Shown one piece after another: positions 1 to 64,000 of a stretch of DNA of 64,000 nucleotides (position 1 is the stretch's first letter; every line of letters starts with the position of its first letter). Source of the stretch: a virus (Duplodnaviria > Caudoviricetes); the IMG/VR virus record IMGVR_UViG_2974749469_000001, positions 3,528 through 67,527 of that record; one strand, written 5' to 3'. The translations under genes were made by a program, and so were the position numbers. The notes under the pieces were generated by a model. The model was not told where the DNA came from, searched no databases, and worked only from the letters and a program-made list of their open reading frames with translations.

Positions 1-21
1 GCACGCGAGCGGACGGAAGGC

Positions 22-315
22 GTGCGGGGGATGAGCTACAAGACCAAGGTCACGTTCTACTGCGACGCCGTCGACTGCCAGGTGAACCAGACCTTCGTGC
101 TCGTCGGCATCGGCTACGGCGGGACCTGGCGGGCTCAGAAGGGCAACGGGGTCGTCGAGCCGGTCACGAAGATCCTCACGAAGGACATGGGGTGGACGAT
201 GGGGCTCGGCCGGTCCGGGGGCGAGATCTCCCGTCGGCCGGACTCGATCGGCACATTCTGCCCTCGACACGGCGGGCGAGAGTCGGTTTCGACTTCCGGG
301 TTGACACCAATATGA
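22..315 (+). CDS. hypothetical protein, possible Zn-binding (CDAVDC...FCPRH)
   Basis: ORF with phage-like codon usage; start may be ATG 31. Confidence 0.6.
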   Translation: MRGMSYKTKVTFYCDAVDCQVNQTFVLVGIGYGGTWRAQKGNGVVEPVTKILTKDMGWTMGLGRSGGEISRRPDSIGTFCPRHGGRESVSTSGLTPI

Positions 316-329
316 ACGTCACGTACCGT
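301..329 (+). promoter_or_regulatory. SigA-like promoter TTGACA-17-TACCGT; -35 lies within TTGACACCAA (operator variant)
   Basis: TTGACA 301-306, TACCGT 324-329, ATG at 337. Confidence 0.7.
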
Positions 330-336
330 AGGTGAC

Positions 337-558
337 ATGAAGGAAGACGTGAGAGACCTGGTCGGATCGACAGCCTCGATCGGGATGTCGCTGCTGATCA
401 CCTTCAGCGTCCTTCGCCTCACCGATGTCATCGACTGGTCCTGGGGATGGGTACTCGCCCCTCTCTGGGCACCAGCTGCGCTCTTCGGTGGGGCGATGGG
501 CCTGAGCCTGCTCGCGGTGCGGATCCGCACCGCGCTCACCCGGAAAGGACGACGATGA
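337..558 (+). CDS. small membrane protein
   Basis: Two hydrophobic stretches, DWSWGWVLAPLW motif common in phage membrane proteins. Confidence 0.75.
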   Translation: MKEDVRDLVGSTASIGMSLLITFSVLRLTDVIDWSWGWVLAPLWAPAALFGGAMGLSLLAVRIRTALTRKGRR

Positions 559-1196
559 CCGACGAGTTCAAGCGAGCGCAGTTCAGCATGGGCCGCCAAT
601 GCGGCAAGACTGAGCTGATTCGCCGCGCAGAAGAGATCGGCGACTTCGACGAGGCCGTCAAGGAGTTCGAGACGCTCGGCTACGTGCCGACACCGGCGAA
701 CCCGATGCTCCCCACCGACAACTACCCTCGTCGGGTCGACGAAGTGGCTGAGCAGCTCCGGCACGAGATCGAGGATCGACCCTGGGAGATCCCCGATGAC
801 CCTCACCCGAGCCGAGGGCACGCGAAGACCGTCGAGTACCTGAATCGGCAGGTCGCCGAGCGCGTGAACCGGGTGCGGCGAGAAGGTTATGCCGCTCAGG
901 CACCGGCTTTCGGGATCGAAATCGGCTCCGAGGCGCACCGGCACTTCGAGGAGGCGATGCAGAAGTTCGCTCGTGAGATGCTGCCGCCGTTCCGCGACTC
1001 GGTGCAAGGGCTCTTCCAGCAGGTCGAGACAACCTGGCGGTCGATGAAGCCGAGCTTGGAGCTGATCGCGAAGATCGAGCGCGAGATGCAGGGAAAGCCG
1101 GTCCACCCCAAGGACCTTCGCGATGATCGAGGGATCAAGCAGCCGTCCCCGGTGCCGCCGTTCTGGGCCGCGCGACCGAACGGCCGACGCCGATGA
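555..1196 (+). CDS. hypothetical protein
   Basis: ATG 555 after GGAAAGGA, overlaps previous stop (ATGA). Confidence 0.75.
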   Translation: MTDEFKRAQFSMGRQCGKTELIRRAEEIGDFDEAVKEFETLGYVPTPANPMLPTDNYPRRVDEVAEQLRHEIEDRPWEIPDDPHPSRGHAKTVEYLNRQVAERVNRVRREGYAAQAPAFGIEIGSEAHRHFEEAMQKFAREMLPPFRDSVQGLFQQVETTWRSMKPSLELIAKIEREMQGKPVHPKDLRDDRGIKQPSPVPPFWAARPNGRRR

Positions 1197-1447
1197 TGCA
1201 TGAACCTCTGCCGGGCTCGCGGAAGGCGATGAAGGACCGCGGCGCGAGCCTCGGCAACCGGGAGACTCGCAAGCTCATGCGCAAGCTCATCGCGGCCGGT
1301 GGCGAGATCCGGGCCTCGTCCGGAAAAGGTCACCCACGACTTTTCTACCGAGGCGCTTTCGTAGCCTCGATCTCCCTGTCCCCCTCGGACTCTCGTGCCG
1401 AGAAGAACGTGCTCGCCAAGGCTCGGCGAGCAGGAATGAGTATCTGA
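1193..1447 (+). CDS. HicA-like toxin (dsRBD-fold mRNA interferase)
   Basis: SGKGHPRL...SLSPSDSRAEKNVLAKARRAG resembles the HicA family pattern. Confidence 0.65.
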   Translation: MMHEPLPGSRKAMKDRGASLGNRETRKLMRKLIAAGGEIRASSGKGHPRLFYRGAFVASISLSPSDSRAEKNVLAKARRAGMSI

Positions 1448-2106
1448 TGACGGAATACACCACTGACCAGGTCATCGAGCTGGTCGGAGGGCTCGACAAG
1501 ATCCCGCCGATGCGGGGTCTGGCCGCCGCGTGGTGGATCACCACGAGCCAGAAACAGCTCGACCACTGGGCTCGCTACAGCGCGCGCCGCCAGGAGTGGT
1601 ACGACCGCTGCCAGGCGCTCCTGGACCGGATGGGGCTCGATCAGGGGGTGATGGTGTCCTCGTTCGGCAAACGAACCGACGTCGTCGGCATCCAGCCGAC
1701 CCAGGAGATGCGCACGGCCGATTGGCGCGGCACCCCGGGAGTTATCCCCGAGGGCTGGAGGATCGATTCGAAGAAGGGCTACCTGCTCCCGAAGCGCCGA
1801 ACCAAGGCCGACCGAGAGAGCCAGGCCAACAAGGACTTTCATGCGATCCAGCGGGTCCCGGACTCCGGTGCCTTCGTCGAAGGCCTGCCCGAGATCATCT
1901 CGATCGACGACCGCGCCGACGGTGGCGGTCACTGGTACGGCTTCGACATCCGGGCCGGGGAGAAGTGTCTGATGGCGTTCTGTGGCGGCGACCCGGACCG
2001 ATCCAGCGAGCAGCGCAAGCCCCACATCGCGCCGTGGTGGGAGCGCCAGAAGATCTCCGTGCTCGCCGAGCTGCGCGAGCGCAAAGAGGCAGGGGGTAGT
2101 CAGTGA
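1447..2106 (+). CDS. hypothetical protein
   Basis: Coupled ORF, 219 aa. Confidence 0.75.
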   Translation: MTEYTTDQVIELVGGLDKIPPMRGLAAAWWITTSQKQLDHWARYSARRQEWYDRCQALLDRMGLDQGVMVSSFGKRTDVVGIQPTQEMRTADWRGTPGVIPEGWRIDSKKGYLLPKRRTKADRESQANKDFHAIQRVPDSGAFVEGLPEIISIDDRADGGGHWYGFDIRAGEKCLMAFCGGDPDRSSEQRKPHIAPWWERQKISVLAELRERKEAGGSQ

Positions 2107-2531
2107 GCGACACCGCGCTGAAGGTGGCCGTCGGCGACGTCCTGAAGGTCCGACGGCGCATCCGGGACCACGACGCAGAGGAGGCCGAGAAGAGGCGTAC
2201 CGGCCGACCGTTCGGCTCGAAGCTGTACACCTGGGACTACACCGAGGTCACGGTGACCAAGGTCGGCCGGGTGTACCTCTACGCCGAGAAGGAGAACGAG
2301 TGGGGAGGGGTGTGGGAGCGCAAGTTCCGGATCGACAACGGTTACGAGGTCGGCAACGCGCTGGACTGCCAGGCCTTCACCCCGGAGTCGCTCGCGGCAC
2401 ACCAACGGCGGGAGAGGGCATCGAGTCAGCTCAACGATCTGACGCGCGACTACTCCTGGCAGAGCAAACTGTCGACCACCGCGATGGAAGGCATCGTCGC
2501 GATCCTGCAAGCCGAGGAGGCCATCCGGTGA
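2103..2531 (+). CDS. hypothetical protein
   Basis: GTGA overlap with previous gene. Confidence 0.75.
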   Translation: MSDTALKVAVGDVLKVRRRIRDHDAEEAEKRRTGRPFGSKLYTWDYTEVTVTKVGRVYLYAEKENEWGGVWERKFRIDNGYEVGNALDCQAFTPESLAAHQRRERASSQLNDLTRDYSWQSKLSTTAMEGIVAILQAEEAIR

Positions 2532-2878
2532 GCGAAGCCGAGTATCGAAGCCTGGGACCGCGCGACGCGATGCGCGCGCTGCTCCAGCAGTGCCAGACCC
2601 AGAACGGGCCACTGCGCGACAACGACTCGCTGATCGACAACTTCATGGCGCAGTGGGTCGTGATGTCGAAGATCGACTACGACGTCGACAACGCTCGCCA
2701 GGCCGAGTGGCAGATGGAGGCGAAGCGCGCGTTCGCAGTCATGCTCCAGGCGATCAAGGCCGTCGGCGGAGACGAGTTCGGCGAAACACTCGGCCAGAGG
2801 GTGCTCGACGAAGCCGCCCGGATCTACGAGTTTCATGGTCTCAGCGCCGAGGACGAGTTCGAGAGGTTCATGCCGTGA
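2528..2878 (+). CDS. hypothetical protein
   Basis: GTG 2528, GTGA overlap; MSEAEYRSLG... Confidence 0.7.
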   Translation: MSEAEYRSLGPRDAMRALLQQCQTQNGPLRDNDSLIDNFMAQWVVMSKIDYDVDNARQAEWQMEAKRAFAVMLQAIKAVGGDEFGETLGQRVLDEAARIYEFHGLSAEDEFERFMP

Positions 2879-3207
2879 AGCGATTGCTGGCGCCGTTCGC
2901 AGGCCTACGATTTCGCCGGGAGTACGCGGTGGAGTGGCTGCACTGGGGACCGGATCCGGTGCGGCTGGGAACGACGAAGCTCCTGACCACCCAGTCTGAG
3001 CCGACGCGAACGTATGAGGTCGCGAAGTCGGCGGCCGAGTGGCTCAACGACAGCGCCACGATCGTCTGGGCTCGCGTCGTCGAGCGCACAGTGCGGGAGG
3101 AACGGCCGCACTGGTGGCATCCATGGCGCACGACCGGCGAAACGCGCTGGTACGAACTGGCACTCGGAGGATCGGCCGAGAAGCCGATCTTCCAGATGGA
3201 GGACTAA
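2875..3207 (+). CDS. hypothetical protein (Trp-rich)
   Basis: GTG 2875, GTGA overlap. Confidence 0.7.
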   Translation: MKRLLAPFAGLRFRREYAVEWLHWGPDPVRLGTTKLLTTQSEPTRTYEVAKSAAEWLNDSATIVWARVVERTVREERPHWWHPWRTTGETRWYELALGGSAEKPIFQMED

Positions 3208-3401
3208 TGGCGAACAAGGCGACAATGACCACGTCGAAGTCGATCTCGTTCGGGACCGGCGACGTGCCGGACCTCGCGGACGCGCTGAGCGAGTTCACCT
3301 CGGGGTCCTACGGCGCGGTGAACGTGCATGTCAGTCGGGCAGAGCACGATCGGATGCCCGGCAGCTTCGACACCACGGTCACGCTGACGATCACGGAGTA
3401 G
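3207..3401 (+). CDS. small hypothetical protein
   Basis: TAATG overlap, GGAGG RBS. Confidence 0.7.
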   Translation: MANKATMTTSKSISFGTGDVPDLADALSEFTSGSYGAVNVHVSRAEHDRMPGSFDTTVTLTITE

Positions 3402-3402
3402 T

Positions 3403-3431
3403 TTGACCGGGTTGACGTCAAACCCTACAAT
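3403..3431 (+). promoter_or_regulatory. SigA-like promoter TTGACC-17-TACAAT with TTGACGTCAA (3412-3421) in the spacer
   Basis: Read directly; intergenic, followed by GAGGAGG and ATG 3457. Confidence 0.8.
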
Positions 3432-3456
3432 CAACTGACCTGCACGAGGAGGACAC

Positions 3457-3900
3457 ATGCCCATCGATGAGCACGGCAAGATCACCGGCGTCTTCGGGAT
3501 CGCCGTCGAGACCGACGATCCGGAGACCAGGGCGACCATGAGCCCGACCCAGGCTCGCGGCGTCGCTGCGCAACTGGTGAACATGGCCAACGAGGCCGAG
3601 GGGAAGCCGAACTACCGGGTCGCGCTGAAGAATCGCTGGAAGCCCGGGGGCGCCCGCGACAGCGAGAATCGGCTCATCGGGTTCGGTCTCGGCGCGGCGC
3701 TGCTGTCGGCGGTCAACGCCATCAGTGAGGGTGACCCGGTCTACTGGGTCCTGTTCTCCCTGATGACGGCGGCGTCCGGGGTGCTCTACTGGATGCGCCG
3801 GGACGGCGACGCGAAGGACCTCAACGACGAGTTCCGCGAGAAGGTTCATGGCACCACGATCGACCAGTCCAGCGGCGTCCTGCCGTGGGACGTGCGATGA
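3457..3900 (+). CDS. membrane protein
   Basis: Two C-terminal hydrophobic helices. Confidence 0.75.
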   Translation: MPIDEHGKITGVFGIAVETDDPETRATMSPTQARGVAAQLVNMANEAEGKPNYRVALKNRWKPGGARDSENRLIGFGLGAALLSAVNAISEGDPVYWVLFSLMTAASGVLYWMRRDGDAKDLNDEFREKVHGTTIDQSSGVLPWDVR

Positions 3901-4127
3901 GCTGGGCTGAGCGCAAGGCGCGCTGGACGTCGGGTCACACCACTCCGGTCGAGATCAGGGTGCTCGACTTTTTCCTGGTCATCTACAAGATGGCATCGAG
4001 GGGGCCCGGCCGATCCCTGAAGCGATGGTCGGTGCGCCGGAACATCGTCGATGGAAAGACGATCGGTTTCGCGGTCGTCATTGTCCCGAGGTCGTGGTGC
4101 CTGTCAGTGGGGAGGCACACGCTGTGA
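3897..4127 (+). CDS. hypothetical protein
   Basis: ATGA overlap. Confidence 0.65.
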   Translation: MSWAERKARWTSGHTTPVEIRVLDFFLVIYKMASRGPGRSLKRWSVRRNIVDGKTIGFAVVIVPRSWCLSVGRHTL

Positions 4128-4429
4128 CCATCGTCGTCGGCCACCGGCCCGGCACAGCACAGGGAGGGAAGTTCGCACCTCGGGCAACGCTCGTCGGGTG
4201 TGACTTCCCCTTGTGCGACAAGGCGATCCACTTCCCGGTGAACCTCCAGTCGAGCAAGTACCAGTGCATCCGGGACACCATCCGGTTCATGGAGGCGCAC
4301 GACCGGCAGGCGACAATCGCGGGCTGGACCGTCGACACCACTGTGGATCCGGCCAAGTTCTTCTGCTCCGCACACGCCGACAAACCCAAGCTCGGCACCG
4401 TGATCCTGCAACCGAAACGAGACACATGA
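4124..4429 (+). CDS. hypothetical Cys/His protein (CDFPLC...FCSAH)
   Basis: GTGA overlap; motif spacing like ORF 22-315. Confidence 0.65.
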   Translation: MTIVVGHRPGTAQGGKFAPRATLVGCDFPLCDKAIHFPVNLQSSKYQCIRDTIRFMEAHDRQATIAGWTVDTTVDPAKFFCSAHADKPKLGTVILQPKRDT

Positions 4430-4800
4430 GCGAGATCGATTTACCCGAACTGACCACCGAGAACTACCTCGAAGCCGCGGACCTGATGCTGAGAATTCAG
4501 GAGAAGAAGAAGGCCGGGAAGAAGCTCTCGAAGAAGGACCGCGCGATCATGACCTACGCCGCGTTGATGACGGCGTCGGATCGGTCGGCCGACATGTACC
4601 GGCAGCTCTACAAGAACATGCTGGACGAGATCGGTGAGCCGATGTCACTCGAAGCGTCGCAGAAAGCCCGGTCGTTCGAGACGATGCTGACCAACGGCGT
4701 CCGAGCGGCCGAGAGCGGACTGGAGGTCGGCGAGCCGTTGGCGCTGCGCTCGATCCTCACCGACTTCCGCGAGATCTACTCGACGGACCTGATCCGATGA
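4426..4800 (+). CDS. hypothetical protein
   Basis: ATGA overlap. Confidence 0.7.
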   Translation: MSEIDLPELTTENYLEAADLMLRIQEKKKAGKKLSKKDRAIMTYAALMTASDRSADMYRQLYKNMLDEIGEPMSLEASQKARSFETMLTNGVRAAESGLEVGEPLALRSILTDFREIYSTDLIR

Positions 4801-4895
4801 GCTGGGATCTCGTGTTCCAGATCGGCCTACTGATCCTGATCGCGGACTTCTCCGTGCTTCTGATCGCGGGCATCGTGAAGGCCTTCCGCCGGTGA
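4797..4895 (+). CDS. 32-aa single-pass membrane peptide (MSWDLVFQIGLLILIADFSVLLIAGIVKAFRR)
   Basis: Hand-translated, fills the gap with ATGA/GTGA overlaps; absent from the ORF track. Confidence 0.65.
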   Translation: MSWDLVFQIGLLILIADFSVLLIAGIVKAFRR

Positions 4896-5155
4896 GCGCC
4901 GACAAGCGGGTCGCCGAGCTGAAGGTGCTCAAACGCATCGACGCCGACCGGGTCGGCCGGGTGCTGAAGCAGACCGAGGCCTCGATGCTCGACATGAGCC
5001 AGGCCGAGGTCCAGGCCGTCATCGCACAGGCCGAAGCGGACATGACCCGCTGCTACGAGGCCTCGGCGACCCTGCGTGAGGTCGGCGGTCAGCTCTCCGA
5101 CGTGATGATCACGGCGATGGGAGTCGCGAGCGACAGGGGCTTCCGGATCAAGTGA
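4892..5155 (+). CDS. hypothetical protein
   Basis: GTGA overlap. Confidence 0.7.
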   Translation: MSADKRVAELKVLKRIDADRVGRVLKQTEASMLDMSQAEVQAVIAQAEADMTRCYEASATLREVGGQLSDVMITAMGVASDRGFRIK

Positions 5156-5514
5156 GCATGATGGAACGGCTCGTCGCCGCGGTCGGCGCCTGGCTGGTGC
5201 TGGCGGCCGCGGTGAACGGAGCCGAGCACGACTGGCTCTCATCGGCGGTGTGCCTGTTCTGGGCCACCGCGTGTCTGGTCAGTGTCTTCGGACTCGCATC
5301 AGACCGGCGGGCCCGACGAGCCCAACGAGAACACCGCGCGCTGCTGGCCGCGGTCGAACGACAGCAATCAATCGAGGCCCGCTCCGCGGAATGGGTCCGC
5401 AACGAGGAGGGGATCTATGTCAGACTCGGGGATGACGCCGGAGCAGGTCAAGGAAGCGGCGACGGACACCATCCGCAACGCGATGAATGCGGAGACCAAG
5501 ACCAGGTTCGGTGA
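5152..5514 (+). CDS. membrane protein
   Basis: Two N-terminal TM segments then coiled coil. Confidence 0.65.
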   Translation: MSMMERLVAAVGAWLVLAAAVNGAEHDWLSSAVCLFWATACLVSVFGLASDRRARRAQREHRALLAAVERQQSIEARSAEWVRNEEGIYVRLGDDAGAGQGSGDGHHPQRDECGDQDQVR

Positions 5515-5707
5515 GGACTTCTCCGTGCGCCACGGCATCGTCATCGCTCTCGTGGAGAGACCTCGCGGGGACTTGGAGAAGCCGAACGCCGAGCGGGTGT
5601 CGCTGATGGTCAAGAACCTCGACGCCGTCCACCCGAGCATCGCAGTGAACATGCTGAAGGAGGCCACGGCGATCTTCCAGGCCGAGGCCGCGAAGAGAGG
5701 GAACTGA
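5417..5707 (+). CDS. hypothetical protein
   Basis: GAGGAGGGG RBS before ATG 5417; overlaps the previous gene by about 98 nt. Confidence 0.7.
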   Translation: MSDSGMTPEQVKEAATDTIRNAMNAETKTRFGEDFSVRHGIVIALVERPRGDLEKPNAERVSLMVKNLDAVHPSIAVNMLKEATAIFQAEAAKRGN

Positions 5708-6477
5708 TGGCACAGAAGAAGATCGTGCTCCGGTCGCTCCGGGGCACCGGAGAGCCGTTCCAGGGATCGATAGACGTCCTCGGGGCACAGCCGGGCATCC
5801 ACAACCTGCCGAATATGCTGGACGACATCACGCGGGCCTGTGCCGCGGTCGACGTCGCGCACTATCCGGTGCCGTACTACGCCTCGATCGCACCGGCCGG
5901 TGGGACGAAGATGTTCCACGAGAGCTACGCCGACGGTTACCGGCGGGCACAGCTCGCCGATGCGCAGGGTCTGCCCTCGATCTGGATCGGTTACAGCCTC
6001 GGCGCGGGCATCCTCGGGGACCTGCTGGCGGCCGGAGACCTGCCGAACTGCATCGGGGCGATCCTGCTCTCCGACTACGAGCGGCACTCGAAGCAGATCG
6101 ACCCGGCGTGCAAGGTCAACGCGGCGCACTACGGCTGCGTGGACCGGCGCTTCATCACCACTTCGGCTCAGGTGGTGCAGCTTTCGGCGCCCGACGACCC
6201 GATCTCAGCGCTCCCGGCCACCAACGGGTTTCGGCTGCTCGCTCAGGCCGTCACCGGCATCCGGCAGCCATGGAACGTCGGTTTCCTCGACCTGTCGGCG
6301 ACGCTTGACGCTGTCCGGCGCTACCTCGGCACCCCGCCGATCGGCAACGCACCCGCGCGAGCGAGCACCCACGTCGGCTACAACCGGGTCCGGATGCCCG
6401 GGTCGACGAAGACCTACACCCAGTACGGCGCCGAGCACGCCGTACGCATGATCGAGGAGTACCGCGCCGCCGCGTGA
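5707..6477 (+). CDS. lysB: lysin B-like alpha/beta hydrolase (cutinase-like esterase)
   Basis: Nucleophile elbow GYSLGA, acid in APDDPIS, His in STHVGY. Confidence 0.75.
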   Translation: MAQKKIVLRSLRGTGEPFQGSIDVLGAQPGIHNLPNMLDDITRACAAVDVAHYPVPYYASIAPAGGTKMFHESYADGYRRAQLADAQGLPSIWIGYSLGAGILGDLLAAGDLPNCIGAILLSDYERHSKQIDPACKVNAAHYGCVDRRFITTSAQVVQLSAPDDPISALPATNGFRLLAQAVTGIRQPWNVGFLDLSATLDAVRRYLGTPPIGNAPARASTHVGYNRVRMPGSTKTYTQYGAEHAVRMIEEYRAAA

Positions 6478-6526
6478 TACGCTGACGCCGTCTCAACTCG
6501 TGCAGGGAGCGGGACAGCCACAGCAG

Positions 6527-6559
6527 CGAAACCCCCGGCTCACAAGGCTGGGGGTTTCG
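6527..6559 (+). terminator. 13-bp stem-loop, probable intrinsic terminator
   Basis: CGAAACCCCCGGC / GCTGGGGGTTTCG with one G-U pair, followed by TCTTGT. Confidence 0.75.
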
Positions 6560-6584
6560 TCTTGTCCCAGGGTACGATCGCGCC

Positions 6585-6836
6585 ATGTCGTCCTCGTCGA
6601 GTCGTGCCAAGGGGAAGGCCTCCGACGGCGCGCAACTGAAGGCCTACTGGCTCACCGGCAAGGGTGGGGCGAAGATCCGCTGGAACACCCCGGGGGACTT
6701 CACCAGATGCGTCCGGCTGGTCCGGAAGTACGCGGCCAAGGAGGGCTTCTCCGCAGAGGGGTACTGTTCGCGACTGCACAAGGCGGCCACCGGCGTCTAC
6801 CCCGGTGACAAGCGCAACGTGGGGAAGAAGGGCTGA
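6585..6836 (+). CDS. small basic conserved phage protein (YW..GKGGAKIRWNTPGDFTRC...YC..LH)
   Basis: Motif I recall from actinophage head-associated proteins; function unknown. Confidence 0.75.
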   Translation: MSSSSSRAKGKASDGAQLKAYWLTGKGGAKIRWNTPGDFTRCVRLVRKYAAKEGFSAEGYCSRLHKAATGVYPGDKRNVGKKG

Positions 6837-9025
6837 TGGCGACCAACTTCGGGACGCTCTTTCCGACGAAATCGCACGCCGAGTGGGAGAAGCTCAATCC
6901 TCTGCTCCTTGACGGCCAGGGGGCCTACGAGCGCGACACCGGCGCGCTGAAGATCGGCGACGGGTCGACGCTCTACAACGACCTGGCCTACTTCATCGGG
7001 TCCCGGTCGGAGGTGAGTCCCGAGCAGGTCACCGATGCGATCGAAGCGATGGACCTGCTGACCGCGGCAGCCGCCGATCTTGCGTACGTCGGCACGGTGA
7101 ACGCGCCGAAAGACGGATCTACGCCAGCCCTGGCGGCATTCCAGGCGGCGGTCAACGGGGCCAACGGACGGCCTCTGTTCGTTCCTCCTGGGGACTACCT
7201 GTTCAACGACTCCCTCACTGGCCGAGCGAATCTCACCTTCGCCCCCGGTGCCCGGGTTCTGCAATCAGTCAACAAGCCTGCGTTCGAGCTGACCGGCACC
7301 GGCTCGCAGGGTCAGCAGTCGCGAGGGCTGCAATCGACGGCGGCTGCCGGTCAGAACATCCTCAACTGCAACACCGTCGGCCTGGTCGTCGGAGATTGGA
7401 TTCTCATCAGGTCGGCCGAGGTGTTCCCAAACAGCGTGGCGGGGAGCAAGATCGGAGAGCTGCATCGAGTCCGTCAGATCGACGGCACGACTCAGCTCCG
7501 CACGGTGAGCAACCTCGATTACTCCTATGCCCCTACGACGACCTCGGTCGTGAAGTTCGGGATGATGCAGGGGGTTCGGCTGCTCGGCGCCGGGGAGTTC
7601 ATTAACACCCTGGGCGAGAACATGAAGGTCCCGATGCTGCGGTTCACCGCGTGCGCGGACCTCGCCGTCGATGCCTCGGTGATCGGGGCCGGGGGTCCGG
7701 CCGTCACCGTCTCGGCCGACACGCTCTTCACGGTCCGCGCTCGCGTGCGCGACTCCTTCAACAACGAGAGCAACGGCAACTTCGGCTACGGCGTCGAGGC
7801 CTTCGGCGCCTCGTGCCACGGAGACGTCCACGTCGACATGGTCGGTGGCCGTCACGCCTTCACCACGACCTCCGGCGCGACAACCGCGTCTGTGCCGAGA
7901 CACATCAACGTGACCGGCACAGCCGAAGGCCTGACCAACACCGCGTGGGACTCTCACGAGGAGGGTGAGTTCATCCACTTCCAGGGGGTGAAGGCTTTCG
8001 GCTGCCGTAATGGAGCGATCAAGCACCGCGCGCCGCGCAGCACCATCACCGATCCGATCGTGAGGAACTGCCTCGGCATCGGGGTGCGGTTCGCGCCGTC
8101 GGCCAACGGCGGAGCCCTGCACGGCGGGGACATGCGTGAGATTCGCTACCTTTCCGAGGGATCGCCTGGCGTCGGTGTCCAGATCGAGGCACCTGGCGTC
8201 ACGATCAGCGGAGACCCTCGCATCGAGTGCGACGACCAGACCGTTTTGGTGCTCTCTGGAGGCGGAACTTCGCGCATACGGTCCGGGACCCTGCTGCCCG
8301 GGGCCCGAGGGAACGCGGACACCCGCGTCGGCATCGAGTATCAGGGCACCTCGACGAACCACCGCGTTGACCGTGCGGTGTCGATCGAGTCCCCGGCTCT
8401 TGTCGGGATCAAGGCCGCACCAACCGTCACCGATGTGCGAGTGGCTTCGATCCGGTACGAAGGGGTTGCGACTCGGACCTCCGGAGACATCCACCTCGTG
8501 ACCGAACCCCTACGGCGGAAAATCGCGAACGTTCCCGGGAACGGCGCCACCCGATCCTCGCTGACCAACCCAACGAGCGGGCGAGCCTACATCACCCCAC
8601 TGACGATCGATGACGACGAGCCGTGGACTGCGCTGGTACCGGCAATCTCGATCGCGACCGCCGCGGCGGCCGGAGACACCGTCGAGGTCGCCATCTTCGA
8701 CACTGCGCGCAATCGGATCGCGACCACTGGCAAGCAGGCCGTCCTCGACACCACAGGGGTCAAGACGCTCCCGGCGATTGCCTTCACGCCGATTCTAGGA
8801 CGCCGGTACCTGGCCGTTATTCAGTTTGTGACCTCGGTAGCTACCCTGGTCGTTCACGCCGGAAGCTACGCCAACACCGCCGGAGCCGCGCTCGCGGGGA
8901 GCACCGACGACACCTATGACGGAGCCTACGTCGCTGTCGCAAACCCTCTCCCTGCGCAGTTGACCAACGCGCCGATCGTCGGGGCGATCTCGGTCTTCCC
9001 GTGGGTCCAGTTCACCGCGGTATGA
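6836..9025 (+). CDS. tailspike/depolymerase-like protein: Mtd_N-like N-terminus plus pectate-lyase-like beta-helix
   Basis: W..LNPLLLDGQGAYERDTGALKIGDG...YNDLAY; AFQAAVN...LFVPPGDYL. Confidence 0.75.
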   Translation: MATNFGTLFPTKSHAEWEKLNPLLLDGQGAYERDTGALKIGDGSTLYNDLAYFIGSRSEVSPEQVTDAIEAMDLLTAAAADLAYVGTVNAPKDGSTPALAAFQAAVNGANGRPLFVPPGDYLFNDSLTGRANLTFAPGARVLQSVNKPAFELTGTGSQGQQSRGLQSTAAAGQNILNCNTVGLVVGDWILIRSAEVFPNSVAGSKIGELHRVRQIDGTTQLRTVSNLDYSYAPTTTSVVKFGMMQGVRLLGAGEFINTLGENMKVPMLRFTACADLAVDASVIGAGGPAVTVSADTLFTVRARVRDSFNNESNGNFGYGVEAFGASCHGDVHVDMVGGRHAFTTTSGATTASVPRHINVTGTAEGLTNTAWDSHEEGEFIHFQGVKAFGCRNGAIKHRAPRSTITDPIVRNCLGIGVRFAPSANGGALHGGDMREIRYLSEGSPGVGVQIEAPGVTISGDPRIECDDQTVLVLSGGGTSRIRSGTLLPGARGNADTRVGIEYQGTSTNHRVDRAVSIESPALVGIKAAPTVTDVRVASIRYEGVATRTSGDIHLVTEPLRRKIANVPGNGATRSSLTNPTSGRAYITPLTIDDDEPWTALVPAISIATAAAAGDTVEVAIFDTARNRIATTGKQAVLDTTGVKTLPAIAFTPILGRRYLAVIQFVTSVATLVVHAGSYANTAGAALAGSTDDTYDGAYVAVANPLPAQLTNAPIVGAISVFPWVQFTAV

Positions 9026-9032
9026 TCCCGGC

Positions 9033-9215
9033 ATGGCAACTCGACGTCGGCGCGGCGGCTCGCTGAACACCCGCAAGAAGGGGAAGGCGAAGAACGGCGC
9101 GAAATGGGGGCACGGCTTCGTGCCGAAGAACGCCGCGGCCCGGAAGCTGAAGAAGAAGCTCGACCGAAACGGCAAGCGCCGCAAGCGGACATCGCAGGGG
9201 TACCCGAAGCGATGA
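9033..9215 (+). CDS. small highly basic protein
   Basis: 60 aa, K/R-rich, HGFVPKN core. Confidence 0.65.
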   Translation: MATRRRRGGSLNTRKKGKAKNGAKWGHGFVPKNAAARKLKKKLDRNGKRRKRTSQGYPKR

Positions 9216-9682
9216 CGGAGATGCGGTCCTCGCGGGCCGACGGTCTCCTCCAGTGGTTCACTGTCCACTCCCCGCGCAAGGAGTTCGGCGAGGGGTTCGT
9301 TATGCCGCAGCACTGGTTTCGGGTGAACATCTATGAGACCAACGCGCATCTGAAGGCCTACCGAGCCCGGAACGTCCGGCACGTTGAGGTCGAGAAGGAT
9401 CTCGGCGCCGGGGTGATCTGGAAGCACGACGAGCTACCCGACAACGGGTTCCTCGGCACGCTGATCGTCTCCGCGGACTGGCTCAACGCGCGAGTCATCA
9501 TCCACGAGAGCGTCCACCTCGCGGTGCGCGCGCTGAAGGGGCATAACGGCTCACAGCGACCGACGTTGAGCAACGGGGTCGTCGGTGTCGCGAATGAGGA
9601 ACTCCTCGCCTACCTCACCGACGGGATCGCCGCGGCGCTGATCACGGAGCTGGAGCCGTTCTTCTGTGGAGGCCCGGAATGA
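9212..9682 (+). CDS. putative HExxH metallopeptidase
   Basis: IIHESVHLAV plus downstream NEELLAY. Confidence 0.6.
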   Translation: MTEMRSSRADGLLQWFTVHSPRKEFGEGFVMPQHWFRVNIYETNAHLKAYRARNVRHVEVEKDLGAGVIWKHDELPDNGFLGTLIVSADWLNARVIIHESVHLAVRALKGHNGSQRPTLSNGVVGVANEELLAYLTDGIAAALITELEPFFCGGPE

Positions 9683-10110
9683 CCGGCCGGGCCCCGAAGC
9701 TCTGCTCCTGGCGGGATTCGGAGAATCCCTCGATCAAGTGCTCGCGCCGGGCCGAACAGGCACCCAACGGTGATGACTTTCGCTGTAAAGAGCACTGGCG
9801 CAAGTCTTTCGGCGCGAAGGTGCCGCGGCGCGTTCGGCCGCTCACTGAGGACGAGAAGAACTACATCCGCGAGCGCGACTTCCACGTGTGCCGCGAGTGC
9901 GGCGCTCCGGCGCACCAGGTCGATCACATCGTCGAGGTCGTCGACGGCGGGGGCAACGAGCCGAGCAACCTGCAACTGCTCTGCGACGAGCACCACGCCG
10001 AGAAGACCAGGCTGAGCCAGGAGGCGTGGAAGCCAGACGTTCGGCGCGGCACGTCGGCGCGAGCGCAGGCGAAGCGACGAGTCCGGGCCGCCGGGCTCTA
10101 CCAGCAGTGA
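9679..10110 (+). CDS. HNH endonuclease (packaging-associated)
   Basis: CRECG...VDHI...GG.N..SNLQLLCDEHH; immediately upstream of terminase. Confidence 0.85.
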   Translation: MTGRAPKLCSWRDSENPSIKCSRRAEQAPNGDDFRCKEHWRKSFGAKVPRRVRPLTEDEKNYIRERDFHVCRECGAPAHQVDHIVEVVDGGGNEPSNLQLLCDEHHAEKTRLSQEAWKPDVRRGTSARAQAKRRVRAAGLYQQ

Positions 10111-10128
10111 CCAGGGGAGGAGGACCGG

Positions 10129-11805
10129 ATGCTCATCGAGTACCCAGCGGCGCAGGACGACGAGGTCGAGTTCCCGACCCTCGGACCGCAGGTCGCACAG
10201 TTCATCGAGAGCCGGTTCAAGTTCGGTCCGGGATCGCTCCAGGGGCAGCCCGCGCGCCTGAGTGATGATCAGCTCACCGTGCTCTACCGGGCATACGAGT
10301 ACTACCCCGAGGGGTATCGGCTCTACGGCATCGATATGTCCGGCCGTCGCCGCTTCCAGCGGGTGAGCTGGTCGGTGCGCAAGGGCTCGGCCAAGACGGA
10401 GTTCATGGCGTGGGTCACCGGCTGCGAGCTGCACCCCGACGCGCCGGTCCGGTTCACCGCATACGACGGGAACGCCGAGGGCGGGCTCGCGCCCGGTCGC
10501 GCGGTCAACAACCCCTACATCCCTTTGCTGGCCTACACCAAGGACCAGACCGAGGAGCTGGCGTTCGGCGCGCTCCGATCGATCCTGGAGACCAGCGAGG
10601 ACTCCGACAAGATCTTCGACATCGGCAAGCAGCGCATCCTCCGGCTCAACGAGTTCGGCGCCGAGGACGGGAAGTGCCACGCTCTCGCCGGTAACCCGAA
10701 CTCGGCCGACGGCGCGCGCACGACCTTCCAAGGCCTCGACGAGACCCACCGTCTCTACACCGAGACCCACCGCGACGCCATTGAGACCATGCTCAACAAC
10801 CTGCCGAAGCGGCCGATGGAAGACGCCTGGCAGCTCGCGATCACCACCGCGGGTGAGCCTGGTCAGGGGTCCTACGCCGAGGACGAGTTCCGCGAGGGGA
10901 AGGCCTGCGCCGAGGGCAAGAAGAAGTCCGAGGGGTTCTACTTCCTCCACCGGCAGGCGCCGGACAACTCGAAGTTCGACACCATGGAGCAGCGGATGGC
11001 CGCGATCTGGGAGGCCACCAGCCCCTCGGTGCGCGAGTGGTCACGGCTGGACTCCATCGCCGCCAACTGGGATCGCGAGGGAGCCGACAAGCAATACCTG
11101 GAGCGGGTGTGGACAAACCGGTGGACCCAGACCGCGGCGCAGGCCTTCGATCGAGACGAGTTCGAGGCGCTCGGCGACCCTCGGTTCGTGATTCCGGACG
11201 GCGCGTTCGTCGCCGTCGGGTTCGACGGCGCGAAGTTCCAGGACTCTGTCGGCTTCGTGGTCACCGAGATCAGTACCGGCAAGCAGAACGTCGTGGGGTT
11301 CTGGGAGCGGCCGGAAGACTCGGTGCTCGGCCAGAACGAGGACGGATCGAAGAAGAAGTGGCAGGCCCCGGAAGCCGAGATCAATGCCACTTTCCACTCT
11401 ATCATGAAGCGTTTCAACGTGTGGCGTGTCTACGCCGACCCGCCACACTGGGTCGAGTCGGTCGGCTCGTGGCACGCGATGTACCCCGACAAGGTCTACG
11501 AGTTCTGGACCAAGGACCCGACGCGAATGTACTACGCGGTCAAGGGGTATCGCAGCGCGATCTCCAGCGGCCGGGTCTGTCATGACGGAGACCCCGACTT
11601 CGTCCGGCACATCGGGAACGCGGGCAAGCGCACGACACGCGGTGTCGACGAGGACGGCCAGCCGCGTTTCATCCTGACCAAGATCGCCTACGAGCGGAAG
11701 TTCGACCTCGCGGTGGCGGGCATCCTATCGTGGGAGGCTCGGATGGACGCGATCAACGAAGGCGCCGAGCCGGAGGTGGATGGCGAGTTCATTCGGGCTC
11801 GGTAG
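10129..11805 (+). CDS. terL: terminase large subunit
   Basis: RKGSAKT Walker A, GLDETH Walker B, VGFDG..QDS nuclease motif. Confidence 0.92.
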   Translation: MLIEYPAAQDDEVEFPTLGPQVAQFIESRFKFGPGSLQGQPARLSDDQLTVLYRAYEYYPEGYRLYGIDMSGRRRFQRVSWSVRKGSAKTEFMAWVTGCELHPDAPVRFTAYDGNAEGGLAPGRAVNNPYIPLLAYTKDQTEELAFGALRSILETSEDSDKIFDIGKQRILRLNEFGAEDGKCHALAGNPNSADGARTTFQGLDETHRLYTETHRDAIETMLNNLPKRPMEDAWQLAITTAGEPGQGSYAEDEFREGKACAEGKKKSEGFYFLHRQAPDNSKFDTMEQRMAAIWEATSPSVREWSRLDSIAANWDREGADKQYLERVWTNRWTQTAAQAFDRDEFEALGDPRFVIPDGAFVAVGFDGAKFQDSVGFVVTEISTGKQNVVGFWERPEDSVLGQNEDGSKKKWQAPEAEINATFHSIMKRFNVWRVYADPPHWVESVGSWHAMYPDKVYEFWTKDPTRMYYAVKGYRSAISSGRVCHDGDPDFVRHIGNAGKRTTRGVDEDGQPRFILTKIAYERKFDLAVAGILSWEARMDAINEGAEPEVDGEFIRAR

Positions 11806-11847
11806 CTGGGCTGATACAGTGATCGCAATCGATGAGGGGATACTCGG

Positions 11848-13425
11848 GTGAAGGTCGTCAAGTACAACGAGCGGGTCAAGGCCGCTCGTCCCGAGGGCCA
11901 CGATGACCCCACGAACGACTGGTTCCTCATCTACCTGCTGAAGGAGCTGTACGCCGGATTCCCGCGGCATAAGCGCCTCACTCAGTACGTCGACGGCGAT
12001 CCGCCGAAGCCGGAAACCCCTGAGAGCGCCAAGGACTCGTGGAAAGAGTACGAGGCGTTTCGGAAGAAGTCGCGCAACAACCTCGCCGAGCAGATCATCG
12101 GCGCCTGCACCGATCGAACCACGGTGCAGGGGTTCCGCACCGCCGCCGAGTACGACACTGACGGTGACGAGCAAGCCCGCGAACTCTGGGACGAAAACGA
12201 CCTGGATGTCAAGGGCGACAAGGCTATCAACGACAGCTACACCTACGGCCGAGGTTTCCTGCTGGCCGACCCGATCACGAAGAAGGCTCGGCACTACCTG
12301 CCCTGGCAGGCCACCGTCATCAACGACGTCGCCGAGAACCCTCGCGCCGGTCTCTGCATCGAGCACCGGCCGACCGAGGGCCGTGACTACGCCTTCCTCT
12401 ACCTGCGCGACGTTGACGCCAACGGCCTCGGCACTGGCAAGGTCAGCATCCACATCGCCGTGCGCGACCGGGACACCCGCACGACCCTGACCGGCGGGCA
12501 TTTCAGCACCGAGGTCCCGGTCTCGTCCTACCTCCCACAGCGGTGGGTGTGGTGGAAGACCGTCCCGACCGAGCTGGAGCGCATCCCCCTCGTCGACTTC
12601 CCGAACAAGGACGAACTCGGCGAGTTCGAGAAGCACACCGACGTTCTCGACCGGATCAACCACATGATCCTCCAGCGCGTCGTCATCGCGACCATGCAGG
12701 CCTTCAAGCAGCGCGCGATCAAGGGCAAGTTCCCGAAGTACGACGCCAAGGGTGTCGAGATCGACTACGACAAGATGTTCCCCTCGGACCCCAACGCGCT
12801 CTGGCTCCTGCCGGAGACGGCGGAGATCTGGGAGTCGGGGCAGACCTCGATCCAGGACATTCTCTCGGCGGTCAAGGACGACGTCCGCGACCTCGCGTCA
12901 GTCACCCGCACGCCGATGAACTACTTCCAGTCCGACTCGGCGAACCAGTCGGCGGCCGGTAGCGAGCTGCAAAACGACTCCTACCTGCTGAAGATCCGCG
13001 ATCGCAAGACCCGGATGTCGGCACGCTGGCGCCGATTCATGTCGCTGATGTTCGAGATCAATGGGGACACCGAGCGCGCGAACATGAAGAAGCTCGCGGT
13101 CATCTGGATGCCGAGCGACAACGTCTCGATCACCGACCGGTACTCCGCGGCGTCGCAGGCGAAGTCGCTGGGTCTGTCGCTGCGCACCGTCATGCGCGAG
13201 GTGCTCAACTACGACCCCGAGACCATCGAGGTCGCGGAGCTGGAGATGATCTCCGAGACGCTGAAGGCCGCGATCCGAGCGCCGCAGGCGGGTGAGACGA
13301 CCGGGGCGAACCCTGCACAGCAGACGCCGCTCCAGCAGCGCGCCGCGTCGGCGACCGCGCTCGCCGCGAGCAACGGCGCGACCAGTCGATCCACTGGGGC
13401 CACGGCCGGTAGGAGCGGCCAGTGA
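11848..13425 (+). CDS. portal protein
   Basis: 525 aa after terL; SPP1 gp6-like features (IPLVDFPN, GEFEKH). Confidence 0.88.
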   Translation: MKVVKYNERVKAARPEGHDDPTNDWFLIYLLKELYAGFPRHKRLTQYVDGDPPKPETPESAKDSWKEYEAFRKKSRNNLAEQIIGACTDRTTVQGFRTAAEYDTDGDEQARELWDENDLDVKGDKAINDSYTYGRGFLLADPITKKARHYLPWQATVINDVAENPRAGLCIEHRPTEGRDYAFLYLRDVDANGLGTGKVSIHIAVRDRDTRTTLTGGHFSTEVPVSSYLPQRWVWWKTVPTELERIPLVDFPNKDELGEFEKHTDVLDRINHMILQRVVIATMQAFKQRAIKGKFPKYDAKGVEIDYDKMFPSDPNALWLLPETAEIWESGQTSIQDILSAVKDDVRDLASVTRTPMNYFQSDSANQSAAGSELQNDSYLLKIRDRKTRMSARWRRFMSLMFEINGDTERANMKKLAVIWMPSDNVSITDRYSAASQAKSLGLSLRTVMREVLNYDPETIEVAELEMISETLKAAIRAPQAGETTGANPAQQTPLQQRAASATALAASNGATSRSTGATAGRSGQ

Positions 13426-14807
13426 CCACCCCCGGCGCGCTCCCCGCGCGTCCGGCGCTGATGGACGTGCCCCCGGTCCCGCCGGACCAGATGACCACCG
13501 AGGAGACCGAGGCCTGGATCGTCGCGCAGGTCGCCGCGATCACTCTCGCCGCGGCGGCGATGCGCACGAACATCACGAACAACATCGTCATCCAGCTCGT
13601 CTCGATGCTGCGAATGATCAACCCCTACAACGAGAATGCCGTCACCAGGTTCGCCGAGGAAGCGGCACAACTCGTCACCTCGGGGATGGGGGAAGCCGGG
13701 CGAATTGCCTGGTCGGCGGTTGCATCTCGGCTGGCCGTCCAGGGACACTCGCTCCGCGGGGAGTACCAGCCTCCGGTCGACGGCCGGACGACCGACCTCG
13801 CGGTGGCCTACAAGCGGGTCGCCGCCGACTACCGGTATCGGGTGTCTCTCGGAACCGAGTCGATCGCCGGGACGATCCAGCAGGCCGAAGAGGAGCGCTT
13901 CCAGGCGATCGGAGGCGCAATCGTCGCCGAGGGCAGACGAGGGGAGTCGAATGCCAAAGTCGAAGGCACGCAAAGGTCACCGACGAAAGGTGGCAGCTCG
14001 AAGTCGACGAGCGGAGGCGGAAGCGGAGCGGACCGGTCTGGATCCGCGAAAGGCTCCGATGGTTCTTCGGCTGGCGGCTCAACGGCATCGAGCGGCTCGA
14101 CGGCAGGCTCGTCAGGAGGAGCCGACACCCCTCGGCGTCCCACTAAGACTGATCGACCCGGCAACGTCGAGCCCGACGACTGGGAGCCCGACACCGAAGC
14201 TGCTCCCGGACAGGCCCCAGGAGATGTGGACGACGAAGAGGCGGCCCGTCTCGAAGCCGAGCTTCGTCGTGAAGCAGCCCTGAGCGACCAGGAGAAGCAG
14301 ACGCTCCTGGAGCAGGTCGCTCAGCAGGAGATGGAGATTCGCCTGGAGCGGATGGTCAACGACGACATCGGCATGGCGAATCGGTCAGCGTTCCGCGGCG
14401 CGATCAACGCCGTGCCGGGAGACGTCATCATCGGCTACCGGCGGGTGCTGCACCCCGAGCTGGCAGAGTCTGGCCAGTCGTGCGGTCTGTGCGTCGCGGC
14501 GTCGACCCGGCTCTACAAGAAGAAGGATCTGCTCCCGATCCACAACCTGTGCAACTGTGAGCCGGTCGAAGTGATCAAGGGTCGCGATGTCGGCCAGCAG
14601 ATCAACGACGAGGATCTGGATACACTCTACGGAGCCGCCGAGGACTCGACGGACCGTCAAGACCTGTCGAACACGAAATGGACGGTGTTCGACCATCCGG
14701 AGCTTGGGCCGGTTCTCCGGTCCGTGCCTCGGAGCAAGAAGAAGAAGCCCGTCGACATCGCGTTCAGTTCGCGGGAGTCAGCTAGTGACCGGGGAGGTCA
14801 ATCATGA
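13422..14807 (+). CDS. capsid maturation protease / MuF-like minor head protein
   Basis: GYRRV..PE...SCGLC.AAS.R.Y....LLPIH..CNC; Ser/Gly-rich linker. Confidence 0.75.
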   Translation: MTTPGALPARPALMDVPPVPPDQMTTEETEAWIVAQVAAITLAAAAMRTNITNNIVIQLVSMLRMINPYNENAVTRFAEEAAQLVTSGMGEAGRIAWSAVASRLAVQGHSLRGEYQPPVDGRTTDLAVAYKRVAADYRYRVSLGTESIAGTIQQAEEERFQAIGGAIVAEGRRGESNAKVEGTQRSPTKGGSSKSTSGGGSGADRSGSAKGSDGSSAGGSTASSGSTAGSSGGADTPRRPTKTDRPGNVEPDDWEPDTEAAPGQAPGDVDDEEAARLEAELRREAALSDQEKQTLLEQVAQQEMEIRLERMVNDDIGMANRSAFRGAINAVPGDVIIGYRRVLHPELAESGQSCGLCVAASTRLYKKKDLLPIHNLCNCEPVEVIKGRDVGQQINDEDLDTLYGAAEDSTDRQDLSNTKWTVFDHPELGPVLRSVPRSKKKKPVDIAFSSRESASDRGGQS

Positions 14808-15490
14808 AGCACACCAACAAGTCCCGCATCATCGCCGCAGCCATGCCGCTCGACGGCATGGTGCCGTTCTCCGGCCGACCGGCCCGCGCCGGTCGAGCGA
14901 TCCCGCGTCGTGATCCCGACCCAAACGAGCACGGCGGGAAGGGTGGCAAGGGCGGGAAGCCCGGCGAGAACGACGATCCGGATGACGATGACGATGACGA
15001 CCCGAAGCCGATCGTCGTCAAGGACACCGAGGAGTACAAGACCCGGGATGCCGAGGCGAAGGCCGAGAAGCGACGCGCCGACGCCGCCGAGGCCGAGCTG
15101 AAGAAGCTCCGGGAGGCCGGGCTCTCCGACGACGAGAAGACCCGAGCCCGCGAGCGCGATGAGGCCGTGCGCACGGCCGTCTCCGATAAGGAGACCGAGT
15201 TGACCGACCACTACGAGGGTGTGATCGGCGGTCTTCAGCAGCAGATCATCGACTCCGAGATCGACGGCATCCTCGGTGCCGGTGGCTTCGAGCGCAAGAA
15301 GTTCGAGGACGTCATCGCGAGTTTGGACACCAGCCGATTCATCAAGGACGATGGGTCCGTCGATCGAGAGAAGGTCAAGAAGGTGTTCACCCCGGTCATC
15401 GAGGCGTCCACATCTCGGCCTCCGCGGACTTCGACCACGCGAGTCGCGCGGAACACCGGCTTCGGCCGATACCTGGAAGATCAGGACTGA
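14804..15490 (+). CDS. scaffolding protein
   Basis: Position, acidic/coiled-coil composition. Confidence 0.8.
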   Translation: MKHTNKSRIIAAAMPLDGMVPFSGRPARAGRAIPRRDPDPNEHGGKGGKGGKPGENDDPDDDDDDDPKPIVVKDTEEYKTRDAEAKAEKRRADAAEAELKKLREAGLSDDEKTRARERDEAVRTAVSDKETELTDHYEGVIGGLQQQIIDSEIDGILGAGGFERKKFEDVIASLDTSRFIKDDGSVDREKVKKVFTPVIEASTSRPPRTSTTRVARNTGFGRYLEDQD

Positions 15491-15505
15491 GAGAAGGAGA
15501 GCCCC

Positions 15506-15925
15506 ATGCCCGGTCTTGTCCCCCAGCGGACGACCAACACGAACATCCGGGACCACACCTGGCTGGCATCCGCCGACGGCCTGGAGTACGCGCAGAGCGC
15601 CACCCTCCATGCCGCGAGCCTGAAGGCCGCCGGTGGTCACCGCGAGCAGAACTGGGTCAAGGGTGGCACGCCGCTCGGCCAGATCACCGCCCCGGGTGCG
15701 ACGAAGGACCAGTACGGCCTCTACGACCCGGCCGCGACCGACGGTCGACAGAAGCACGTCGCCTTCCTCGTCGACTCGAAGCAGCTCATCGATCCCGTCA
15801 CTGGGCAGGACAACGTCCCGCTCTCCGGCGCGATCATCAAGCGGGGCCAGATCCTCGTCAACCAGCTCCCGGTCGACTTCGACGTGACCGACGCCGACGT
15901 CAGCCCCCATTTCATCTACCGGTAA
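15506..15925 (+). CDS. capsid decoration protein
   Basis: GTPLGQIT...YGLYDP.ATDGRQ; directly before the major capsid gene. Confidence 0.75.
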   Translation: MPGLVPQRTTNTNIRDHTWLASADGLEYAQSATLHAASLKAAGGHREQNWVKGGTPLGQITAPGATKDQYGLYDPAATDGRQKHVAFLVDSKQLIDPVTGQDNVPLSGAIIKRGQILVNQLPVDFDVTDADVSPHFIYR

Positions 15926-15968
15926 TCGGCCACCACACCGATACCCCTTCACCAGATAGGAGTGGGCG

Positions 15969-17030
15969 ATGCCCATCAATCGCGACTACGTCGACCCGGC
16001 GGAGATCACGCGACAGGTCCGAGTGGCCCTGGCAGAGCAGGACATCAATGGCCCGAACACTCTCGCGCCGTACCTGCCGTCGGAGACCATCGACGACATC
16101 GAGTACAGCGCGGACGAGGGTCAGGGTGGCCTGATCGAGGCCGCGATGTACCGCGCGTTCGACGCCGAGCTGCCGCTGGCGAACGACGAGGCGCTCGGGC
16201 AGATGCGTGGTCGCATCCACCCGCTCGGCCAGAAGATCCCTCTCATGGAGGAGGATCGCATCCGGCTGCGCAACGGTGCCGAGAGCGGCCTGACCAACTA
16301 CATCGACCGGGTTGCGCGTCGCATCGCTCGCGCTGTCGCGCTCCAGATCAACCTGAAGCGCGCCGAGGCTCTGGCCCTGGGCAAGCTGGTCTTCGTCGGC
16401 AACGACCAGAACTTCGAGGTGCCGTTCGGCCGCCGCGCCGACTTCACGACCACCGCGGCCGAGCTGTTCACCGATCCCGACTCCGACCCCATCCAGTATC
16501 TCTCGGACCTCAACGAGCTGTACCTGGACGAGAACGGCTTCGAGATCGGCGAGTTCCTCACCTCGACCCAGGTCAAGTCGGCGTTCTACCGGCACCCGAA
16601 GGTCGTCAATGCGGCCATGGGTCGCGACGCCGCGACCTACGGCCAGCTCGCCCCCGACGCCAACGTTGCGGCGCTGCTCGCGCAGCACAACCTGCCCGGC
16701 TTCACCGTCAAGGGTGGCCGCGTCAAGGTCCGCGAGGTCGACGGGTCGCGCACGATCAAGGACCTGCTCCCGCGGGACTCGATCATCGCGCTCCCCGCCG
16801 GTGGCGATCCGGCCGTCGCGGGCTCGTCCGAGCTTGGCTCGACCTACTGGGGCAAGACGATCGAGGCCGACAAGCCCGCATGGGGCCTGTCGGAGGAGGA
16901 CGGCCCCGGCATCATCGCCGCCGTCCACGACAACGACGACGTCCCCGCTCGGATGTGGGTCTCGGCACACGCGATCGCGATGCCGGTGCTCATCAACCCG
17001 AACTACTCGCTCTGCGCGAAGGTGATCTGA
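15969..17030 (+). CDS. major capsid protein (phage cap E-like)
   Basis: 353 aa, position, RAFDAE and C-terminal AIAMPVL..P motif. Confidence 0.9.
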   Translation: MPINRDYVDPAEITRQVRVALAEQDINGPNTLAPYLPSETIDDIEYSADEGQGGLIEAAMYRAFDAELPLANDEALGQMRGRIHPLGQKIPLMEEDRIRLRNGAESGLTNYIDRVARRIARAVALQINLKRAEALALGKLVFVGNDQNFEVPFGRRADFTTTAAELFTDPDSDPIQYLSDLNELYLDENGFEIGEFLTSTQVKSAFYRHPKVVNAAMGRDAATYGQLAPDANVAALLAQHNLPGFTVKGGRVKVREVDGSRTIKDLLPRDSIIALPAGGDPAVAGSSELGSTYWGKTIEADKPAWGLSEEDGPGIIAAVHDNDDVPARMWVSAHAIAMPVLINPNYSLCAKVI

Positions 17031-17031
17031 C

Positions 17032-17466
17032 ATGGCCGACCGTAAGCTCGTCACACACGTGATGCTGCGCGAGCCCGGCGCCACGTCCATGTCCACCTTC
17101 GGTCCCGGCGACGAGCTGCCGGACTGGGCCGAGAAGATGGTCGAGGGGAAGGATCATCTCTTCGAGGCTCAGGACACGGCCGATCGCGCTCGCGCGGTCA
17201 GCCAGCCACGTCCGGCCAAGCGAGACCTCGCCGACAAGGACTACGCTCCGGGCATCGGCCCGGGCCGGGAGCCCGCAGCCAGCGAGGAGGGCGATTCGCA
17301 GCTCATCGACGTCGATGCGGTGCCGGAGCCCCCGAAAGGCAACGCCTCGCGCGAGGCCTGGGCTCTGTTCGCCGAGCACCCGGCGGTCGGCGTCCCCGTC
17401 ACTCCCGACATGGGTCGTGACGACATCAAGGACGCCTGCATCGACGCCGGGTACGTCGAGGCATAG
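17032..17466 (+). CDS. head-associated hypothetical protein
   Basis: FGPGDELPDWA and PPKGNASREAW..FA motifs typical after capsid genes. Confidence 0.7.
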   Translation: MADRKLVTHVMLREPGATSMSTFGPGDELPDWAEKMVEGKDHLFEAQDTADRARAVSQPRPAKRDLADKDYAPGIGPGREPAASEEGDSQLIDVDAVPEPPKGNASREAWALFAEHPAVGVPVTPDMGRDDIKDACIDAGYVEA

Positions 17467-17505
17467 CACGACCCGAGAGGCCCGACCCAGGAACAGGAGG
17501 ATGGC

Positions 17506-17961
17506 GTGGCCGCACTGGCAAAGTTCGACGACGTGCAGCGCGGCTTCGAGAAGCCCATCCCCGCAACTCTGAAGCCCAAGGTGGAGGAGTTCCTCGGTCG
17601 GGCCTCTCGGCGTCTGCACTTCTTGGTCCCGAAGCTCGAAGCCTCGCTGGTCAAGTCCTACGCCGAGAGCAACTACGACCCCGAGGCACCCGAGAGCGAC
17701 GACAACGAGATCCCGCTCGTCGCCGGGTTCGTCCGGGACATGGTCGTCGAGGCCGCCGAGGTCAAGCTCCGCAACTTCTCCGGCTACAGCTCGGAGTCGG
17801 CGGGTGTGTTCTCGGTGACTCGCGAGGACTACTGGGCCAAGGGCCGCGTCGTCTTCAGCGCCGAGGATCTGGAGCTGCTCAACCAGCGCATCGACGAGAC
17901 CTTCGGCGAGACGATCACCGGGCCCATCGCCACGCGCGTCCCGGCCCACCGGTGGCCCTGA
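17506..17961 (+). CDS. head-to-tail adaptor
   Basis: Position; GYSSES.G.FS motif. Confidence 0.7.
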   Translation: MAALAKFDDVQRGFEKPIPATLKPKVEEFLGRASRRLHFLVPKLEASLVKSYAESNYDPEAPESDDNEIPLVAGFVRDMVVEAAEVKLRNFSGYSSESAGVFSVTREDYWAKGRVVFSAEDLELLNQRIDETFGETITGPIATRVPAHRWP

Positions 17962-18365
17962 TGATCGGGATGAACGCCTGGATTGGCGGCGTCGACATCG
18001 AGGTCTGGTCCGAGCTGAACTCGCAGCAGGGAGACTCCTGGGGCGAGAAGAAGGCTCAGACCAAGCTGTTCACCCTGGAGAGCGTCCCCTGGGTGCCGCG
18101 CACGACCACCATGGCCACCAACGACAGCTTCCGTGAGCGGATCGAGAGCGGCTACACCGCGTACCTCTCCGCTGACGACATCGCGAAGCTCCGCGAGAAC
18201 TACGAGTTCCGCGTGACCTTCCCGACCGGCCAGCAGGCGGCGTTCGCGCTCGACGGCTCGCTCGAAGGCCTCATGTGGGACCAGAACCCACTCTCCAGCA
18301 TTGACCTCGGGAACGAGGTCAACTTCAAGTTCCTCCGCAGGATCGGGACCAGAAGTGGCGTCTAG
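17961..18365 (+). CDS. head-to-tail stopper-like protein
   Basis: Position and size; alternative start GTG 17952. Confidence 0.6.
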   Translation: MIGMNAWIGGVDIEVWSELNSQQGDSWGEKKAQTKLFTLESVPWVPRTTTMATNDSFRERIESGYTAYLSADDIAKLRENYEFRVTFPTGQQAAFALDGSLEGLMWDQNPLSSIDLGNEVNFKFLRRIGTRSGV

Positions 18366-18705
18366 CAAGCTCTTTCGTACCGGGTACGAAGAAGACATCA
18401 AGGGATTCGGCCAGCTCCTACGGCGGTCGAAACCACTCGACCGAGCACTGCGCTACTCCGCGGTCCAGATCGCCTGGTACTACCGGCGCAAGTACCCCCG
18501 GTCGAACGAGGGGGGAGCCCCGTCGGCCGACCAGGTCACCGTGATCAAGCGCGTGCCCGGCGGCCGGAGGAAGGACCGCATGGAGATGCGGATCGTCGCG
18601 AGGAATCAGAAGAATCTAAAGGAGATGTCGGAGACCTTCCGCGGCGCGCTGGTGCATACCTCCGGAGGCCGGAAGATCAGCCGACGGGGGAGGGTCTCAG
18701 GATGA
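18355..18705 (+). CDS. neck/tail completion protein
   Basis: GTG 18355; position. Confidence 0.55.
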   Translation: MASSKLFRTGYEEDIKGFGQLLRRSKPLDRALRYSAVQIAWYYRRKYPRSNEGGAPSADQVTVIKRVPGGRRKDRMEMRIVARNQKNLKEMSETFRGALVHTSGGRKISRRGRVSG

Positions 18706-19217
18706 CGTGGACACAGCCGACACTCGATCAGCTCATCGAGGTGACCAAGGAGCGGGTCCCGGGCTTCAACAGCGACTTCCCCGAGGGGGTGACCTACCCA
18801 GACATCGAGAAGCTGTTCGCCTCGGTGCTGCGCCCTCTGGTCGAGAAGGACAGCCACATCGGCAACTTCGTCATCTCCGACTACGACCAGGACAAGGTCG
18901 ACGAGGAGACCGGCGAAGTGGTCGACGGGCCCTTCATCGAGATCCACCGCCGCGGGGGAGAGTATGACCCCGACGACTTTTCGTACTCCCCGAATGTGGA
19001 GGTACTGTTCTGGGGGAAGTCGAGGTCGGTGGCGAACGACACCGCTGGTCTGGGGACGATCCTGCTCCTCGGGTGTGGCGGCGCCGAAGTCGACGGCATC
19101 CAGCTCGATTTCGTCGAGGACGCAACGGGAGACGAAGAGGTCCGTCAGAACAACTTCGACGACCGTTGCGTGACAAGACAATTCCGAACCGGATACCGAC
19201 CCATCTACCCCGACTGA
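18702..19217 (+). CDS. tail terminator
   Basis: Position just before major tail; IEIHRRGG motif. Confidence 0.65.
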   Translation: MTWTQPTLDQLIEVTKERVPGFNSDFPEGVTYPDIEKLFASVLRPLVEKDSHIGNFVISDYDQDKVDEETGEVVDGPFIEIHRRGGEYDPDDFSYSPNVEVLFWGKSRSVANDTAGLGTILLLGCGGAEVDGIQLDFVEDATGDEEVRQNNFDDRCVTRQFRTGYRPIYPD

Positions 19218-19247
19218 GTCGGGACCGAAGATAAAGGAGTAGGGCAG

Positions 19248-19931
19248 ATGCCTTCGTTCCAGACCCTCGCCAAGCGACAGGGTGAGCTGATCCGCAAGCC
19301 GCTCGCAGGCGTCATTGCCACTGCGCCCGAGGACTTTGTCCTGGATGCCGAGTTCAAGCTCACCACGCTGGCCGCTGGCGGCGCGATCGAGCTGACCGAG
19401 CTGGACGATTGGGACCAGCTCGGATGGGTCTCGAAGTCCGACGGCGTCGTGTTCGCCGCCGACACCGAGACCAGCGACATCGAGTCCTGGGGTGCTTTGG
19501 AGCCGACCCGCTCCGACATCACCAAGGACGTCACCTCGGCGCAGTTCACCTGCCAGGAGACGAACAAGACCGTCCTGGAGATGTTCTACAACGTCGACCT
19601 GTCGACCGTCTTCGGCGACTTCGACACCGGTGAGGTCGACTTCAACCAGTCGGTCGAGCCGACCACCACCTACCGCCGGATGCTGTTCCTCTCGAAGGAC
19701 GGCAGCGGCCCCAAGGAGGTGTTCATTGGCAAGCTCATGCCGCGGGCGAACGTCTCGGCCAAGAGCGACCAGAACTGGAACTCCGAGGATGCGCTCGTCC
19801 ACGGCATGACGGTCAACGCCAAGGTCGACGACGATCTGGGCTACGCCGTCCGGCACATGTTCGGCGGCGCCGGGTGGAAGGCGCAGCTCACCAAGATGGG
19901 CTTCACCCTCGCGCCCGACCCCACCCCGTAG
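19248..19931 (+). CDS. major tail protein
   Basis: LGWVSKSDG, IESWGALEPTRSDI motifs of actinophage major tail proteins. Confidence 0.88.
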   Translation: MPSFQTLAKRQGELIRKPLAGVIATAPEDFVLDAEFKLTTLAAGGAIELTELDDWDQLGWVSKSDGVVFAADTETSDIESWGALEPTRSDITKDVTSAQFTCQETNKTVLEMFYNVDLSTVFGDFDTGEVDFNQSVEPTTTYRRMLFLSKDGSGPKEVFIGKLMPRANVSAKSDQNWNSEDALVHGMTVNAKVDDDLGYAVRHMFGGAGWKAQLTKMGFTLAPDPTP

Positions 19932-19935
19932 GACC

Positions 19936-19978
19936 CCGGCCCGGCTCACTCTTCCTCCCCGGTAGTGAGCCGGGCCGG
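19936..19978 (+). terminator. perfect 15-bp inverted repeat after major tail gene
   Basis: CCGGCCCGGCTCACT / AGTGAGCCGGGCCGG, 13-nt loop; no U-tract. Confidence 0.6.
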
Positions 19979-20016
19979 ACCCCACCGGGGAGTCAGATTT
20001 CCAGAAGGAGAACACC

Positions 20017-20415
20017 ATGTCGTTCAACGCCGTCAAGCTCGTTCACCCGAAGACCGGCGTCGTCGTCACGGCGACCACCGCGGTCGACCTCACCAACTTC
20101 CGATTCAACGACGGCTACGTGCCGGTCGACACCGCGAAGGTGCTCGTCGGTTCCGAGGACGGTGAGCGGAAGTACCCCAAGCTCGCCGAGGGCCTGAAGG
20201 TCGTCGAGGAGATGGAGGCCGCGGAGAAGGGCGACGAGCCCGCCGAGGAGGCGCCCGCAGCCGACGCCGACACGACCGAGGCGAAGGGCGACGACACCAA
20301 GTCGGCCGACACCGAGGTAGCCTCGACCCAGTCGAAGACCGGCCGTACGGCCAAGGGCTCGACCGCCGCCAAGAGCGGCACAGATGCGACCGGCCAGCAG
20401 GTCGGCGTCAACTAG
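20017..20415 (+). CDS. hypothetical tail-region protein
   Basis: AGAAGGAGA RBS; low-complexity acidic/Thr C-terminus. Confidence 0.75.
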   Translation: MSFNAVKLVHPKTGVVVTATTAVDLTNFRFNDGYVPVDTAKVLVGSEDGERKYPKLAEGLKVVEEMEAAEKGDEPAEEAPAADADTTEAKGDDTKSADTEVASTQSKTGRTAKGSTAAKSGTDATGQQVGVN

Positions 20416-20438
20416 TCGAACTACCGGGGAGGTAGACA

Positions 20439-20753
20439 GTGGGAACCAGTTTCGAGTCGCTTGTCTCTCGCGCGCAGAAGCGCAACAAGGGCAAGAACCG
20501 GAAGCCGTTCGTCCTGGAGATCCAGGACGACGACCCGATCACCATCGCGTATCCCGATGCGGTCAAGTCGATGGAGTACGAGGCGGCCACCACGGTCCGG
20601 GAGCAGATCCGGATCCTGGCTGGCGCCGACTACCCTCGGCTGATGGACCTGTTTCGCGGGGAGGACATCTCCGTGGTTCAGATCCTCCTCACCGAGATGT
20701 GGGATCAGTGGAACGACGACTCGCATGACGTGCCAGGGGGAAAAGAGGTCTGA
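20439..20753 (+). CDS. tail assembly chaperone (short form)
   Basis: Ends ...PGGKEV* over the slippery G GGA AAA. Confidence 0.85.
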   Translation: MGTSFESLVSRAQKRNKGKNRKPFVLEIQDDDPITIAYPDAVKSMEYEAATTVREQIRILAGADYPRLMDLFRGEDISVVQILLTEMWDQWNDDSHDVPGGKEV

Positions 20754-21250
20754 TCGACCTCTTCGACCAGTACGGTCGAGACATCCTCCTGGACTTCCGT
20801 GAGCACTGGAATGGCCTGGATGTCCTGGATTACTTCGACGGCACCCGCTCGTGGTTCGAGTTCTACGAGTTCCTCAACGGGCTGCCGCCACACTCCAGGC
20901 TCCAGGCCAAACTGGCTCTCGACCCAGAGATCGCCGCGGTCATCAAGAAGCGTCGCGAGGACGCCGAGGCCGACGACGACGAGGATGACGAGGACGACGA
21001 GGGCGAAGCAGGCTGGAACCCCCAGACCCGCTCGCAAGAAGGCTTCACACCGGTCATTGCGACGCTCTACACGGTGCTCGAAGCCATCAACGAGATCCCC
21101 CGCACGCTGATCGCGGTCAATGGTCGCAAGCCACCGCGGGCTCAGAAGATCCCTCGGCCGGTCAGCGCGTTGGACATCCTCGAACTCGAAGACGAACGAG
21201 ACGAAATGGCCGATCTCTCGTCCAGGTTTGGCCTTCGCAAGCCGAGCTGA
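20439..21250 (+). CDS. tail assembly chaperone, -1 frameshifted long form
   Basis: Slippery GGGAAAA 20738-20744; -1 frame open from 20744 (RGLIDLFDQYGRDILLDFRE...) to TGA 21248-21250. Confidence 0.85.
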
Positions 21251-21275
21251 GCTAGGATCGGAATCGCCTACCGAG

Positions 21276-21310
21276 AGGGCACCAGGGAACGGAAACCCCT
21301 GGTGCCCTTT
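21276..21310 (+). terminator. 12-bp stem-loop with short U tail
   Basis: AGGGCACCAGGG / CCCTGGTGCCCT then TT. Confidence 0.6.
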
Positions 21311-21337
21311 CGCACATTCGGAGAGGGGTGAGACGGC

Positions 21338-24300
21338 GTGGCGAAGACCTTCCTGGTCGGCGAAGGCGCTGTTCGGCTCATCCCGAACGCCGCCGGATTC
21401 CACGTCAAAGCCCGGAAGGCGATCAAGGAGGGTGGCGGCCTCAACGTCGGCGTCGACCTCCGGCCGGAGACCAAGGCCTTCCGCCAGGAGGCGCGCACCC
21501 GGCTCCAGTCGGTCAAGCTCACCCACGACGTGAAACTGCGTGCCGACGCCGCCGGTTTCAGCCGGGACGCGCAGGCCAAGATCACCGCCACCCGCAATCT
21601 CTCGGCCAACGTCAGCCTGAAGGCCACCCTCGACAAGGGCTCGCTCCGCAGCGCATACGACGCCGCGCGACTCCTGCTCGCCTCGTGGGGTCCGCTGCAC
21701 GTCTCGATCAAGGCCAGCGTGGACGACGCCGACCTTCGGCGGGCCCTGGAGCAGATGCGCGTCCGGGTCGAGTCCGCTCGACTCACCGCGAACATCCGCA
21801 GCCGCGACCGGGGAGGCATCGGCGGCGGTCTCGGTGGAGGCGGCGGTGGTGGGGGTGGAGGGGGTCGACCTCTCCGCACGGCCGCGCGCACCACCGCGGT
21901 CATCGCGGCTCCCATCGTCACCCAGGCCGCGCTCGGCGGTCTTACCGCACTCGTCGGCGCCGCGTCGCAGGCTGCCGGAGCGCTCGGGCTCATCCCCGCG
22001 GCGGCGACCGCTGCCGGAGCGGGTCTCGCCGCGGTGGCCATCGGTGCCGTCGGCATCGGGGGAGCATTCTCTGCGCTCAGCGACGCCTCGGAACAGGCCG
22101 GGAGCGCGGTCACCCAGAGCGCCAGTCAGCAGGCCTCGGCGCAGCGTCAGATCGCGCAGGCTGACCGCGGACTCGCCACCGCGCACCGCGGGGTCACCCG
22201 CGCGCTCGAAGACCTGAACAACGAGCGCCGCAACGCTGTTCGTCGCCTCCGCGACATGAACGACGAGCTGAAGATGGCTCCGATCAACGAGCGCGAGGGA
22301 GCGCTCGCGATCAAGGAGAGCTACAAGCGGCTCCAGGAGGCCTACGCCTCCGGCGACGTCCTCGAAATCGAGGGTGCGCAGATCGACGTGGAGAAGTCGA
22401 AGCTCCAGTACGACCAGATCCGCAAGCAGAACTCGGACCTGGCCGCCGACGTCGCGATCGCGAACAAGAAGGGAGTCGAGGGAGACTCCCAGGTCATCGC
22501 GGCCAAGGACGGCGTCGTCGACGCCAACAACGCGCTCATCGACGCGCAGGACGCGCTCACCTCGGCGATGGAGTCGGCGGCCGAGGCCACGAAGCAGATG
22601 GCGGCCGGGACCGACAAGCTCGCGCAGGCGATGGCGAAGCTCTCTCCCAACGCGCAGGACTTCGTTCGGAAGATCCACGCGCTCGGACCAGCATGGACCG
22701 AGACGCGAAAGTTCATTCAGGACAACCTGTTTGCCCATCTCGGCGACTCCGTCACCCGACTGGCCGGAGTTCAGCTTCCGGTGCTCCGGACCGGGCTGGC
22801 GGGGATCGCCTCCGAGATCAACCTCGGCGTGCGCGGCGCGCTGGCGACTTTCTCCACCGAGATGGCCGCCGCCGACTTCACGACCACGCTGGAGAACACC
22901 CGGCAGATGTGGGCCGGGATCGGACAGAGCTTCGCTCCGTTCTCGCAGGCCTTCATGAACCTCGCGACCGTCGGCTCGGAGTTCATGCCCCGGCTCGGTA
23001 CAGCGGTCGCGAACATGGCCAACGAGTTCAAGCAGTTCACCGACGAAGCCCGGGCCGACGGCTCGATGCAGGAGTTCTTCGAGAACTCCCTGACTATGGC
23101 CAAGCAGCTCGGTCGCATTCTGGCCAACGTCGGAGCCATTGTCGGAGAGGTCTTCTCGGCCGGAGCCGAGGTCGGCGGGGGCTTCCTCAACACCATCGAG
23201 ACCGCGACCGGCGAGCTGCGTGAGTTCCTCGGGTCGGCCGAGGGACAGACGGCGCTCACCACCTTCTTCGAGGGTGTCCGGGTCGCCGTGCAAACGCTCG
23301 CCCCCATCATCCAGATCGTCGCGTCGACGATCCTCACCGTTCTCGGACCCGCACTGACCGACCTCGTCATCGGGCTCGGCCCGGGCCTGGTCGCCATGTT
23401 CGAGGGGCTCTCGGTCGGACTCGCGGCGATCCAACCGGTGATGCAGGTCGTCGGCCAGGCCATCGGCACTATCGGTGTCGAGCTGGGTGAGGTCTTCAAG
23501 GTCATCGGCCCGGTCATCGCCGAGACCCTGTCTGCGCTCGCACCGGCGGTCCAGCCGCTCGCGCAGGCCTTCGGCTCCCTGATCACCGCGGTGGCGCCGA
23601 TCCTGCCGCTCCTCGCGCAGCTCGTCGCGCAGCTCGTCGGCGCGCTGGCGCCGGTCCTGACCACTCTCTTCGACGCGCTTGCGCCGGTCATTTCGCAGCT
23701 CGTCGAGGCCCTGATGCCGGTCATCCCACCGCTCGCGGAGGTGCTCGGCCGACTCGCTGGCGTCTTCGGCGAGATCATCGCGACGCTGCTCGGCGCGCTC
23801 GGACCGGTGCTCGTCGATCTGGTGAACACCTTCATGGACCTGATCGTGCAGGTCATGCCGTTCACGAACCTGCTTCTCGATCTCGTCGCCGAGGTGCTCC
23901 CGGCCTTCGCGTCGATCCTGACCGAGATCCTCCCGCTGCTTCCGGCGCTCGTCCAGCCGCTCGTCGAGCTGGCCATGGCCGTGCTGCCGAAGCTGCTCCC
24001 GGTGTTCCAGGCGCTCGTGCCGATCATCGGCGAGGTCATGAAGTTCATCGCGGGCATCATCTCGTGGGCCATCCGCGAAGTGATCGTCCCGGTAATCACT
24101 TGGCTATCAACGCCTTTGGAGAATATCGGCCGCGTCTTCGGCTGGTTGTGGAATGAAGCGATCAAGCCAGCCTGGGACGGGATCACCAACGCGATCTCGT
24201 GGGGCTGGGAGAACCTGATCTCCCCGGCTTTCGATGCGCTCCAGACCGGGATCTCGCGCGTCGGTGACTTCTTCTCCGATGTCGTCGACGGAATCCAGAT

Positions 24301-26740
24301 CGCCTGGGGCAGACTGCAATCCGCGGCCTCGACTCCGATCAACTGGGTGATCAACCACGTGATCAACGGCGGCATCGGCCGCGCGTGGAAGGCCGTCGAC
24401 AACTTCCTCGGCGGGCACCTGCCGGACTGGGTCGATGTCAGCCCGATCGGAATGGCTGTCGGTGGCGAGGTCCCGATGGCGAAAGGTGCTGAGCGAGGCA
24501 AGGACTCGGTCCGCATCCTGGGTATGCCGGGCGAGCACATGTGGGACGTCGAAGACGTTCATCGCGCCGGTGGCCAGAAGGCGATGTACCGGATGCGTGA
24601 CATGGTCATGCGCGGGGAGCCGTTCACCTGGACCCCTGGCGGCCTGGCTGCCGCGACCGGCGACGGCGCGCTGCCGCGCTACGCCAAGGGTGGCGAGCTG
24701 TCGGCCGGTGACAAGCTCTCCCCGCTCCCGGGCGAGGGAGGTCTCCAGCCGATCGCGCAGCTCATGGCGCGCATCATCAAGGGCACCTGGCCCAAGACAG
24801 TCTCGTCCATCGGCGGGTACCGGCCGCCGGACGGCTACAACGAGCACTCGTCCGGCCGCGCGCTAGACGTCATGGTGACCGAGCTGGGAGGCAAGACCGG
24901 CGACGAGGTCACCGACTTCTCGATGGCGAACCACCCGAACTACCCGGTGACGCACACCATCTGGAAGCAGATGATGCACTACCCTCCGGACGGTCGCACC
25001 GAGGGAATGGACGACCGCGGGTCGCCGACGCAGAACCACATGGACCACCCGCACATCTGGTACGCGCCGAACCAGGGCCCGATCAACCCCAACGTCATGC
25101 CGGACAACATCGTGTTCGGCGGGGTCACCGACGCCGGTGTGCGCAAGGGCATCACCGCGTGGGCCGAGAAGGCCTTCAACACCGCGCTCGCCCCGGTGAA
25201 GAAGCTGCTCGACACCCAGGCGTTCAACCCGCCGCCGGAGATCAAGGCGACCCCGCGCGAGCTGTACAAGGGTGTCGTTCAGCCCGCCAAGGAGAAGCTC
25301 CTCGACAAGGTGTCGGAGCTGACCTCCATGGAGGGCTGGAAGAACATGCTCGGCGGCGCCGTGGACAAGGTCCGCAAGGGTGCTGGCGGTCTCCTCGGCG
25401 GGATCGCGAAGCTGTTCGACACTGGCGGCGTCGTCCGGCCGGGCACCACCGTGGTCCAGAACGACACCGGCCAGGACGAGTACCTGCTCAACCCGCTCGA
25501 CACGCTGATGCTGCGCGGGCTGATCGGCGCGCTCCGCGGCATCGGCATCAACCCGAAGATCGAGCAGCAGGCGCCGCTGACCCCCGAGGGCACCGGGCCC
25601 GCAGACGTCAATATCGCTGGCGTCGGCGGCCAGTCGACGACCCCGGGAGAGCTGCCCGTTCCGCAGCAGGACGAGATCAAGCCGCCGACGGCTCAGGATC
25701 TCGACGGTGGGCTGGCGGGGACCGGCTCCGGCGCCGCAACGATCCCGCTGAAGCGCAACCCCGACGGCACGTACACCTCGACCGACCCCGAATGGGCCAA
25801 GCTCATCCAGCGGGAGTCCGGTGGCGACCCCACGGTCACCCAGAAGGTCACCGACGTCAACTCCGGCGGCAACGAGGCGTCGGGCTTGTTCCAGATCGCC
25901 AAGGGCACCTGGGCCTCGAACGGCGGGACGAAGTACGCGCCGACGGCGGGCCAGGCTACCCCCGAACAGCAGGCCGAGATCGCCGCGAAGATCTTCAACG
26001 ACCAGGGTGGCTCCCCCTGGGGGTCTGGTGCTGATCAGAACTTCGGCCGCGAGGACGAGGCGCTGCTGCGCGCGGGCATCCGCCCCGCCACCCCGGCGGG
26101 CACGAAGGACGATCCGGTTTCGGTCACCGTCGACACTCCGTCGGCCGACCCGTCGAAGGACTGGCCGACCACCGCGGAGACCAAGCCTGGCGACAAGACC
26201 GGGTCGGCGTATGGCCAGAATCTTCAGGGTGCGGCGATCGGGCCCAATGGCGAGTACAAGCCGGACCGGAACGTCACCCCGGGACCGAGCGGCACCGCGG
26301 CGCAGAAGCCGATGTTCATCAACCCCTTCGATACCTTCGAGGGGAAGATCGGGCAGAGCTTCGCCGAGCACACCCCTCTCGGAATCGGCGGTCCGCAGGT
26401 CTCCAAGCTCGCCGAGAAGGCCCCGGCCATCACCGAGCTGGCCAACGGCGTCGCGCAGAACATCCCGGCCTACGCCGCCGCGCTGGCGGGCAACCCGGCC
26501 ATGCTCGCTGAGAAGGTCGCCACCGCCACCGGCGCCTGGGCCACGAAGACCGCGACCGACTTCGCGAGCTACGTCCCCGAGAACGCCGGAGGCATGGTCG
26601 AGTCGCTGCTGTCCGCAGCCGCGGGCCCGCTGATTGGTACGGTGAACACCGGCCTGAGCAAGGACGACTTGACGTCAACCATGGAGGACGTCCAGAACCG
26701 GCAGATCAGGCGAACCAAGACCGGGCGACGGAGGATCTGA
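21338..26740 (+). CDS. tape measure protein with peptidase-like and Rpf/transglycosylase-like domains
   Basis: 1800 aa helical repeats; NEHSSGRALDVM...NHMDHPHI; LIQRESGG...ASGLFQIAKGTW...QGGSPW. Confidence 0.93.
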   Translation: MAKTFLVGEGAVRLIPNAAGFHVKARKAIKEGGGLNVGVDLRPETKAFRQEARTRLQSVKLTHDVKLRADAAGFSRDAQAKITATRNLSANVSLKATLDKGSLRSAYDAARLLLASWGPLHVSIKASVDDADLRRALEQMRVRVESARLTANIRSRDRGGIGGGLGGGGGGGGGGGRPLRTAARTTAVIAAPIVTQAALGGLTALVGAASQAAGALGLIPAAATAAGAGLAAVAIGAVGIGGAFSALSDASEQAGSAVTQSASQQASAQRQIAQADRGLATAHRGVTRALEDLNNERRNAVRRLRDMNDELKMAPINEREGALAIKESYKRLQEAYASGDVLEIEGAQIDVEKSKLQYDQIRKQNSDLAADVAIANKKGVEGDSQVIAAKDGVVDANNALIDAQDALTSAMESAAEATKQMAAGTDKLAQAMAKLSPNAQDFVRKIHALGPAWTETRKFIQDNLFAHLGDSVTRLAGVQLPVLRTGLAGIASEINLGVRGALATFSTEMAAADFTTTLENTRQMWAGIGQSFAPFSQAFMNLATVGSEFMPRLGTAVANMANEFKQFTDEARADGSMQEFFENSLTMAKQLGRILANVGAIVGEVFSAGAEVGGGFLNTIETATGELREFLGSAEGQTALTTFFEGVRVAVQTLAPIIQIVASTILTVLGPALTDLVIGLGPGLVAMFEGLSVGLAAIQPVMQVVGQAIGTIGVELGEVFKVIGPVIAETLSALAPAVQPLAQAFGSLITAVAPILPLLAQLVAQLVGALAPVLTTLFDALAPVISQLVEALMPVIPPLAEVLGRLAGVFGEIIATLLGALGPVLVDLVNTFMDLIVQVMPFTNLLLDLVAEVLPAFASILTEILPLLPALVQPLVELAMAVLPKLLPVFQALVPIIGEVMKFIAGIISWAIREVIVPVITWLSTPLENIGRVFGWLWNEAIKPAWDGITNAISWGWENLISPAFDALQTGISRVGDFFSDVVDGIQIAWGRLQSAASTPINWVINHVINGGIGRAWKAVDNFLGGHLPDWVDVSPIGMAVGGEVPMAKGAERGKDSVRILGMPGEHMWDVEDVHRAGGQKAMYRMRDMVMRGEPFTWTPGGLAAATGDGALPRYAKGGELSAGDKLSPLPGEGGLQPIAQLMARIIKGTWPKTVSSIGGYRPPDGYNEHSSGRALDVMVTELGGKTGDEVTDFSMANHPNYPVTHTIWKQMMHYPPDGRTEGMDDRGSPTQNHMDHPHIWYAPNQGPINPNVMPDNIVFGGVTDAGVRKGITAWAEKAFNTALAPVKKLLDTQAFNPPPEIKATPRELYKGVVQPAKEKLLDKVSELTSMEGWKNMLGGAVDKVRKGAGGLLGGIAKLFDTGGVVRPGTTVVQNDTGQDEYLLNPLDTLMLRGLIGALRGIGINPKIEQQAPLTPEGTGPADVNIAGVGGQSTTPGELPVPQQDEIKPPTAQDLDGGLAGTGSGAATIPLKRNPDGTYTSTDPEWAKLIQRESGGDPTVTQKVTDVNSGGNEASGLFQIAKGTWASNGGTKYAPTAGQATPEQQAEIAAKIFNDQGGSPWGSGADQNFGREDEALLRAGIRPATPAGTKDDPVSVTVDTPSADPSKDWPTTAETKPGDKTGSAYGQNLQGAAIGPNGEYKPDRNVTPGPSGTAAQKPMFINPFDTFEGKIGQSFAEHTPLGIGGPQVSKLAEKAPAITELANGVAQNIPAYAAALAGNPAMLAEKVATATGAWATKTATDFASYVPENAGGMVESLLSAAAGPLIGTVNTGLSKDDLTSTMEDVQNRQIRRTKTGRRRI

Positions 26741-27657
26741 TGGGGGCTCTGAGCCGCGGAGACAAGACCTGGGTCATCTACCGCGGGCCGGAGGGTGGCC
26801 GGTTCTGGCTGTCCGGGATGCCCGGACGCGGGAAGCAGGGTGTCGAGCTGGCCAACGGGCTCGTCGGACTCGACCGGCCGCCAACGGAACTGGTCTGGCT
26901 CCAGGAGGCGAAGCAGAACGGCGCCGATCTCGTCGGTTCCAACGTCGACGTCCGCACGGTCAAGGGTGCGGTGAACATCCTGGGTCGGACTCCGCGGGAG
27001 CTGCGCGCGGCCTTCGACGAGTGGCAGCGGAACAACTTCTTCGACCGGTACTCCCGGCTGTTCTTCATCAATAGCTACAGCGGTGTCCGGTACCTCGACG
27101 TGCTCCTCGGCGAGTCGACGAACCAGTCGCTCGACAAGGACCCCGCGCTACTCCGACGGATCGCCGACTACCCCTGGACGTTCGTCAGCCCGAACCCCTA
27201 CTACAAGGGCTACACCGAGGAGTTCACCGGCAAGATCCCGGCCAGCGGAGAGTCGACCGTCGAGATCAAGGTGCGCAATCTCGGCTCAGCGCCGCGGACC
27301 TACCCGCGGATCTATCTGCCCGGGCCCGGCGTCTGGCACATCCCTCGGGGGACTCGCGCAGCGAACTGGCGTGGCGAGGAGAAGCTCGGGCCGATCGACA
27401 ACGAGGACACGATCCCGCTCCCCGCGCTGAAGACCGGCGAGGGCATCTGGCTCAATCCGGATCCGCGCATCGAGACCATCACCCGGGAGTCGACAGACGG
27501 CAAGGAGAAGAACCTCTGGGCACAGATGAGCGGGCAGCGGCCGAGGCTCTGGCTCAATCCCCGCAGCGAGGAGACCTGGAAGTTTCGAGTCACCGGCGGG
27601 GTGTCCGGTCGCGAGGTTCGCATGGTCGTCCAGCCCCTCTACCTGACGTTCTGGTGA
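26740..27657 (+). CDS. minor tail protein (distal tail-like)
   Basis: First gene after the tape measure, 305 aa. Confidence 0.8.
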   Translation: MGALSRGDKTWVIYRGPEGGRFWLSGMPGRGKQGVELANGLVGLDRPPTELVWLQEAKQNGADLVGSNVDVRTVKGAVNILGRTPRELRAAFDEWQRNNFFDRYSRLFFINSYSGVRYLDVLLGESTNQSLDKDPALLRRIADYPWTFVSPNPYYKGYTEEFTGKIPASGESTVEIKVRNLGSAPRTYPRIYLPGPGVWHIPRGTRAANWRGEEKLGPIDNEDTIPLPALKTGEGIWLNPDPRIETITRESTDGKEKNLWAQMSGQRPRLWLNPRSEETWKFRVTGGVSGREVRMVVQPLYLTFW

Positions 27658-27661
27658 GCCG

Positions 27662-29281
27662 ATGACTACCGCATTCATGGACCCGCCACCCATCTCGATG
27701 GACGACCGCGGGATCATCCCCTCGTGGCGCACCGAGGTCGACATCGAGGTCCGTCGCTGGATCGACGACGACCCGATGGGCCTGGAGGGCTACTGCAACG
27801 ACTTCATCGGCGCCGAACTCGACTTCGCCGAGAACGAGACCGGCCCGGGTCAGATCGAGGTCCCCCACAACTCTCGGTGGGCCAAGATCTTCGCGAACTG
27901 CGACAACGAGAACGTTTTCGTTCATGCCCTGGTCAACGGCAAGTGGTGGACCGGTCGTGTCGACAAATGCCGCAAGCGCCGAAAGGGCAAGAAGCGCACC
28001 GTCATTGCCGAGCTGGTCAGTGACTACGTCTGGCTCGAATCGATGTTCTGCTGGCCAAACAACTTCACCCCCTTGGGATTCCAGTGGCCCAAGAAGAATG
28101 TGAAGCTGATGCCGACGAAGTCGATGATCGAGAGCTACATCTTCGAGGTCGTCTTCCGGCTCCAGGCGTTCGGCAGTGGTCTCTACCGGTTCCCGATCGG
28201 TTTCTTCAACGACCCCGGCAAGCACTGGTGGTCGATGAACGTCAAGGACTGGGCGCAGCCATGCGTGGTGATTCCCGGCAACGTCCTCTACGACACGACC
28301 CGATGGAACGCACTGCTCGCGCGGATGACCCCGCTCGACGAGCTGTTCAAGGAGGTCGCCTACGACGAGCACGTCGTCATCGAGGCGCAGGCCTGGGTCA
28401 AGGGCCGAGACCCGCAGCCGTCCAAGGACATCACCCTCGACAAGTCGTGCATCTACTTCCAGGTCAAGGACAAACGAGGGGTCACCGGCCGCACCGGAAC
28501 GCTGCTCGACGGCCTGTTCAACACCATCATCGACACGATCAGCCCGGTCGTGGAGAACGTCGTCGGCGCCTTCACCGAGAACAGCTCGATGTACTCGCTG
28601 TCGAAGTTCTACGGCACCGACCCCAAGGACCCCTGGGTGGTCATCCGCGAGGACGACCTCGACGATGACATCGACGAGTCCGAAGTCATCATCAACAGCC
28701 CCCAGGCCCACACCGGGATCGTCGGCGGTCAGGCCCCTGAGTGGCTGAACAAGGGTATCGAGATGGTCGCCAACGCGGCGATCGGCGGGATTCTGGCCAT
28801 GGCGGGGATCTCGTTCCTGTCGGACCTGATCAGCGGCGAACTCTCCGACATCGTCATGGCCTTCCAGAGCCAGACAAACGAGCGGCTGCGCGCCAAGTTC
28901 GGCATCTTCATGCTCCCGGAGGCTTTCGCGGGCACCGGCACCACTGCGTATACCTTCGACGCGGTCCAGGCTCTCCGCAAGATCATGTATGAGACCCGGC
29001 CGTACCGGTCGTTCTCGGTCACGATCACCGACGGGAAGCCCTTCATCCCGTTCGTCCACTTCGACATCGGGGACCCGATCGGGTGGGAGGACGAAGGCGA
29101 GATCCACGTCGATTACGTGCGCCGGATCACGGTCACACTCAGCCGCGAGCGAAAGACGAAGATCACGATCAAGGTCGGTGACGACCAGGGATTGAAGGAC
29201 CCCATGGAGGCAGCGATGAAGCGAGTGCAGGGGGTCAAGCAGGCCTTCGACTTCTGGACTTTGTCGGACGCTGGGTCCTGA
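27662..29281 (+). CDS. minor tail protein (baseplate hub, Gp37-like)
   Basis: 539 aa; FDIGD near C-terminus; position. Confidence 0.82.
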   Translation: MTTAFMDPPPISMDDRGIIPSWRTEVDIEVRRWIDDDPMGLEGYCNDFIGAELDFAENETGPGQIEVPHNSRWAKIFANCDNENVFVHALVNGKWWTGRVDKCRKRRKGKKRTVIAELVSDYVWLESMFCWPNNFTPLGFQWPKKNVKLMPTKSMIESYIFEVVFRLQAFGSGLYRFPIGFFNDPGKHWWSMNVKDWAQPCVVIPGNVLYDTTRWNALLARMTPLDELFKEVAYDEHVVIEAQAWVKGRDPQPSKDITLDKSCIYFQVKDKRGVTGRTGTLLDGLFNTIIDTISPVVENVVGAFTENSSMYSLSKFYGTDPKDPWVVIREDDLDDDIDESEVIINSPQAHTGIVGGQAPEWLNKGIEMVANAAIGGILAMAGISFLSDLISGELSDIVMAFQSQTNERLRAKFGIFMLPEAFAGTGTTAYTFDAVQALRKIMYETRPYRSFSVTITDGKPFIPFVHFDIGDPIGWEDEGEIHVDYVRRITVTLSRERKTKITIKVGDDQGLKDPMEAAMKRVQGVKQAFDFWTLSDAGS

Positions 29282-29312
29282 CCGATAGACTGACCGCGAC
29301 CGAGGGAGAGAG

Positions 29313-30422
29313 ATGCCGGACACTATCAAGGAAGCCATCGTCCAGCTAAAGCTGCGATGGGACGGCGACGTGATGGACTACGAGTCCACCCGCCGCGCAA
29401 TCATCGAGGTCACCAACGGTGTCGGCGAGCTGCTCCTCCCCCGCGGACGACAGGGAGACCCCGGTAACGACGGCGAACCCGGGCCTAAGCTGGCACCCGA
29501 CCTCGTCGTCGAGGAAGCCAACGATGCCGACGTCACCCCGCAGCTCCCCCAGGGGCTCGCGGAGGGCGACCGAGGATACGTCGTCATCAACGACACCACC
29601 AAGACCGCGTGGTTCTGGTCCGGCGAGCAGTGGTTCATCGTCCATGACGTTGTCGGTCTCCAGGGGGAGATCGGCCCGTCGGTCGGCTTCACCGTCGGCA
29701 CCGTCACGACCTCTCCGTCCGGCGGCCAGGCATCGGTCTCCATCGACCCGTCGTCCACCCCGACGAACAAGATCCTGAACTTCACCCTCCCTCGCGGCGA
29801 CAAGGGGGCCGTCGGCGTCGGTCAGAAGGGCGAGCCCGGCGACGCGATCACCACGGCGGCCGACTTCGAGATGCCCGAGGAAGGCCTCCAAGACGGCCAG
29901 GTGCCGGTCTGGGACACCACCGCGGGCAAGTTCATCCCTCTCACCATCACCTCGGGACCCGTCGGCCCATACGGCCTGGGACCCAATGAGTTCACCGTCG
30001 TCACCGACAACAACTGGTCGAACGACTACAAGGTCATCGCTCAGATCGAGATCCCCGCGCAGGCCTTCGCTTGGCACCCCCGAGTCTTCGCGCAGTGCGA
30101 CGTCCGGCTCACCGGCATCCAGGCCCGCGTCGACCTCGAAGCCCGACTTGGCTCCCCAACCGGACCCGTCGTTGGCCGGGGACCCGGCAACACCATCTCG
30201 ACCTTCATCGACAACTACTACCCGCGCGACCTCTCTCCGGCATTCGAGGGAGGGCCGATCACCCCGGACTCCTCGGCGTACTCTGTGGCCCGAGGAGCTG
30301 TCGGCACGATCTATCTCGTGATCCGGCGCATCGACACCCTGGCCACCTTCGGCGTCTCCACCCGGCGGGACCGGGCATCGTTGGCCGTCTACTGCGACCC
30401 GATCCCGGGCTCGGAGAGCTGA
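29313..30422 (+). CDS. minor tail protein with collagen-like G-X-Y segments
   Basis: PRGRQGDPGNDGEPGP, PRGDKG..GQKGEPG. Confidence 0.8.
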   Translation: MPDTIKEAIVQLKLRWDGDVMDYESTRRAIIEVTNGVGELLLPRGRQGDPGNDGEPGPKLAPDLVVEEANDADVTPQLPQGLAEGDRGYVVINDTTKTAWFWSGEQWFIVHDVVGLQGEIGPSVGFTVGTVTTSPSGGQASVSIDPSSTPTNKILNFTLPRGDKGAVGVGQKGEPGDAITTAADFEMPEEGLQDGQVPVWDTTAGKFIPLTITSGPVGPYGLGPNEFTVVTDNNWSNDYKVIAQIEIPAQAFAWHPRVFAQCDVRLTGIQARVDLEARLGSPTGPVVGRGPGNTISTFIDNYYPRDLSPAFEGGPITPDSSAYSVARGAVGTIYLVIRRIDTLATFGVSTRRDRASLAVYCDPIPGSES

Positions 30423-30423
30423 C

Positions 30424-32982
30424 GTGACCTACCCCGCGGAGGGGAACCGGCATACCCCGCGCGAGCTGATCGAGGCCGGGTCGAAGATCGCGCTGAAGAG
30501 CGACATCTGGGACCCCAAGAGCGTCCAGGAGATCGTCGCCAAGATCTTCGACCTCTTCGACTTCGACATCCCCAATTGGCAAGACGCCATTGCTAATTGG
30601 GAGGCGCTGAAGGACGCCTTCGAGGGCACCTATGTCGGAAATGATGTCGCTCTGAACATCATTCAGAACACCGTCGGCACGATCCGCCGACTGGTCACCG
30701 GACTCATCGACCCCTCGCGGCTCCCGCTGATCCCATTCAGCCACATCGGGGAGGCCTACCCCAACCTGCTCGACAACGGCAGCTTCGAGGGGCCGGACTC
30801 GCTCGCCGGTGACGACGACTGGGCCTGGGACGGCACCGAGGGACACAACGCTCTTGGCTCCGCACGAGCCACGGCCGACGGTAGCCGAAAGGTGTTGCTG
30901 TCCAACGCCGTAGCCGCGACACCGGAGCAGAAGTTCAACGTCGCCGGGTGGGTGAAATGGACCGGACTGACCGCCGGTCCCGCAGCGCTGCGCGTCTCGG
31001 CGCTGGCCTACAACGGCACCGCGGTCGTCGAGGAAGCCGTCATCGTCAATGCGGACTCCCCGGCTGCATCGTCGAATTGGATCGAGTTCGCCGGAACGTA
31101 TCAGGTGCCGCCGACAGCCACGAGCGTGCGCGTCCAGGTCGAGGTCGGCGCGTCGGCCAGCGCGGGCACCGTGTGGTGGGACGACATCAAGGTCTCGAAG
31201 TACGGCAGCCTTCCGCAACGCTTCATCAGCGGCCTGCTCGACGCGCTCGGGGACCTCGGAGACGGCATCGCCGCGGTCGTCGGCCGGATCGGCGACTTCT
31301 TCGACAACATCACCGGCCGCGTCGGCGCCACGATCGTCGACATCCAGCAGTGGGTCTCTCAGCTCGGCACGATCCTGTCCGGCGGGACCGTCGGTACCGG
31401 AATCCTGCCGACCCTGTCGAACGGCCTCCGTGGTGTTGTCGGTGGCATTCAGGACTTCGCGCAGAACATCCTCGACGCCATCATCCGAGCGATCCGCGGT
31501 GTCCCCTTCGTCGGAGGTTCCTTGGCGAACCTCATCGAGGAAGTCACCGGACTCCGCACCACGGCCGACGTCGCTAACGCGACCGCGATCACCGCAGACA
31601 CGAAAGCGGAGAACCTCGCGGCCAACGTGCGCGACGGCGCGGAGAACACCGGCGCGGCTGCCGGGTCCGGACCTATTGCCGAGGCCTTCGAGGCCGTCCG
31701 AGGTCTTCGTCGCCGAGCCGACGAGGCGCAGGAAGCGGCCGTCGTCGCACAGCAACAGCTCCAGGAACTCCTGGCTTCCAACGAGGCCGGGGCCTCCGGC
31801 GGTCGCAGTGGCACTGACACGATCAACCGCCCGGACTCGAACACTCTCGGCCCGCTGTGGATCTCGAACAACGTCGGCGGCGGCCAGCTCTCGATCGTCA
31901 ACAACGCGATCGAGCTGACCTACTCTGACGTCTCCCAGCCTGCACGTGGATACGCACTCTGGGACGGCGAGGCGCCAGTCAGCGACTACTTCCAGAACAC
32001 CGTCGTGCTGAAGAGTGGGTTCTCCAGCTCCTTCGGTGGTGGTGACCCCTACCTCTACCTGCTCAACCGGTGGGACGGACTCTGGGTTGGCAACAGCGCG
32101 AGCAACCTCATGCCGAACAACGCGATCATGACCCGGCTCTCCAAGACCGGAGGGCTCGCGGTGTACATCGTCATCAACGGCGTGGCCGGGACTCCGGTCG
32201 CCACCTCCGATGTCGAGGACCCCCGCGCCGGTGACGTGATCCAGTTCCGCCCCGGATCGCTGGCGAACGAGCGTCAGTTCTCCCTGCTCTACAACGGTCG
32301 CACCGTCGCCGGTCACACCGACAACGCCGACCTGTCGAAGATGGGTCCGACCTTCCGTCGGCACGGCGTCGCGATGTACGGCGAGGGGGTCCCCTTCGTC
32401 GGCTGGAAGCGGCCGTCGCCGATCTCCAGTTACTCCTGGTCGGACATCCCCGGCGGCGGGATCGTGCTCGGCAACGCCTTCCGATACTCGCGCGTCGCCG
32501 CGGCCTCGGTAAACCAAGTGATGAGCGCTCGCATCCCGGCGAACTTCTTTGACACGCAAGTGATGTCGGAGGACATCAAGCCTCCGGTCGGAACGACCTA
32601 TGACTACGCCCGCGGAGAGTTCGTCGTGACGAAGGAAGGCTGGTGGCAGTTCGAGCTGATGTACACCGGCACCACCGTGGTGATCGACTCTTCCTCCTCC
32701 TCCCTTCTTCGTCCAGTGTTGTTCCACGGTCAGGGGGCCGTAGGGAACTCTTCGATCCCGATGTCAACCACCGTCCGCGTCAACCCGAACCAAGATGACC
32801 CGGACACCTTCGGAGACCAAGGGAAACAGGCACTCTCCATCACCCAGGCAATGGGGTCGGTCATGAGATACTGCACGGTTGGCGAGCGCGTCGCCCCGGG
32901 GTGGGGAGCGACCGGACCAGCCAGCCTCGTCGGCGTCGCCGACGGATACGGAATGTCGTTCTCCGGACGACTGCTCGGATAG
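30424..32982 (+). CDS. minor tail protein with CBM-like domain
   Basis: NLLDNGSFEG...VWWDDIKV carbohydrate-binding-like module, coiled coil, C-terminal beta domains. Confidence 0.8.
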   Translation: MTYPAEGNRHTPRELIEAGSKIALKSDIWDPKSVQEIVAKIFDLFDFDIPNWQDAIANWEALKDAFEGTYVGNDVALNIIQNTVGTIRRLVTGLIDPSRLPLIPFSHIGEAYPNLLDNGSFEGPDSLAGDDDWAWDGTEGHNALGSARATADGSRKVLLSNAVAATPEQKFNVAGWVKWTGLTAGPAALRVSALAYNGTAVVEEAVIVNADSPAASSNWIEFAGTYQVPPTATSVRVQVEVGASASAGTVWWDDIKVSKYGSLPQRFISGLLDALGDLGDGIAAVVGRIGDFFDNITGRVGATIVDIQQWVSQLGTILSGGTVGTGILPTLSNGLRGVVGGIQDFAQNILDAIIRAIRGVPFVGGSLANLIEEVTGLRTTADVANATAITADTKAENLAANVRDGAENTGAAAGSGPIAEAFEAVRGLRRRADEAQEAAVVAQQQLQELLASNEAGASGGRSGTDTINRPDSNTLGPLWISNNVGGGQLSIVNNAIELTYSDVSQPARGYALWDGEAPVSDYFQNTVVLKSGFSSSFGGGDPYLYLLNRWDGLWVGNSASNLMPNNAIMTRLSKTGGLAVYIVINGVAGTPVATSDVEDPRAGDVIQFRPGSLANERQFSLLYNGRTVAGHTDNADLSKMGPTFRRHGVAMYGEGVPFVGWKRPSPISSYSWSDIPGGGIVLGNAFRYSRVAAASVNQVMSARIPANFFDTQVMSEDIKPPVGTTYDYARGEFVVTKEGWWQFELMYTGTTVVIDSSSSSLLRPVLFHGQGAVGNSSIPMSTTVRVNPNQDDPDTFGDQGKQALSITQAMGSVMRYCTVGERVAPGWGATGPASLVGVADGYGMSFSGRLLG

Positions 32983-32990
32983 GGGAGACT

Positions 32991-33155
32991 ATGTCGGAAA
33001 CCGTTCACGCACAGTTCGATTCGCTGCCCGGCGTCGACGTCGTGCTCACCCGAGGGCACGACGAGTACGGTCCGGACTTCATCTCCGTCGAGTGCTATCG
33101 CGACGGCGAGTTGATCCGAGGCGCGAACGGTGGGTTCAGCGGGCCTGGGGCCTGA
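32991..33155 (+). CDS. small tail-region protein
   Basis: GGGGAG RBS, ATG 32991. Confidence 0.65.
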   Translation: MSETVHAQFDSLPGVDVVLTRGHDEYGPDFISVECYRDGELIRGANGGFSGPGA

Positions 33156-34216
33156 TGGTCTGGTCACCGAATCCGGAGGTCGAAGCCCCGATCAACCCGG
33201 GCCTCGGCTGGTCGGCTGACGGACCCCAGGGACCGCCGGTCGACCCCGTCGTCGGTTGGTGGGTGAAGAAGCAGCTCCTCGGGATCGCCGACAGCTACAG
33301 CGAGCACACCGCGACTCTCGCGGCGCACCTCCGCGCCGAGATGGCGGCCACCGGAACGTTCTCTGCCGCGTCGGTCGCGCACCTCGTCGCCACCATCACG
33401 GCCGCAGCCACACACCCCACCTCTCTGGCCGCGCGTCTCATCGCGACTATGTCGAGCGAGGCTGCCCACAGCGCACGAGCCAGCCTCCCGGTCAGCGGTA
33501 TCGCCCCATCGAGCGCAGCCTTCCCGGCGGCCGTGAGAGCGCAGCTCTTCGCGATGGCGATGGGTCTGTCGGAGCAGTCGGCTGCCGTGGTCGCGCATCT
33601 CGTTGCGACCTTCGTCTCGTCCGCGTCCTTCCCCGCGGAGGCGGCGTACAGCCCGGTAGCGCCGACCACCACGACCTACACCACCGTCGGAGCTTTCACC
33701 TACCCGATCCCCTCCTGGTGCATTTTCATCGACGCCATCGGGCTCGGCGGCGGCAAGGGTGGTCAAACCGGCTCCGGCGCTAATGGCCAGCCGGGCTCCG
33801 GAGGGCTCCCCGGGGTGTGGGCCGGGATCACTCTTCAGCGTGGGGTCGACATCCCCTGGAGCGAGTCCCAGTTCACCGGGGTGGTCGGCGCCGGAGGAGC
33901 GGGAGGGGCCAACTCGGACAACGCCGCCGGACAGAACGGCACGGCCTCGACGATCACCGCGTCGGTCGGCACGCTCACAGCCGCGGGTGGGACCGGCGTC
34001 AACAGCGGGTCGACGAGACGCGACGGCCCGGGTCCGGGCAACTACACTTACCTCGGCATCGAGTACGTCGGCGGCGCGCTGTCCGATGGCAGCGGGCTTC
34101 CGGGCAACCCACCCGGCGGTGGCGGCTCCGGCGGCAACGGCGGCGTGTTCGGCAACAGGACTCGCGGTGGCGCGGGAGCGAGGGGACAGGTGTGGTTCAG
34201 AGCACGACAGTCATAG
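33155..34216 (+). CDS. minor tail protein, glycine-rich C-terminal domain
   Basis: ATG 33155 (TGATG overlap); YTYPIPSWC..ID.IGLGGG.GG. Confidence 0.8.
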   Translation: MVWSPNPEVEAPINPGLGWSADGPQGPPVDPVVGWWVKKQLLGIADSYSEHTATLAAHLRAEMAATGTFSAASVAHLVATITAAATHPTSLAARLIATMSSEAAHSARASLPVSGIAPSSAAFPAAVRAQLFAMAMGLSEQSAAVVAHLVATFVSSASFPAEAAYSPVAPTTTTYTTVGAFTYPIPSWCIFIDAIGLGGGKGGQTGSGANGQPGSGGLPGVWAGITLQRGVDIPWSESQFTGVVGAGGAGGANSDNAAGQNGTASTITASVGTLTAAGGTGVNSGSTRRDGPGPGNYTYLGIEYVGGALSDGSGLPGNPPGGGGSGGNGGVFGNRTRGGAGARGQVWFRARQS

Positions 34217-34494
34217 AGTTCGGGACCGAGTTCTGGATCGAGTTCGGCACCCAACAGGTCGTGCCTCTCGACACTGAGATCATCGGCCGACGGGTCGAGG
34301 ACGGATACCTCATCGTCGAGGCATGGTGCGTCTACGACTACGGTCCCTTCTCCGACGGCGGCGCACCGGCTTTCGACTTCCAGGCGCTCCTGCTGGAGGC
34401 CAGCCTGTTCGGAGAGCTGATCGAGCCGACCGAAGTCACCTGCACCAGCTCGCCAGACGGCCAGGGTGCTCGCATCACCACGATCAAGGAGTAG
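34192..34494 (+). CDS. tail-region hypothetical protein
   Basis: GTG 34192 after GAGGGG; start uncertain. Confidence 0.6.
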   Translation: MVQSTTVIEFGTEFWIEFGTQQVVPLDTEIIGRRVEDGYLIVEAWCVYDYGPFSDGGAPAFDFQALLLEASLFGELIEPTEVTCTSSPDGQGARITTIKE

Positions 34495-34497
34495 ACC

Positions 34498-34839
34498 ATG
34501 GCCGCAACGAACGCCGACAAGATCGCGATCGCTGAGTACATTGCCAGCCGCGGGAACAAGATCACCCCGCACAACGGCGACCCGGGAACGACCGGCGCGA
34601 GTCGGATCGGCACGCTGGAAGGCAACACCGCCTGGGGTTCCGGCGCGATGGATGGGTCTGTCGCGCAGGTGGTTGGCGGCGCGGTCCCCTTCGTGATCCC
34701 CGGCAACACCAACGTGACGCACTACGGGATCTGGAACGGGACAACCTTCCTGCGCGGGTACCCCTTGGACAACCCCATCACTATCGGCGTATCAGCCACC
34801 TCGGTCGACATCACCCCTAAGATCCGGTACACGAGCTGA
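34498..34839 (+). CDS. minor tail protein
   Basis: HNGDPGTTGA...THYGIW motif typical of small actinophage tail proteins. Confidence 0.7.
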   Translation: MAATNADKIAIAEYIASRGNKITPHNGDPGTTGASRIGTLEGNTAWGSGAMDGSVAQVVGGAVPFVIPGNTNVTHYGIWNGTTFLRGYPLDNPITIGVSATSVDITPKIRYTS

Positions 34840-34897
34840 GTTTCGACCGGCGGTCATCGCCGGTGCTACCGTCGGGGCACCGGGAGAGGGAGTGAAG

Positions 34898-35530
34898 ATG
34901 GCCGCTGGCGACGTCGTACTGAAGTTCGACCACGTGATCATTCCGCAGGAGACGTATTACTGGTGCGGACCTGCGACGATGCAGGTTCTCCTGTCAATCC
35001 GCGGGATCAAGGTCACCGAGAAGTACATGGCCGACCAGCTCGGAACCACCGTCAACGGCACCGACACCATCCTCTACCTCACCCGCGAGCTGAACGAGCG
35101 TCTCGGTGACATCTATCGCACCGTGCAGGTCCCGGGAGCCGGAGACCTGGAACAGTTCCGCAAGCACGTCTTCCACTCGATCGACGCAGGATTCGGCGTC
35201 GGCGGGAATATCATGGTGCCTCCGGCCAACTACCCACGGCCACAGCGCGGCGAACGCGCGAGCTACAGCGGTGGGTGGGTCTATCACTACTGGTCGATCG
35301 TCGGGAAGAACGAGCGGCTCGACCAGATGGCGATCGCCGACAGCGGATTCCCCGATTACTTCTACTGGGTCACCAGTGAGCAGGCGCTCTCGATGATCTC
35401 CGGCAAGGGGTACACCTGGGCTGCGAACGCCAAGGTCGCCGACGACTTTCTCGGATCGCTGTCCGACGCCGACCAGCGCCGCGTGCTCGCCGCCGCGATC
35501 CAGGTCTCCGAGCCCCACCGAGGAGCATGA
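34898..35530 (+). CDS. lysin A, C39-like peptidase part
   Basis: QETYYWCGPAT...HYWSIVG...IADSG; start ATG 34898 or GTG 34892. Confidence 0.8.
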   Translation: MAAGDVVLKFDHVIIPQETYYWCGPATMQVLLSIRGIKVTEKYMADQLGTTVNGTDTILYLTRELNERLGDIYRTVQVPGAGDLEQFRKHVFHSIDAGFGVGGNIMVPPANYPRPQRGERASYSGGWVYHYWSIVGKNERLDQMAIADSGFPDYFYWVTSEQALSMISGKGYTWAANAKVADDFLGSLSDADQRRVLAAAIQVSEPHRGA

Positions 35531-36552
35531 TGGACGCCGCCACACTGCGCCAGGCGCTCATGCCGACAACCAAGTCGGCCGACGACCTGCGCCCGTTCGT
35601 CCCCTTCGTCGAAAACGCGATGGAGATCGCCGGAGTCAACACCGTCCGGCGGGCCGCCGCGTGGTTCGCCACCCTCGGCGAGGAGACCGGCGGGTTCGCC
35701 AACTTCGTCGAGCTGTGGGGTCCGACTGCACAACAGCGCGGGTACGAAGGCCGAGCGGACCTCGGGAACACGGTCCGAGGGGACGGCTACCGGTTCCGCG
35801 GTCGTGGGGCCATCCAGCTCACCGGCCGAAACAACTACCGCGAGTTCGGAAAATGGTGTGTCGCAAGGGGTCTCGTCGATGACCCCGAGCACTTCACGAA
35901 GAACCCGGATCTCGTCGCGACGCCGCGATGGGGGTTCCTGGCCGCGGCGAAGTACTGGTCGACGACCTCGCGCAAGGGGAAGACGATCAACGAGTGGGCC
36001 GACGCCGGGGACATCTTGGCCGTCAGCCGGTGCGTTAACGGCTGGATCGACGGGGTCATGCCCTGGGGATGGCCGGGGCGACAGCAGCGTTACAAGACAT
36101 GTCTCGCGCTCGGCGAGGCGATCCTACCGGGAGGTTTTCTCATGGCACTCGACGACAAGGCTCAGGGGACCATCCTCGGCGCCGCGATCCAGACCGGCGA
36201 CGCACAGGTCACCGACGTCGAGAAGGGTGTGATCGGTCCACGACCGCAGCGGCACACCGAGTTCTACAACGTCGACGGCAACCCGTCACTCGCGGTCAAG
36301 GGCAAGAAGCTGGCCTACCTGCGCGCGATGGTCATGGACCTCTGGAACGAGCTGGTCTACGACGGCTATGTCGCCGAGGTCGAGGACCCCGCGCTCGACG
36401 ACAGGCGCTACGGCTCGCCGGTGCGATTCATCACCGCGATCCACAAGAACGTCCGACAGTCCTTCCTCCTGATCAAGGCGATCGCGGAGAAGGTCGGCGT
36501 GGACACCAAGGCCGTGCTCGAACCGGCCCCAACCATCGAGGAGAAGAAGTGA
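35527..36552 (+). CDS. lysin A, GH19 glycoside hydrolase part
   Basis: EETGGF...YEGRADLGN..GDGYRFRGRGAIQLTGRNNY. Confidence 0.88.
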   Translation: MMDAATLRQALMPTTKSADDLRPFVPFVENAMEIAGVNTVRRAAAWFATLGEETGGFANFVELWGPTAQQRGYEGRADLGNTVRGDGYRFRGRGAIQLTGRNNYREFGKWCVARGLVDDPEHFTKNPDLVATPRWGFLAAAKYWSTTSRKGKTINEWADAGDILAVSRCVNGWIDGVMPWGWPGRQQRYKTCLALGEAILPGGFLMALDDKAQGTILGAAIQTGDAQVTDVEKGVIGPRPQRHTEFYNVDGNPSLAVKGKKLAYLRAMVMDLWNELVYDGYVAEVEDPALDDRRYGSPVRFITAIHKNVRQSFLLIKAIAEKVGVDTKAVLEPAPTIEEKK

Positions 36553-36863
36553 CTCTGCCCAACGTGCCCGACGTCCCGTCCAGCGTCGTCATCGACGAAC
36601 TCCGGGCTACCCTGGAGCGCCAGCCGTGGTACAAACGGTTCGCCAACACCGTCACCACCGCGGTCGGCGCGCTTGCGTTGATTGCCTGGCTGTTGACGTC
36701 CAACGGAATCGGTATCGACCCCGCGATCGTCACAGCGGTCGGGTCGGCGCTCGGAGTGCTGACGACTCTCGGCGTGCTGAAGACCCCGAACGGCGTCACC
36801 CCGCGCGGAGTGGCGACAGTCCAGGTCGCCGCCGTCTCCGCCGGTCGCCATCGACAGGAGTAA
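36549..36863 (+). CDS. holin
   Basis: Two TM helices directly after the lysin; TPNG motif. Confidence 0.75.
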   Translation: MTLPNVPDVPSSVVIDELRATLERQPWYKRFANTVTTAVGALALIAWLLTSNGIGIDPAIVTAVGSALGVLTTLGVLKTPNGVTPRGVATVQVAAVSAGRHRQE

Positions 36864-36867
36864 TCGA

Positions 36868-37377
36868 GTGCTCGATCGCCTGAAGGACCACCTCCCCGAA
36901 AAGGGAGGTTGGGTTCCGCTGATCCCCATGCCGGTCCGGATGATCATCCTGATCCTTTGGGCGATCGAGCCTATCTCGCGAGGACTCGACTACATCACTG
37001 GCGATGCCCCGAACGTCACCCAATCGCTCAACGCGGTCGAGGGGGCGCTTCCCCTTCAAGCCTGGGGTGCCTTCTGCCTCACCGCTGGCGTGCTCATCCT
37101 GGCCGGGTTCGCCGGACGGTGGAAACGGATCGCTATCTCCGGTCTCCACATCGCTGGGGCGACGTACTTCTGCCTGGCCGTCGGCCTGACTGACACAGCC
37201 ATCGAACGAGGGGGCGACGGCTTCCGCACCCCGGTGATGTTCTTCATCTTCGCGCTCACATACTGGTGTGCCGCGTTCGGATATGCTCTGGTCCGACGCG
37301 AGCAGGTGGTCGTTGTCACCGATGACGACCCGGAAGACGCGAAGGTGCCTGATGGAACTGCCGATCCCCACCACTGA
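36868..37377 (+). CDS. 4-TM membrane protein (lysis cassette)
   Basis: Four hydrophobic segments. Confidence 0.75.
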   Translation: MLDRLKDHLPEKGGWVPLIPMPVRMIILILWAIEPISRGLDYITGDAPNVTQSLNAVEGALPLQAWGAFCLTAGVLILAGFAGRWKRIAISGLHIAGATYFCLAVGLTDTAIERGGDGFRTPVMFFIFALTYWCAAFGYALVRREQVVVVTDDDPEDAKVPDGTADPHH

Positions 37378-37789
37378 CAACTTCTGGCTGACCCTTCTCG
37401 TCTTCATCCTCTTCGGATCGCCCGCTCTGTTCTCGAAGGGTATGGCCAAGGTCCCGGGCTTCCTCGGCGCCGGGGCCCGCTGGTGGCAGCGCCGCTCCGA
37501 GGGCAACTCCTCGGCCGCCAGGGTGGTCACCGCGGCGAACCTCGACCGCATCATCGACGAGCGGGTGTCGGAAAAGGTCGGCCACATCGAGAAGGAGGTC
37601 GAGGAGCTTCGCGAGGACGTCGACATGTACTCCGAGTACCTGACCTACGACGCGGGCTGGCACCGGAACATCAACATCTTCGCAGCTCAGGCGGGCTTCG
37701 ACTTCCCGCCGCCGCCGCACATGACCTTCACCCAGTGGCGGGATCGCAAGCGCGCGGCACTGCTCGACCAGTCAGGCCCCGCCACCTGA
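37352..37789 (+). CDS. 1-TM plus coiled-coil membrane protein (lysis cassette)
   Basis: ATG 37352; N-terminal TM then heptads. Confidence 0.75.
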   Translation: MELPIPTTDNFWLTLLVFILFGSPALFSKGMAKVPGFLGAGARWWQRRSEGNSSAARVVTAANLDRIIDERVSEKVGHIEKEVEELREDVDMYSEYLTYDAGWHRNINIFAAQAGFDFPPPPHMTFTQWRDRKRAALLDQSGPAT

Positions 37790-40333
37790 GAGGCGGAAGC
37801 CGGTGAAGATCGTCTCCGAGGTCACCTTGCCCGCGCGCCGGACGGTGGCCTTCTTCGTGGCGTAGCCGTTCTCCCGCATCCGCGAGTAGAACTCCCGGCG
37901 GGTGAGGGGGTCGGCCTCCTCGCGCTTGGCCCATTGCCGGTACAGCTCGAAGACCTTCAGCGCGACGACTTTGCCGTCGTCATCGTCGGTCAGCATCTCC
38001 GCGGTGAACATCTGGAACGTCGACGTCCCGGCGATGAACATGGCCCGGCGCTTCGTCACCTCGGTGGGCAGTGCCGTGTCGAGACCCTCCAGCAGGTAGT
38101 CCAGGAGGCCGTCGACGAGCCACGAAAGGACCGCGCGCAGAGCTTCGGGCACCTCGCGGATCGGCGTGACGTCGGCGTTGGACAGGGGCACCTGGCGGTC
38201 GAAAGGGAGCACGAGCAACCGGCGCCAGAGCGCGGCGTCGCCGTCCTCGATCGTCGGCATGGAGTTGGTCGCGATGATCGGGGTAAACATCGGGGTCCGC
38301 TGGACCATCACGTTGCTGTAGAGCGCACGAGCGGTCACGGAGTCGCCGCCGGTGAGGCGCTTGATCACATCGGAGTGGAGCCGGTTGCGCTGGCCAACCT
38401 CGCTGGCGAAAACGACTCGGCGGGGGAAGGCGGCGATGATCTCAGGCATCGGCCCGGCCTCGCGCTTCTGCCGGAACAGCCCGTTGATGTCGATCGAACC
38501 CGCGTAGTCGCCGAGCGCGGCCTGGCACGCCTCGATGATCGTCGTCTTGCCGGTCGACGTCCCTCCCTGGAGGAAGATGATGCGGCGCTGTGGGTTTCCA
38601 CCCATGAAGGCGTATCCGAAGACCTTGCGCACGTATCGGCGGTACTCGCGGTCGGGGAGGAACGTGTTCAGGTAGCTCTCCCACAGCGGGTGGGTGTAGT
38701 TCGGCTCGTAGGCGACCGGGGTGTGCTGGAGGATCAGGTCTTCGGGCTTGCCCTTGCGGCACAGCGAGTCGTACTCCGCGATCCCGTTGCTGGCGGTGTT
38801 CAGGTCGAGCACGCCGTTGCCGACACCCCAGGTGAGTCGGTTGGTGTCGAAGTCCGCGGGGTCGATCGGGTTCTTCGAGAGCACGTGTGCCATCGACATC
38901 GAGTGCTCGATCTTCATTCGGTTTCCGGCTTCGGTCGCGCGCTTCTCGTAGGCTCTGGCGGCCTTGAAGGTGTCCTCGGCCTCCGACATCCCCTGCTCCT
39001 CCTGAAGCTCGCCGGTGTGCCAGCAGGCCTCCGCGGCGGCGCGCAGAGATGCCTGGACGGACCGGGACCACAGCAGGCCGTAGGTCTCGGCCTTCGAGAG
39101 CTTGACCAGACGACCAATCTCGTCGTCCCACCAGGCCCACTCGTCGGACCCGCCGCGGATCGGCCGGATGGAGTCACCGAGCGCGTCGAGGAACATGTGA
39201 GCACGACCGGAGTCGCTGTCTTCGTACTCCGTCGCGTCGACGATCGTGTTCCGGCGCTCGATCCAGTGCTTCAGCGTCTTCTCGCGGAACACCTCGATGT
39301 CGATCTCGCCGTCGGCCGCGGTATATCCGCCGACGGTGGAGATCCGGACCAGGCCGTTGGCGATGTCGTCGCGGAGTTTCGAGACCTCCCCGCACAGCGC
39401 GCGTCGCCACTCCAGCTTTGCGCTGGTCAGGTCGCGCCGAGCCTCGCCGTCGACGGCACCGAGGGTCTCCTCGAAGAAGGCCTTGCGCACCCGGTTGATG
39501 CCGGTCTCCAGGCCGTGGTGCCCTTCGGCCGCGAGCTGGACGATCTCGTGCAGGCGAGCGATCATCATGTCGTGCGCGCCGACGGTCATCTGGTCGGCGA
39601 GCTTGCCAGGGTCCGACGCGCGATCCATCTGGCCGGACGGGGCCTCGGTGTATCCGGGGATCTCTTCCTTCAGCCAGGAGAACGCGAGGTCGATGTCGTT
39701 GATCTCGTCGAGAATGACCCGGTTCTCTCCGGCGGGGCCCTTGTACATCGCCTCGCGCCATGCCTCGGGGAGGTGCGGGAGGTCGGCGACCGCCGGAGGT
39801 TCGCAGGGGATGTCGTCGTTGTCGTACCAGCGGTAGTGCCGCGGCGGGTCGACGGTGCCCTTGTCCCAGGTGACCACCGACGGCCAGACGACGGCGTACC
39901 GGTGGGTTCGCTGGATGATCTCGATGTCCGGGCCGGGCTTGCCAACCCACTTCGCACCAGCGGGAACGAGGAAGAAGCGGATGCCGGAGGGGTTCTCGGG
40001 GTCTCGCGACGTCGACCGCCATGTGCTCGGCAACGGGCCGTACTGCTCGACGAGGGTGTCGAGGGTTTCGGCGCCGGTCTTGCTGTCGTATTGGTCGACG
40101 TCGATGCCGATGACCTCGAACTCGTCGCCGTCGATCTTCACGACCGGCATCCGGACGCCGAGGTTGCTCTCCGGGATCTCTTCGCACCAGTTCTCGATGT
40201 CGATCGCCGAGATGTAGGGCTTGTTGCCTGTGGTGTCGTCCGGCGGGGTCGACTTCAGCCCCTCGGGGATCGGGAGTGGCGAGTGCCAGCCTTGGCGCAG
40301 GTACAGACCGGCGTGGTCACCGAAGATCGTCAC
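37772..40333 (-). CDS. DNA primase-polymerase / D5-like helicase
   Basis: Prim-pol motifs (NLGVRMP, IGIDVD), GGTSTGKTT Walker A; GTG 40333 after AAGGAG. Confidence 0.9.
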   Translation of the reverse strand: MTIFGDHAGLYLRQGWHSPLPIPEGLKSTPPDDTTGNKPYISAIDIENWCEEIPESNLGVRMPVVKIDGDEFEVIGIDVDQYDSKTGAETLDTLVEQYGPLPSTWRSTSRDPENPSGIRFFLVPAGAKWVGKPGPDIEIIQRTHRYAVVWPSVVTWDKGTVDPPRHYRWYDNDDIPCEPPAVADLPHLPEAWREAMYKGPAGENRVILDEINDIDLAFSWLKEEIPGYTEAPSGQMDRASDPGKLADQMTVGAHDMMIARLHEIVQLAAEGHHGLETGINRVRKAFFEETLGAVDGEARRDLTSAKLEWRRALCGEVSKLRDDIANGLVRISTVGGYTAADGEIDIEVFREKTLKHWIERRNTIVDATEYEDSDSGRAHMFLDALGDSIRPIRGGSDEWAWWDDEIGRLVKLSKAETYGLLWSRSVQASLRAAAEACWHTGELQEEQGMSEAEDTFKAARAYEKRATEAGNRMKIEHSMSMAHVLSKNPIDPADFDTNRLTWGVGNGVLDLNTASNGIAEYDSLCRKGKPEDLILQHTPVAYEPNYTHPLWESYLNTFLPDREYRRYVRKVFGYAFMGGNPQRRIIFLQGGTSTGKTTIIEACQAALGDYAGSIDINGLFRQKREAGPMPEIIAAFPRRVVFASEVGQRNRLHSDVIKRLTGGDSVTARALYSNVMVQRTPMFTPIIATNSMPTIEDGDAALWRRLLVLPFDRQVPLSNADVTPIREVPEALRAVLSWLVDGLLDYLLEGLDTALPTEVTKRRAMFIAGTSTFQMFTAEMLTDDDDGKVVALKVFELYRQWAKREEADPLTRREFYSRMRENGYATKKATVRRAGKVTSETIFTGFRLSGGGA

Positions 40334-40743
40334 ATCATCTCCTTGAAATCCTTTGTCGCAACGAGGATTGACTCCGGTCGCTCGAAGTGAATCCCGCACC
40401 CTGGACAGAGGAAGGGGTAGGTCAGGTAGTCCCGGAAGTAGCTCACGTGAGCGTCGCACAGCACGATCTGATTGACCAGGAGCCCGTCAGCGAAGACGTA
40501 GTCCGAGATCGATCGGTTGCTGTGGATGATGAGCTTGCGGGGATCGTTCCAGCAAGGGCACAGACGGACGGCGTAGAGCGTGCTGCCGGTGTTCTGACAC
40601 CCCTTGGGGTGGTGCTCGGACGGCCAGAGATCATCCGGCAGTTCGTCGTTCATCTCCCGAGTGGTCCACAGCATCCGACGGACCTCGCACTTCAGGCCCT
40701 TGGGCTGGAACTCCAGCTCCGAGAGAACCTTGTCGATGTCCAC
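40330..40743 (-). CDS. Cys-rich hypothetical protein
   Basis: CPC, LCDAH, CPGC; GTG 40743. Confidence 0.65.
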   Translation of the reverse strand: MDIDKVLSELEFQPKGLKCEVRRMLWTTREMNDELPDDLWPSEHHPKGCQNTGSTLYAVRLCPCWNDPRKLIIHSNRSISDYVFADGLLVNQIVLCDAHVSYFRDYLTYPFLCPGCGIHFERPESILVATKDFKEMM

Positions 40744-41053
40744 GAGAGAGCCCTTCGTTCCGAATGATGAGTTCGCCGCCGTAGATCCCCTCGGCGCGGG
40801 GGTCGCTGCGCGCGGCGGCCAGGCAGGCGAGACGTTCGGGGCAGGCCCGGCACACCGTCTTCGCGGCCTCGTGCCGGTCAGCGCGTGCGACCGAACTCTC
40901 ACCCTTCGCGTTCTTCTCCCCGCCGCCGTCGAGTTCGGCGTCCCAGAGCCACACTCCCTGGAATCGATCGGCGCAGCACAGTGCGCGGCGCCAATCGACC
41001 GCCCGCTGTGCGGGGGACAGCGGGAAGAGGAGAAGAGGTCCGGCCTTGCTCAC
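40631..41053 (-). CDS. WhiB family transcription factor (1)
   Basis: C...C..C.....C plus EGIYGG. Confidence 0.75.
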   Translation of the reverse strand: MSKAGPLLLFPLSPAQRAVDWRRALCCADRFQGVWLWDAELDGGGEKNAKGESSVARADRHEAAKTVCRACPERLACLAAARSDPRAEGIYGGELIIRNEGLSRGHRQGSLGAGVPAQGPEVRGPSDAVDHSGDERRTAG

Positions 41054-41331
41054 TGCTGTTTCAGGGTCCGTTCCGAGGCAGAGATGATGTTCTGCCGCAC
41101 CACTTCTGGGTTGAAGTACACCAGGATGCCTTGCATCTCTAGACGCTCAGCGATCAGGCGCATCATGTTCTCGTTGGAGATGCCGGTCTCGGGGTCCCAG
41201 TCGTCGTCGAGGCGCTTGACGGGATGGACCTTCTCCCCCATCTGGAGCTTGCCTGCCTCGTAGTCGTTGGTGATCGACCCGATGGTCGCGACGAGACGCT
41301 CGGCCAGCTCCATCGGCTCCAGGCGCCTCAT
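41050..41331 (-). CDS. hypothetical protein
   Basis: ATG 41331 overlapping the previous stop. Confidence 0.65.
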   Translation of the reverse strand: MRRLEPMELAERLVATIGSITNDYEAGKLQMGEKVHPVKRLDDDWDPETGISNENMMRLIAERLEMQGILVYFNPEVVRQNIISASERTLKQQ

Positions 41332-41786
41332 GCGCTCACGACCTGGCTGTCGGCGAGCGCCTCGATGCTCTGGCGGTAGTACCGGACCTGCTTCGGACCC
41401 AGCGGCCGGGTGCCGACGATCTTCCCCTCGCGCTCCCATCGCCGCAGCGTCGGCCGGGACACCCCCAGCTCCATCGCCGCGGTGTTGGCGTCGACGGTCT
41501 CGCGGAGCACCTGACGCAGCTTGCCCGACTTGTCCGGATCAATCTCGACCGGCTTGTCCTCCCAGCGGGTGTTCTCCCGACGCCGCGACAGCTCGCTGAC
41601 GATCTGGTCGTGGTTGTCGAGGATCTGGTCGAGGTAGACCCGGCGGTGATTACCGCTGGTCTGCGCGATCCGAAGACTCTTCATCCCCTCGATGACGGCC
41701 CGACGCAGGGTATAGTCGTGAACCCCGATCACCTCGGCGGCCTGCTCCAGACTGATGAGCACACCTCGGTTCTTCGTTCGCGCCAT
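41328..41786 (-). CDS. tandem helix-turn-helix DNA-binding protein (excisionase/MerR-like)
   Basis: SLEQAAEVIGVHDYTLRR and NTAAMELGVSRPTLRRWEREG. Confidence 0.82.
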   Translation of the reverse strand: MARTKNRGVLISLEQAAEVIGVHDYTLRRAVIEGMKSLRIAQTSGNHRRVYLDQILDNHDQIVSELSRRRENTRWEDKPVEIDPDKSGKLRQVLRETVDANTAAMELGVSRPTLRRWEREGKIVGTRPLGPKQVRYYRQSIEALADSQVVSA

Positions 41787-41806
41787 GACTCCCTCTTCTC
41801 GCTTGT

Positions 41807-42553
41807 TCAAGTTGACCTCAACCCTAGCATATCCCGCCTGTTCGCCTCGGCGAGCAGGGGCCACGCCTTGAAGATCTTCGTGCGTTGCTCACGCACCTTA
41901 CGGACGAACAGCAGCGCGTGTCGGTCGGCGTCCCGCGCGTGTCGGCCTCCCGGCACCCACATGTCCCAGAGCTTCAGCCGCTCATCGGTGATGGCGGTCT
42001 TGGCCTCGCTCGGCTGCTGACGGGTGATCGGGTAGGGAACGTTCTTCCCCTCCCACAGCAGGTAGTCGAGGATCGCGGTGATGCGCACCGGCGAGAGTGC
42101 GTCTCGCTTCTGGTTCTGGGTGCGCAGGATGAAGTCCTCGACCACGACGGTGCAGTTCAGCGCCTTAGCGTGCCGCTCGACGAGCTTCTCGCACAGGTGC
42201 GCACCGGCGGCCTCTCCCTCTTCCGACGCGCTCAGGTCGTACTGCGACGCCGCGGAACCGAGCTGGCCCGACGCCGCGCCGCAGTCGATCTCGCCGTGCC
42301 ACCAGTCGGTGATAACCTCGTGAGCCCGCACGGTCTTATCGAACAGGCGTTCGACGTCAAGGGTGAACACCGACCAGCCGGTCGTCCCGCCGGGGTCGAA
42401 CGCCACGAGGGTCACACCGCGCTCCATCCGCCGGGCGATCATCGCGTCGCTCAGCGCAGGCAGGCGTTCCTCCAGCGGGTCCGGGTATCCCTCGTCGGCA
42501 TGGAAGATGGCCCTCCGGTCGAACCAGTGTTCGGGAGTGTCGTGAGGCTTCAT
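41807..42553 (-). CDS. RuvC-like Holliday junction resolvase
   Basis: VAFDPGGTTGW, VVVEDF, HARDA. Confidence 0.8.
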   Translation of the reverse strand: MKPHDTPEHWFDRRAIFHADEGYPDPLEERLPALSDAMIARRMERGVTLVAFDPGGTTGWSVFTLDVERLFDKTVRAHEVITDWWHGEIDCGAASGQLGSAASQYDLSASEEGEAAGAHLCEKLVERHAKALNCTVVVEDFILRTQNQKRDALSPVRITAILDYLLWEGKNVPYPITRQQPSEAKTAITDERLKLWDMWVPGGRHARDADRHALLFVRKVREQRTKIFKAWPLLAEANRRDMLGLRST

Positions 42554-42774
42554 GGCTTCACCTCGTCGGCGGTCACGGAGACCCCCTGCTGGACCGATGG
42601 GGAGTTGAGATCCCAGACCACCCGATGGACGTTGTACGTGCGACCGTCCGCCTCTAGGCGCTCGCCGACGGCCGGAACCCGGAACCCGACCCCGACGGTG
42701 TCGTAGTGAGCGGTGATCATACGAGGTCCGTAGAGGGAGTTAAGCTGGTATCGGACAATGACTTTCGGCTTCAT
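42550..42774 (-). CDS. hypothetical protein
   Basis: Coupled ORF. Confidence 0.65.
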   Translation of the reverse strand: MKPKVIVRYQLNSLYGPRMITAHYDTVGVGFRVPAVGERLEADGRTYNVHRVVWDLNSPSVQQGVSVTADEVKP

Positions 42775-45700
42775 AGATCCTCCAATTCGATGAGACTGAC
42801 TTCCTCGGCCTGCACAGCGGAGCCGTGCCCGCCCCGGGCGATGCCGAGCACGTGGATGGCGGTGTTGGTCCCGACGTCGGCCAGCTCCTCGGCCAGATCG
42901 GGGTAGAGGAACCGGTGGACGTAGACGTGGACCTCGGTGCCGTCACCGTCTTCGGCGATGACCGTGGCCTTCGTCGAAATCTCCGGCTTGTCGACCTCCT
43001 GACGGAGCTGTTCGATCGTCTGGCCGGTGCGCTTGCGAAGGCCTTCGAGGTGGTCCTTGATCTTCACCTCGCGGATCAGGCCGATGAACACCACCCGGTC
43101 GCCGTCGCTGTCGGCGAGCAGGTCGGCCGACGTCGAGCCGCCGAGGAGCGCGAGATCACCGTCGGCGATTGCGGACTCGATGCTGTCGACGGCACGCGCG
43201 GCCCGGTTGATCCCGAACGGGTCCCGCGACTCGCACATCTGTTCGATCTTCGCGATGGTCTTGGCGCCGAGGCCCGGCACTCCCTGAGCGGGCTCGTCCG
43301 GCTTCGTCTTCCGGCCGGTCTTCGCCGCGACGTAGCGCATGTCAGCCCAGGTCTTGCCGAGTGCCTTGAAGTTGATCGGCTTGTCGGTCGGGGGAGGACC
43401 CACCTCGCGGTCGCGCCACTCCAGCATCTTCCGGCCGACCTTCTCGGCAATGCCGGGGATCTGGGTGAACCCAGCTCTCACGGCCTGCTCTGGCCCTCGT
43501 CGGGAGGGCTCCCACGTCAACTGGGACCAAACGAGGTGCGGACCCTGCACACTGATGCCATGTCGCGTTGCATCCTGCATGAGGCCCAGCGCCTTGTTCT
43601 CCTTCGGGTCGGTCTTGGCGTACCGCAGCGCCGCGGCGTAGAACTCGGTGGGGTGGTAGAGCTTCAGCCAGGCCAGCCAGTAGCCGACGACGGCGTAGCA
43701 GGCGGCGTGGGCGATGTTGAACAGGTAGCTCGATGACTTCGCCATGTAGTCCCACAGCTCTCGCGCGTCGGCTTCGGGCATCCCGATCTCGCGCTGCATT
43801 CCGTCGCGGAACTCCTCCCAGAAGGCCTCGAACGCACCACCCTGCTTCTTCTTCCCGATGATCCGGCGCAGCGCGCCGACCCGGTGCCCGGGCATCCCGG
43901 CGACGCGACCCATCCCCATCACCTGCTCCTGGTAGACCAGGCTGCCGTTGGTGTAGGCGAGCACTTCGTTGACCTCGGGGTACCCCCAGTCGCGCGGTTC
44001 CTCGCGGTCCATCTCGACACCCTCGTAGTGCGCGGTCTGGCCGGAGATGAGCGCGCCGGGCCGGGAGAGCGCGTTGATGTCGACGAGGTGCTGGAAGGTG
44101 AGTTTGGATCCGGCGAGGTTGTTGACGATCCCGCGGGTGGTCCGGCCGTCGAACTGGAAGATGCCGGTGAGGTCGCCCTTGTCGAAGATCTCCTCGAACA
44201 CCCGCTCGTCGTCGCGCGGGAGCGCGTACATCTCGGTCCAGCTCATCCCGATCCAGCCGAGGCAGTCCGAGATCAGGTCCAGGGTTTCCAGGCTCAGGAT
44301 GTCGAGTTTCAGCATCCCGAGGTACTCGGCGTCGCGCTTGTCGTAGGCGATACCTCGGCGGGTGACACCCTCCTTCGTCTCGGTGTAGATCGCGCACGTC
44401 TCAGCGATCGGCCGAGTCGAGATCACCAGCCCGGCGGCGTGGATGCCAAGCCCGCGGTAGTCGCCTTCGATCTCAGCGGCCATCTTCAGCTCGGGGTACT
44501 TCTTCACGATCTGCTTGGCCCGGTCGAACGTGGCGATCGCGTCGACGACGGAGAAGTCCTCGCGCGGGTCGCCGTCGTCCCGGTCGACGATGAGATCCTT
44601 CAGCTCGAAGACCTCGGAGAAGTCCGAGAGCTGGTGTGCGCGAGCGACATCCTTGATCGCCGACTTCCCGCGGTACCGGCTGTAGTTGGTGATCTTCGCG
44701 GTGCGTTCGGCGCCGTACTTCTCGGTGGCGTAGTCGAAGATCTCCTGTCGACGGCGGGACTCGAAGTCGATGTCGATGTCGGGGTCGTCCGGCCGCGACG
44801 GGTCGATGAAGCGCTCGAACTGCATGAGCGGGAACTCCATCGGGTCGATCTCGGTGATGCGGAGCAGGTAGCAGATCTCTGAACCGGCGGCCGAACCGCG
44901 GCCGGGCCCGACGCCGATGGGGTTCGGGTGGTCCTTGGCGAACCGGACGAGGTCGGCGGTGACCAGGAAGTAGTCGCAGAACCCCTTCTCTTCCAGCATT
45001 CCGAACTCGTAATGGATCTGGTCGAGGTACTCCTGGGTGCGGGTGTCCCAGCGCTCTGCGAACCGCGGATCGGTCTCCGCGCGGAACTCGATTCCGTCGT
45101 TGATCCACTGCTTCAGCCGGTCGGCCGCGCTCAACTGCTTGCCGCGGGAGACGAACACGACGCGCTCCGACTTCGGCAGCTCGACGGTGCAGCGGTCGGC
45201 GATCTCGCGCGCTCCGTCGAGTGCGGAGTCTGCCTCGGCATCGCTCAGGAGGCAGTCGGCGAGCTTCTGCCGGACAGCGTCGTCGGACTCGGGATAGGTA
45301 AGCCGGACGTCGTACTCCCAGTCGGCGTCCTGGGTCTCGATCGTGCCGCCGCGGTGCGCTGCGTGCAGCATCCGCTGGATGTGGTTCTGGTTCGGGTAGG
45401 GGTAGTGGACGTCGGCGGTGGCCACGAGCGGCACTCCGTCGGCGGCCGACACGTCGGCGAAGAACTGGTTCAGCAGCACGGTGCGATCCAGCTCGGGAAA
45501 CATCTGGACTTCGAGGTAGAACCGGTCGCCGTAGCACTTCACGTAGCGATGGATCAGCGCGCGGGTCTCGTCGACACTCTCGTCGTCCCAGTCCTCGCGC
45601 CGGTCACCGAGGCTCTTGCCGCCGAGCAGGGTGCAGGAGATCCACGAGTCGGCGCACCCGCTGGTCACGATGAGGCCCTTGGTCAGTTCGGGGTCGAGGA

Positions 45701-46052
45701 GCTGGCGGGTGTAGAGCCGCGGCACGACGAAGCTCTGCTCGTAGGACAGGCCGACGAGCCGGTTGAGGTTGCGGTACCCCTCGGCGTTCATCGCGAGCAC
45801 GGTCTGGTGGAAGTGCCGCCGGACGCGCAGCTCGGGACCGGTCGCGACGTCGAACTCGACGCCGAAGATCGGCTTGATGCCGAACTCGTTGGCGGCCTGT
45901 TCGAGCTGCACGTGCGAGGAGAGGTTCCGGTGCTCAGTGAGCGCGACGGCGTCCATCCCCAGCTCCTTCACCCGCTGAACGTGCGCGCGGGGCTTTCGGT
46001 AGCCGTCGCCGTGGGAAAAGGAGCTGTGCGTGTGTAGCGACACCCACCTCAT
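42771..46052 (-). CDS. dnaE: DnaE-like DNA polymerase III alpha subunit
   Basis: PHP motifs HTHSSFS.GDG, ALTEH, ATADVHY; GPGRGSAAGS; PDIDIDF; ATG 46052 after GGAGG. Confidence 0.95.
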   Translation of the reverse strand: MRWVSLHTHSSFSHGDGYRKPRAHVQRVKELGMDAVALTEHRNLSSHVQLEQAANEFGIKPIFGVEFDVATGPELRVRRHFHQTVLAMNAEGYRNLNRLVGLSYEQSFVVPRLYTRQLLDPELTKGLIVTSGCADSWISCTLLGGKSLGDRREDWDDESVDETRALIHRYVKCYGDRFYLEVQMFPELDRTVLLNQFFADVSAADGVPLVATADVHYPYPNQNHIQRMLHAAHRGGTIETQDADWEYDVRLTYPESDDAVRQKLADCLLSDAEADSALDGAREIADRCTVELPKSERVVFVSRGKQLSAADRLKQWINDGIEFRAETDPRFAERWDTRTQEYLDQIHYEFGMLEEKGFCDYFLVTADLVRFAKDHPNPIGVGPGRGSAAGSEICYLLRITEIDPMEFPLMQFERFIDPSRPDDPDIDIDFESRRRQEIFDYATEKYGAERTAKITNYSRYRGKSAIKDVARAHQLSDFSEVFELKDLIVDRDDGDPREDFSVVDAIATFDRAKQIVKKYPELKMAAEIEGDYRGLGIHAAGLVISTRPIAETCAIYTETKEGVTRRGIAYDKRDAEYLGMLKLDILSLETLDLISDCLGWIGMSWTEMYALPRDDERVFEEIFDKGDLTGIFQFDGRTTRGIVNNLAGSKLTFQHLVDINALSRPGALISGQTAHYEGVEMDREEPRDWGYPEVNEVLAYTNGSLVYQEQVMGMGRVAGMPGHRVGALRRIIGKKKQGGAFEAFWEEFRDGMQREIGMPEADARELWDYMAKSSSYLFNIAHAACYAVVGYWLAWLKLYHPTEFYAAALRYAKTDPKENKALGLMQDATRHGISVQGPHLVWSQLTWEPSRRGPEQAVRAGFTQIPGIAEKVGRKMLEWRDREVGPPPTDKPINFKALGKTWADMRYVAAKTGRKTKPDEPAQGVPGLGAKTIAKIEQMCESRDPFGINRAARAVDSIESAIADGDLALLGGSTSADLLADSDGDRVVFIGLIREVKIKDHLEGLRKRTGQTIEQLRQEVDKPEISTKATVIAEDGDGTEVHVYVHRFLYPDLAEELADVGTNTAIHVLGIARGGHGSAVQAEEVSLIELEDL

Positions 46053-46102
46053 CAAGGTTTCCTCCGAAAGTTGCTCGAAAATCCGCTGGAATGGCTGAGA
46101 CC

Positions 46103-46131
46103 CAATGTAAGACTTGACGTCAAGAATGTCA
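46103..46131 (-). promoter_or_regulatory. leftward promoter TTGACA-17-TACATT with TTGACGTCAA (46114-46123) in the spacer
   Basis: Reverse complement reads TTGACA TTCTTGACGTCAAGTCT TACATT upstream of dnaE. Confidence 0.8.
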
Positions 46132-46377
46132 AGACCAACTCGCACCCCGAGAGCCGATCAGCCACTTCTTGAAGGTGATCATGTCGTGCTCCTCGGACCA
46201 CTTCCGCATCTCCTCGGGGTAATCCGAGCACCCGTCCTCCTCGCGCTCGATCTCCTGCCGGTAGCGCTCCTGGCGGTATTCGTCGACCAGGCGAGCATGG
46301 TGAATTGAGCACTGGACGTGGTCGGGGGTGCAGCGGAGGTGCCGCTCGATCACGCCGGATCTGTGCAGTCCGGGCAA
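46129..46377 (-). CDS. hypothetical protein
   Basis: 82 aa, CTPDH...CSIHH. Confidence 0.6.
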   Translation of the reverse strand: MPGLHRSGVIERHLRCTPDHVQCSIHHARLVDEYRQERYRQEIEREEDGCSDYPEEMRKWSEEHDMITFKKWLIGSRGASWS

Positions 46378-46856
46378 CCACCGCCGTCGCAGGTCGCGCA
46401 GGTGTGGTACTGCGCCTGGGTCCGGTGCGCGGGCAGCACCGGGAAGGCGATCTGCGCTTCGGCCTCGGCGTATGCGTCGAGCAGGCGATCCTGGGGAGTG
46501 TCGGTCATCAGCTCGTCGATCGCGGCGTGCAGCCGGTCGAACGGGATCGCCCCGCTGATGGTCGTCGTCGACTCCCCGCGCCGGACGAGCATGATCGTCG
46601 GCGTCGAGGAGACCATGTGCTTCTCCAGGAACATCCGCAGCTCGGGGGTGAAGGTGTTGTCAGGGTTCGGCAGCGGCGCACCGGCGAATCCGAGGTGTCG
46701 ACGACCCTTCGGGTATGCCTCGATCGCGCTCAGCATGTAGTCGAACAGGTGTTCGGTACGATCGCCGATCAGCAGCACCCAGCGGGTCCGGCCGGTTCGG
46801 CTCTCGACCTCCTCGATGACCTTGGGGTCGCGCAGGTCGAGGAAGTGGTAGGTCAT
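46350..46856 (-). CDS. thioredoxin-like fold protein with C-terminal CxxC-GGG-CxxC
   Basis: STPTIMLVRRGE...ISGA.P..RL; CATCDGGGCPDC. Confidence 0.6.
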   Translation of the reverse strand: MTYHFLDLRDPKVIEEVESRTGRTRWVLLIGDRTEHLFDYMLSAIEAYPKGRRHLGFAGAPLPNPDNTFTPELRMFLEKHMVSSTPTIMLVRRGESTTTISGAIPFDRLHAAIDELMTDTPQDRLLDAYAEAEAQIAFPVLPAHRTQAQYHTCATCDGGGCPDCTDPA

Positions 46857-46877
46857 GTGCAGGGCCTTTCAACGGGA

Positions 46878-46916
46878 GAAGCGGGTGGACCGACCCCTCA
46901 TCGGCCCACCCGCTTC
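46878..46916 (-). terminator. stem-loop downstream of the SSB gene
   Basis: GAAGCGGGTGG...CCACCCGCTTC. Confidence 0.6.
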
Positions 46917-46928
46917 GGTGGAGGTGTA

Positions 46929-47810
46929 TCAGAACGCCGGACGACGCTTCCGGCCAGCGGACGCGGCGGCGGCCTTCTTGGCAGGGGCCTTCTTCGGCTC
47001 CGGCTCGGGCTCGGGCTCCGGGTCGTCCTCGGGCTCGTCGTCGGGGTCGTAGACGACCTCTTCCTCCTCGACGTCGGCGTCGATGTCGACCGGTTCCGAA
47101 TCGTCCTCCTCGGGGTCCTCGACGACCTCCTCCTCGACGCTGTCCGCGTCGTCGTCGACCACCCCTTCCTCGATGTCGGCGTCGTCGACGTCGATGACCT
47201 CGGTGTCGTCGATGTCCACGTCATCATCGTCGACGGCGGTGCCCGGGACCTCGTGGTCGGCCGGGTGGACGTCGTTGATGCGCAGCGAGCGCACGTTCTC
47301 GACCTTCACCTTGCCGTCGGCGCCCTTGGACTTGCGCTTGTAGTTGTCGTCGCGAGCGGAGACGACGACCGGCAGGCCCTTGAACTTCTTGCCGGACACG
47401 ACGAGGTTGCCGATCTTCAGGATCTTCTCGCCCTTGTCGTCCATGATCGCGTCGCCACCCCAGAACTTCGAGCGCAGCGAGGTATCACCGGCGATCGCGT
47501 CGAGCAGCCGGTTGATCCGGCCGACGAACAGGTCGGCGTTCTCGTCGCCCATGCTCTCGGGGATCACGATGCGCTCGAAGATGGCGTAGCCGTTGTACTT
47601 CGAGACCGGATCGTCCTTCGGAGCGTCGAACTCGACGACCGCGACCAGCAGATCCTTGTCCTTGGCCTTGTTCGGCTTGATGGACAGGTTTCGCACTTTC
47701 GCGCGGTAGATGCCCCGCGGGGGCACCTCGCCGACGTACTGACTGAATCCGGCGGTGGCTTCGACCTTTGCGGCCTCCGCACCGATTTTCAGCTTGAGCT
47801 TTGTGGCCAT
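46929..47810 (-). CDS. ssDNA-binding protein-like, acidic tail then basic KKAP tail
   Basis: PPRGIYRAKV N-domain, D/E-rich run; next to Sak4-like and RecB-like genes. Confidence 0.7.
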   Translation of the reverse strand: MATKLKLKIGAEAAKVEATAGFSQYVGEVPPRGIYRAKVRNLSIKPNKAKDKDLLVAVVEFDAPKDDPVSKYNGYAIFERIVIPESMGDENADLFVGRINRLLDAIAGDTSLRSKFWGGDAIMDDKGEKILKIGNLVVSGKKFKGLPVVVSARDDNYKRKSKGADGKVKVENVRSLRINDVHPADHEVPGTAVDDDDVDIDDTEVIDVDDADIEEGVVDDDADSVEEEVVEDPEEDDSEPVDIDADVEEEEVVYDPDDEPEDDPEPEPEPEPKKAPAKKAAAASAGRKRRPAF

Positions 47811-47826
47811 TCTGGATTGTCTCCCT

Positions 47827-48606
47827 CTACTCCGAGCCGACGGCGTTCGACGACTCGATGATCTTCGTGATGTCGGCAAGCCCCTTGCCGACGGTCCGGC
47901 GGCCGAGAGCGTCGAAACGGTCCTTGGCCATCCACTTCTTGTTGGGTTGCCACTCGATGACGCGCATCGTCTGGACACCCTTCGTGGTCTTGACGGCGTC
48001 CATGTGCATGTAGCCGACCATGTGCATTTGAGCGGCGATCCAGTTCGCGACCTTGCCGTCGCGACCGTGGAAGTTCGGCATCCGCAGGCCTGGGTCGTCC
48101 TCGGCGAACATGGCGTGCGCGGTCCAGCAGACGTTCACCGGCAGGTCGTTGACCAGGGTGACGTAGCGCATGAGGCGCATCTGCTCCTCGCCGTACTCCT
48201 GGAGTTCGACCTTGTCGGGGTTGCGCTCATCGTCGGCCTCGACGTCGGCGTCGACGATGTCCCGGCGGATGTCGAGCTGGAGCTGTGTCCCGGTGTCAAT
48301 GCAGAGCCAGTCGAACGGGAACTTCGGGTCCCGGGTCGCGTCTTCGAGCCAGTTGTAGGCGTCGAGGAAGTTCGACCACTTCGGACAGCGCCAGACCTTC
48401 GAGTTGCCCGGGGCCTTCTTCGCCGAGATGGTGCCGTTCTCGATGCCGAGGATCAACGCCCGTTTCGCGCTGCCGAGGAAGCGGGTCTTGCCGATCCCCG
48501 GGTCCCCGTACAGCAGCATCGTGATGTTCTCGGTGTACTCCTGGATGTCGACGATGTCATCTGGGAGATCGAACCCCTTCAGATCGTCAGCAGTCGCCGT
48601 GGCCAT
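47827..48606 (-). CDS. AAA ATPase (Sak4-like recombinase)
   Basis: LLYGDPGIGKT, IDTGT, AKDR. Confidence 0.82.
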   Translation of the reverse strand: MATATADDLKGFDLPDDIVDIQEYTENITMLLYGDPGIGKTRFLGSAKRALILGIENGTISAKKAPGNSKVWRCPKWSNFLDAYNWLEDATRDPKFPFDWLCIDTGTQLQLDIRRDIVDADVEADDERNPDKVELQEYGEEQMRLMRYVTLVNDLPVNVCWTAHAMFAEDDPGLRMPNFHGRDGKVANWIAAQMHMVGYMHMDAVKTTKGVQTMRVIEWQPNKKWMAKDRFDALGRRTVGKGLADITKIIESSNAVGSE

Positions 48607-48656
48607 GTTCTCCTCTTGTCTGTGTTGACGTCAACCCTACCATATGGCGCCGGTGA

Positions 48657-49838
48657 TTAGAAGTCGCCGCGGCGTTCTTCGCGATGGGCCTCGTAGGGAT
48701 CGCGCACGTGATAGGCGACGGATTTGAGCAGCTCGGTGTCGCCGTCCTGCTCGTCGGCCAGGCACAGGTCGTAGAAGTCGCAGTCCCACGTGCAGTCGCG
48801 CGTCGGGTTCTTGTACAGCGGCAACAGGCCCTCGCGCATGGCGTTCATCGTCTGGATCTCGTCGGCGATGTGCTGAATCTGCTTCCGGCGCTCCTTCGAG
48901 GTCCGGTAGACCGGCTCCCGATGGAACCGCGGGCTCGGTTGCTTGTTGGAGACGTCGCCGAGCACCGTGAGTCCGTGCTCGTCGGCCTCCTCGATGAGAT
49001 CGGGCAGCTTCGACTTCTGAAGCTCCTTCTCCATCTCCGGCCCGATCGTCTCGACCCAGAGCTTCTCGCCCGATGCGGCCACCTCGCGCTTGGCGTGGTA
49101 CTCCATCAGCGCGGCGACGTAGTGTTTCTTCGTCGGCTTGTTCGTCGCGCGGCCCTGTTCGTCGACCGGCCGCTCATCCGGCGGGGCTTTCATCAGGAAG
49201 TTGTAGAGGATCCCCGACAGCCGCTCCCGGCCGGTGATCACTCCCTGACGCCGCAGGACGTTGTCGGCGACGGCCCAGTACCCGCCAGCCTGGTCGTCGA
49301 GCGGGAGGTGGTTGGTCTTGATCGAGCGGGCTGTCTTGTGGTCCCAGAGCCAGATCTTGCCGGTGCCGAGGTTGCGCGCGACGATGTCGAAGGTGCCGTG
49401 GAACTTGGCCACCGGGGTTCGATCGGCCGAGTTCCGGGGGATGCGGACACCGAAGGGCTGCTCGGGAGAGAGCACCTCCCACTCCTCGTCCTGACCGAAC
49501 TCAACGAGGTAGTTCTCCAGCATCGCCTCGCCGACGGCCTCGGCATCGAGCACGACGTGCTCCTGGTCGGCGTAGAGCGAGCCGGACATGATCTCGACCC
49601 GGACCAGCTCCATGACCCCCTGGCAGTACTCCTTCCAGGTCTCGATCGGATCGCGGCCGCGAGTGGTGCCCGGGATGTACCAGTGCTCGAAGGCGAGATG
49701 GATGCCGGTGCCGAACCACAGCGGGAGCTTCTTCCGGTTCGACTCCAGACCCTCGCGCCAGGCCCACCACCAGCGTTGCGGGCACCGCTTGAAGTCCTTG
49801 CGCTCGGACCCGCGGAGCAGGGGCAGGTCAGAGGTCAT
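48657..49838 (-). CDS. Cas4/RecB-like PD-(D/E)XK exonuclease
   Basis: CPQRWW, FGTGIH, GTFD...WDHKT, C.WDCDFYDLC. Confidence 0.85.
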   Translation of the reverse strand: MTSDLPLLRGSERKDFKRCPQRWWWAWREGLESNRKKLPLWFGTGIHLAFEHWYIPGTTRGRDPIETWKEYCQGVMELVRVEIMSGSLYADQEHVVLDAEAVGEAMLENYLVEFGQDEEWEVLSPEQPFGVRIPRNSADRTPVAKFHGTFDIVARNLGTGKIWLWDHKTARSIKTNHLPLDDQAGGYWAVADNVLRRQGVITGRERLSGILYNFLMKAPPDERPVDEQGRATNKPTKKHYVAALMEYHAKREVAASGEKLWVETIGPEMEKELQKSKLPDLIEEADEHGLTVLGDVSNKQPSPRFHREPVYRTSKERRKQIQHIADEIQTMNAMREGLLPLYKNPTRDCTWDCDFYDLCLADEQDGDTELLKSVAYHVRDPYEAHREERRGDF

Positions 49839-50178
49839 CGGCGATCTTCTTCAGCTCCCCGCGGGCCTGCGCGAGCGCGGCGCGGTATCGGATCTTCGCC
49901 GACTCCAGGCGCAAGTACGTCAGGTTGTTCATCTTCGGGTCACCGTCATCGATCAGGACCAGGTCCCCGAGGTTGAACGCCGGGTAGTCGTCCCCGTTCA
50001 GCTCCAGATCCGGAATCCGGGTCCAGGTAGCGGGGTCGATCCGATAGGCCCTGTCTTGCCACCAGAGATGCGACGGCGTTCCGGGGTGCAGCTCGTCGAG
50101 ATAGAGCATCTCGATCGTCGGCCACTCGAACTTGGGCCAGTGGCGGTTGTAGAGCGCGGGGATGCTGGAGTCAGTCAT
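49828..50178 (-). CDS. hypothetical protein
   Basis: Coupled ORF. Confidence 0.65.
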   Translation of the reverse strand: MTDSSIPALYNRHWPKFEWPTIEMLYLDELHPGTPSHLWWQDRAYRIDPATWTRIPDLELNGDDYPAFNLGDLVLIDDGDPKMNNLTYLRLESAKIRYRAALAQARGELKKIADDL

Positions 50179-50503
50179 CGTTCACCAGCCAGGTCTCGAC
50201 CACAATCATCACGATGCGGTCCTTGTTCAGCGCGAACACGGTCCCCTTCTCGCTGGAGTTCCCGTCCGCGATCGGGCCGATGTTGTACCAGTCGTCGTCC
50301 TGAGTGGTTCCGTCGACCTTCAGCGGGAGGACGTAGAGCAGACCCGGGACCGGGGTCCGCGGCTCCACCTCGTGCCCGATGACCTTGAAATGGTGTCCCC
50401 CAACACCGTTTTCGATGGTGATGGTCGAGAGGAGCGGCGAGACCCGGCCGATCAAGCCGGTGCTCCACTCCTGAACGCGAGGAGACAGGGACTTCTTGCC
50501 CAT
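50171..50503 (-). CDS. hypothetical protein
   Basis: ATG 50503 after GGAAAGGA; start uncertain. Confidence 0.6.
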   Translation of the reverse strand: MGKKSLSPRVQEWSTGLIGRVSPLLSTITIENGVGGHHFKVIGHEVEPRTPVPGLLYVLPLKVDGTTQDDDWYNIGPIADGNSSEKGTVFALNKDRIVMIVVETWLVNDD

Positions 50504-50540
50504 GTTAGTTTTCCTTTCCACAGCAGCGTCGTCGACGGTA

Positions 50541-50717
50541 TCAGGTCATCCGGACAGGGGTGGGGTTCTCCCGACCGCAGTCCAAGCAGACCCTGACCCC
50601 GAGATGCACGACCCCGGCGGGCTCACCGTTCACCGTCGCGGGGTTCGTGCGCAGGTACTTCACCTGGGTTCGGGGGTGCTTGCAGCGCCGGGATGCGCGG
50701 CGCTCGGCCCGGTTCAC
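50541..50717 (-). CDS. 58-aa Zn-ribbon-like protein (CKH...CLDC)
   Basis: Hand-translated, GTGA overlap; not in the ORF track. Confidence 0.6.
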   Translation of the reverse strand: MNRAERRASRRCKHPRTQVKYLRTNPATVNGEPAGVVHLGVRVCLDCGRENPTPVRMT

Positions 50718-51103
50718 TGCGCCACCGGCGGGAACGCGCCCCGGAACACGTGCCAGACGAGCCCGCCGTCCCGGATCGTCGCGATGTGGGACTCCATCGC
50801 CATGTAGACGTTCTCGTGCGTGTGGTCCCGAGTCCCCTCGATGAGCTGCACACAGCCGCGGATCCGCTCCTCGTGCAGCGGGTGGCCAGTGCCGCGGATC
50901 TCGATCGGAACGTACTCGAACGAGTCCGGGTGGGTTTCGACGATCATCCAGATGTCGATCATGGATACCGGGACTTGGCTGCCGATCGGGAACCGCTTCG
51001 TGGAGCTGAGATCAGCGGACAGGATGCCGACGACCGTCGCCCCTTCGACCTTGATCTGCTGGCTGTCCGTGATGGGGATGGTGAGCTTCCAGATGGTTCT
51101 CAT
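50714..51103 (-). CDS. conserved phage hypothetical protein
   Basis: TIWKLTIP...IRGTGH...LVWHVF pattern. Confidence 0.7.
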   Translation of the reverse strand: MRTIWKLTIPITDSQQIKVEGATVVGILSADLSSTKRFPIGSQVPVSMIDIWMIVETHPDSFEYVPIEIRGTGHPLHEERIRGCVQLIEGTRDHTHENVYMAMESHIATIRDGGLVWHVFRGAFPPVAQ

Positions 51104-51438
51104 TTGTCTAATCCTTCAGGGAGGGAAAGGGTTTCGGCGAGCTGCTCGACTCTTTCGGCCAGCTCGGGGCATTGTTCGCGAAGCCGCTCGATCGTGGTCT
51201 CGATGTCCCCGAAGAGCCCGGTGTTTCGCTTCCCGGGCTCTCCGTTCTTCTTGATCATGGGGCCACTGACCGTGAAATGTGTGAATCGCCGGATCGGGTC
51301 GCTCGGGTTCCGCTTCCGGTAGGTCAACCGACTCACGTGGAGGCGTTCAGGGATCAGGTCGCATCCGTGGTTGCCTCGAATCCGGGGCGCGTCGTAGACC
51401 CGGCATTCCGTGCTGGTGAGGTGTGTCTCGATCTTCAT
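51100..51438 (-). CDS. hypothetical protein
   Basis: ATG 51438, ATGA overlap with the helicase stop. Confidence 0.65.
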   Translation of the reverse strand: MKIETHLTSTECRVYDAPRIRGNHGCDLIPERLHVSRLTYRKRNPSDPIRRFTHFTVSGPMIKKNGEPGKRNTGLFGDIETTIERLREQCPELAERVEQLAETLSLPEGLDK

Positions 51439-53492
51439 GCGGCCTTCTCTCGGGTGATAGGGGTGAGCAGCGAGCGCACGAAGTTGACGCCGCGCTGCCC
51501 GTCGATGATGAGCTTGGTCAGTCGCTCGCGGCCGCCGGAGACGAACGCGATGTTCTCCTCGACGGTCTCCAGCGTGCGGAGATAGTGGATCGTGACCTGG
51601 TGCAGCCGGGAGACGCGGTGAATCCGGTCCTCCACCTGCTCCTGGTCGTCGGGAATCCACGTCTCGTCGAGGAACACGAGGTCGTCGGCCGCGTCGAGGG
51701 TCAGCGACACACCCCCGGCGTTGGTGTTGAGCAGGAACACCCGCGGGCCTCCGGCCTCCTGCCAGCGGTCCTTGTTCTCCTTCCGCTGGTGCTGCTTCAC
51801 CCCGCCGGTGATCTTCAGGACCGGGATGCCGAGCTTCACCAGCTCGCGCTCGTACATGTCGAGGATCGCGGTGAATTGGCTGGCCACGACGACCTTGCGC
51901 TCCTGGCCTTCCTCGTCGGGTTCCATCGAGGTGTGCTTGTTGATCCCGAGGCCGTCGAGGAACTCCACGAGCCAGTCGAACTTCACCGACGGCATCTTCG
52001 GCAGGAAGCGGTAGGCCTCCTCGCCCTCGGCGTCGAGGTAGGTCTCGACGTCGCCGTGGCAGATCGCGAACTGCTTCAGCCGGACCAGTTCGGCGAGCAC
52101 GCCGTTGGCGGTCAGCACGCCGGACTCCAGGATCGTCTCGGCCTCGTCGCGGATCTCGGCGTAGGCCTTCGCCTGCTTCGGGCTCATCGTGAGCCAGTGG
52201 CCGATCGGGCTGTGCTCGTCGGTGGTGCCGTCGTCGTAGGGCAGCGCGGTCCCGGCGTAGAGCTTCGGCGGGAGTTCCGGGTAGACCTCGGCCTTGGTGC
52301 GGCGCAGCATGATCGGAGCGATGTCCTCGTAGAACATCTTCACCTTCGTCTCGTCGAGACCGGCGATCTCCATGTTCGACTTCTGGTCCTTGATGTCGCC
52401 GAGCACGTGGAACCACTGCTGAGCCCAGGACCAGTAGGCGTGGTACTTGTCCGGATAGAGCCAGTTCAGGGTGCCCCAGAGGTTCTCCGGCTTCCCGCGG
52501 AACGGCGTGCCCGAGAGAGCGATCTTCAGGCCGTGCTCGGCGACCGGGATCATGCCCGCACCGGCGCGCACCTGGGTCTGGCTCTGGGGAGTCGCGGAGT
52601 GGCAGATCATGAATCGATGGCTCTCGTCGGCGACGAAGGCGCTCCACTCCCGCTCAAAGAGCATGGGGTACTTGCGATCCCACCAGCCGGGCTCCTTGAA
52701 CATGCCCATCTTGCCGGTCCGTTTGTGCTTGCGCCGGACCAGGCTCGGCTTCACCCACTCCGCGCGCAGCATCTCGATGTTCACGATGACCCACCGGCGC
52801 CGGTCGCCCGGCGGCGGGCCGAGACGGTCGAGGATGTTCCGGCGCGCGGGTCCGGTGCCCATCACCGCGATGACCTCGTCGCCGGGCACCCAGGTCTCCA
52901 GCTCGTCGGGCCAGGTGGTTGCCACGGCCGCCGAAGGAGCCGCGACGAGGATGTCTCCGACGATCCCTGAGCTGATCACCGCGCCGAGGGTCTGGAGCGT
53001 CTTGCCCAGGCCCGGCTGGTCAGCCAGGAGACCGCGGCGGGTGTGGGTGAGGAAGGCGATCCCGGCGCGTTGGTATGCGCGAGCCAGCTCGGCGATCTTC
53101 GGTGCGTGCTCGGCTACGGCCGGATCCAGTTCGGCGTCGCTGCTCGCGCTGGAGAAGTTCTTGATGTTGCCGAGCCGGTCGCTCTCCTCCCACGACCACT
53201 CGATGAGCCCCTCGGACGTCAGCAGGTTCTCACCGAAGACCCGGCGCAGCTCCTTGCAGTTCGTCAAGGTCAGCGGGAGAGAGCCGCCACCGGCGTCGAC
53301 ACCGACGGCACCCAGCTCTTTCAGCAGCTCACGGTATCGCTTGCTTCGAGCGGTGCCGGTCGGCCACCAGACGTCGATGGTGGAAGCGGAAGTGTCGTCA
53401 TCGGCGAGTTCGACCCAGACGTGTCCGTCTCGCAGAGCGGCGATTCGCTCGGCGGCTGCCGGACTGTCGGATTCGAGTTCGATGGCTCCCAC
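51435..53492 (-). CDS. SNF2-family DNA helicase
   Basis: LADQPGLGKT, VADESH, LSGTP, QVEDRIHR; GTG 53492. Confidence 0.9.
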   Translation of the reverse strand: MGAIELESDSPAAAERIAALRDGHVWVELADDDTSASTIDVWWPTGTARSKRYRELLKELGAVGVDAGGGSLPLTLTNCKELRRVFGENLLTSEGLIEWSWEESDRLGNIKNFSSASSDAELDPAVAEHAPKIAELARAYQRAGIAFLTHTRRGLLADQPGLGKTLQTLGAVISSGIVGDILVAAPSAAVATTWPDELETWVPGDEVIAVMGTGPARRNILDRLGPPPGDRRRWVIVNIEMLRAEWVKPSLVRRKHKRTGKMGMFKEPGWWDRKYPMLFEREWSAFVADESHRFMICHSATPQSQTQVRAGAGMIPVAEHGLKIALSGTPFRGKPENLWGTLNWLYPDKYHAYWSWAQQWFHVLGDIKDQKSNMEIAGLDETKVKMFYEDIAPIMLRRTKAEVYPELPPKLYAGTALPYDDGTTDEHSPIGHWLTMSPKQAKAYAEIRDEAETILESGVLTANGVLAELVRLKQFAICHGDVETYLDAEGEEAYRFLPKMPSVKFDWLVEFLDGLGINKHTSMEPDEEGQERKVVVASQFTAILDMYERELVKLGIPVLKITGGVKQHQRKENKDRWQEAGGPRVFLLNTNAGGVSLTLDAADDLVFLDETWIPDDQEQVEDRIHRVSRLHQVTIHYLRTLETVEENIAFVSGGRERLTKLIIDGQRGVNFVRSLLTPITREKAA

Positions 53493-53944
53493 TGGATCTC
53501 CCCGTCGTTCATGACCTCGAACAGGTGTTCGAGCTTTCGGATGTAGCTTTTCTTGCTCTCGGCGCCGGTGAACTGGAGGCCTGCCCAGATCCCGTTCAGC
53601 CGGGTGATCTCGTGTGCGGTCTCGATTCCTCGGCGTGCGCACAGTTGCCGGACCGGACACGACTCGCAGATCCGCATGGCCATCCGGTCCTGCTCTCGCA
53701 GTTCCTCGCGACCCTCGGGACCGGTGCGCTGGCGCTCCTGCATGTCCGGGATGAAGGCGTCGCCGAGCCCGCCGCACTGCGCGTCGGCGAGCCAGTCCTG
53801 GTGCTCGTCGGGCTCCGGCGGGATCACGAATACGGCGGCCGGTCGCGGTGGTCCGGAGGCCGGTTTCGGCTGGCCTTTGGCTGGTCGGGGGCCGTTCAGG
53901 ACGTTCGTCCCTCGGATGACGAGGGAGCCTCGACGGACCTTCAC
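53321..53944 (-). CDS. WhiB family transcription factor (2)
   Basis: AQC...CESCPVRQLC plus NGIWAG. Confidence 0.8.
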   Translation of the reverse strand: MKVRRGSLVIRGTNVLNGPRPAKGQPKPASGPPRPAAVFVIPPEPDEHQDWLADAQCGGLGDAFIPDMQERQRTGPEGREELREQDRMAMRICESCPVRQLCARRGIETAHEITRLNGIWAGLQFTGAESKKSYIRKLEHLFEVMNDGEIQWEPSNSNPTVRQPPSESPLCETDTSGSNSPMTTLPLPPSTSGGRPAPLEASDTVSC

Positions 53945-54105
53945 TCCTCGTCCATCCCGACGAACGCGGGCTCGCTGCGCTCGTGTTCGGAGTGGATGGG
54001 CACTCCGACCTCGGGATACCGGTTCTTGGCCTCCTGCTCGCTCTCGGCGCGCACGGAGTAGGTGGTGGTCTTGGTCTCCTGGACCTCGATCAAATACGTC
54101 TTCAC
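53941..54105 (-). CDS. small hypothetical protein
   Basis: YSVRAESEQEA motif; GTG 54105. Confidence 0.65.
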   Translation of the reverse strand: MKTYLIEVQETKTTTYSVRAESEQEAKNRYPEVGVPIHSEHERSEPAFVGMDEE

Positions 54106-54287
54106 TGGGTCTCCTTTGGGACAGGTTTCTCGACGATCCACTGTCGAGACATGCCGATCTGGTGGCACTTGTCGCACCCCTTGCCCGGTCGGTATCCGAA
54201 CCCCGAGAACACCATGACGTCGATCAGCTCTCCGGTGTGACCGCAGTTCGAGCACTGGCCGTGTGGAACGGCGACCAGATCGGACAC
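54102..54287 (-). CDS. small Zn-finger protein (CSNC...CDKC)
   Basis: Cys pairs; coupled. Confidence 0.65.
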   Translation of the reverse strand: MSDLVAVPHGQCSNCGHTGELIDVMVFSGFGYRPGKGCDKCHQIGMSRQWIVEKPVPKETQ

Positions 54288-54330
54288 GGATGATCCTCTC
54301 GTGCAGGGGTGACAGCCACGGTAGCGCGAG

Positions 54331-54456
54331 CTACAGGTGGTAGAAGTGGTTCGGGCTGACCAGGTAGTAGAACGACGGGATCCAGAGCAAGAAGCCGCCG
54401 AAGAGGACGTGCAGCACGGCCGAGTGACCGTGCTGCACGCGGGTGTAGTGGCTCAC
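54331..54456 (-). CDS. 41-aa membrane peptide (MSHYTRVQHGHSAVLHVLFGGFLLWIPSFYYLVSPNHFYHL)
   Basis: Hand-translated; GTGA overlap; not in the ORF track. Confidence 0.75.
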   Translation of the reverse strand: MSHYTRVQHGHSAVLHVLFGGFLLWIPSFYYLVSPNHFYHL

Positions 54457-54779
54457 GACTCGTCGTCCGTGTCGGCCGGTTCCTCGTCGACGGGCTCCTC
54501 GTCGGTGTCGTCGTCGAAGTAGGTCGGCGCCTCGTAGGTGTAGTCCGGGCCGGTGCGGGGAAGGTCGCCCATGTTCACCGGATCGGTGTTCGCGCCACCC
54601 CCGATGATGTCACCGTTGGTCGAGACGATCGGGGGCGGACACGGCGCCGAGCCGGTCGCGGTCTCGATCTGGCAGGGTCGGGCCGGAGCAGCGTCGGCGG
54701 GACCGGCCAGCACGGCGGCGATCGGGCCGAGCACGAAGACGGCGGCGGCGAGCAAGTAGATGGCGATGCGGGTTTTCAT
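54453..54779 (-). CDS. secreted/membrane-anchored protein
   Basis: Signal-peptide-like N-terminus, acidic tail. Confidence 0.75.
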   Translation of the reverse strand: MKTRIAIYLLAAAVFVLGPIAAVLAGPADAAPARPCQIETATGSAPCPPPIVSTNGDIIGGGANTDPVNMGDLPRTGPDYTYEAPTYFDDDTDEEPVDEEPADTDDES

Positions 54780-54821
54780 AGTGTCCTCCTGGACATTTCG
54801 GTGTGTCGGTCGTACTTATTC

Positions 54822-54850
54822 AGTGTAAGACTTGACGTCAATCAAGTCAA
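54822..54850 (-). promoter_or_regulatory. leftward promoter TTGACT-17-TACACT with TTGACGTCAA (54832-54841) in the spacer
   Basis: Reverse complement reads TTGACT TGATTGACGTCAAGTCT TACACT. Confidence 0.8.
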
Positions 54851-55182
54851 GCATTGGCGGCCTTTCCGTCCTTCCAGAACGGCTTGGCCCGTTCCACTTC
54901 GTGCCAGATTTTGATCCCCTGTAGCACCTCGATCGGCATCGCGTCGATAATCTCGCGGACCTTCTTGTTGGTGCCGACCCCTCGCTGACCGAGAAAACCG
55001 AGGAAGGCTCGGATGTCGTCGCTGTAGGCCTTTTCGAGCCCTCGACGCTCGATCTCTTCGGAGATCCCGGTGAGCACCATGTGCTCGACCGTCCCGGCGA
55101 CGTGCGCGTCCGGATCCTCGGTCAAGCTCTGCTGGAGGACGTTGAGTGCCTCGTCGTCGAGCGAGGTGTAGTTGCTGGTCAT
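54847..55182 (-). CDS. hypothetical protein
   Basis: Coupled ORF. Confidence 0.7.
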   Translation of the reverse strand: MTSNYTSLDDEALNVLQQSLTEDPDAHVAGTVEHMVLTGISEEIERRGLEKAYSDDIRAFLGFLGQRGVGTNKKVREIIDAMPIEVLQGIKIWHEVERAKPFWKDGKAANA

Positions 55183-55646
55183 CGGAGCACCGCCGACTGC
55201 GTGCCATGGTTCTGGTTGTCGACGACCCGGTCCTCGGTGACGAAGGTCTGGTCGAGGATGACGTCTCGGCCATAGAGGGTGATCAGGTCGTAGTGCCGGA
55301 ACGAGTACTCCTCGGCCGCACCGGCACCGACGTTCAGGTGGATCTCGCTGCCGTCCATGCTGATCTGGCGCAGCTCGGCGATCACGATCTTGACCGACAT
55401 CGAGTCGTCGCCGAAGCGCTTCGGGAAGCGGATGTACCGGCCGATGTCGCGGGCCATCAGCTCGCAGGCGTAGACCTGGACGGCGTTGTCGCCGAGCGAG
55501 CGCGCCGGTTCCTGGCGGGCGACCCAGCCACTACTCCGAGTGGTTGCCGCGGCTAACGTGACCGTCGAGTTCGGCCCGTCGAGGTTGTCCATCATGTTCA
55601 GTTCGTAGGCCATCCGGTCCTGGTCAGCCTTCTTCTTGCGTGCCAT
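55179..55646 (-). CDS. hypothetical protein
   Basis: 155 aa ORF. Confidence 0.7.
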   Translation of the reverse strand: MARKKKADQDRMAYELNMMDNLDGPNSTVTLAAATTRSSGWVARQEPARSLGDNAVQVYACELMARDIGRYIRFPKRFGDDSMSVKIVIAELRQISMDGSEIHLNVGAGAAEEYSFRHYDLITLYGRDVILDQTFVTEDRVVDNQNHGTQSAVLR

Positions 55647-55649
55647 GTG

Positions 55650-56675
55650 TCAGCCGATCTTTTTGATGCGAGCGACCGCGACGGAACGGAAGCCGCCGCC
55701 GGTCTGGATGAAGTGGAGGATGCGCAGGTCTTCACCGTTCTCCTCCGGGTCGAAATCCGCGGGAGTGATGTGCGGCGGGTACTTCTCAGCCGCGCCGTCG
55801 ACGATCGCCGAGTCCAGCGCGCCGGACAGCGAGTTGAGCCACGAGATCTCGACCTTGTTGTTGGTCTTCCGGTTCACCCCGAGCTTGGTCAGGATCTCTG
55901 TCGTGCTCAGCGGAGAGGCCACGGCCGACCAGTTCCGGTGCGGGTTCGTGTGCTGTTGACGGACCGCGGCGTAGGTGTCCTGCTGGCTCCACGTCGGGTG
56001 GACGGCGTCCTTCGGCTTCGCCTTCTCCGCGGCGGCCTGATGACCCATGGCGTCTTTCGCCACGGCGCCGGGATCGGCTTCAGGCACGATCCCGAAGTGC
56101 TCGGGGACGGTGCGCTGCTCCAGATGGGCGGCACTCTCGTCCTCCATGGGTGTCAGACCGAAACGGTCGGCCAGGTCGTCGATGTCCTCCTGGCTCATAT
56201 GGGCGGCACTCGCGTCGTCGGTGTCCGTATGGGCGGCATCAGTGGGCGGCACGTCCTGGTGGGCGGCACTATGGGCGGCACTGGTGGGCGGCACTCGCGC
56301 GCTGTCCACCTCTCCCATGTCCTCTTCGGGGGCAACGTCATCGGCATCACCGCTCGTGTCGGCAAGGGCCACCACGCGGAACTCGTTCTCGATCACCTCG
56401 CGCACGTCACCGCTGTCGGGGTCTAGTACGCGCGTCACGCCGTCGTTGCCGGTGTAGCTGACCTGGTCACGATCCTTGTCCGGGTCGATCGCGTAGAAGG
56501 CCTTCAGCTCCTCCTGGTACTCCGCATCCAGCTCGCGGCGCAGGGTCACGAAGCCGAACTTGCGATTGACCTTCGGCGCGACGACAGGCTTCCAGCCGTA
56601 GTTCTTGGCGTGGGCCGTGATCTGCTCAGCGAGATCGAGGGCATCCGCAGCTTCCTGCGACATTTCTTGGGGCAT
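55650..56675 (-). CDS. hypothetical protein with AAH-containing repeats; first gene of the leftward operon
   Basis: AAGGTGG RBS; internal SAAH/DAAH repeats. Confidence 0.75.
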   Translation of the reverse strand: MPQEMSQEAADALDLAEQITAHAKNYGWKPVVAPKVNRKFGFVTLRRELDAEYQEELKAFYAIDPDKDRDQVSYTGNDGVTRVLDPDSGDVREVIENEFRVVALADTSGDADDVAPEEDMGEVDSARVPPTSAAHSAAHQDVPPTDAAHTDTDDASAAHMSQEDIDDLADRFGLTPMEDESAAHLEQRTVPEHFGIVPEADPGAVAKDAMGHQAAAEKAKPKDAVHPTWSQQDTYAAVRQQHTNPHRNWSAVASPLSTTEILTKLGVNRKTNNKVEISWLNSLSGALDSAIVDGAAEKYPPHITPADFDPEENGEDLRILHFIQTGGGFRSVAVARIKKIG

Positions 56676-56811
56676 TTTTCCACCTTGTTATCGGGTAATA
56701 CCTGCATATATAACGGCGAAATCGGGTAATCGGCTGTACCGGGGTACCGGGGGTGGCGCGGCGCGGGGTGCGCGGCGGGGCCTGGCGTGCGGGTCGCGTG
56801 GGTCGCTGCTG

Positions 56812-56880
56812 TCGAATGTGCGTGCGATCGAAAGTCTGTTCGATGTGATCGAAAGCCTGTTCGATCGAACGTGTGTTCGA
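56812..56880. promoter_or_regulatory. array of four LexA (SOS)-box-like sites
   Basis: TCGAAT-GTGC-GTGCGA 56812-27, TCGAAA-GTCT-GTTCGA 56828-43, TCGAAA-GCCT-GTTCGA 56849-64, TCGAAC-GTGT-GTTCGA 56865-80 versus actinobacterial consensus TCGAAC-N4-GTTCGA. Confidence 0.75.
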
Positions 56881-57011
56881 TGCCGGTCACTCTGTCGCCG
56901 TACTCCGTCCCGGTGGACGTTCACCGCTAGGCCGCGGTGGCTTCCTGCTCTGACCGGTGCGCGCTAACCCTGTCGCCCCGCTTCGCCGCTATGTACTTTT
57001 CAACTGCCATC

Positions 57012-57041
57012 AATGTACCGGTTGACGTCAACCGGTGTCAA
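57012..57041 (-). promoter_or_regulatory. leftward promoter TTGACA-18-TACATT containing the 20-bp palindrome ACCGGTTGACGTCAACCGGT (57017-57036)
   Basis: Read directly. Confidence 0.75.
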
Positions 57042-57171
57042 GCCTGGAGATCCGATCTCGTCGGGCCGGGTGTCCGGCCGCCGTGCCTGCTGTGCTCATG
57101 GCCCACACCCTACGGCATGTCAGCGCTGACACGCAACCCCTACATGCTCCAGCCGTGCCCGTAGGCGTGGC

Positions 57172-57201
57172 TTGACGTCAACCCTCACATGTGGTTACTG
57201 T
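57172..57201 (+). promoter_or_regulatory. rightward promoter TTGACG-18-TACTGT; -35 lies within TTGACGTCAA
   Basis: Read directly; upstream of ATG 57250. Confidence 0.7.
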
Positions 57202-57249
57202 GCTCTCACCGGGCCGGAAACGCTGGCCCGCAACACGAAAGGCCACACC

Positions 57250-57651
57250 ATGAGCTACCGGAAGGTGTACGCACCCGACGACGCCGAGATGATGACCGAA
57301 GCGCTGGAGCGCTTGCGGGAAATCCTTCCCCCGGGCAGTACCGTTGTGACGATCGTCAAGCATGTCACGTCGTCGGGTATGGGCCGGACGATTCAGCCGG
57401 TCACGGTGTACAACGGCGTCGTGTTCGATCTGACCGGCTACGTCGCCCGTGTCGTCGGGTGGAAAGTCGACACCGACCGCGGCGGCGTCTATGTCCAGGG
57501 TTGCGGTATGGATATGGGGTTTCACCTCGTCTACAGCGTGGCCCGGACGATTTACGGCCACCTCACACCCGAACAGATCCGCCGCTACAGCATCAATCCC
57601 GCGGCCAACACGACAGACCCCGGCTACCTGCTCACTCATCGGGGGATCTGA
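57250..57651 (+). CDS. conserved phage early protein (GCGMDMGFHLVY motif)
   Basis: CGAAAGG RBS; recognisable motif of unknown function. Confidence 0.8.
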   Translation: MSYRKVYAPDDAEMMTEALERLREILPPGSTVVTIVKHVTSSGMGRTIQPVTVYNGVVFDLTGYVARVVGWKVDTDRGGVYVQGCGMDMGFHLVYSVARTIYGHLTPEQIRRYSINPAANTTDPGYLLTHRGI

Positions 57652-57656
57652 CCGAC

Positions 57657-58055
57657 ATGCTGACGACGCTTCTCACCGAAACCGTGATGACCGGCCCGCT
57701 GGACGTCGCCGCGGAGATCCACGGCGCCACCGCGACGGCCACGGCCGCGGGGTACGCGTGGCAGATCATCGCCGACGACGACGCCGCTGGAGATCCCCGG
57801 GTGCGGGTGATCTGCCACGGTCGCCGGATCTCGGCGGTATTCGATCGCTGGCAGTACCCCCGGGCTGACGTCTACGCCGCCGTTGGCCGCGCCGGTGTGG
57901 CTGCACTTACCGGCGCGCGCACGGTATCGCTGGCCCACGTTCCGGCCGGGCCGGATATGTCGGGGTACGTCGGCCGGGCACCGATCGCCGATAGCGCGCG
58001 GCCGTACGGCGACACACACGCACGGTTCTACGCCGTGACCGATCTCGAAATCTAG
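57657..58055 (+). CDS. hypothetical protein
   Basis: ATG 57657, 5 nt after the previous stop. Confidence 0.65.
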   Translation: MLTTLLTETVMTGPLDVAAEIHGATATATAAGYAWQIIADDDAAGDPRVRVICHGRRISAVFDRWQYPRADVYAAVGRAGVAALTGARTVSLAHVPAGPDMSGYVGRAPIADSARPYGDTHARFYAVTDLEI

Positions 58056-58090
58056 TTCTCTTCAAATCGCTCTCACCCGAAAGGCTCGTC

Positions 58091-58822
58091 ATGCTGCACA
58101 CCCTCACTCACCGGTTCGGATCTCGGACCGCTGGCCACACGGCGCGAACGTGCGTCATCTTCCAACGATCGGGTTTCGGCCACGCCACCCCGAAAGTCGC
58201 CGACGACGCTGGAGGCCGCTTCGGCGGTCAGCCGATACCGTGGTTTCACGTCGCCGGTGATGGCCGCGGACCGAACGTCGACCGCTCCAGGTGGCTCGGC
58301 TTCTACACACCGGCCGGGGCACGGAATCGGCTCCAGGAGTTGCGCAACCGGGCCACGCATTCCCGACGACGGCCGGGCCGGGGTGAGATCATCACCGACC
58401 CGCTGGCCTTGCACGTTCACGATGACGGCGCCACGCGCGTAACCGTCGACTGGAGATCCCGCGACGGTGTCGAGTACTTCGACGATCTCGTGGTGATCGA
58501 TTTCGCGCGGTCCGGTTTCGTCCACGGCAATGGTGTGGTGGAAGTCGGGAATGCGCTGGAGTACCTGAGCAGGATCGACAACACCGCGCGACGTGAACCG
58601 GGGTACCCCGAAATCCGCTGGAGCGCTGGACACGACAACGCCGGATGGATCGACACCGGCGAAGTCCGGTCAGATGGCCGATTGATCTCGTCGGTAGTCC
58701 GGTGCGGGGAATGCGGCCGCTCGTGGGATGACGCCATCGCGACGAGCTGCACACCGACGCCGTCGGGCCGGTGCCCTTTTGAGTACGACCATGGCCGTTC
58801 ACTAGCGGCCCTGTACACCTGA
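58091..58822 (+). CDS. hypothetical protein with C-terminal CGECGRSWDD...RCPFEYDH Zn-finger-like motif
   Basis: CGAAAGG RBS. Confidence 0.7.
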   Translation: MLHTLTHRFGSRTAGHTARTCVIFQRSGFGHATPKVADDAGGRFGGQPIPWFHVAGDGRGPNVDRSRWLGFYTPAGARNRLQELRNRATHSRRRPGRGEIITDPLALHVHDDGATRVTVDWRSRDGVEYFDDLVVIDFARSGFVHGNGVVEVGNALEYLSRIDNTARREPGYPEIRWSAGHDNAGWIDTGEVRSDGRLISSVVRCGECGRSWDDAIATSCTPTPSGRCPFEYDHGRSLAALYT

Positions 58823-58851
58823 GATCGACTGAGACGAAAGGCAATAGAGAC

Positions 58852-59541
58852 ATGCGCATCACTACCCCCGACGGCCGGATCCTCGGCCACGTAACCCTCA
58901 CCGGCGACGACGTCGCCACGCTGGCCGCGGGTGTCGCCGACACCGTCGACGACCGTGCCCGGCGATTGATCGCCGACACCCGGCGCGCGGCCATCGCTTC
59001 GGCGGGTGGCTGGACACCCGGACCGCGTCGACAGACGACGCCGCTGGAGATCCCCGACCGGCCGCGTCGTCGTCGGCCGTGGTGGCTGTACCTCGTCGGC
59101 GCGCTCGTGGCCGTCGGTGTCCTCGTGGCCATCGCCGACGGCGACGACGCCGCTGCACCGATCTCGGCACCGTCGGCGGGGACGACGACGATCGCTCCGC
59201 AACCGATCAATGCCGCGCGCGCTATGCCCGGGCCGGATGGATCGATCGTCATCGGGTCGACAGTTGTCGACAACGTCTATCGGGAAGGCTCACCGTTGCG
59301 AAAGCGTTTCGCCGCTTCGCTCATTGCCGACGGCGTCTCGGGCACCGTCGGAACGGAACTGGACGCCAACGTGCGCGCGGGGATTTCGTTCTGCCACGCG
59401 ATGGCCCGCGGTGAGTTGCACGCTATGCGACAGATGGCCGTTGTGACCGGTACGGCGGCCGGTGCCGAAAGCTACGGCGTCGGCAAACAACAACGCGCGA
59501 TAGTGACTGGAGCGCTGGCCGCATTGTGCCCGGCGTTGTAG
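58852..59541 (+). CDS. membrane protein with DUF732-like C-terminus
   Basis: TM WWLYLVGALVAVGVLVAIA; GISFCH...AIV.GALAALCP. Confidence 0.7.
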   Translation: MRITTPDGRILGHVTLTGDDVATLAAGVADTVDDRARRLIADTRRAAIASAGGWTPGPRRQTTPLEIPDRPRRRRPWWLYLVGALVAVGVLVAIADGDDAAAPISAPSAGTTTIAPQPINAARAMPGPDGSIVIGSTVVDNVYREGSPLRKRFAASLIADGVSGTVGTELDANVRAGISFCHAMARGELHAMRQMAVVTGTAAGAESYGVGKQQRAIVTGALAALCPAL

Positions 59542-59544
59542 CGC

Positions 59545-59573
59545 TTGACGTCAACACTTACATGCCGTAACGT
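59545..59573 (+). promoter_or_regulatory. promoter TTGACG-17-TAACGT in TTGACGTCAA
   Basis: Read directly. Confidence 0.8.
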
Positions 59574-59612
59574 CATCGGTGTCAGCAGGAAACCCCACCG
59601 AAAGGCCACGTC

Positions 59613-59939
59613 ATGTTCGATCGCATTGCCGCCAACCTCGAAACCATCGCCCGCGTCCAGGCTGACGCCGGTCTGACCGCGAAGGAACGCAACGTTGCCG
59701 GTCCGGCCGTGATGGACGCACGCGAAGCATCGCGCAACGGCTGGACGATCACACACCTCAGCCCCTACGCGTTGGCCGTCGTCGACGCCGACGGCGACAC
59801 GCTGACCGCCGAGTACATCCGGGCCACCAACGGCGTACTGACCGCGCACATGACGATCGGTGGCCGTCGGCGTCAGATCGCTCACAAGCGTGACTATTCG
59901 TTGCGTGAGCAGGTCCGTTCGATCATTGCCGCGCGCTAA
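59613..59939 (+). CDS. hypothetical protein
   Basis: CGAAAGG RBS. Confidence 0.75.
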   Translation: MFDRIAANLETIARVQADAGLTAKERNVAGPAVMDAREASRNGWTITHLSPYALAVVDADGDTLTAEYIRATNGVLTAHMTIGGRRRQIAHKRDYSLREQVRSIIAAR

Positions 59940-60010
59940 CCGATCTCGGCACCGGCGTCGACATGGCGCCGGTGCCGCTTCCACCCTCACTACCTCGAAA
60001 GGCTCCAGCC

Positions 60011-60580
60011 ATGAAACTGCACACCGACACGCTGACGATCTCGGATCTGTACGACGCCGTCGACTTCGTGAATGAACACATCACCCGCGACGTGACACAC
60101 CGGCCGATCGTTCCCGTATCGCTGCACCGTGACTCCCAGCACAACAGTCGGTCACGGCGCCGCGCGTTCGATGTGATCCTGACCGGCGACGCCTCCAGCC
60201 GCATCAATACCGGTTGGCGCGGCGGCCCGTCCGATGAGCCACACGCCGCGACGTGGGACCAATGGGGTGCTTTCCTGTCGCGGCTATTCGACGCCGACGA
60301 GCAGATGACCATCCCGGGGATCTACGTCGACGCCGATCACTTCCGTTGGTCCACGTGCGAGCATTACAGCCCGGTGATCGGGCTTGCACCCGGTGCGCAC
60401 TATCACCGGCGCCACGGCTGGACACCGGGAGGTGACTCGGCGGGTGGCAGTTACGGCGTATGGGTCTGTGGCGACGGTGCGAAAGTCGGCCGGGACAGTT
60501 GCGGCGCCGGTATGCGGCGGCTGTACACCCGACGCTCGTGGGCCGATGTCCGCGAGGGATGGAAGGCTCTCAGCTCGTGA
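60011..60580 (+). CDS. hypothetical protein (HSRSRRRAFDV, AATWDQWG.FL..LF motifs)
   Basis: CGAAAGG RBS, ATG 60011. Confidence 0.75.
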   Translation: MKLHTDTLTISDLYDAVDFVNEHITRDVTHRPIVPVSLHRDSQHNSRSRRRAFDVILTGDASSRINTGWRGGPSDEPHAATWDQWGAFLSRLFDADEQMTIPGIYVDADHFRWSTCEHYSPVIGLAPGAHYHRRHGWTPGGDSAGGSYGVWVCGDGAKVGRDSCGAGMRRLYTRRSWADVREGWKALSS

Positions 60581-60744
60581 GGTCGACCGAACGGCGCGCG
60601 CTGGCCCGCATCACCGCCGACGCACTATCCGGCGTCGTGCGCATCCCCAACGGCACACCGGCCTACTTCCAAGCCCTAGCAGAACTGCACACGGCACGCG
60701 CACACCGGCGCGCGCTGACACCGACGAAAGGATCGAAACCATGA
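60577..60744 (+). CDS. small hypothetical protein
   Basis: GTGA overlap. Confidence 0.55.
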   Translation: MRSTERRALARITADALSGVVRIPNGTPAYFQALAELHTARAHRRALTPTKGSKP

Positions 60745-61316
60745 GCAGCACACCGAAGCGCAACGGGCCCGATTGGATCACCCGAGACGCCGATCTCATC
60801 GGGATGGACGTCGACGAATACCGGACCGCCACGGCACTAGAGGCCGCATGTGGACCGGGCCACGCCGTGACCTACATCGATCGCGTCCAGTCGATTGTCC
60901 GCGGGTACATCGACGCACTGTTGTGGACGCAAGCGGACTACTCCAGCACCGACGCCGACGCTTCGGAAGATACGACGCTAATGGACGCCGGTTACACCGC
61001 CGACGACGTCGACGCTGACACGCGCGGCCGGATCACCGCGGAAGTGATGACGATCATCACCGCACACCCGTTGGCCGTGCGCATGTACGCCGCACAACGT
61101 CACTACAACGCCGGGGATGGCAACGTGTGGGAACACTTCGGCCATGATTTCCTGCTCACTCGCGACGGCCACGGCGCCGGTTTCTGGGATCGTGGCCTAG
61201 GGGATCTCGGCGACTACCTGACGACGATCGCGAAAGGCTACGGCGAGCACGCACAGATGTACCCCGACACCGTCGGTGTCAATGGGGAGGAACTACTGAC
61301 CGACGGCGGCGAGTAA
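60741..61316 (+). CDS. conserved phage early protein (GHDFLLTRDGHGAGFWDRG motif)
   Basis: CGAAAGG RBS, ATG 60741. Confidence 0.8.
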   Translation: MSSTPKRNGPDWITRDADLIGMDVDEYRTATALEAACGPGHAVTYIDRVQSIVRGYIDALLWTQADYSSTDADASEDTTLMDAGYTADDVDADTRGRITAEVMTIITAHPLAVRMYAAQRHYNAGDGNVWEHFGHDFLLTRDGHGAGFWDRGLGDLGDYLTTIAKGYGEHAQMYPDTVGVNGEELLTDGGE

Positions 61317-61343
61317 CCAATCTGACAACACGTGTTCTCACAT

Positions 61344-61377
61344 AGTGCCCCGACGCTGGCAACGGCGCCGGGGCACT
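61344..61377 (+). terminator. stem-loop just upstream of promoter 61384
   Basis: AGTGCCCCG...CGGGGCACT. Confidence 0.55.
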
Positions 61378-61383
61378 GGTGTA

Positions 61384-61412
61384 TTGACGTCAATCCTCAC
61401 ATGCCGTAATGT
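61384..61412 (+). promoter_or_regulatory. promoter TTGACG-17-TAATGT in TTGACGTCAA
   Basis: Read directly. Confidence 0.82.
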
Positions 61413-61451
61413 CTCTCGTGTCAGCAGGAAACCACTACGAAAGGCCACGTC

Positions 61452-61967
61452 ATGAGCTTGATCACCACTATCGGACCTGTCGTCCCGACCGTCGTCGATT
61501 CCATCCGCGCCGAGATCGTCGCCGCCGATCGCGCGTACTCGAATAGCCTGGACACCCGCACCCGCTGGAGCGCGCTTGTCGCCGCCTACCGGACGGCCTA
61601 CGCCGCGGCCGTCGACGCCGCTAACTCACTCACACCCGGCGCCGACGATCTCGTCGACGAGCTGGAGCGCTGGAGCGAAGAAATGGACGTCCAGCTAGCG
61701 TGGCCGCTCACCATGGGCATGGTCTACCGGGCCTTGTCTGCCGATGACCGGATCACCGACATGACGCTGCACACGACGATCACCGGCGCGCGATGGATCT
61801 CCGTTGACGCCGATGAGAACGGTGCGTTCGATGGATGGATCGACGCCGCGCCGGTCGACCCCGGTGTCGTCGTCGTGCGCGGTTTCGGTTCGCTCCAGGA
61901 CCGACGGTTCATCGCCGACACGCTGGCCGATCTCGTCGACTATGTCGCGGCCCGGTTGGCCATCTGA
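61452..61967 (+). CDS. hypothetical protein
   Basis: CGAAAGG RBS. Confidence 0.75.
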   Translation: MSLITTIGPVVPTVVDSIRAEIVAADRAYSNSLDTRTRWSALVAAYRTAYAAAVDAANSLTPGADDLVDELERWSEEMDVQLAWPLTMGMVYRALSADDRITDMTLHTTITGARWISVDADENGAFDGWIDAAPVDPGVVVVRGFGSLQDRRFIADTLADLVDYVAARLAI

Positions 61968-62023
61968 CAACGCCGGTAGTCGGTTGCCCCGGTCGGCGGT
62001 CAGCGGGCCGGGGCACGCTCGTG

Positions 62024-62052
62024 TTGACACCAAGTCTTACTTGCCGTAATGT
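62024..62052 (+). promoter_or_regulatory. promoter TTGACA-17-TAATGT in TTGACACCAA
   Basis: Read directly; preceded by stem-loop 61985-62015. Confidence 0.8.
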
Positions 62053-62090
62053 CTCCTTTGTCAGACACCGACACCGACGAAAGGCCAGCC

Positions 62091-62204
62091 ATGTACCTGC
62101 TTCAGACCGCAACCGAAACCGTCGCCTATGCCACCTACGAACTGGCCCGCACCGCACAGCTCGCACACCCGGACCGCGCGGGATCGTCCATCACCCCGGC
62201 CTGA
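62091..62204 (+). CDS. 37-aa peptide (MYLLQTATETVAYATYELARTAQLAHPDRAGSSITPA)
   Basis: First ATG after promoter 62024 with CGAAAGG RBS; not in the ORF track. Confidence 0.65.
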   Translation: MYLLQTATETVAYATYELARTAQLAHPDRAGSSITPA

Positions 62205-62303
62205 CCGGCCGGGCCGGGTGGCCGCTGCACCGGTGGCCACCCGCACCCCTCACATCTGACCACAACCGTAGTCAGATCGGTTACACCCGAAAGGATTTCA
62301 GCC

Positions 62304-62576
62304 ATGGAAGACACCGGCAACGCTCCAGCGGCCACCCGGCAACCGATGGCCCGGCACCGGCGTGCCACACACGCCTACCGGGACACGCTCATCGGGCCGA
62401 ACAAGGTCCCGATCATCCGCGGCTACACCGGCGCGTACGTCTGGAGCGTCCGCACCGACGGCGACGCCGTGCGTGTGTCGGCTCACGTCGCCGGTACCGA
62501 CCGGCGTCTGTCGGTCGCCGATCTGCCCAACTATGTCGCGGCGGCCATCCTGGAGGCCATCGCAACCGACATCTGA
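62304..62576 (+). CDS. hypothetical protein
   Basis: CGAAAGG RBS. Confidence 0.7.
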   Translation: MEDTGNAPAATRQPMARHRRATHAYRDTLIGPNKVPIIRGYTGAYVWSVRTDGDAVRVSAHVAGTDRRLSVADLPNYVAAAILEAIATDI

Positions 62577-62621
62577 CGACACCCGTTGTCAGATCGACAC
62601 TCCCCGAAAGGATTTCGCACC

Positions 62622-62882
62622 ATGAACACGAAAGTAACCGGGCTGACGCTGGCCAACACTCGCGCGCTGGACGACGCCGTACACTACGGCCACCTATCCG
62701 GCGTCCAGATCACTCGCACAACGGCGACGTTCACCGGCACACCGGCCGAAGCGCTGAAACGGCTGGACGCCGCGCGCAACGCACTAGCGGCCACGTTCGG
62801 CACGCGCGGCCACCCGGTAGCGTCTCTACCGGCCGTCCGGCGAAAGCTCGTCGCGGCACGGGACCTGGAGGGCCAGCGATGA
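62622..62882 (+). CDS. hypothetical protein
   Basis: CGAAAGG RBS, ATG 62622. Confidence 0.7.
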   Translation: MNTKVTGLTLANTRALDDAVHYGHLSGVQITRTTATFTGTPAEALKRLDAARNALAATFGTRGHPVASLPAVRRKLVAARDLEGQR

Positions 62883-63151
62883 GCCACACCGACGACGCCG
62901 GGACGTTCCGGTTTCGGTGCCAGTCATGCGGTGATCGCACCGTGACCGATGCGCTGGCCCCCCGGTGTGACCGGTGCGTGTCGGCGGGTGCAGCGCTGAC
63001 CAAACCTCTGCCGGACACCGGGCTGTACCGGGCCATGGACAGCGGCCATCGCAACCGGCACGGCCACGGCCTACTCGCACACCTGGAGTCCACCGACGGC
63101 GGCGCCTTGTGGTCTGTCGTGACCGACTGTTGTCGTCGGGCCGCTGACTGA
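62879..63151 (+). CDS. Zn-ribbon protein (CQSC...CDRC)
   Basis: ATGA overlap. Confidence 0.65.
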   Translation: MSHTDDAGTFRFRCQSCGDRTVTDALAPRCDRCVSAGAALTKPLPDTGLYRAMDSGHRNRHGHGLLAHLESTDGGALWSVVTDCCRRAAD

Positions 63152-63162
63152 CGTTCTGCCAC

Positions 63163-63202
63163 GAGATCCCCGGGACACCCTCACACGGTGCCCGGGGATC
63201 TC
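63163..63202 (+). terminator. 16-bp stem-loop ending the right-end operon
   Basis: GAGATCCCCGGG(A)CACC / GGTGCCCGGGGATCTC then TGTTGT. Confidence 0.75.
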
Positions 63203-63319
63203 TGTTGTGTGCGTGGCGGCCATCTGACGGCCGGTGTCATGTGCTCTCGTCGTCGCGGCGGCGTCTCGGCGGGTGTGAGGGTAGGGGTGTCCAGGGATAG
63301 GGGTCTCTCAGGGCACTCG

Positions 63320-63655
63320 AATATGCGTTCGATGAAATTTTGAAACGTTTCAATTTTCTGCCATAGGGAAGGCCTAGGGGATATGTATATGAATGAAAAA
63401 TTTATTTGTGATTTGTGAGGATTTATTTATGTGTGCGCAGATGGGTATATGTGGGGATATATAAGGGTATGGGGTAGGGGTCCCATATATGGGTATATGT
63501 GAGCAATTGATTAATATATGCATATCTATTTATATATTCATAATAAATGTTGAGAGAATAAATTATTGAAACGTTTCAATTGACGCCAATAGATACATGC
63601 ACATGCATTGATTGATATGTACATTCCCCATTCATTCATTCATCAATATGACCAT
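63320..63655. other. AT-rich non-coding island with two TTGAAACGTTTCAA palindromes
   Basis: Sharp GC drop; palindromes at 63340-63353 and 63566-63579. Confidence 0.8.
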
Positions 63656-63990
63656 GGGGGTGGGGGTGTCCAGCGCTGTAATCCGTTGCGACGGCGATAC
63701 ATAGGGGCATGGCATGGCATCGATGGATGTGTGCGCATCGATCGGCGGGTGTGCAGCGGTGCGACGAGATCGGTTGTGTACCTGCACATGTGGCGTGGCG
63801 TGTGACTCGTGGGACATGGCCGTATTGGCGTCTCAGATGGCCGTGTGTGGCGTGTGTTGTGCTCGTGGCGGGTCGGTGTGGATCTCGGCGTACGGCGGCG
63901 TGTGCGTGGCTCTGAGCTGGCAGTATGGCGTGGCGTGGACGACGTACACCCCGGGGGTACACCCCTCCCCCGGCCTGACGACCGGGGGCC

Positions 63991-64000
63991 CGCCGCGTAC
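63991..64000 (+). other. probable 3' cohesive end (cos) CGCCGCGTAC
   Basis: Window ends on this 10-mer, which I recall as the overhang of related Gordonia phages; cos-type terminase plus HNH present. Confidence 0.6.

Follow-up and report, generated by a model that had tools for sequence, protein, structure and literature searches.

The window analyzed here, a stretch of 64,000 nucleotides covering positions 3,528 to 67,527 of the IMG/VR record IMGVR_UViG_2974749469_000001, displays two arms of genes when the gene calls of Turuncu are transferred to it. One is a long rightward structural arm; the other, transcribed leftward (37772-56675), encodes a Prim-Pol/D5 helicase, a DnaE-like polymerase, an SNF2 helicase, an AAA_24 recombinase, a Cas4-like nuclease and a RuvC-like protein, together with two WhiB-like proteins and one HTH_17 protein. 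The arms are separated by a divergent region of 570 bp, with small rightward genes beginning at about 57250, and it is within this region that an array of four 16-bp palindromes of the LexA (SOS box) type is located. The features discussed below are listed in Table 1.

Table 1. Coordinates of the box array, its leader and neighboring genes, and the boxes found elsewhere (window positions unless stated otherwise; mismatches are to TCGAAC-N4-GTTCGA).
Feature	Position	Strand	Description
Box A	56812-56827	.	TCGAATGTGCGTGCGA, 2 mismatches; promoter-distal
Box B	56828-56843	.	TCGAAAGTCTGTTCGA, 1 mismatch; abuts box A
Box C	56849-56864	.	TCGAAAGCCTGTTCGA, 1 mismatch; abuts box D
Box D	56865-56880	.	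TCGAACGTGTGTTCGA, perfect; closest to promoter
Predicted leftward promoter P_L	57012-57041	-	TTGACA-18-TACATT; palindrome TTGACGTCAA in spacer
Leader segment, predicted start to array	56881-57005	-	contains conserved element GGCGACAGGGTTAGCGCGC
Leader segment, array to start codon	56676-56811	-	GC-rich stretch, GTACC direct repeats (56734-56753), AT-rich stretch, ribosome-binding site
First gene after array	55650-56675	-	341-aa protein, PHROG 12059 (function unknown); predicted C-terminal WYL/Sm-like fold
Second gene, same transcription unit	55179-55646	-	155 aa, PHROG 14599 (function unknown)
Perfect box	53517-53532	.	25 bp upstream of SNF2 helicase start (GTG at 53492), within WhiB-like gene
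1-mismatch box	46741-46756	.	within gene annotated as thioredoxin in Turuncu; box also in Turuncu
1-mismatch box	43231-43246	.	TCGCACATCTGTTCGA; within DnaE-like polymerase gene; also in Turuncu
1-mismatch box	42519-42534	.	19-34 nt into RuvC-like gene; absent from Turuncu
Perfect box	42339-42354	.	within RuvC-like gene; also in Turuncu
1-mismatch box	63317-63332	.	non-coding, edge of AT-rich island near right end
1-mismatch box	genome bases 29-44 (outside window)		TCGAAAACCCGTTCGA; 78 nt upstream of gene 1, extreme left end

A leftward promoter had been proposed for this region in an earlier note on the same DNA, and a promoter-like site, predicted from sequence, was recovered at exactly that place; its -35/-10 block is conserved in all eight phages of the alignment described below. 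The palindrome lying in its spacer, TTGACGTCAA, occurs nine times in the window versus 0 copies expected (positions 3412, 26669, 46114, 48625, 54832, 57022, 57172, 59545 and 61384), mostly at gene boundaries. We consider that this palindrome marks a family of putative promoters or operators of the phage, some of them internal promoters of the leftward arm, where the motif is found at ~54840, ~48630 and ~46120; the copy at 54832-54841 is the next one encountered after the second gene downstream of the array.

From the predicted transcription start to the ATG at 56675 the leader measures ~330 nt. No RNA data set was listed for this stretch; the four DNA data sets listed share only 5-7% of words with it. 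Read along the minus strand, P_L is followed by ~124 nt of leader, box D, box C, a gap of 5 bp, box B, box A and a GC-rich stretch of variable sequence, after which come the GTACC repeats, the AT-rich stretch and the ribosome-binding site that precede the ATG. The array begins 131 nt past the predicted -10, extending from about +124 to +193, and ends 136 nt before the start codon. There is no overlap with the predicted -35, -10 or start site, so that the typical, though not obligatory, placement of a LexA operator, on or just past the promoter, is not the one observed here, and inspection by eye revealed no -10-like hexamer within the array. In the segment between the predicted start and the array, the element GGCGACAGGGTTAGCGCGC (minus strand; plus-strand 56959-56977) is strongly conserved, 14 of its 19 positions being the same in all of eight phages that represent at least three genera, and a half-copy of it, GGCGACAGAG, is located closer to the array. 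On the other side, the GTAC-containing direct repeats (GTACCGGG GTACCGGG) lie immediately upstream of the gp82-like start. Repeats of this type occupy the same place family-wide (L042-L045 and L066-L069), phages devoid of boxes included, and are much more numerous in Rhodococcus phage ChewyVIII; another protein may bind them, or they may belong to an origin.

The four boxes had been reported in the earlier note, and our motif scan reproduced both their positions and their mismatch counts exactly. Mismatches were scored against the 16-bp palindrome TCGAAC-N4-GTTCGA, a consensus which is mycobacterial (PMC3381160). All four are 16-bp palindromes with few mismatches (2, 1, 1 and 0 from A to D), as a LexA operator should be, arranged in two abutting pairs (A+B and C+D). 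Box A is the weakest and the least conserved, being degenerate in L028 and a better match in GRU1 and Ennea, while box B is found in Gruunavirus and Skysandvirus and is absent from GTE8, NatB6 and L027. Each of the boxes is able to form a 6-bp hairpin. Some annotators place small plus-strand ORFs over the array; we rejected the possibility that it is coding DNA, because the phasing of 16 bp within the pairs, together with a pair-to-pair spacing of 21 bp in the window versus 20 bp in GRU1, means that no reading frame is kept across it.

A comparison against shuffled sequences had been suggested together with the boxes, and it showed them to be far commoner than expected. Using dinucleotide-preserving shuffles of the 64-kb window, 3 perfect boxes were observed versus 0.01 expected, 10 boxes with up to one mismatch versus 0.41, and 17 with up to two mismatches versus 5.04; at none of the three thresholds did a single shuffle match the observed count. 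Boxes in coding sequence share one reading frame (xTC GAA Cxx xxG TTC GAx), and for this reason codon-aware shuffles were added. Allowing up to one mismatch, 5 boxes fall within the leftward genes, versus 1.06 expected by synonymous-codon shuffling and 0.15 by codon-order shuffling, and none of 300 codon-aware shuffles gave as many. In the rightward genes (44.5 kb) 1 box was found versus ~0.2 expected, and by codon-aware shuffles this excess was not significant. The structural arm had been described as free of boxes, which is not strictly correct, as there is one box with a single mismatch at 34914; its presence is nevertheless consistent with chance.

Outside the array, every one of the additional boxes that had been listed (those starting at 42339, 42519, 46741, 53517 and 63317) was present in the motif scan, although the list was not complete, the box at 43231 having been overlooked. 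The whole genome contains 11 boxes with up to one mismatch. The box at 46741 is among those making up the excess of boxes in coding sequence, and each of the later leftward units holds at least one coding box. The box upstream of the helicase is common to Gruunavirus and Skysandvirus with different spacers, and the box at the extreme left end of the genome recurs in both Turuncu and a Skysandvirus with no shift of coordinate, the spacer being different in the Skysandvirus. The 63317 box is conserved in Turuncu and GTE5. For the 42339 box, Skysandvirus G305 has a perfect box with a changed spacer at a similar genome coordinate, a correspondence established by coordinate only. Taken together, the dispersed boxes are more lineage-specific than the array: genomes of the Foxborovirus type hold little besides the array, and G306 has three array boxes and no others.

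Two neighboring features were observed during this survey. The 63317 box borders an AT-rich island (63333-63673, ~350 bp, 27-42% GC in a genome of 65% GC) close to the right end, containing two copies of TTGAAACGTTTCAA (63340-63353 and 63566-63579) and many short repeats of the GGGTATAT type; this island is a candidate origin or packaging region. Moreover, the interval between the RuvC-like and DnaE-like genes (42554-42770) measures ~217 bp in this phage, while the two genes overlap in Turuncu.

Related genomes provide a phylogenetic footprint of the array, a further check that had been proposed for the boxes. We aligned the leaders of eight phages belonging to at least three genera (Gruunavirus, Skysandvirus and Foxborovirus; two of the eight have no genus assignment). 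Boxes C and D are both kept in all eight. Within these two boxes 22 of the 24 half-site columns are invariant, as compared with 1 of 8 spacer columns and 49 of 267 columns in the remaining leader, so that half-sites stay fixed while spacers vary. With the shuffles and this pattern of invariant half-sites and variable spacers, the proposition that the boxes are above chance and under selection is strongly supported.

The number of boxes in the leader changes among relatives. Gruunavirus and Skysandvirus have four, Foxborovirus and other contigs of the CR type three, and Pleakleyvirus (phage Fury) one. Among more distant metagenomic relatives, L067 and L068 (first gene 44% identical) carry one perfect box and L069 (first gene 35% identical) two abutting boxes, and none is present in the leaders of Rhodococcus phages Maselop and ChewyVIII, Nocardia phage NC1 and metagenomic relative L066. 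As these last phages do without boxes, the array is dispensable for the genome plan. In the relatives which carry boxes, even in those with a single one, their position relative to P_L and to the start codon is fixed. The array is therefore an old feature, held at one place and variable in dose.

Similar arrays, of two to five abutting boxes of the LexA type, were detected in two kinds of unrelated metagenomic viral contig, of 49% and 36% GC, whose proteins gave no hits to the phage: L030 (3385-3450), L031 (2110-2175), L033 (191-249 and 4186-4217) and L034 (571-602). L030 and L031 each have two abutting pairs 2 bp apart, and one of the two kinds of contig shows the two-plus-two layout of the phage. 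In L031, whose GC content is low, the array occupies a divergent junction close to HNH and small-terminase genes, a context that was not informative. That unrelated contigs share the motif points to a widely conserved host factor as its probable reader.

The leading candidate for such a factor is LexA. The M. tuberculosis LexA consensus TCGAAC(N4)GTTCGA was defined by mutagenesis and ChIP-seq, and the lexA/Rv2719c region of that species contains four potential boxes, LexA being found also bound within coding sequence (PMC3381160); the LexA consensus of S. venezuelae is nearly the same as the phage motif (PMC9380542). We scanned one genome for each of 185,579 species for the exact pattern of two abutting boxes and obtained just 12 loci, Actinomycetota throughout, at least 10 of which adjoin lexA or the divergent LysM gene. 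When regions upstream of lexA were sampled in Actinomycetes, a box with at most one mismatch was present in 17 of 20 and an abutting pair in 11 of 20; one of the 20 genomes was identified as Mycolicibacterium by 97% LexA identity. Seven genomes flagged as unpublished (G008, G016, G025, G033, G037, G044 and G264) were counted in the tally of LexA matches, but no region was drawn from them and none of the statements made here depends on them. In the lexA/LysM regions of many Actinomycetes a third box, of the form TCGAACAnnTGTTTGA, was also observed 50-70 bp from the abutting pair, on the side nearer lexA. Spacer preferences agree as well, the first spacer position being a purine in 83% of phage boxes (n = 32) and in 90% of boxes from bacterial lexA regions (n = 68), and the second being A in 5% of both. 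By analogy with Mycobacterium, Mycolicibacterium, Streptomyces and other Actinomycetes, we infer that Gordonia LexA would use this motif.

The phage has no LexA of its own: no LexA DNA-binding or S24 domain was found in any frame, nor is any S24 or LexA-type repressor annotated in Turuncu. The claim that these are LexA-type SOS boxes under selection is in consequence strongly supported by the footprint, by the native operator format and by the lack of a phage LexA, while LexA binding itself is something we infer. Host LexA is the most economical binder of the array, and quite probably the actual one. The RecA-like gene of the phage was also considered as a factor for LexA cleavage and discarded, its product being an AAA_24 member rather than a genuine RecA.

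An unlikely alternative to host LexA is a dimeric regulator encoded by the phage, whose specificity coincides with or copies the SOS box in the manner of GIL01 gp6. Some three quarters of the early proteins that were scanned could not be placed in any family, and many small phage proteins without a recognizable fold could hide a DNA-binding protein; moreover, the second palindrome network formed by TTGACGTCAA implies that site-specific regulators of the phage probably exist, and the leftward arm does encode an HTH_17/MerR-like protein. This is the sole recognizable HTH protein of the phage, and it is a poor candidate because it is only 47-52% identical between genera whose half-sites are invariant and because it is also encoded by Rhodococcus phages that have no boxes. 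The absence of LexA_DNA_bind and S24 domains likewise argues against a regulator of phage origin, as do the motif, abutting format and spacer preferences, all of them those of bacterial lexA operators, and the occurrence of the motif in unrelated viral contigs.

By its gene content the phage is lytic. Searches at E values up to 1 detected neither a tyrosine or serine recombinase nor a ParA-type ATPase, and no integrase or ParA is annotated in Turuncu; these absences, the lack of an S24 repressor and the description of GTE8 as apparently obligately lytic (PMC4524720) are the grounds for this assignment, which is made from sequence.

The unit that begins downstream of the array comprises two genes. 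The first encodes a protein whose homologues were found in 72 records of Gordonia, Rhodococcus and Nocardia phages, as well as in numerous metagenomic contigs. Its AlphaFold model (mean pLDDT 72.5) displays two folded domains and, connecting them, a disordered linker with abundant Pro, Ala and His. Searches of Pfam and of PDB sequences by profile gave no match for the 341-aa protein, and Foldseek returned nothing significant; the resemblance of its predicted C-terminal domain to a WYL/Sm-like fold is a middling fold match, to be taken as a lead rather than an assignment. In PafBC and DriD, WYL domains act as sensors of single-stranded DNA, within damage responses that are independent of LexA.

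On this basis we propose that the array constitutes operators for host LexA in the leader of the first leftward unit, gating its transcription until SOS induction or LexA depletion, a reading to which we would give about an even chance. In an undamaged Gordonia cell, LexA dimers would fill the abutting 16-bp sites just as they fill the operator of the host lexA/LysM region, and the bound repressor would hinder RNA polymerase coming from P_L. A roadblock is the likeliest mode of action, given that the array lies far downstream of the predicted start, with looping possibly assisting. The block would lower expression of the 341-aa WYL-like protein, of the next gene and of any read-through beyond them. 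Activation of RecA, by DNA damage or by the infection itself, would lead to LexA cleavage and lift the block; alternatively, LexA could be outnumbered and diluted as phage genomes multiply. When phage WC1 infects Rhodococcus erythropolis, the SOS and recombination genes of the bacterium are upregulated within 5 minutes (PMC10986025), and this early rise in a related host makes relief by the infection itself plausible. Single boxes further along the arm, before the helicase and within the RuvC-like, DnaE-like and thioredoxin-like genes, might act as similar brakes on later units; these coding boxes could be weaker brakes, or a coincidence.

The extent of such a gate is limited by the internal promoters. 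With putative promoters inside the leftward arm, the array would directly govern mainly the 341-aa gene and its neighbor, and a large part of the replication arm could be transcribed independently of P_L. The earlier note had host LexA gating the replication operon: the array does sit in the leader of the first unit, as that requires, although the genes affected would be mainly the first two. A broader version, in which an apparently obligately lytic lineage uses host LexA as a developmental gate holding the first unit, and perhaps the whole arm, until SOS induction, is possible but rather doubtful. Even for the narrower version, a lytic phage throttled by a host repressor needs an explanation that goes beyond sequence.

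A second role had also been put forward, namely that the replicating genomes titrate LexA and thereby switch on host RecA and repair functions. In this reading each genome would offer 11-12 sites, the SOS functions switched on would benefit the phage, and any effect on phage transcription would be secondary. The 11 sites with up to one mismatch per genome include coding and genome-end sites without an obvious operator role, and the coding boxes exceed the synonymous-codon expectation, both of which would suit such a sponge. We nonetheless regard it as quite improbable, for what is conserved is the array at one leader position while the dispersed boxes are lineage-specific, G306 having the array only. 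Relatives with a single box keep it at the leader place, where it would be useless for titration, and a sponge does not need a fixed distance to P_L and to the start codon. Between the two roles that had been left open, gate or sponge, this fixed leader position, held even with one box, favors an action in cis over pure titration; the distance of the array downstream of its promoter tells against the gate.

The least probable reading, and a very unlikely one, is a replication origin or structural element independent of LexA, made of iterons or of hairpin or cruciform DNA or RNA in the leader: the four tandem repeats in a large intergenic region adjoining replication genes, their possible 6-bp hairpins and a leader RNA that folds somewhat better than shuffles (z = -1.95) would agree with it, but the stems are invariant without co-variation while the loops vary, which is the pattern left by duplex DNA that is recognized by its sequence; single copies of the motif are found within coding DNA and at lexA promoters of bacteria, no Rfam family matched 56500-57300 at E values up to 1, and the array does not adjoin the AT-rich stretches, better candidates for an origin being the GTAC repeats and the AT island at the right end. 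The repeats are arranged in tandem, are palindromic and identical to a host operator, and have their closest AT-rich stretch ~100 nt away.

Returning to host LexA as a gate of the first leftward unit, LexA control is familiar in temperate phages, plasmids and islands, and falls outside the usual picture of lytic development. Should LexA really occupy this leader, an entire subfamily of Gordonia phages, some of them put forward as a means to control foam in wastewater plants, would couple its replication module to the DNA-damage state of the host. This would affect the timing of the burst, the efficiency on stressed or dormant cells and the behavior under DNA-damaging agents. It might also provide a reversible hold that needs no repressor, a delay similar to pseudolysogeny, in undamaged or dormant Gordonia cells, and the predicted WYL-like domain of the first gated gene could reinforce the damage signal. 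The phages would offer an easily testable actinobacterial model in which a lytic phage reads a stress regulator of its host, with the natural series of relatives having 0, 1, 2, 3 or 4 boxes as ready-made comparisons.

The co-option of LexA by mobile elements is already known, and for a lytic actinophage we found no report in a non-exhaustive search: LexA or SOS boxes had no prior description in Gordonia phages, mycobacteriophages or virulent phages in the literature covered, in agreement with what the earlier note had stated for virulent actinophages. Among the elements under LexA control are the colicin operons, with paired LexA boxes, coliphage 186 through tum, and CTXphi through rstA; in the colicin operators two adjoining boxes serve for tight control. 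As in these systems, a mobile element would here read the host SOS state directly through LexA sites. The difference is that their sites lie on or just past the promoter and serve the induction of a dormant element or a suicidal release, and not an ongoing lytic cycle.

The stoperators of Cluster A mycobacteriophages offer another parallel. These are asymmetric sites of 13-14 bp bound by the immunity repressor of the phage itself, in temperate phages. There, many operator-like sites within transcription units block the elongating polymerase, and the dispersed leftward boxes could do likewise; in contrast to stoperators, the boxes of this phage are palindromic and match the host repressor.

A close likeness in sequence is to the SOS boxes of the actinobacterial lexA/LysM (Rv2719c) region, with which the array shares the palindrome, the presence of several boxes in one intergenic region, the abutting 16-bp phasing and the spacer preferences. 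The phage boxes differ in being placed, as putative LexA sites, in the leader of a replication unit, well past the predicted promoter.

The closest phage case is the system of the Betatectivirus GIL01, a Bacillus phage which has no repressor of its own and carries several LexA boxes before its early and replication genes, so that the SOS state of the host decides phage gene expression (PMC4551915, PMC6182141). In GIL01, LexA and the co-repressor gp7 repress the early promoter of the plasmid prophage (PMC4551915). The phage studied here has, like GIL01, boxes before early genes and no CI-type repressor; the maintenance functions of a temperate life style (plasmid prophage or integration), another trait of a GIL01-type system, were not found in it. 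GIL01 is temperate, resides as a linear plasmid, has boxes that overlap P1, needs the small protein gp7 and encodes a LexA homologue, gp6, whereas in the Gordonia phage a LexA homologue, an integrase and ParA are all lacking, the boxes are placed in the leader, and the relatives have been reported to be lytic. It is further set apart from GIL01 by a four-site layout that copies the lexA operator of the host, and by the spread of this arrangement through a whole subfamily.
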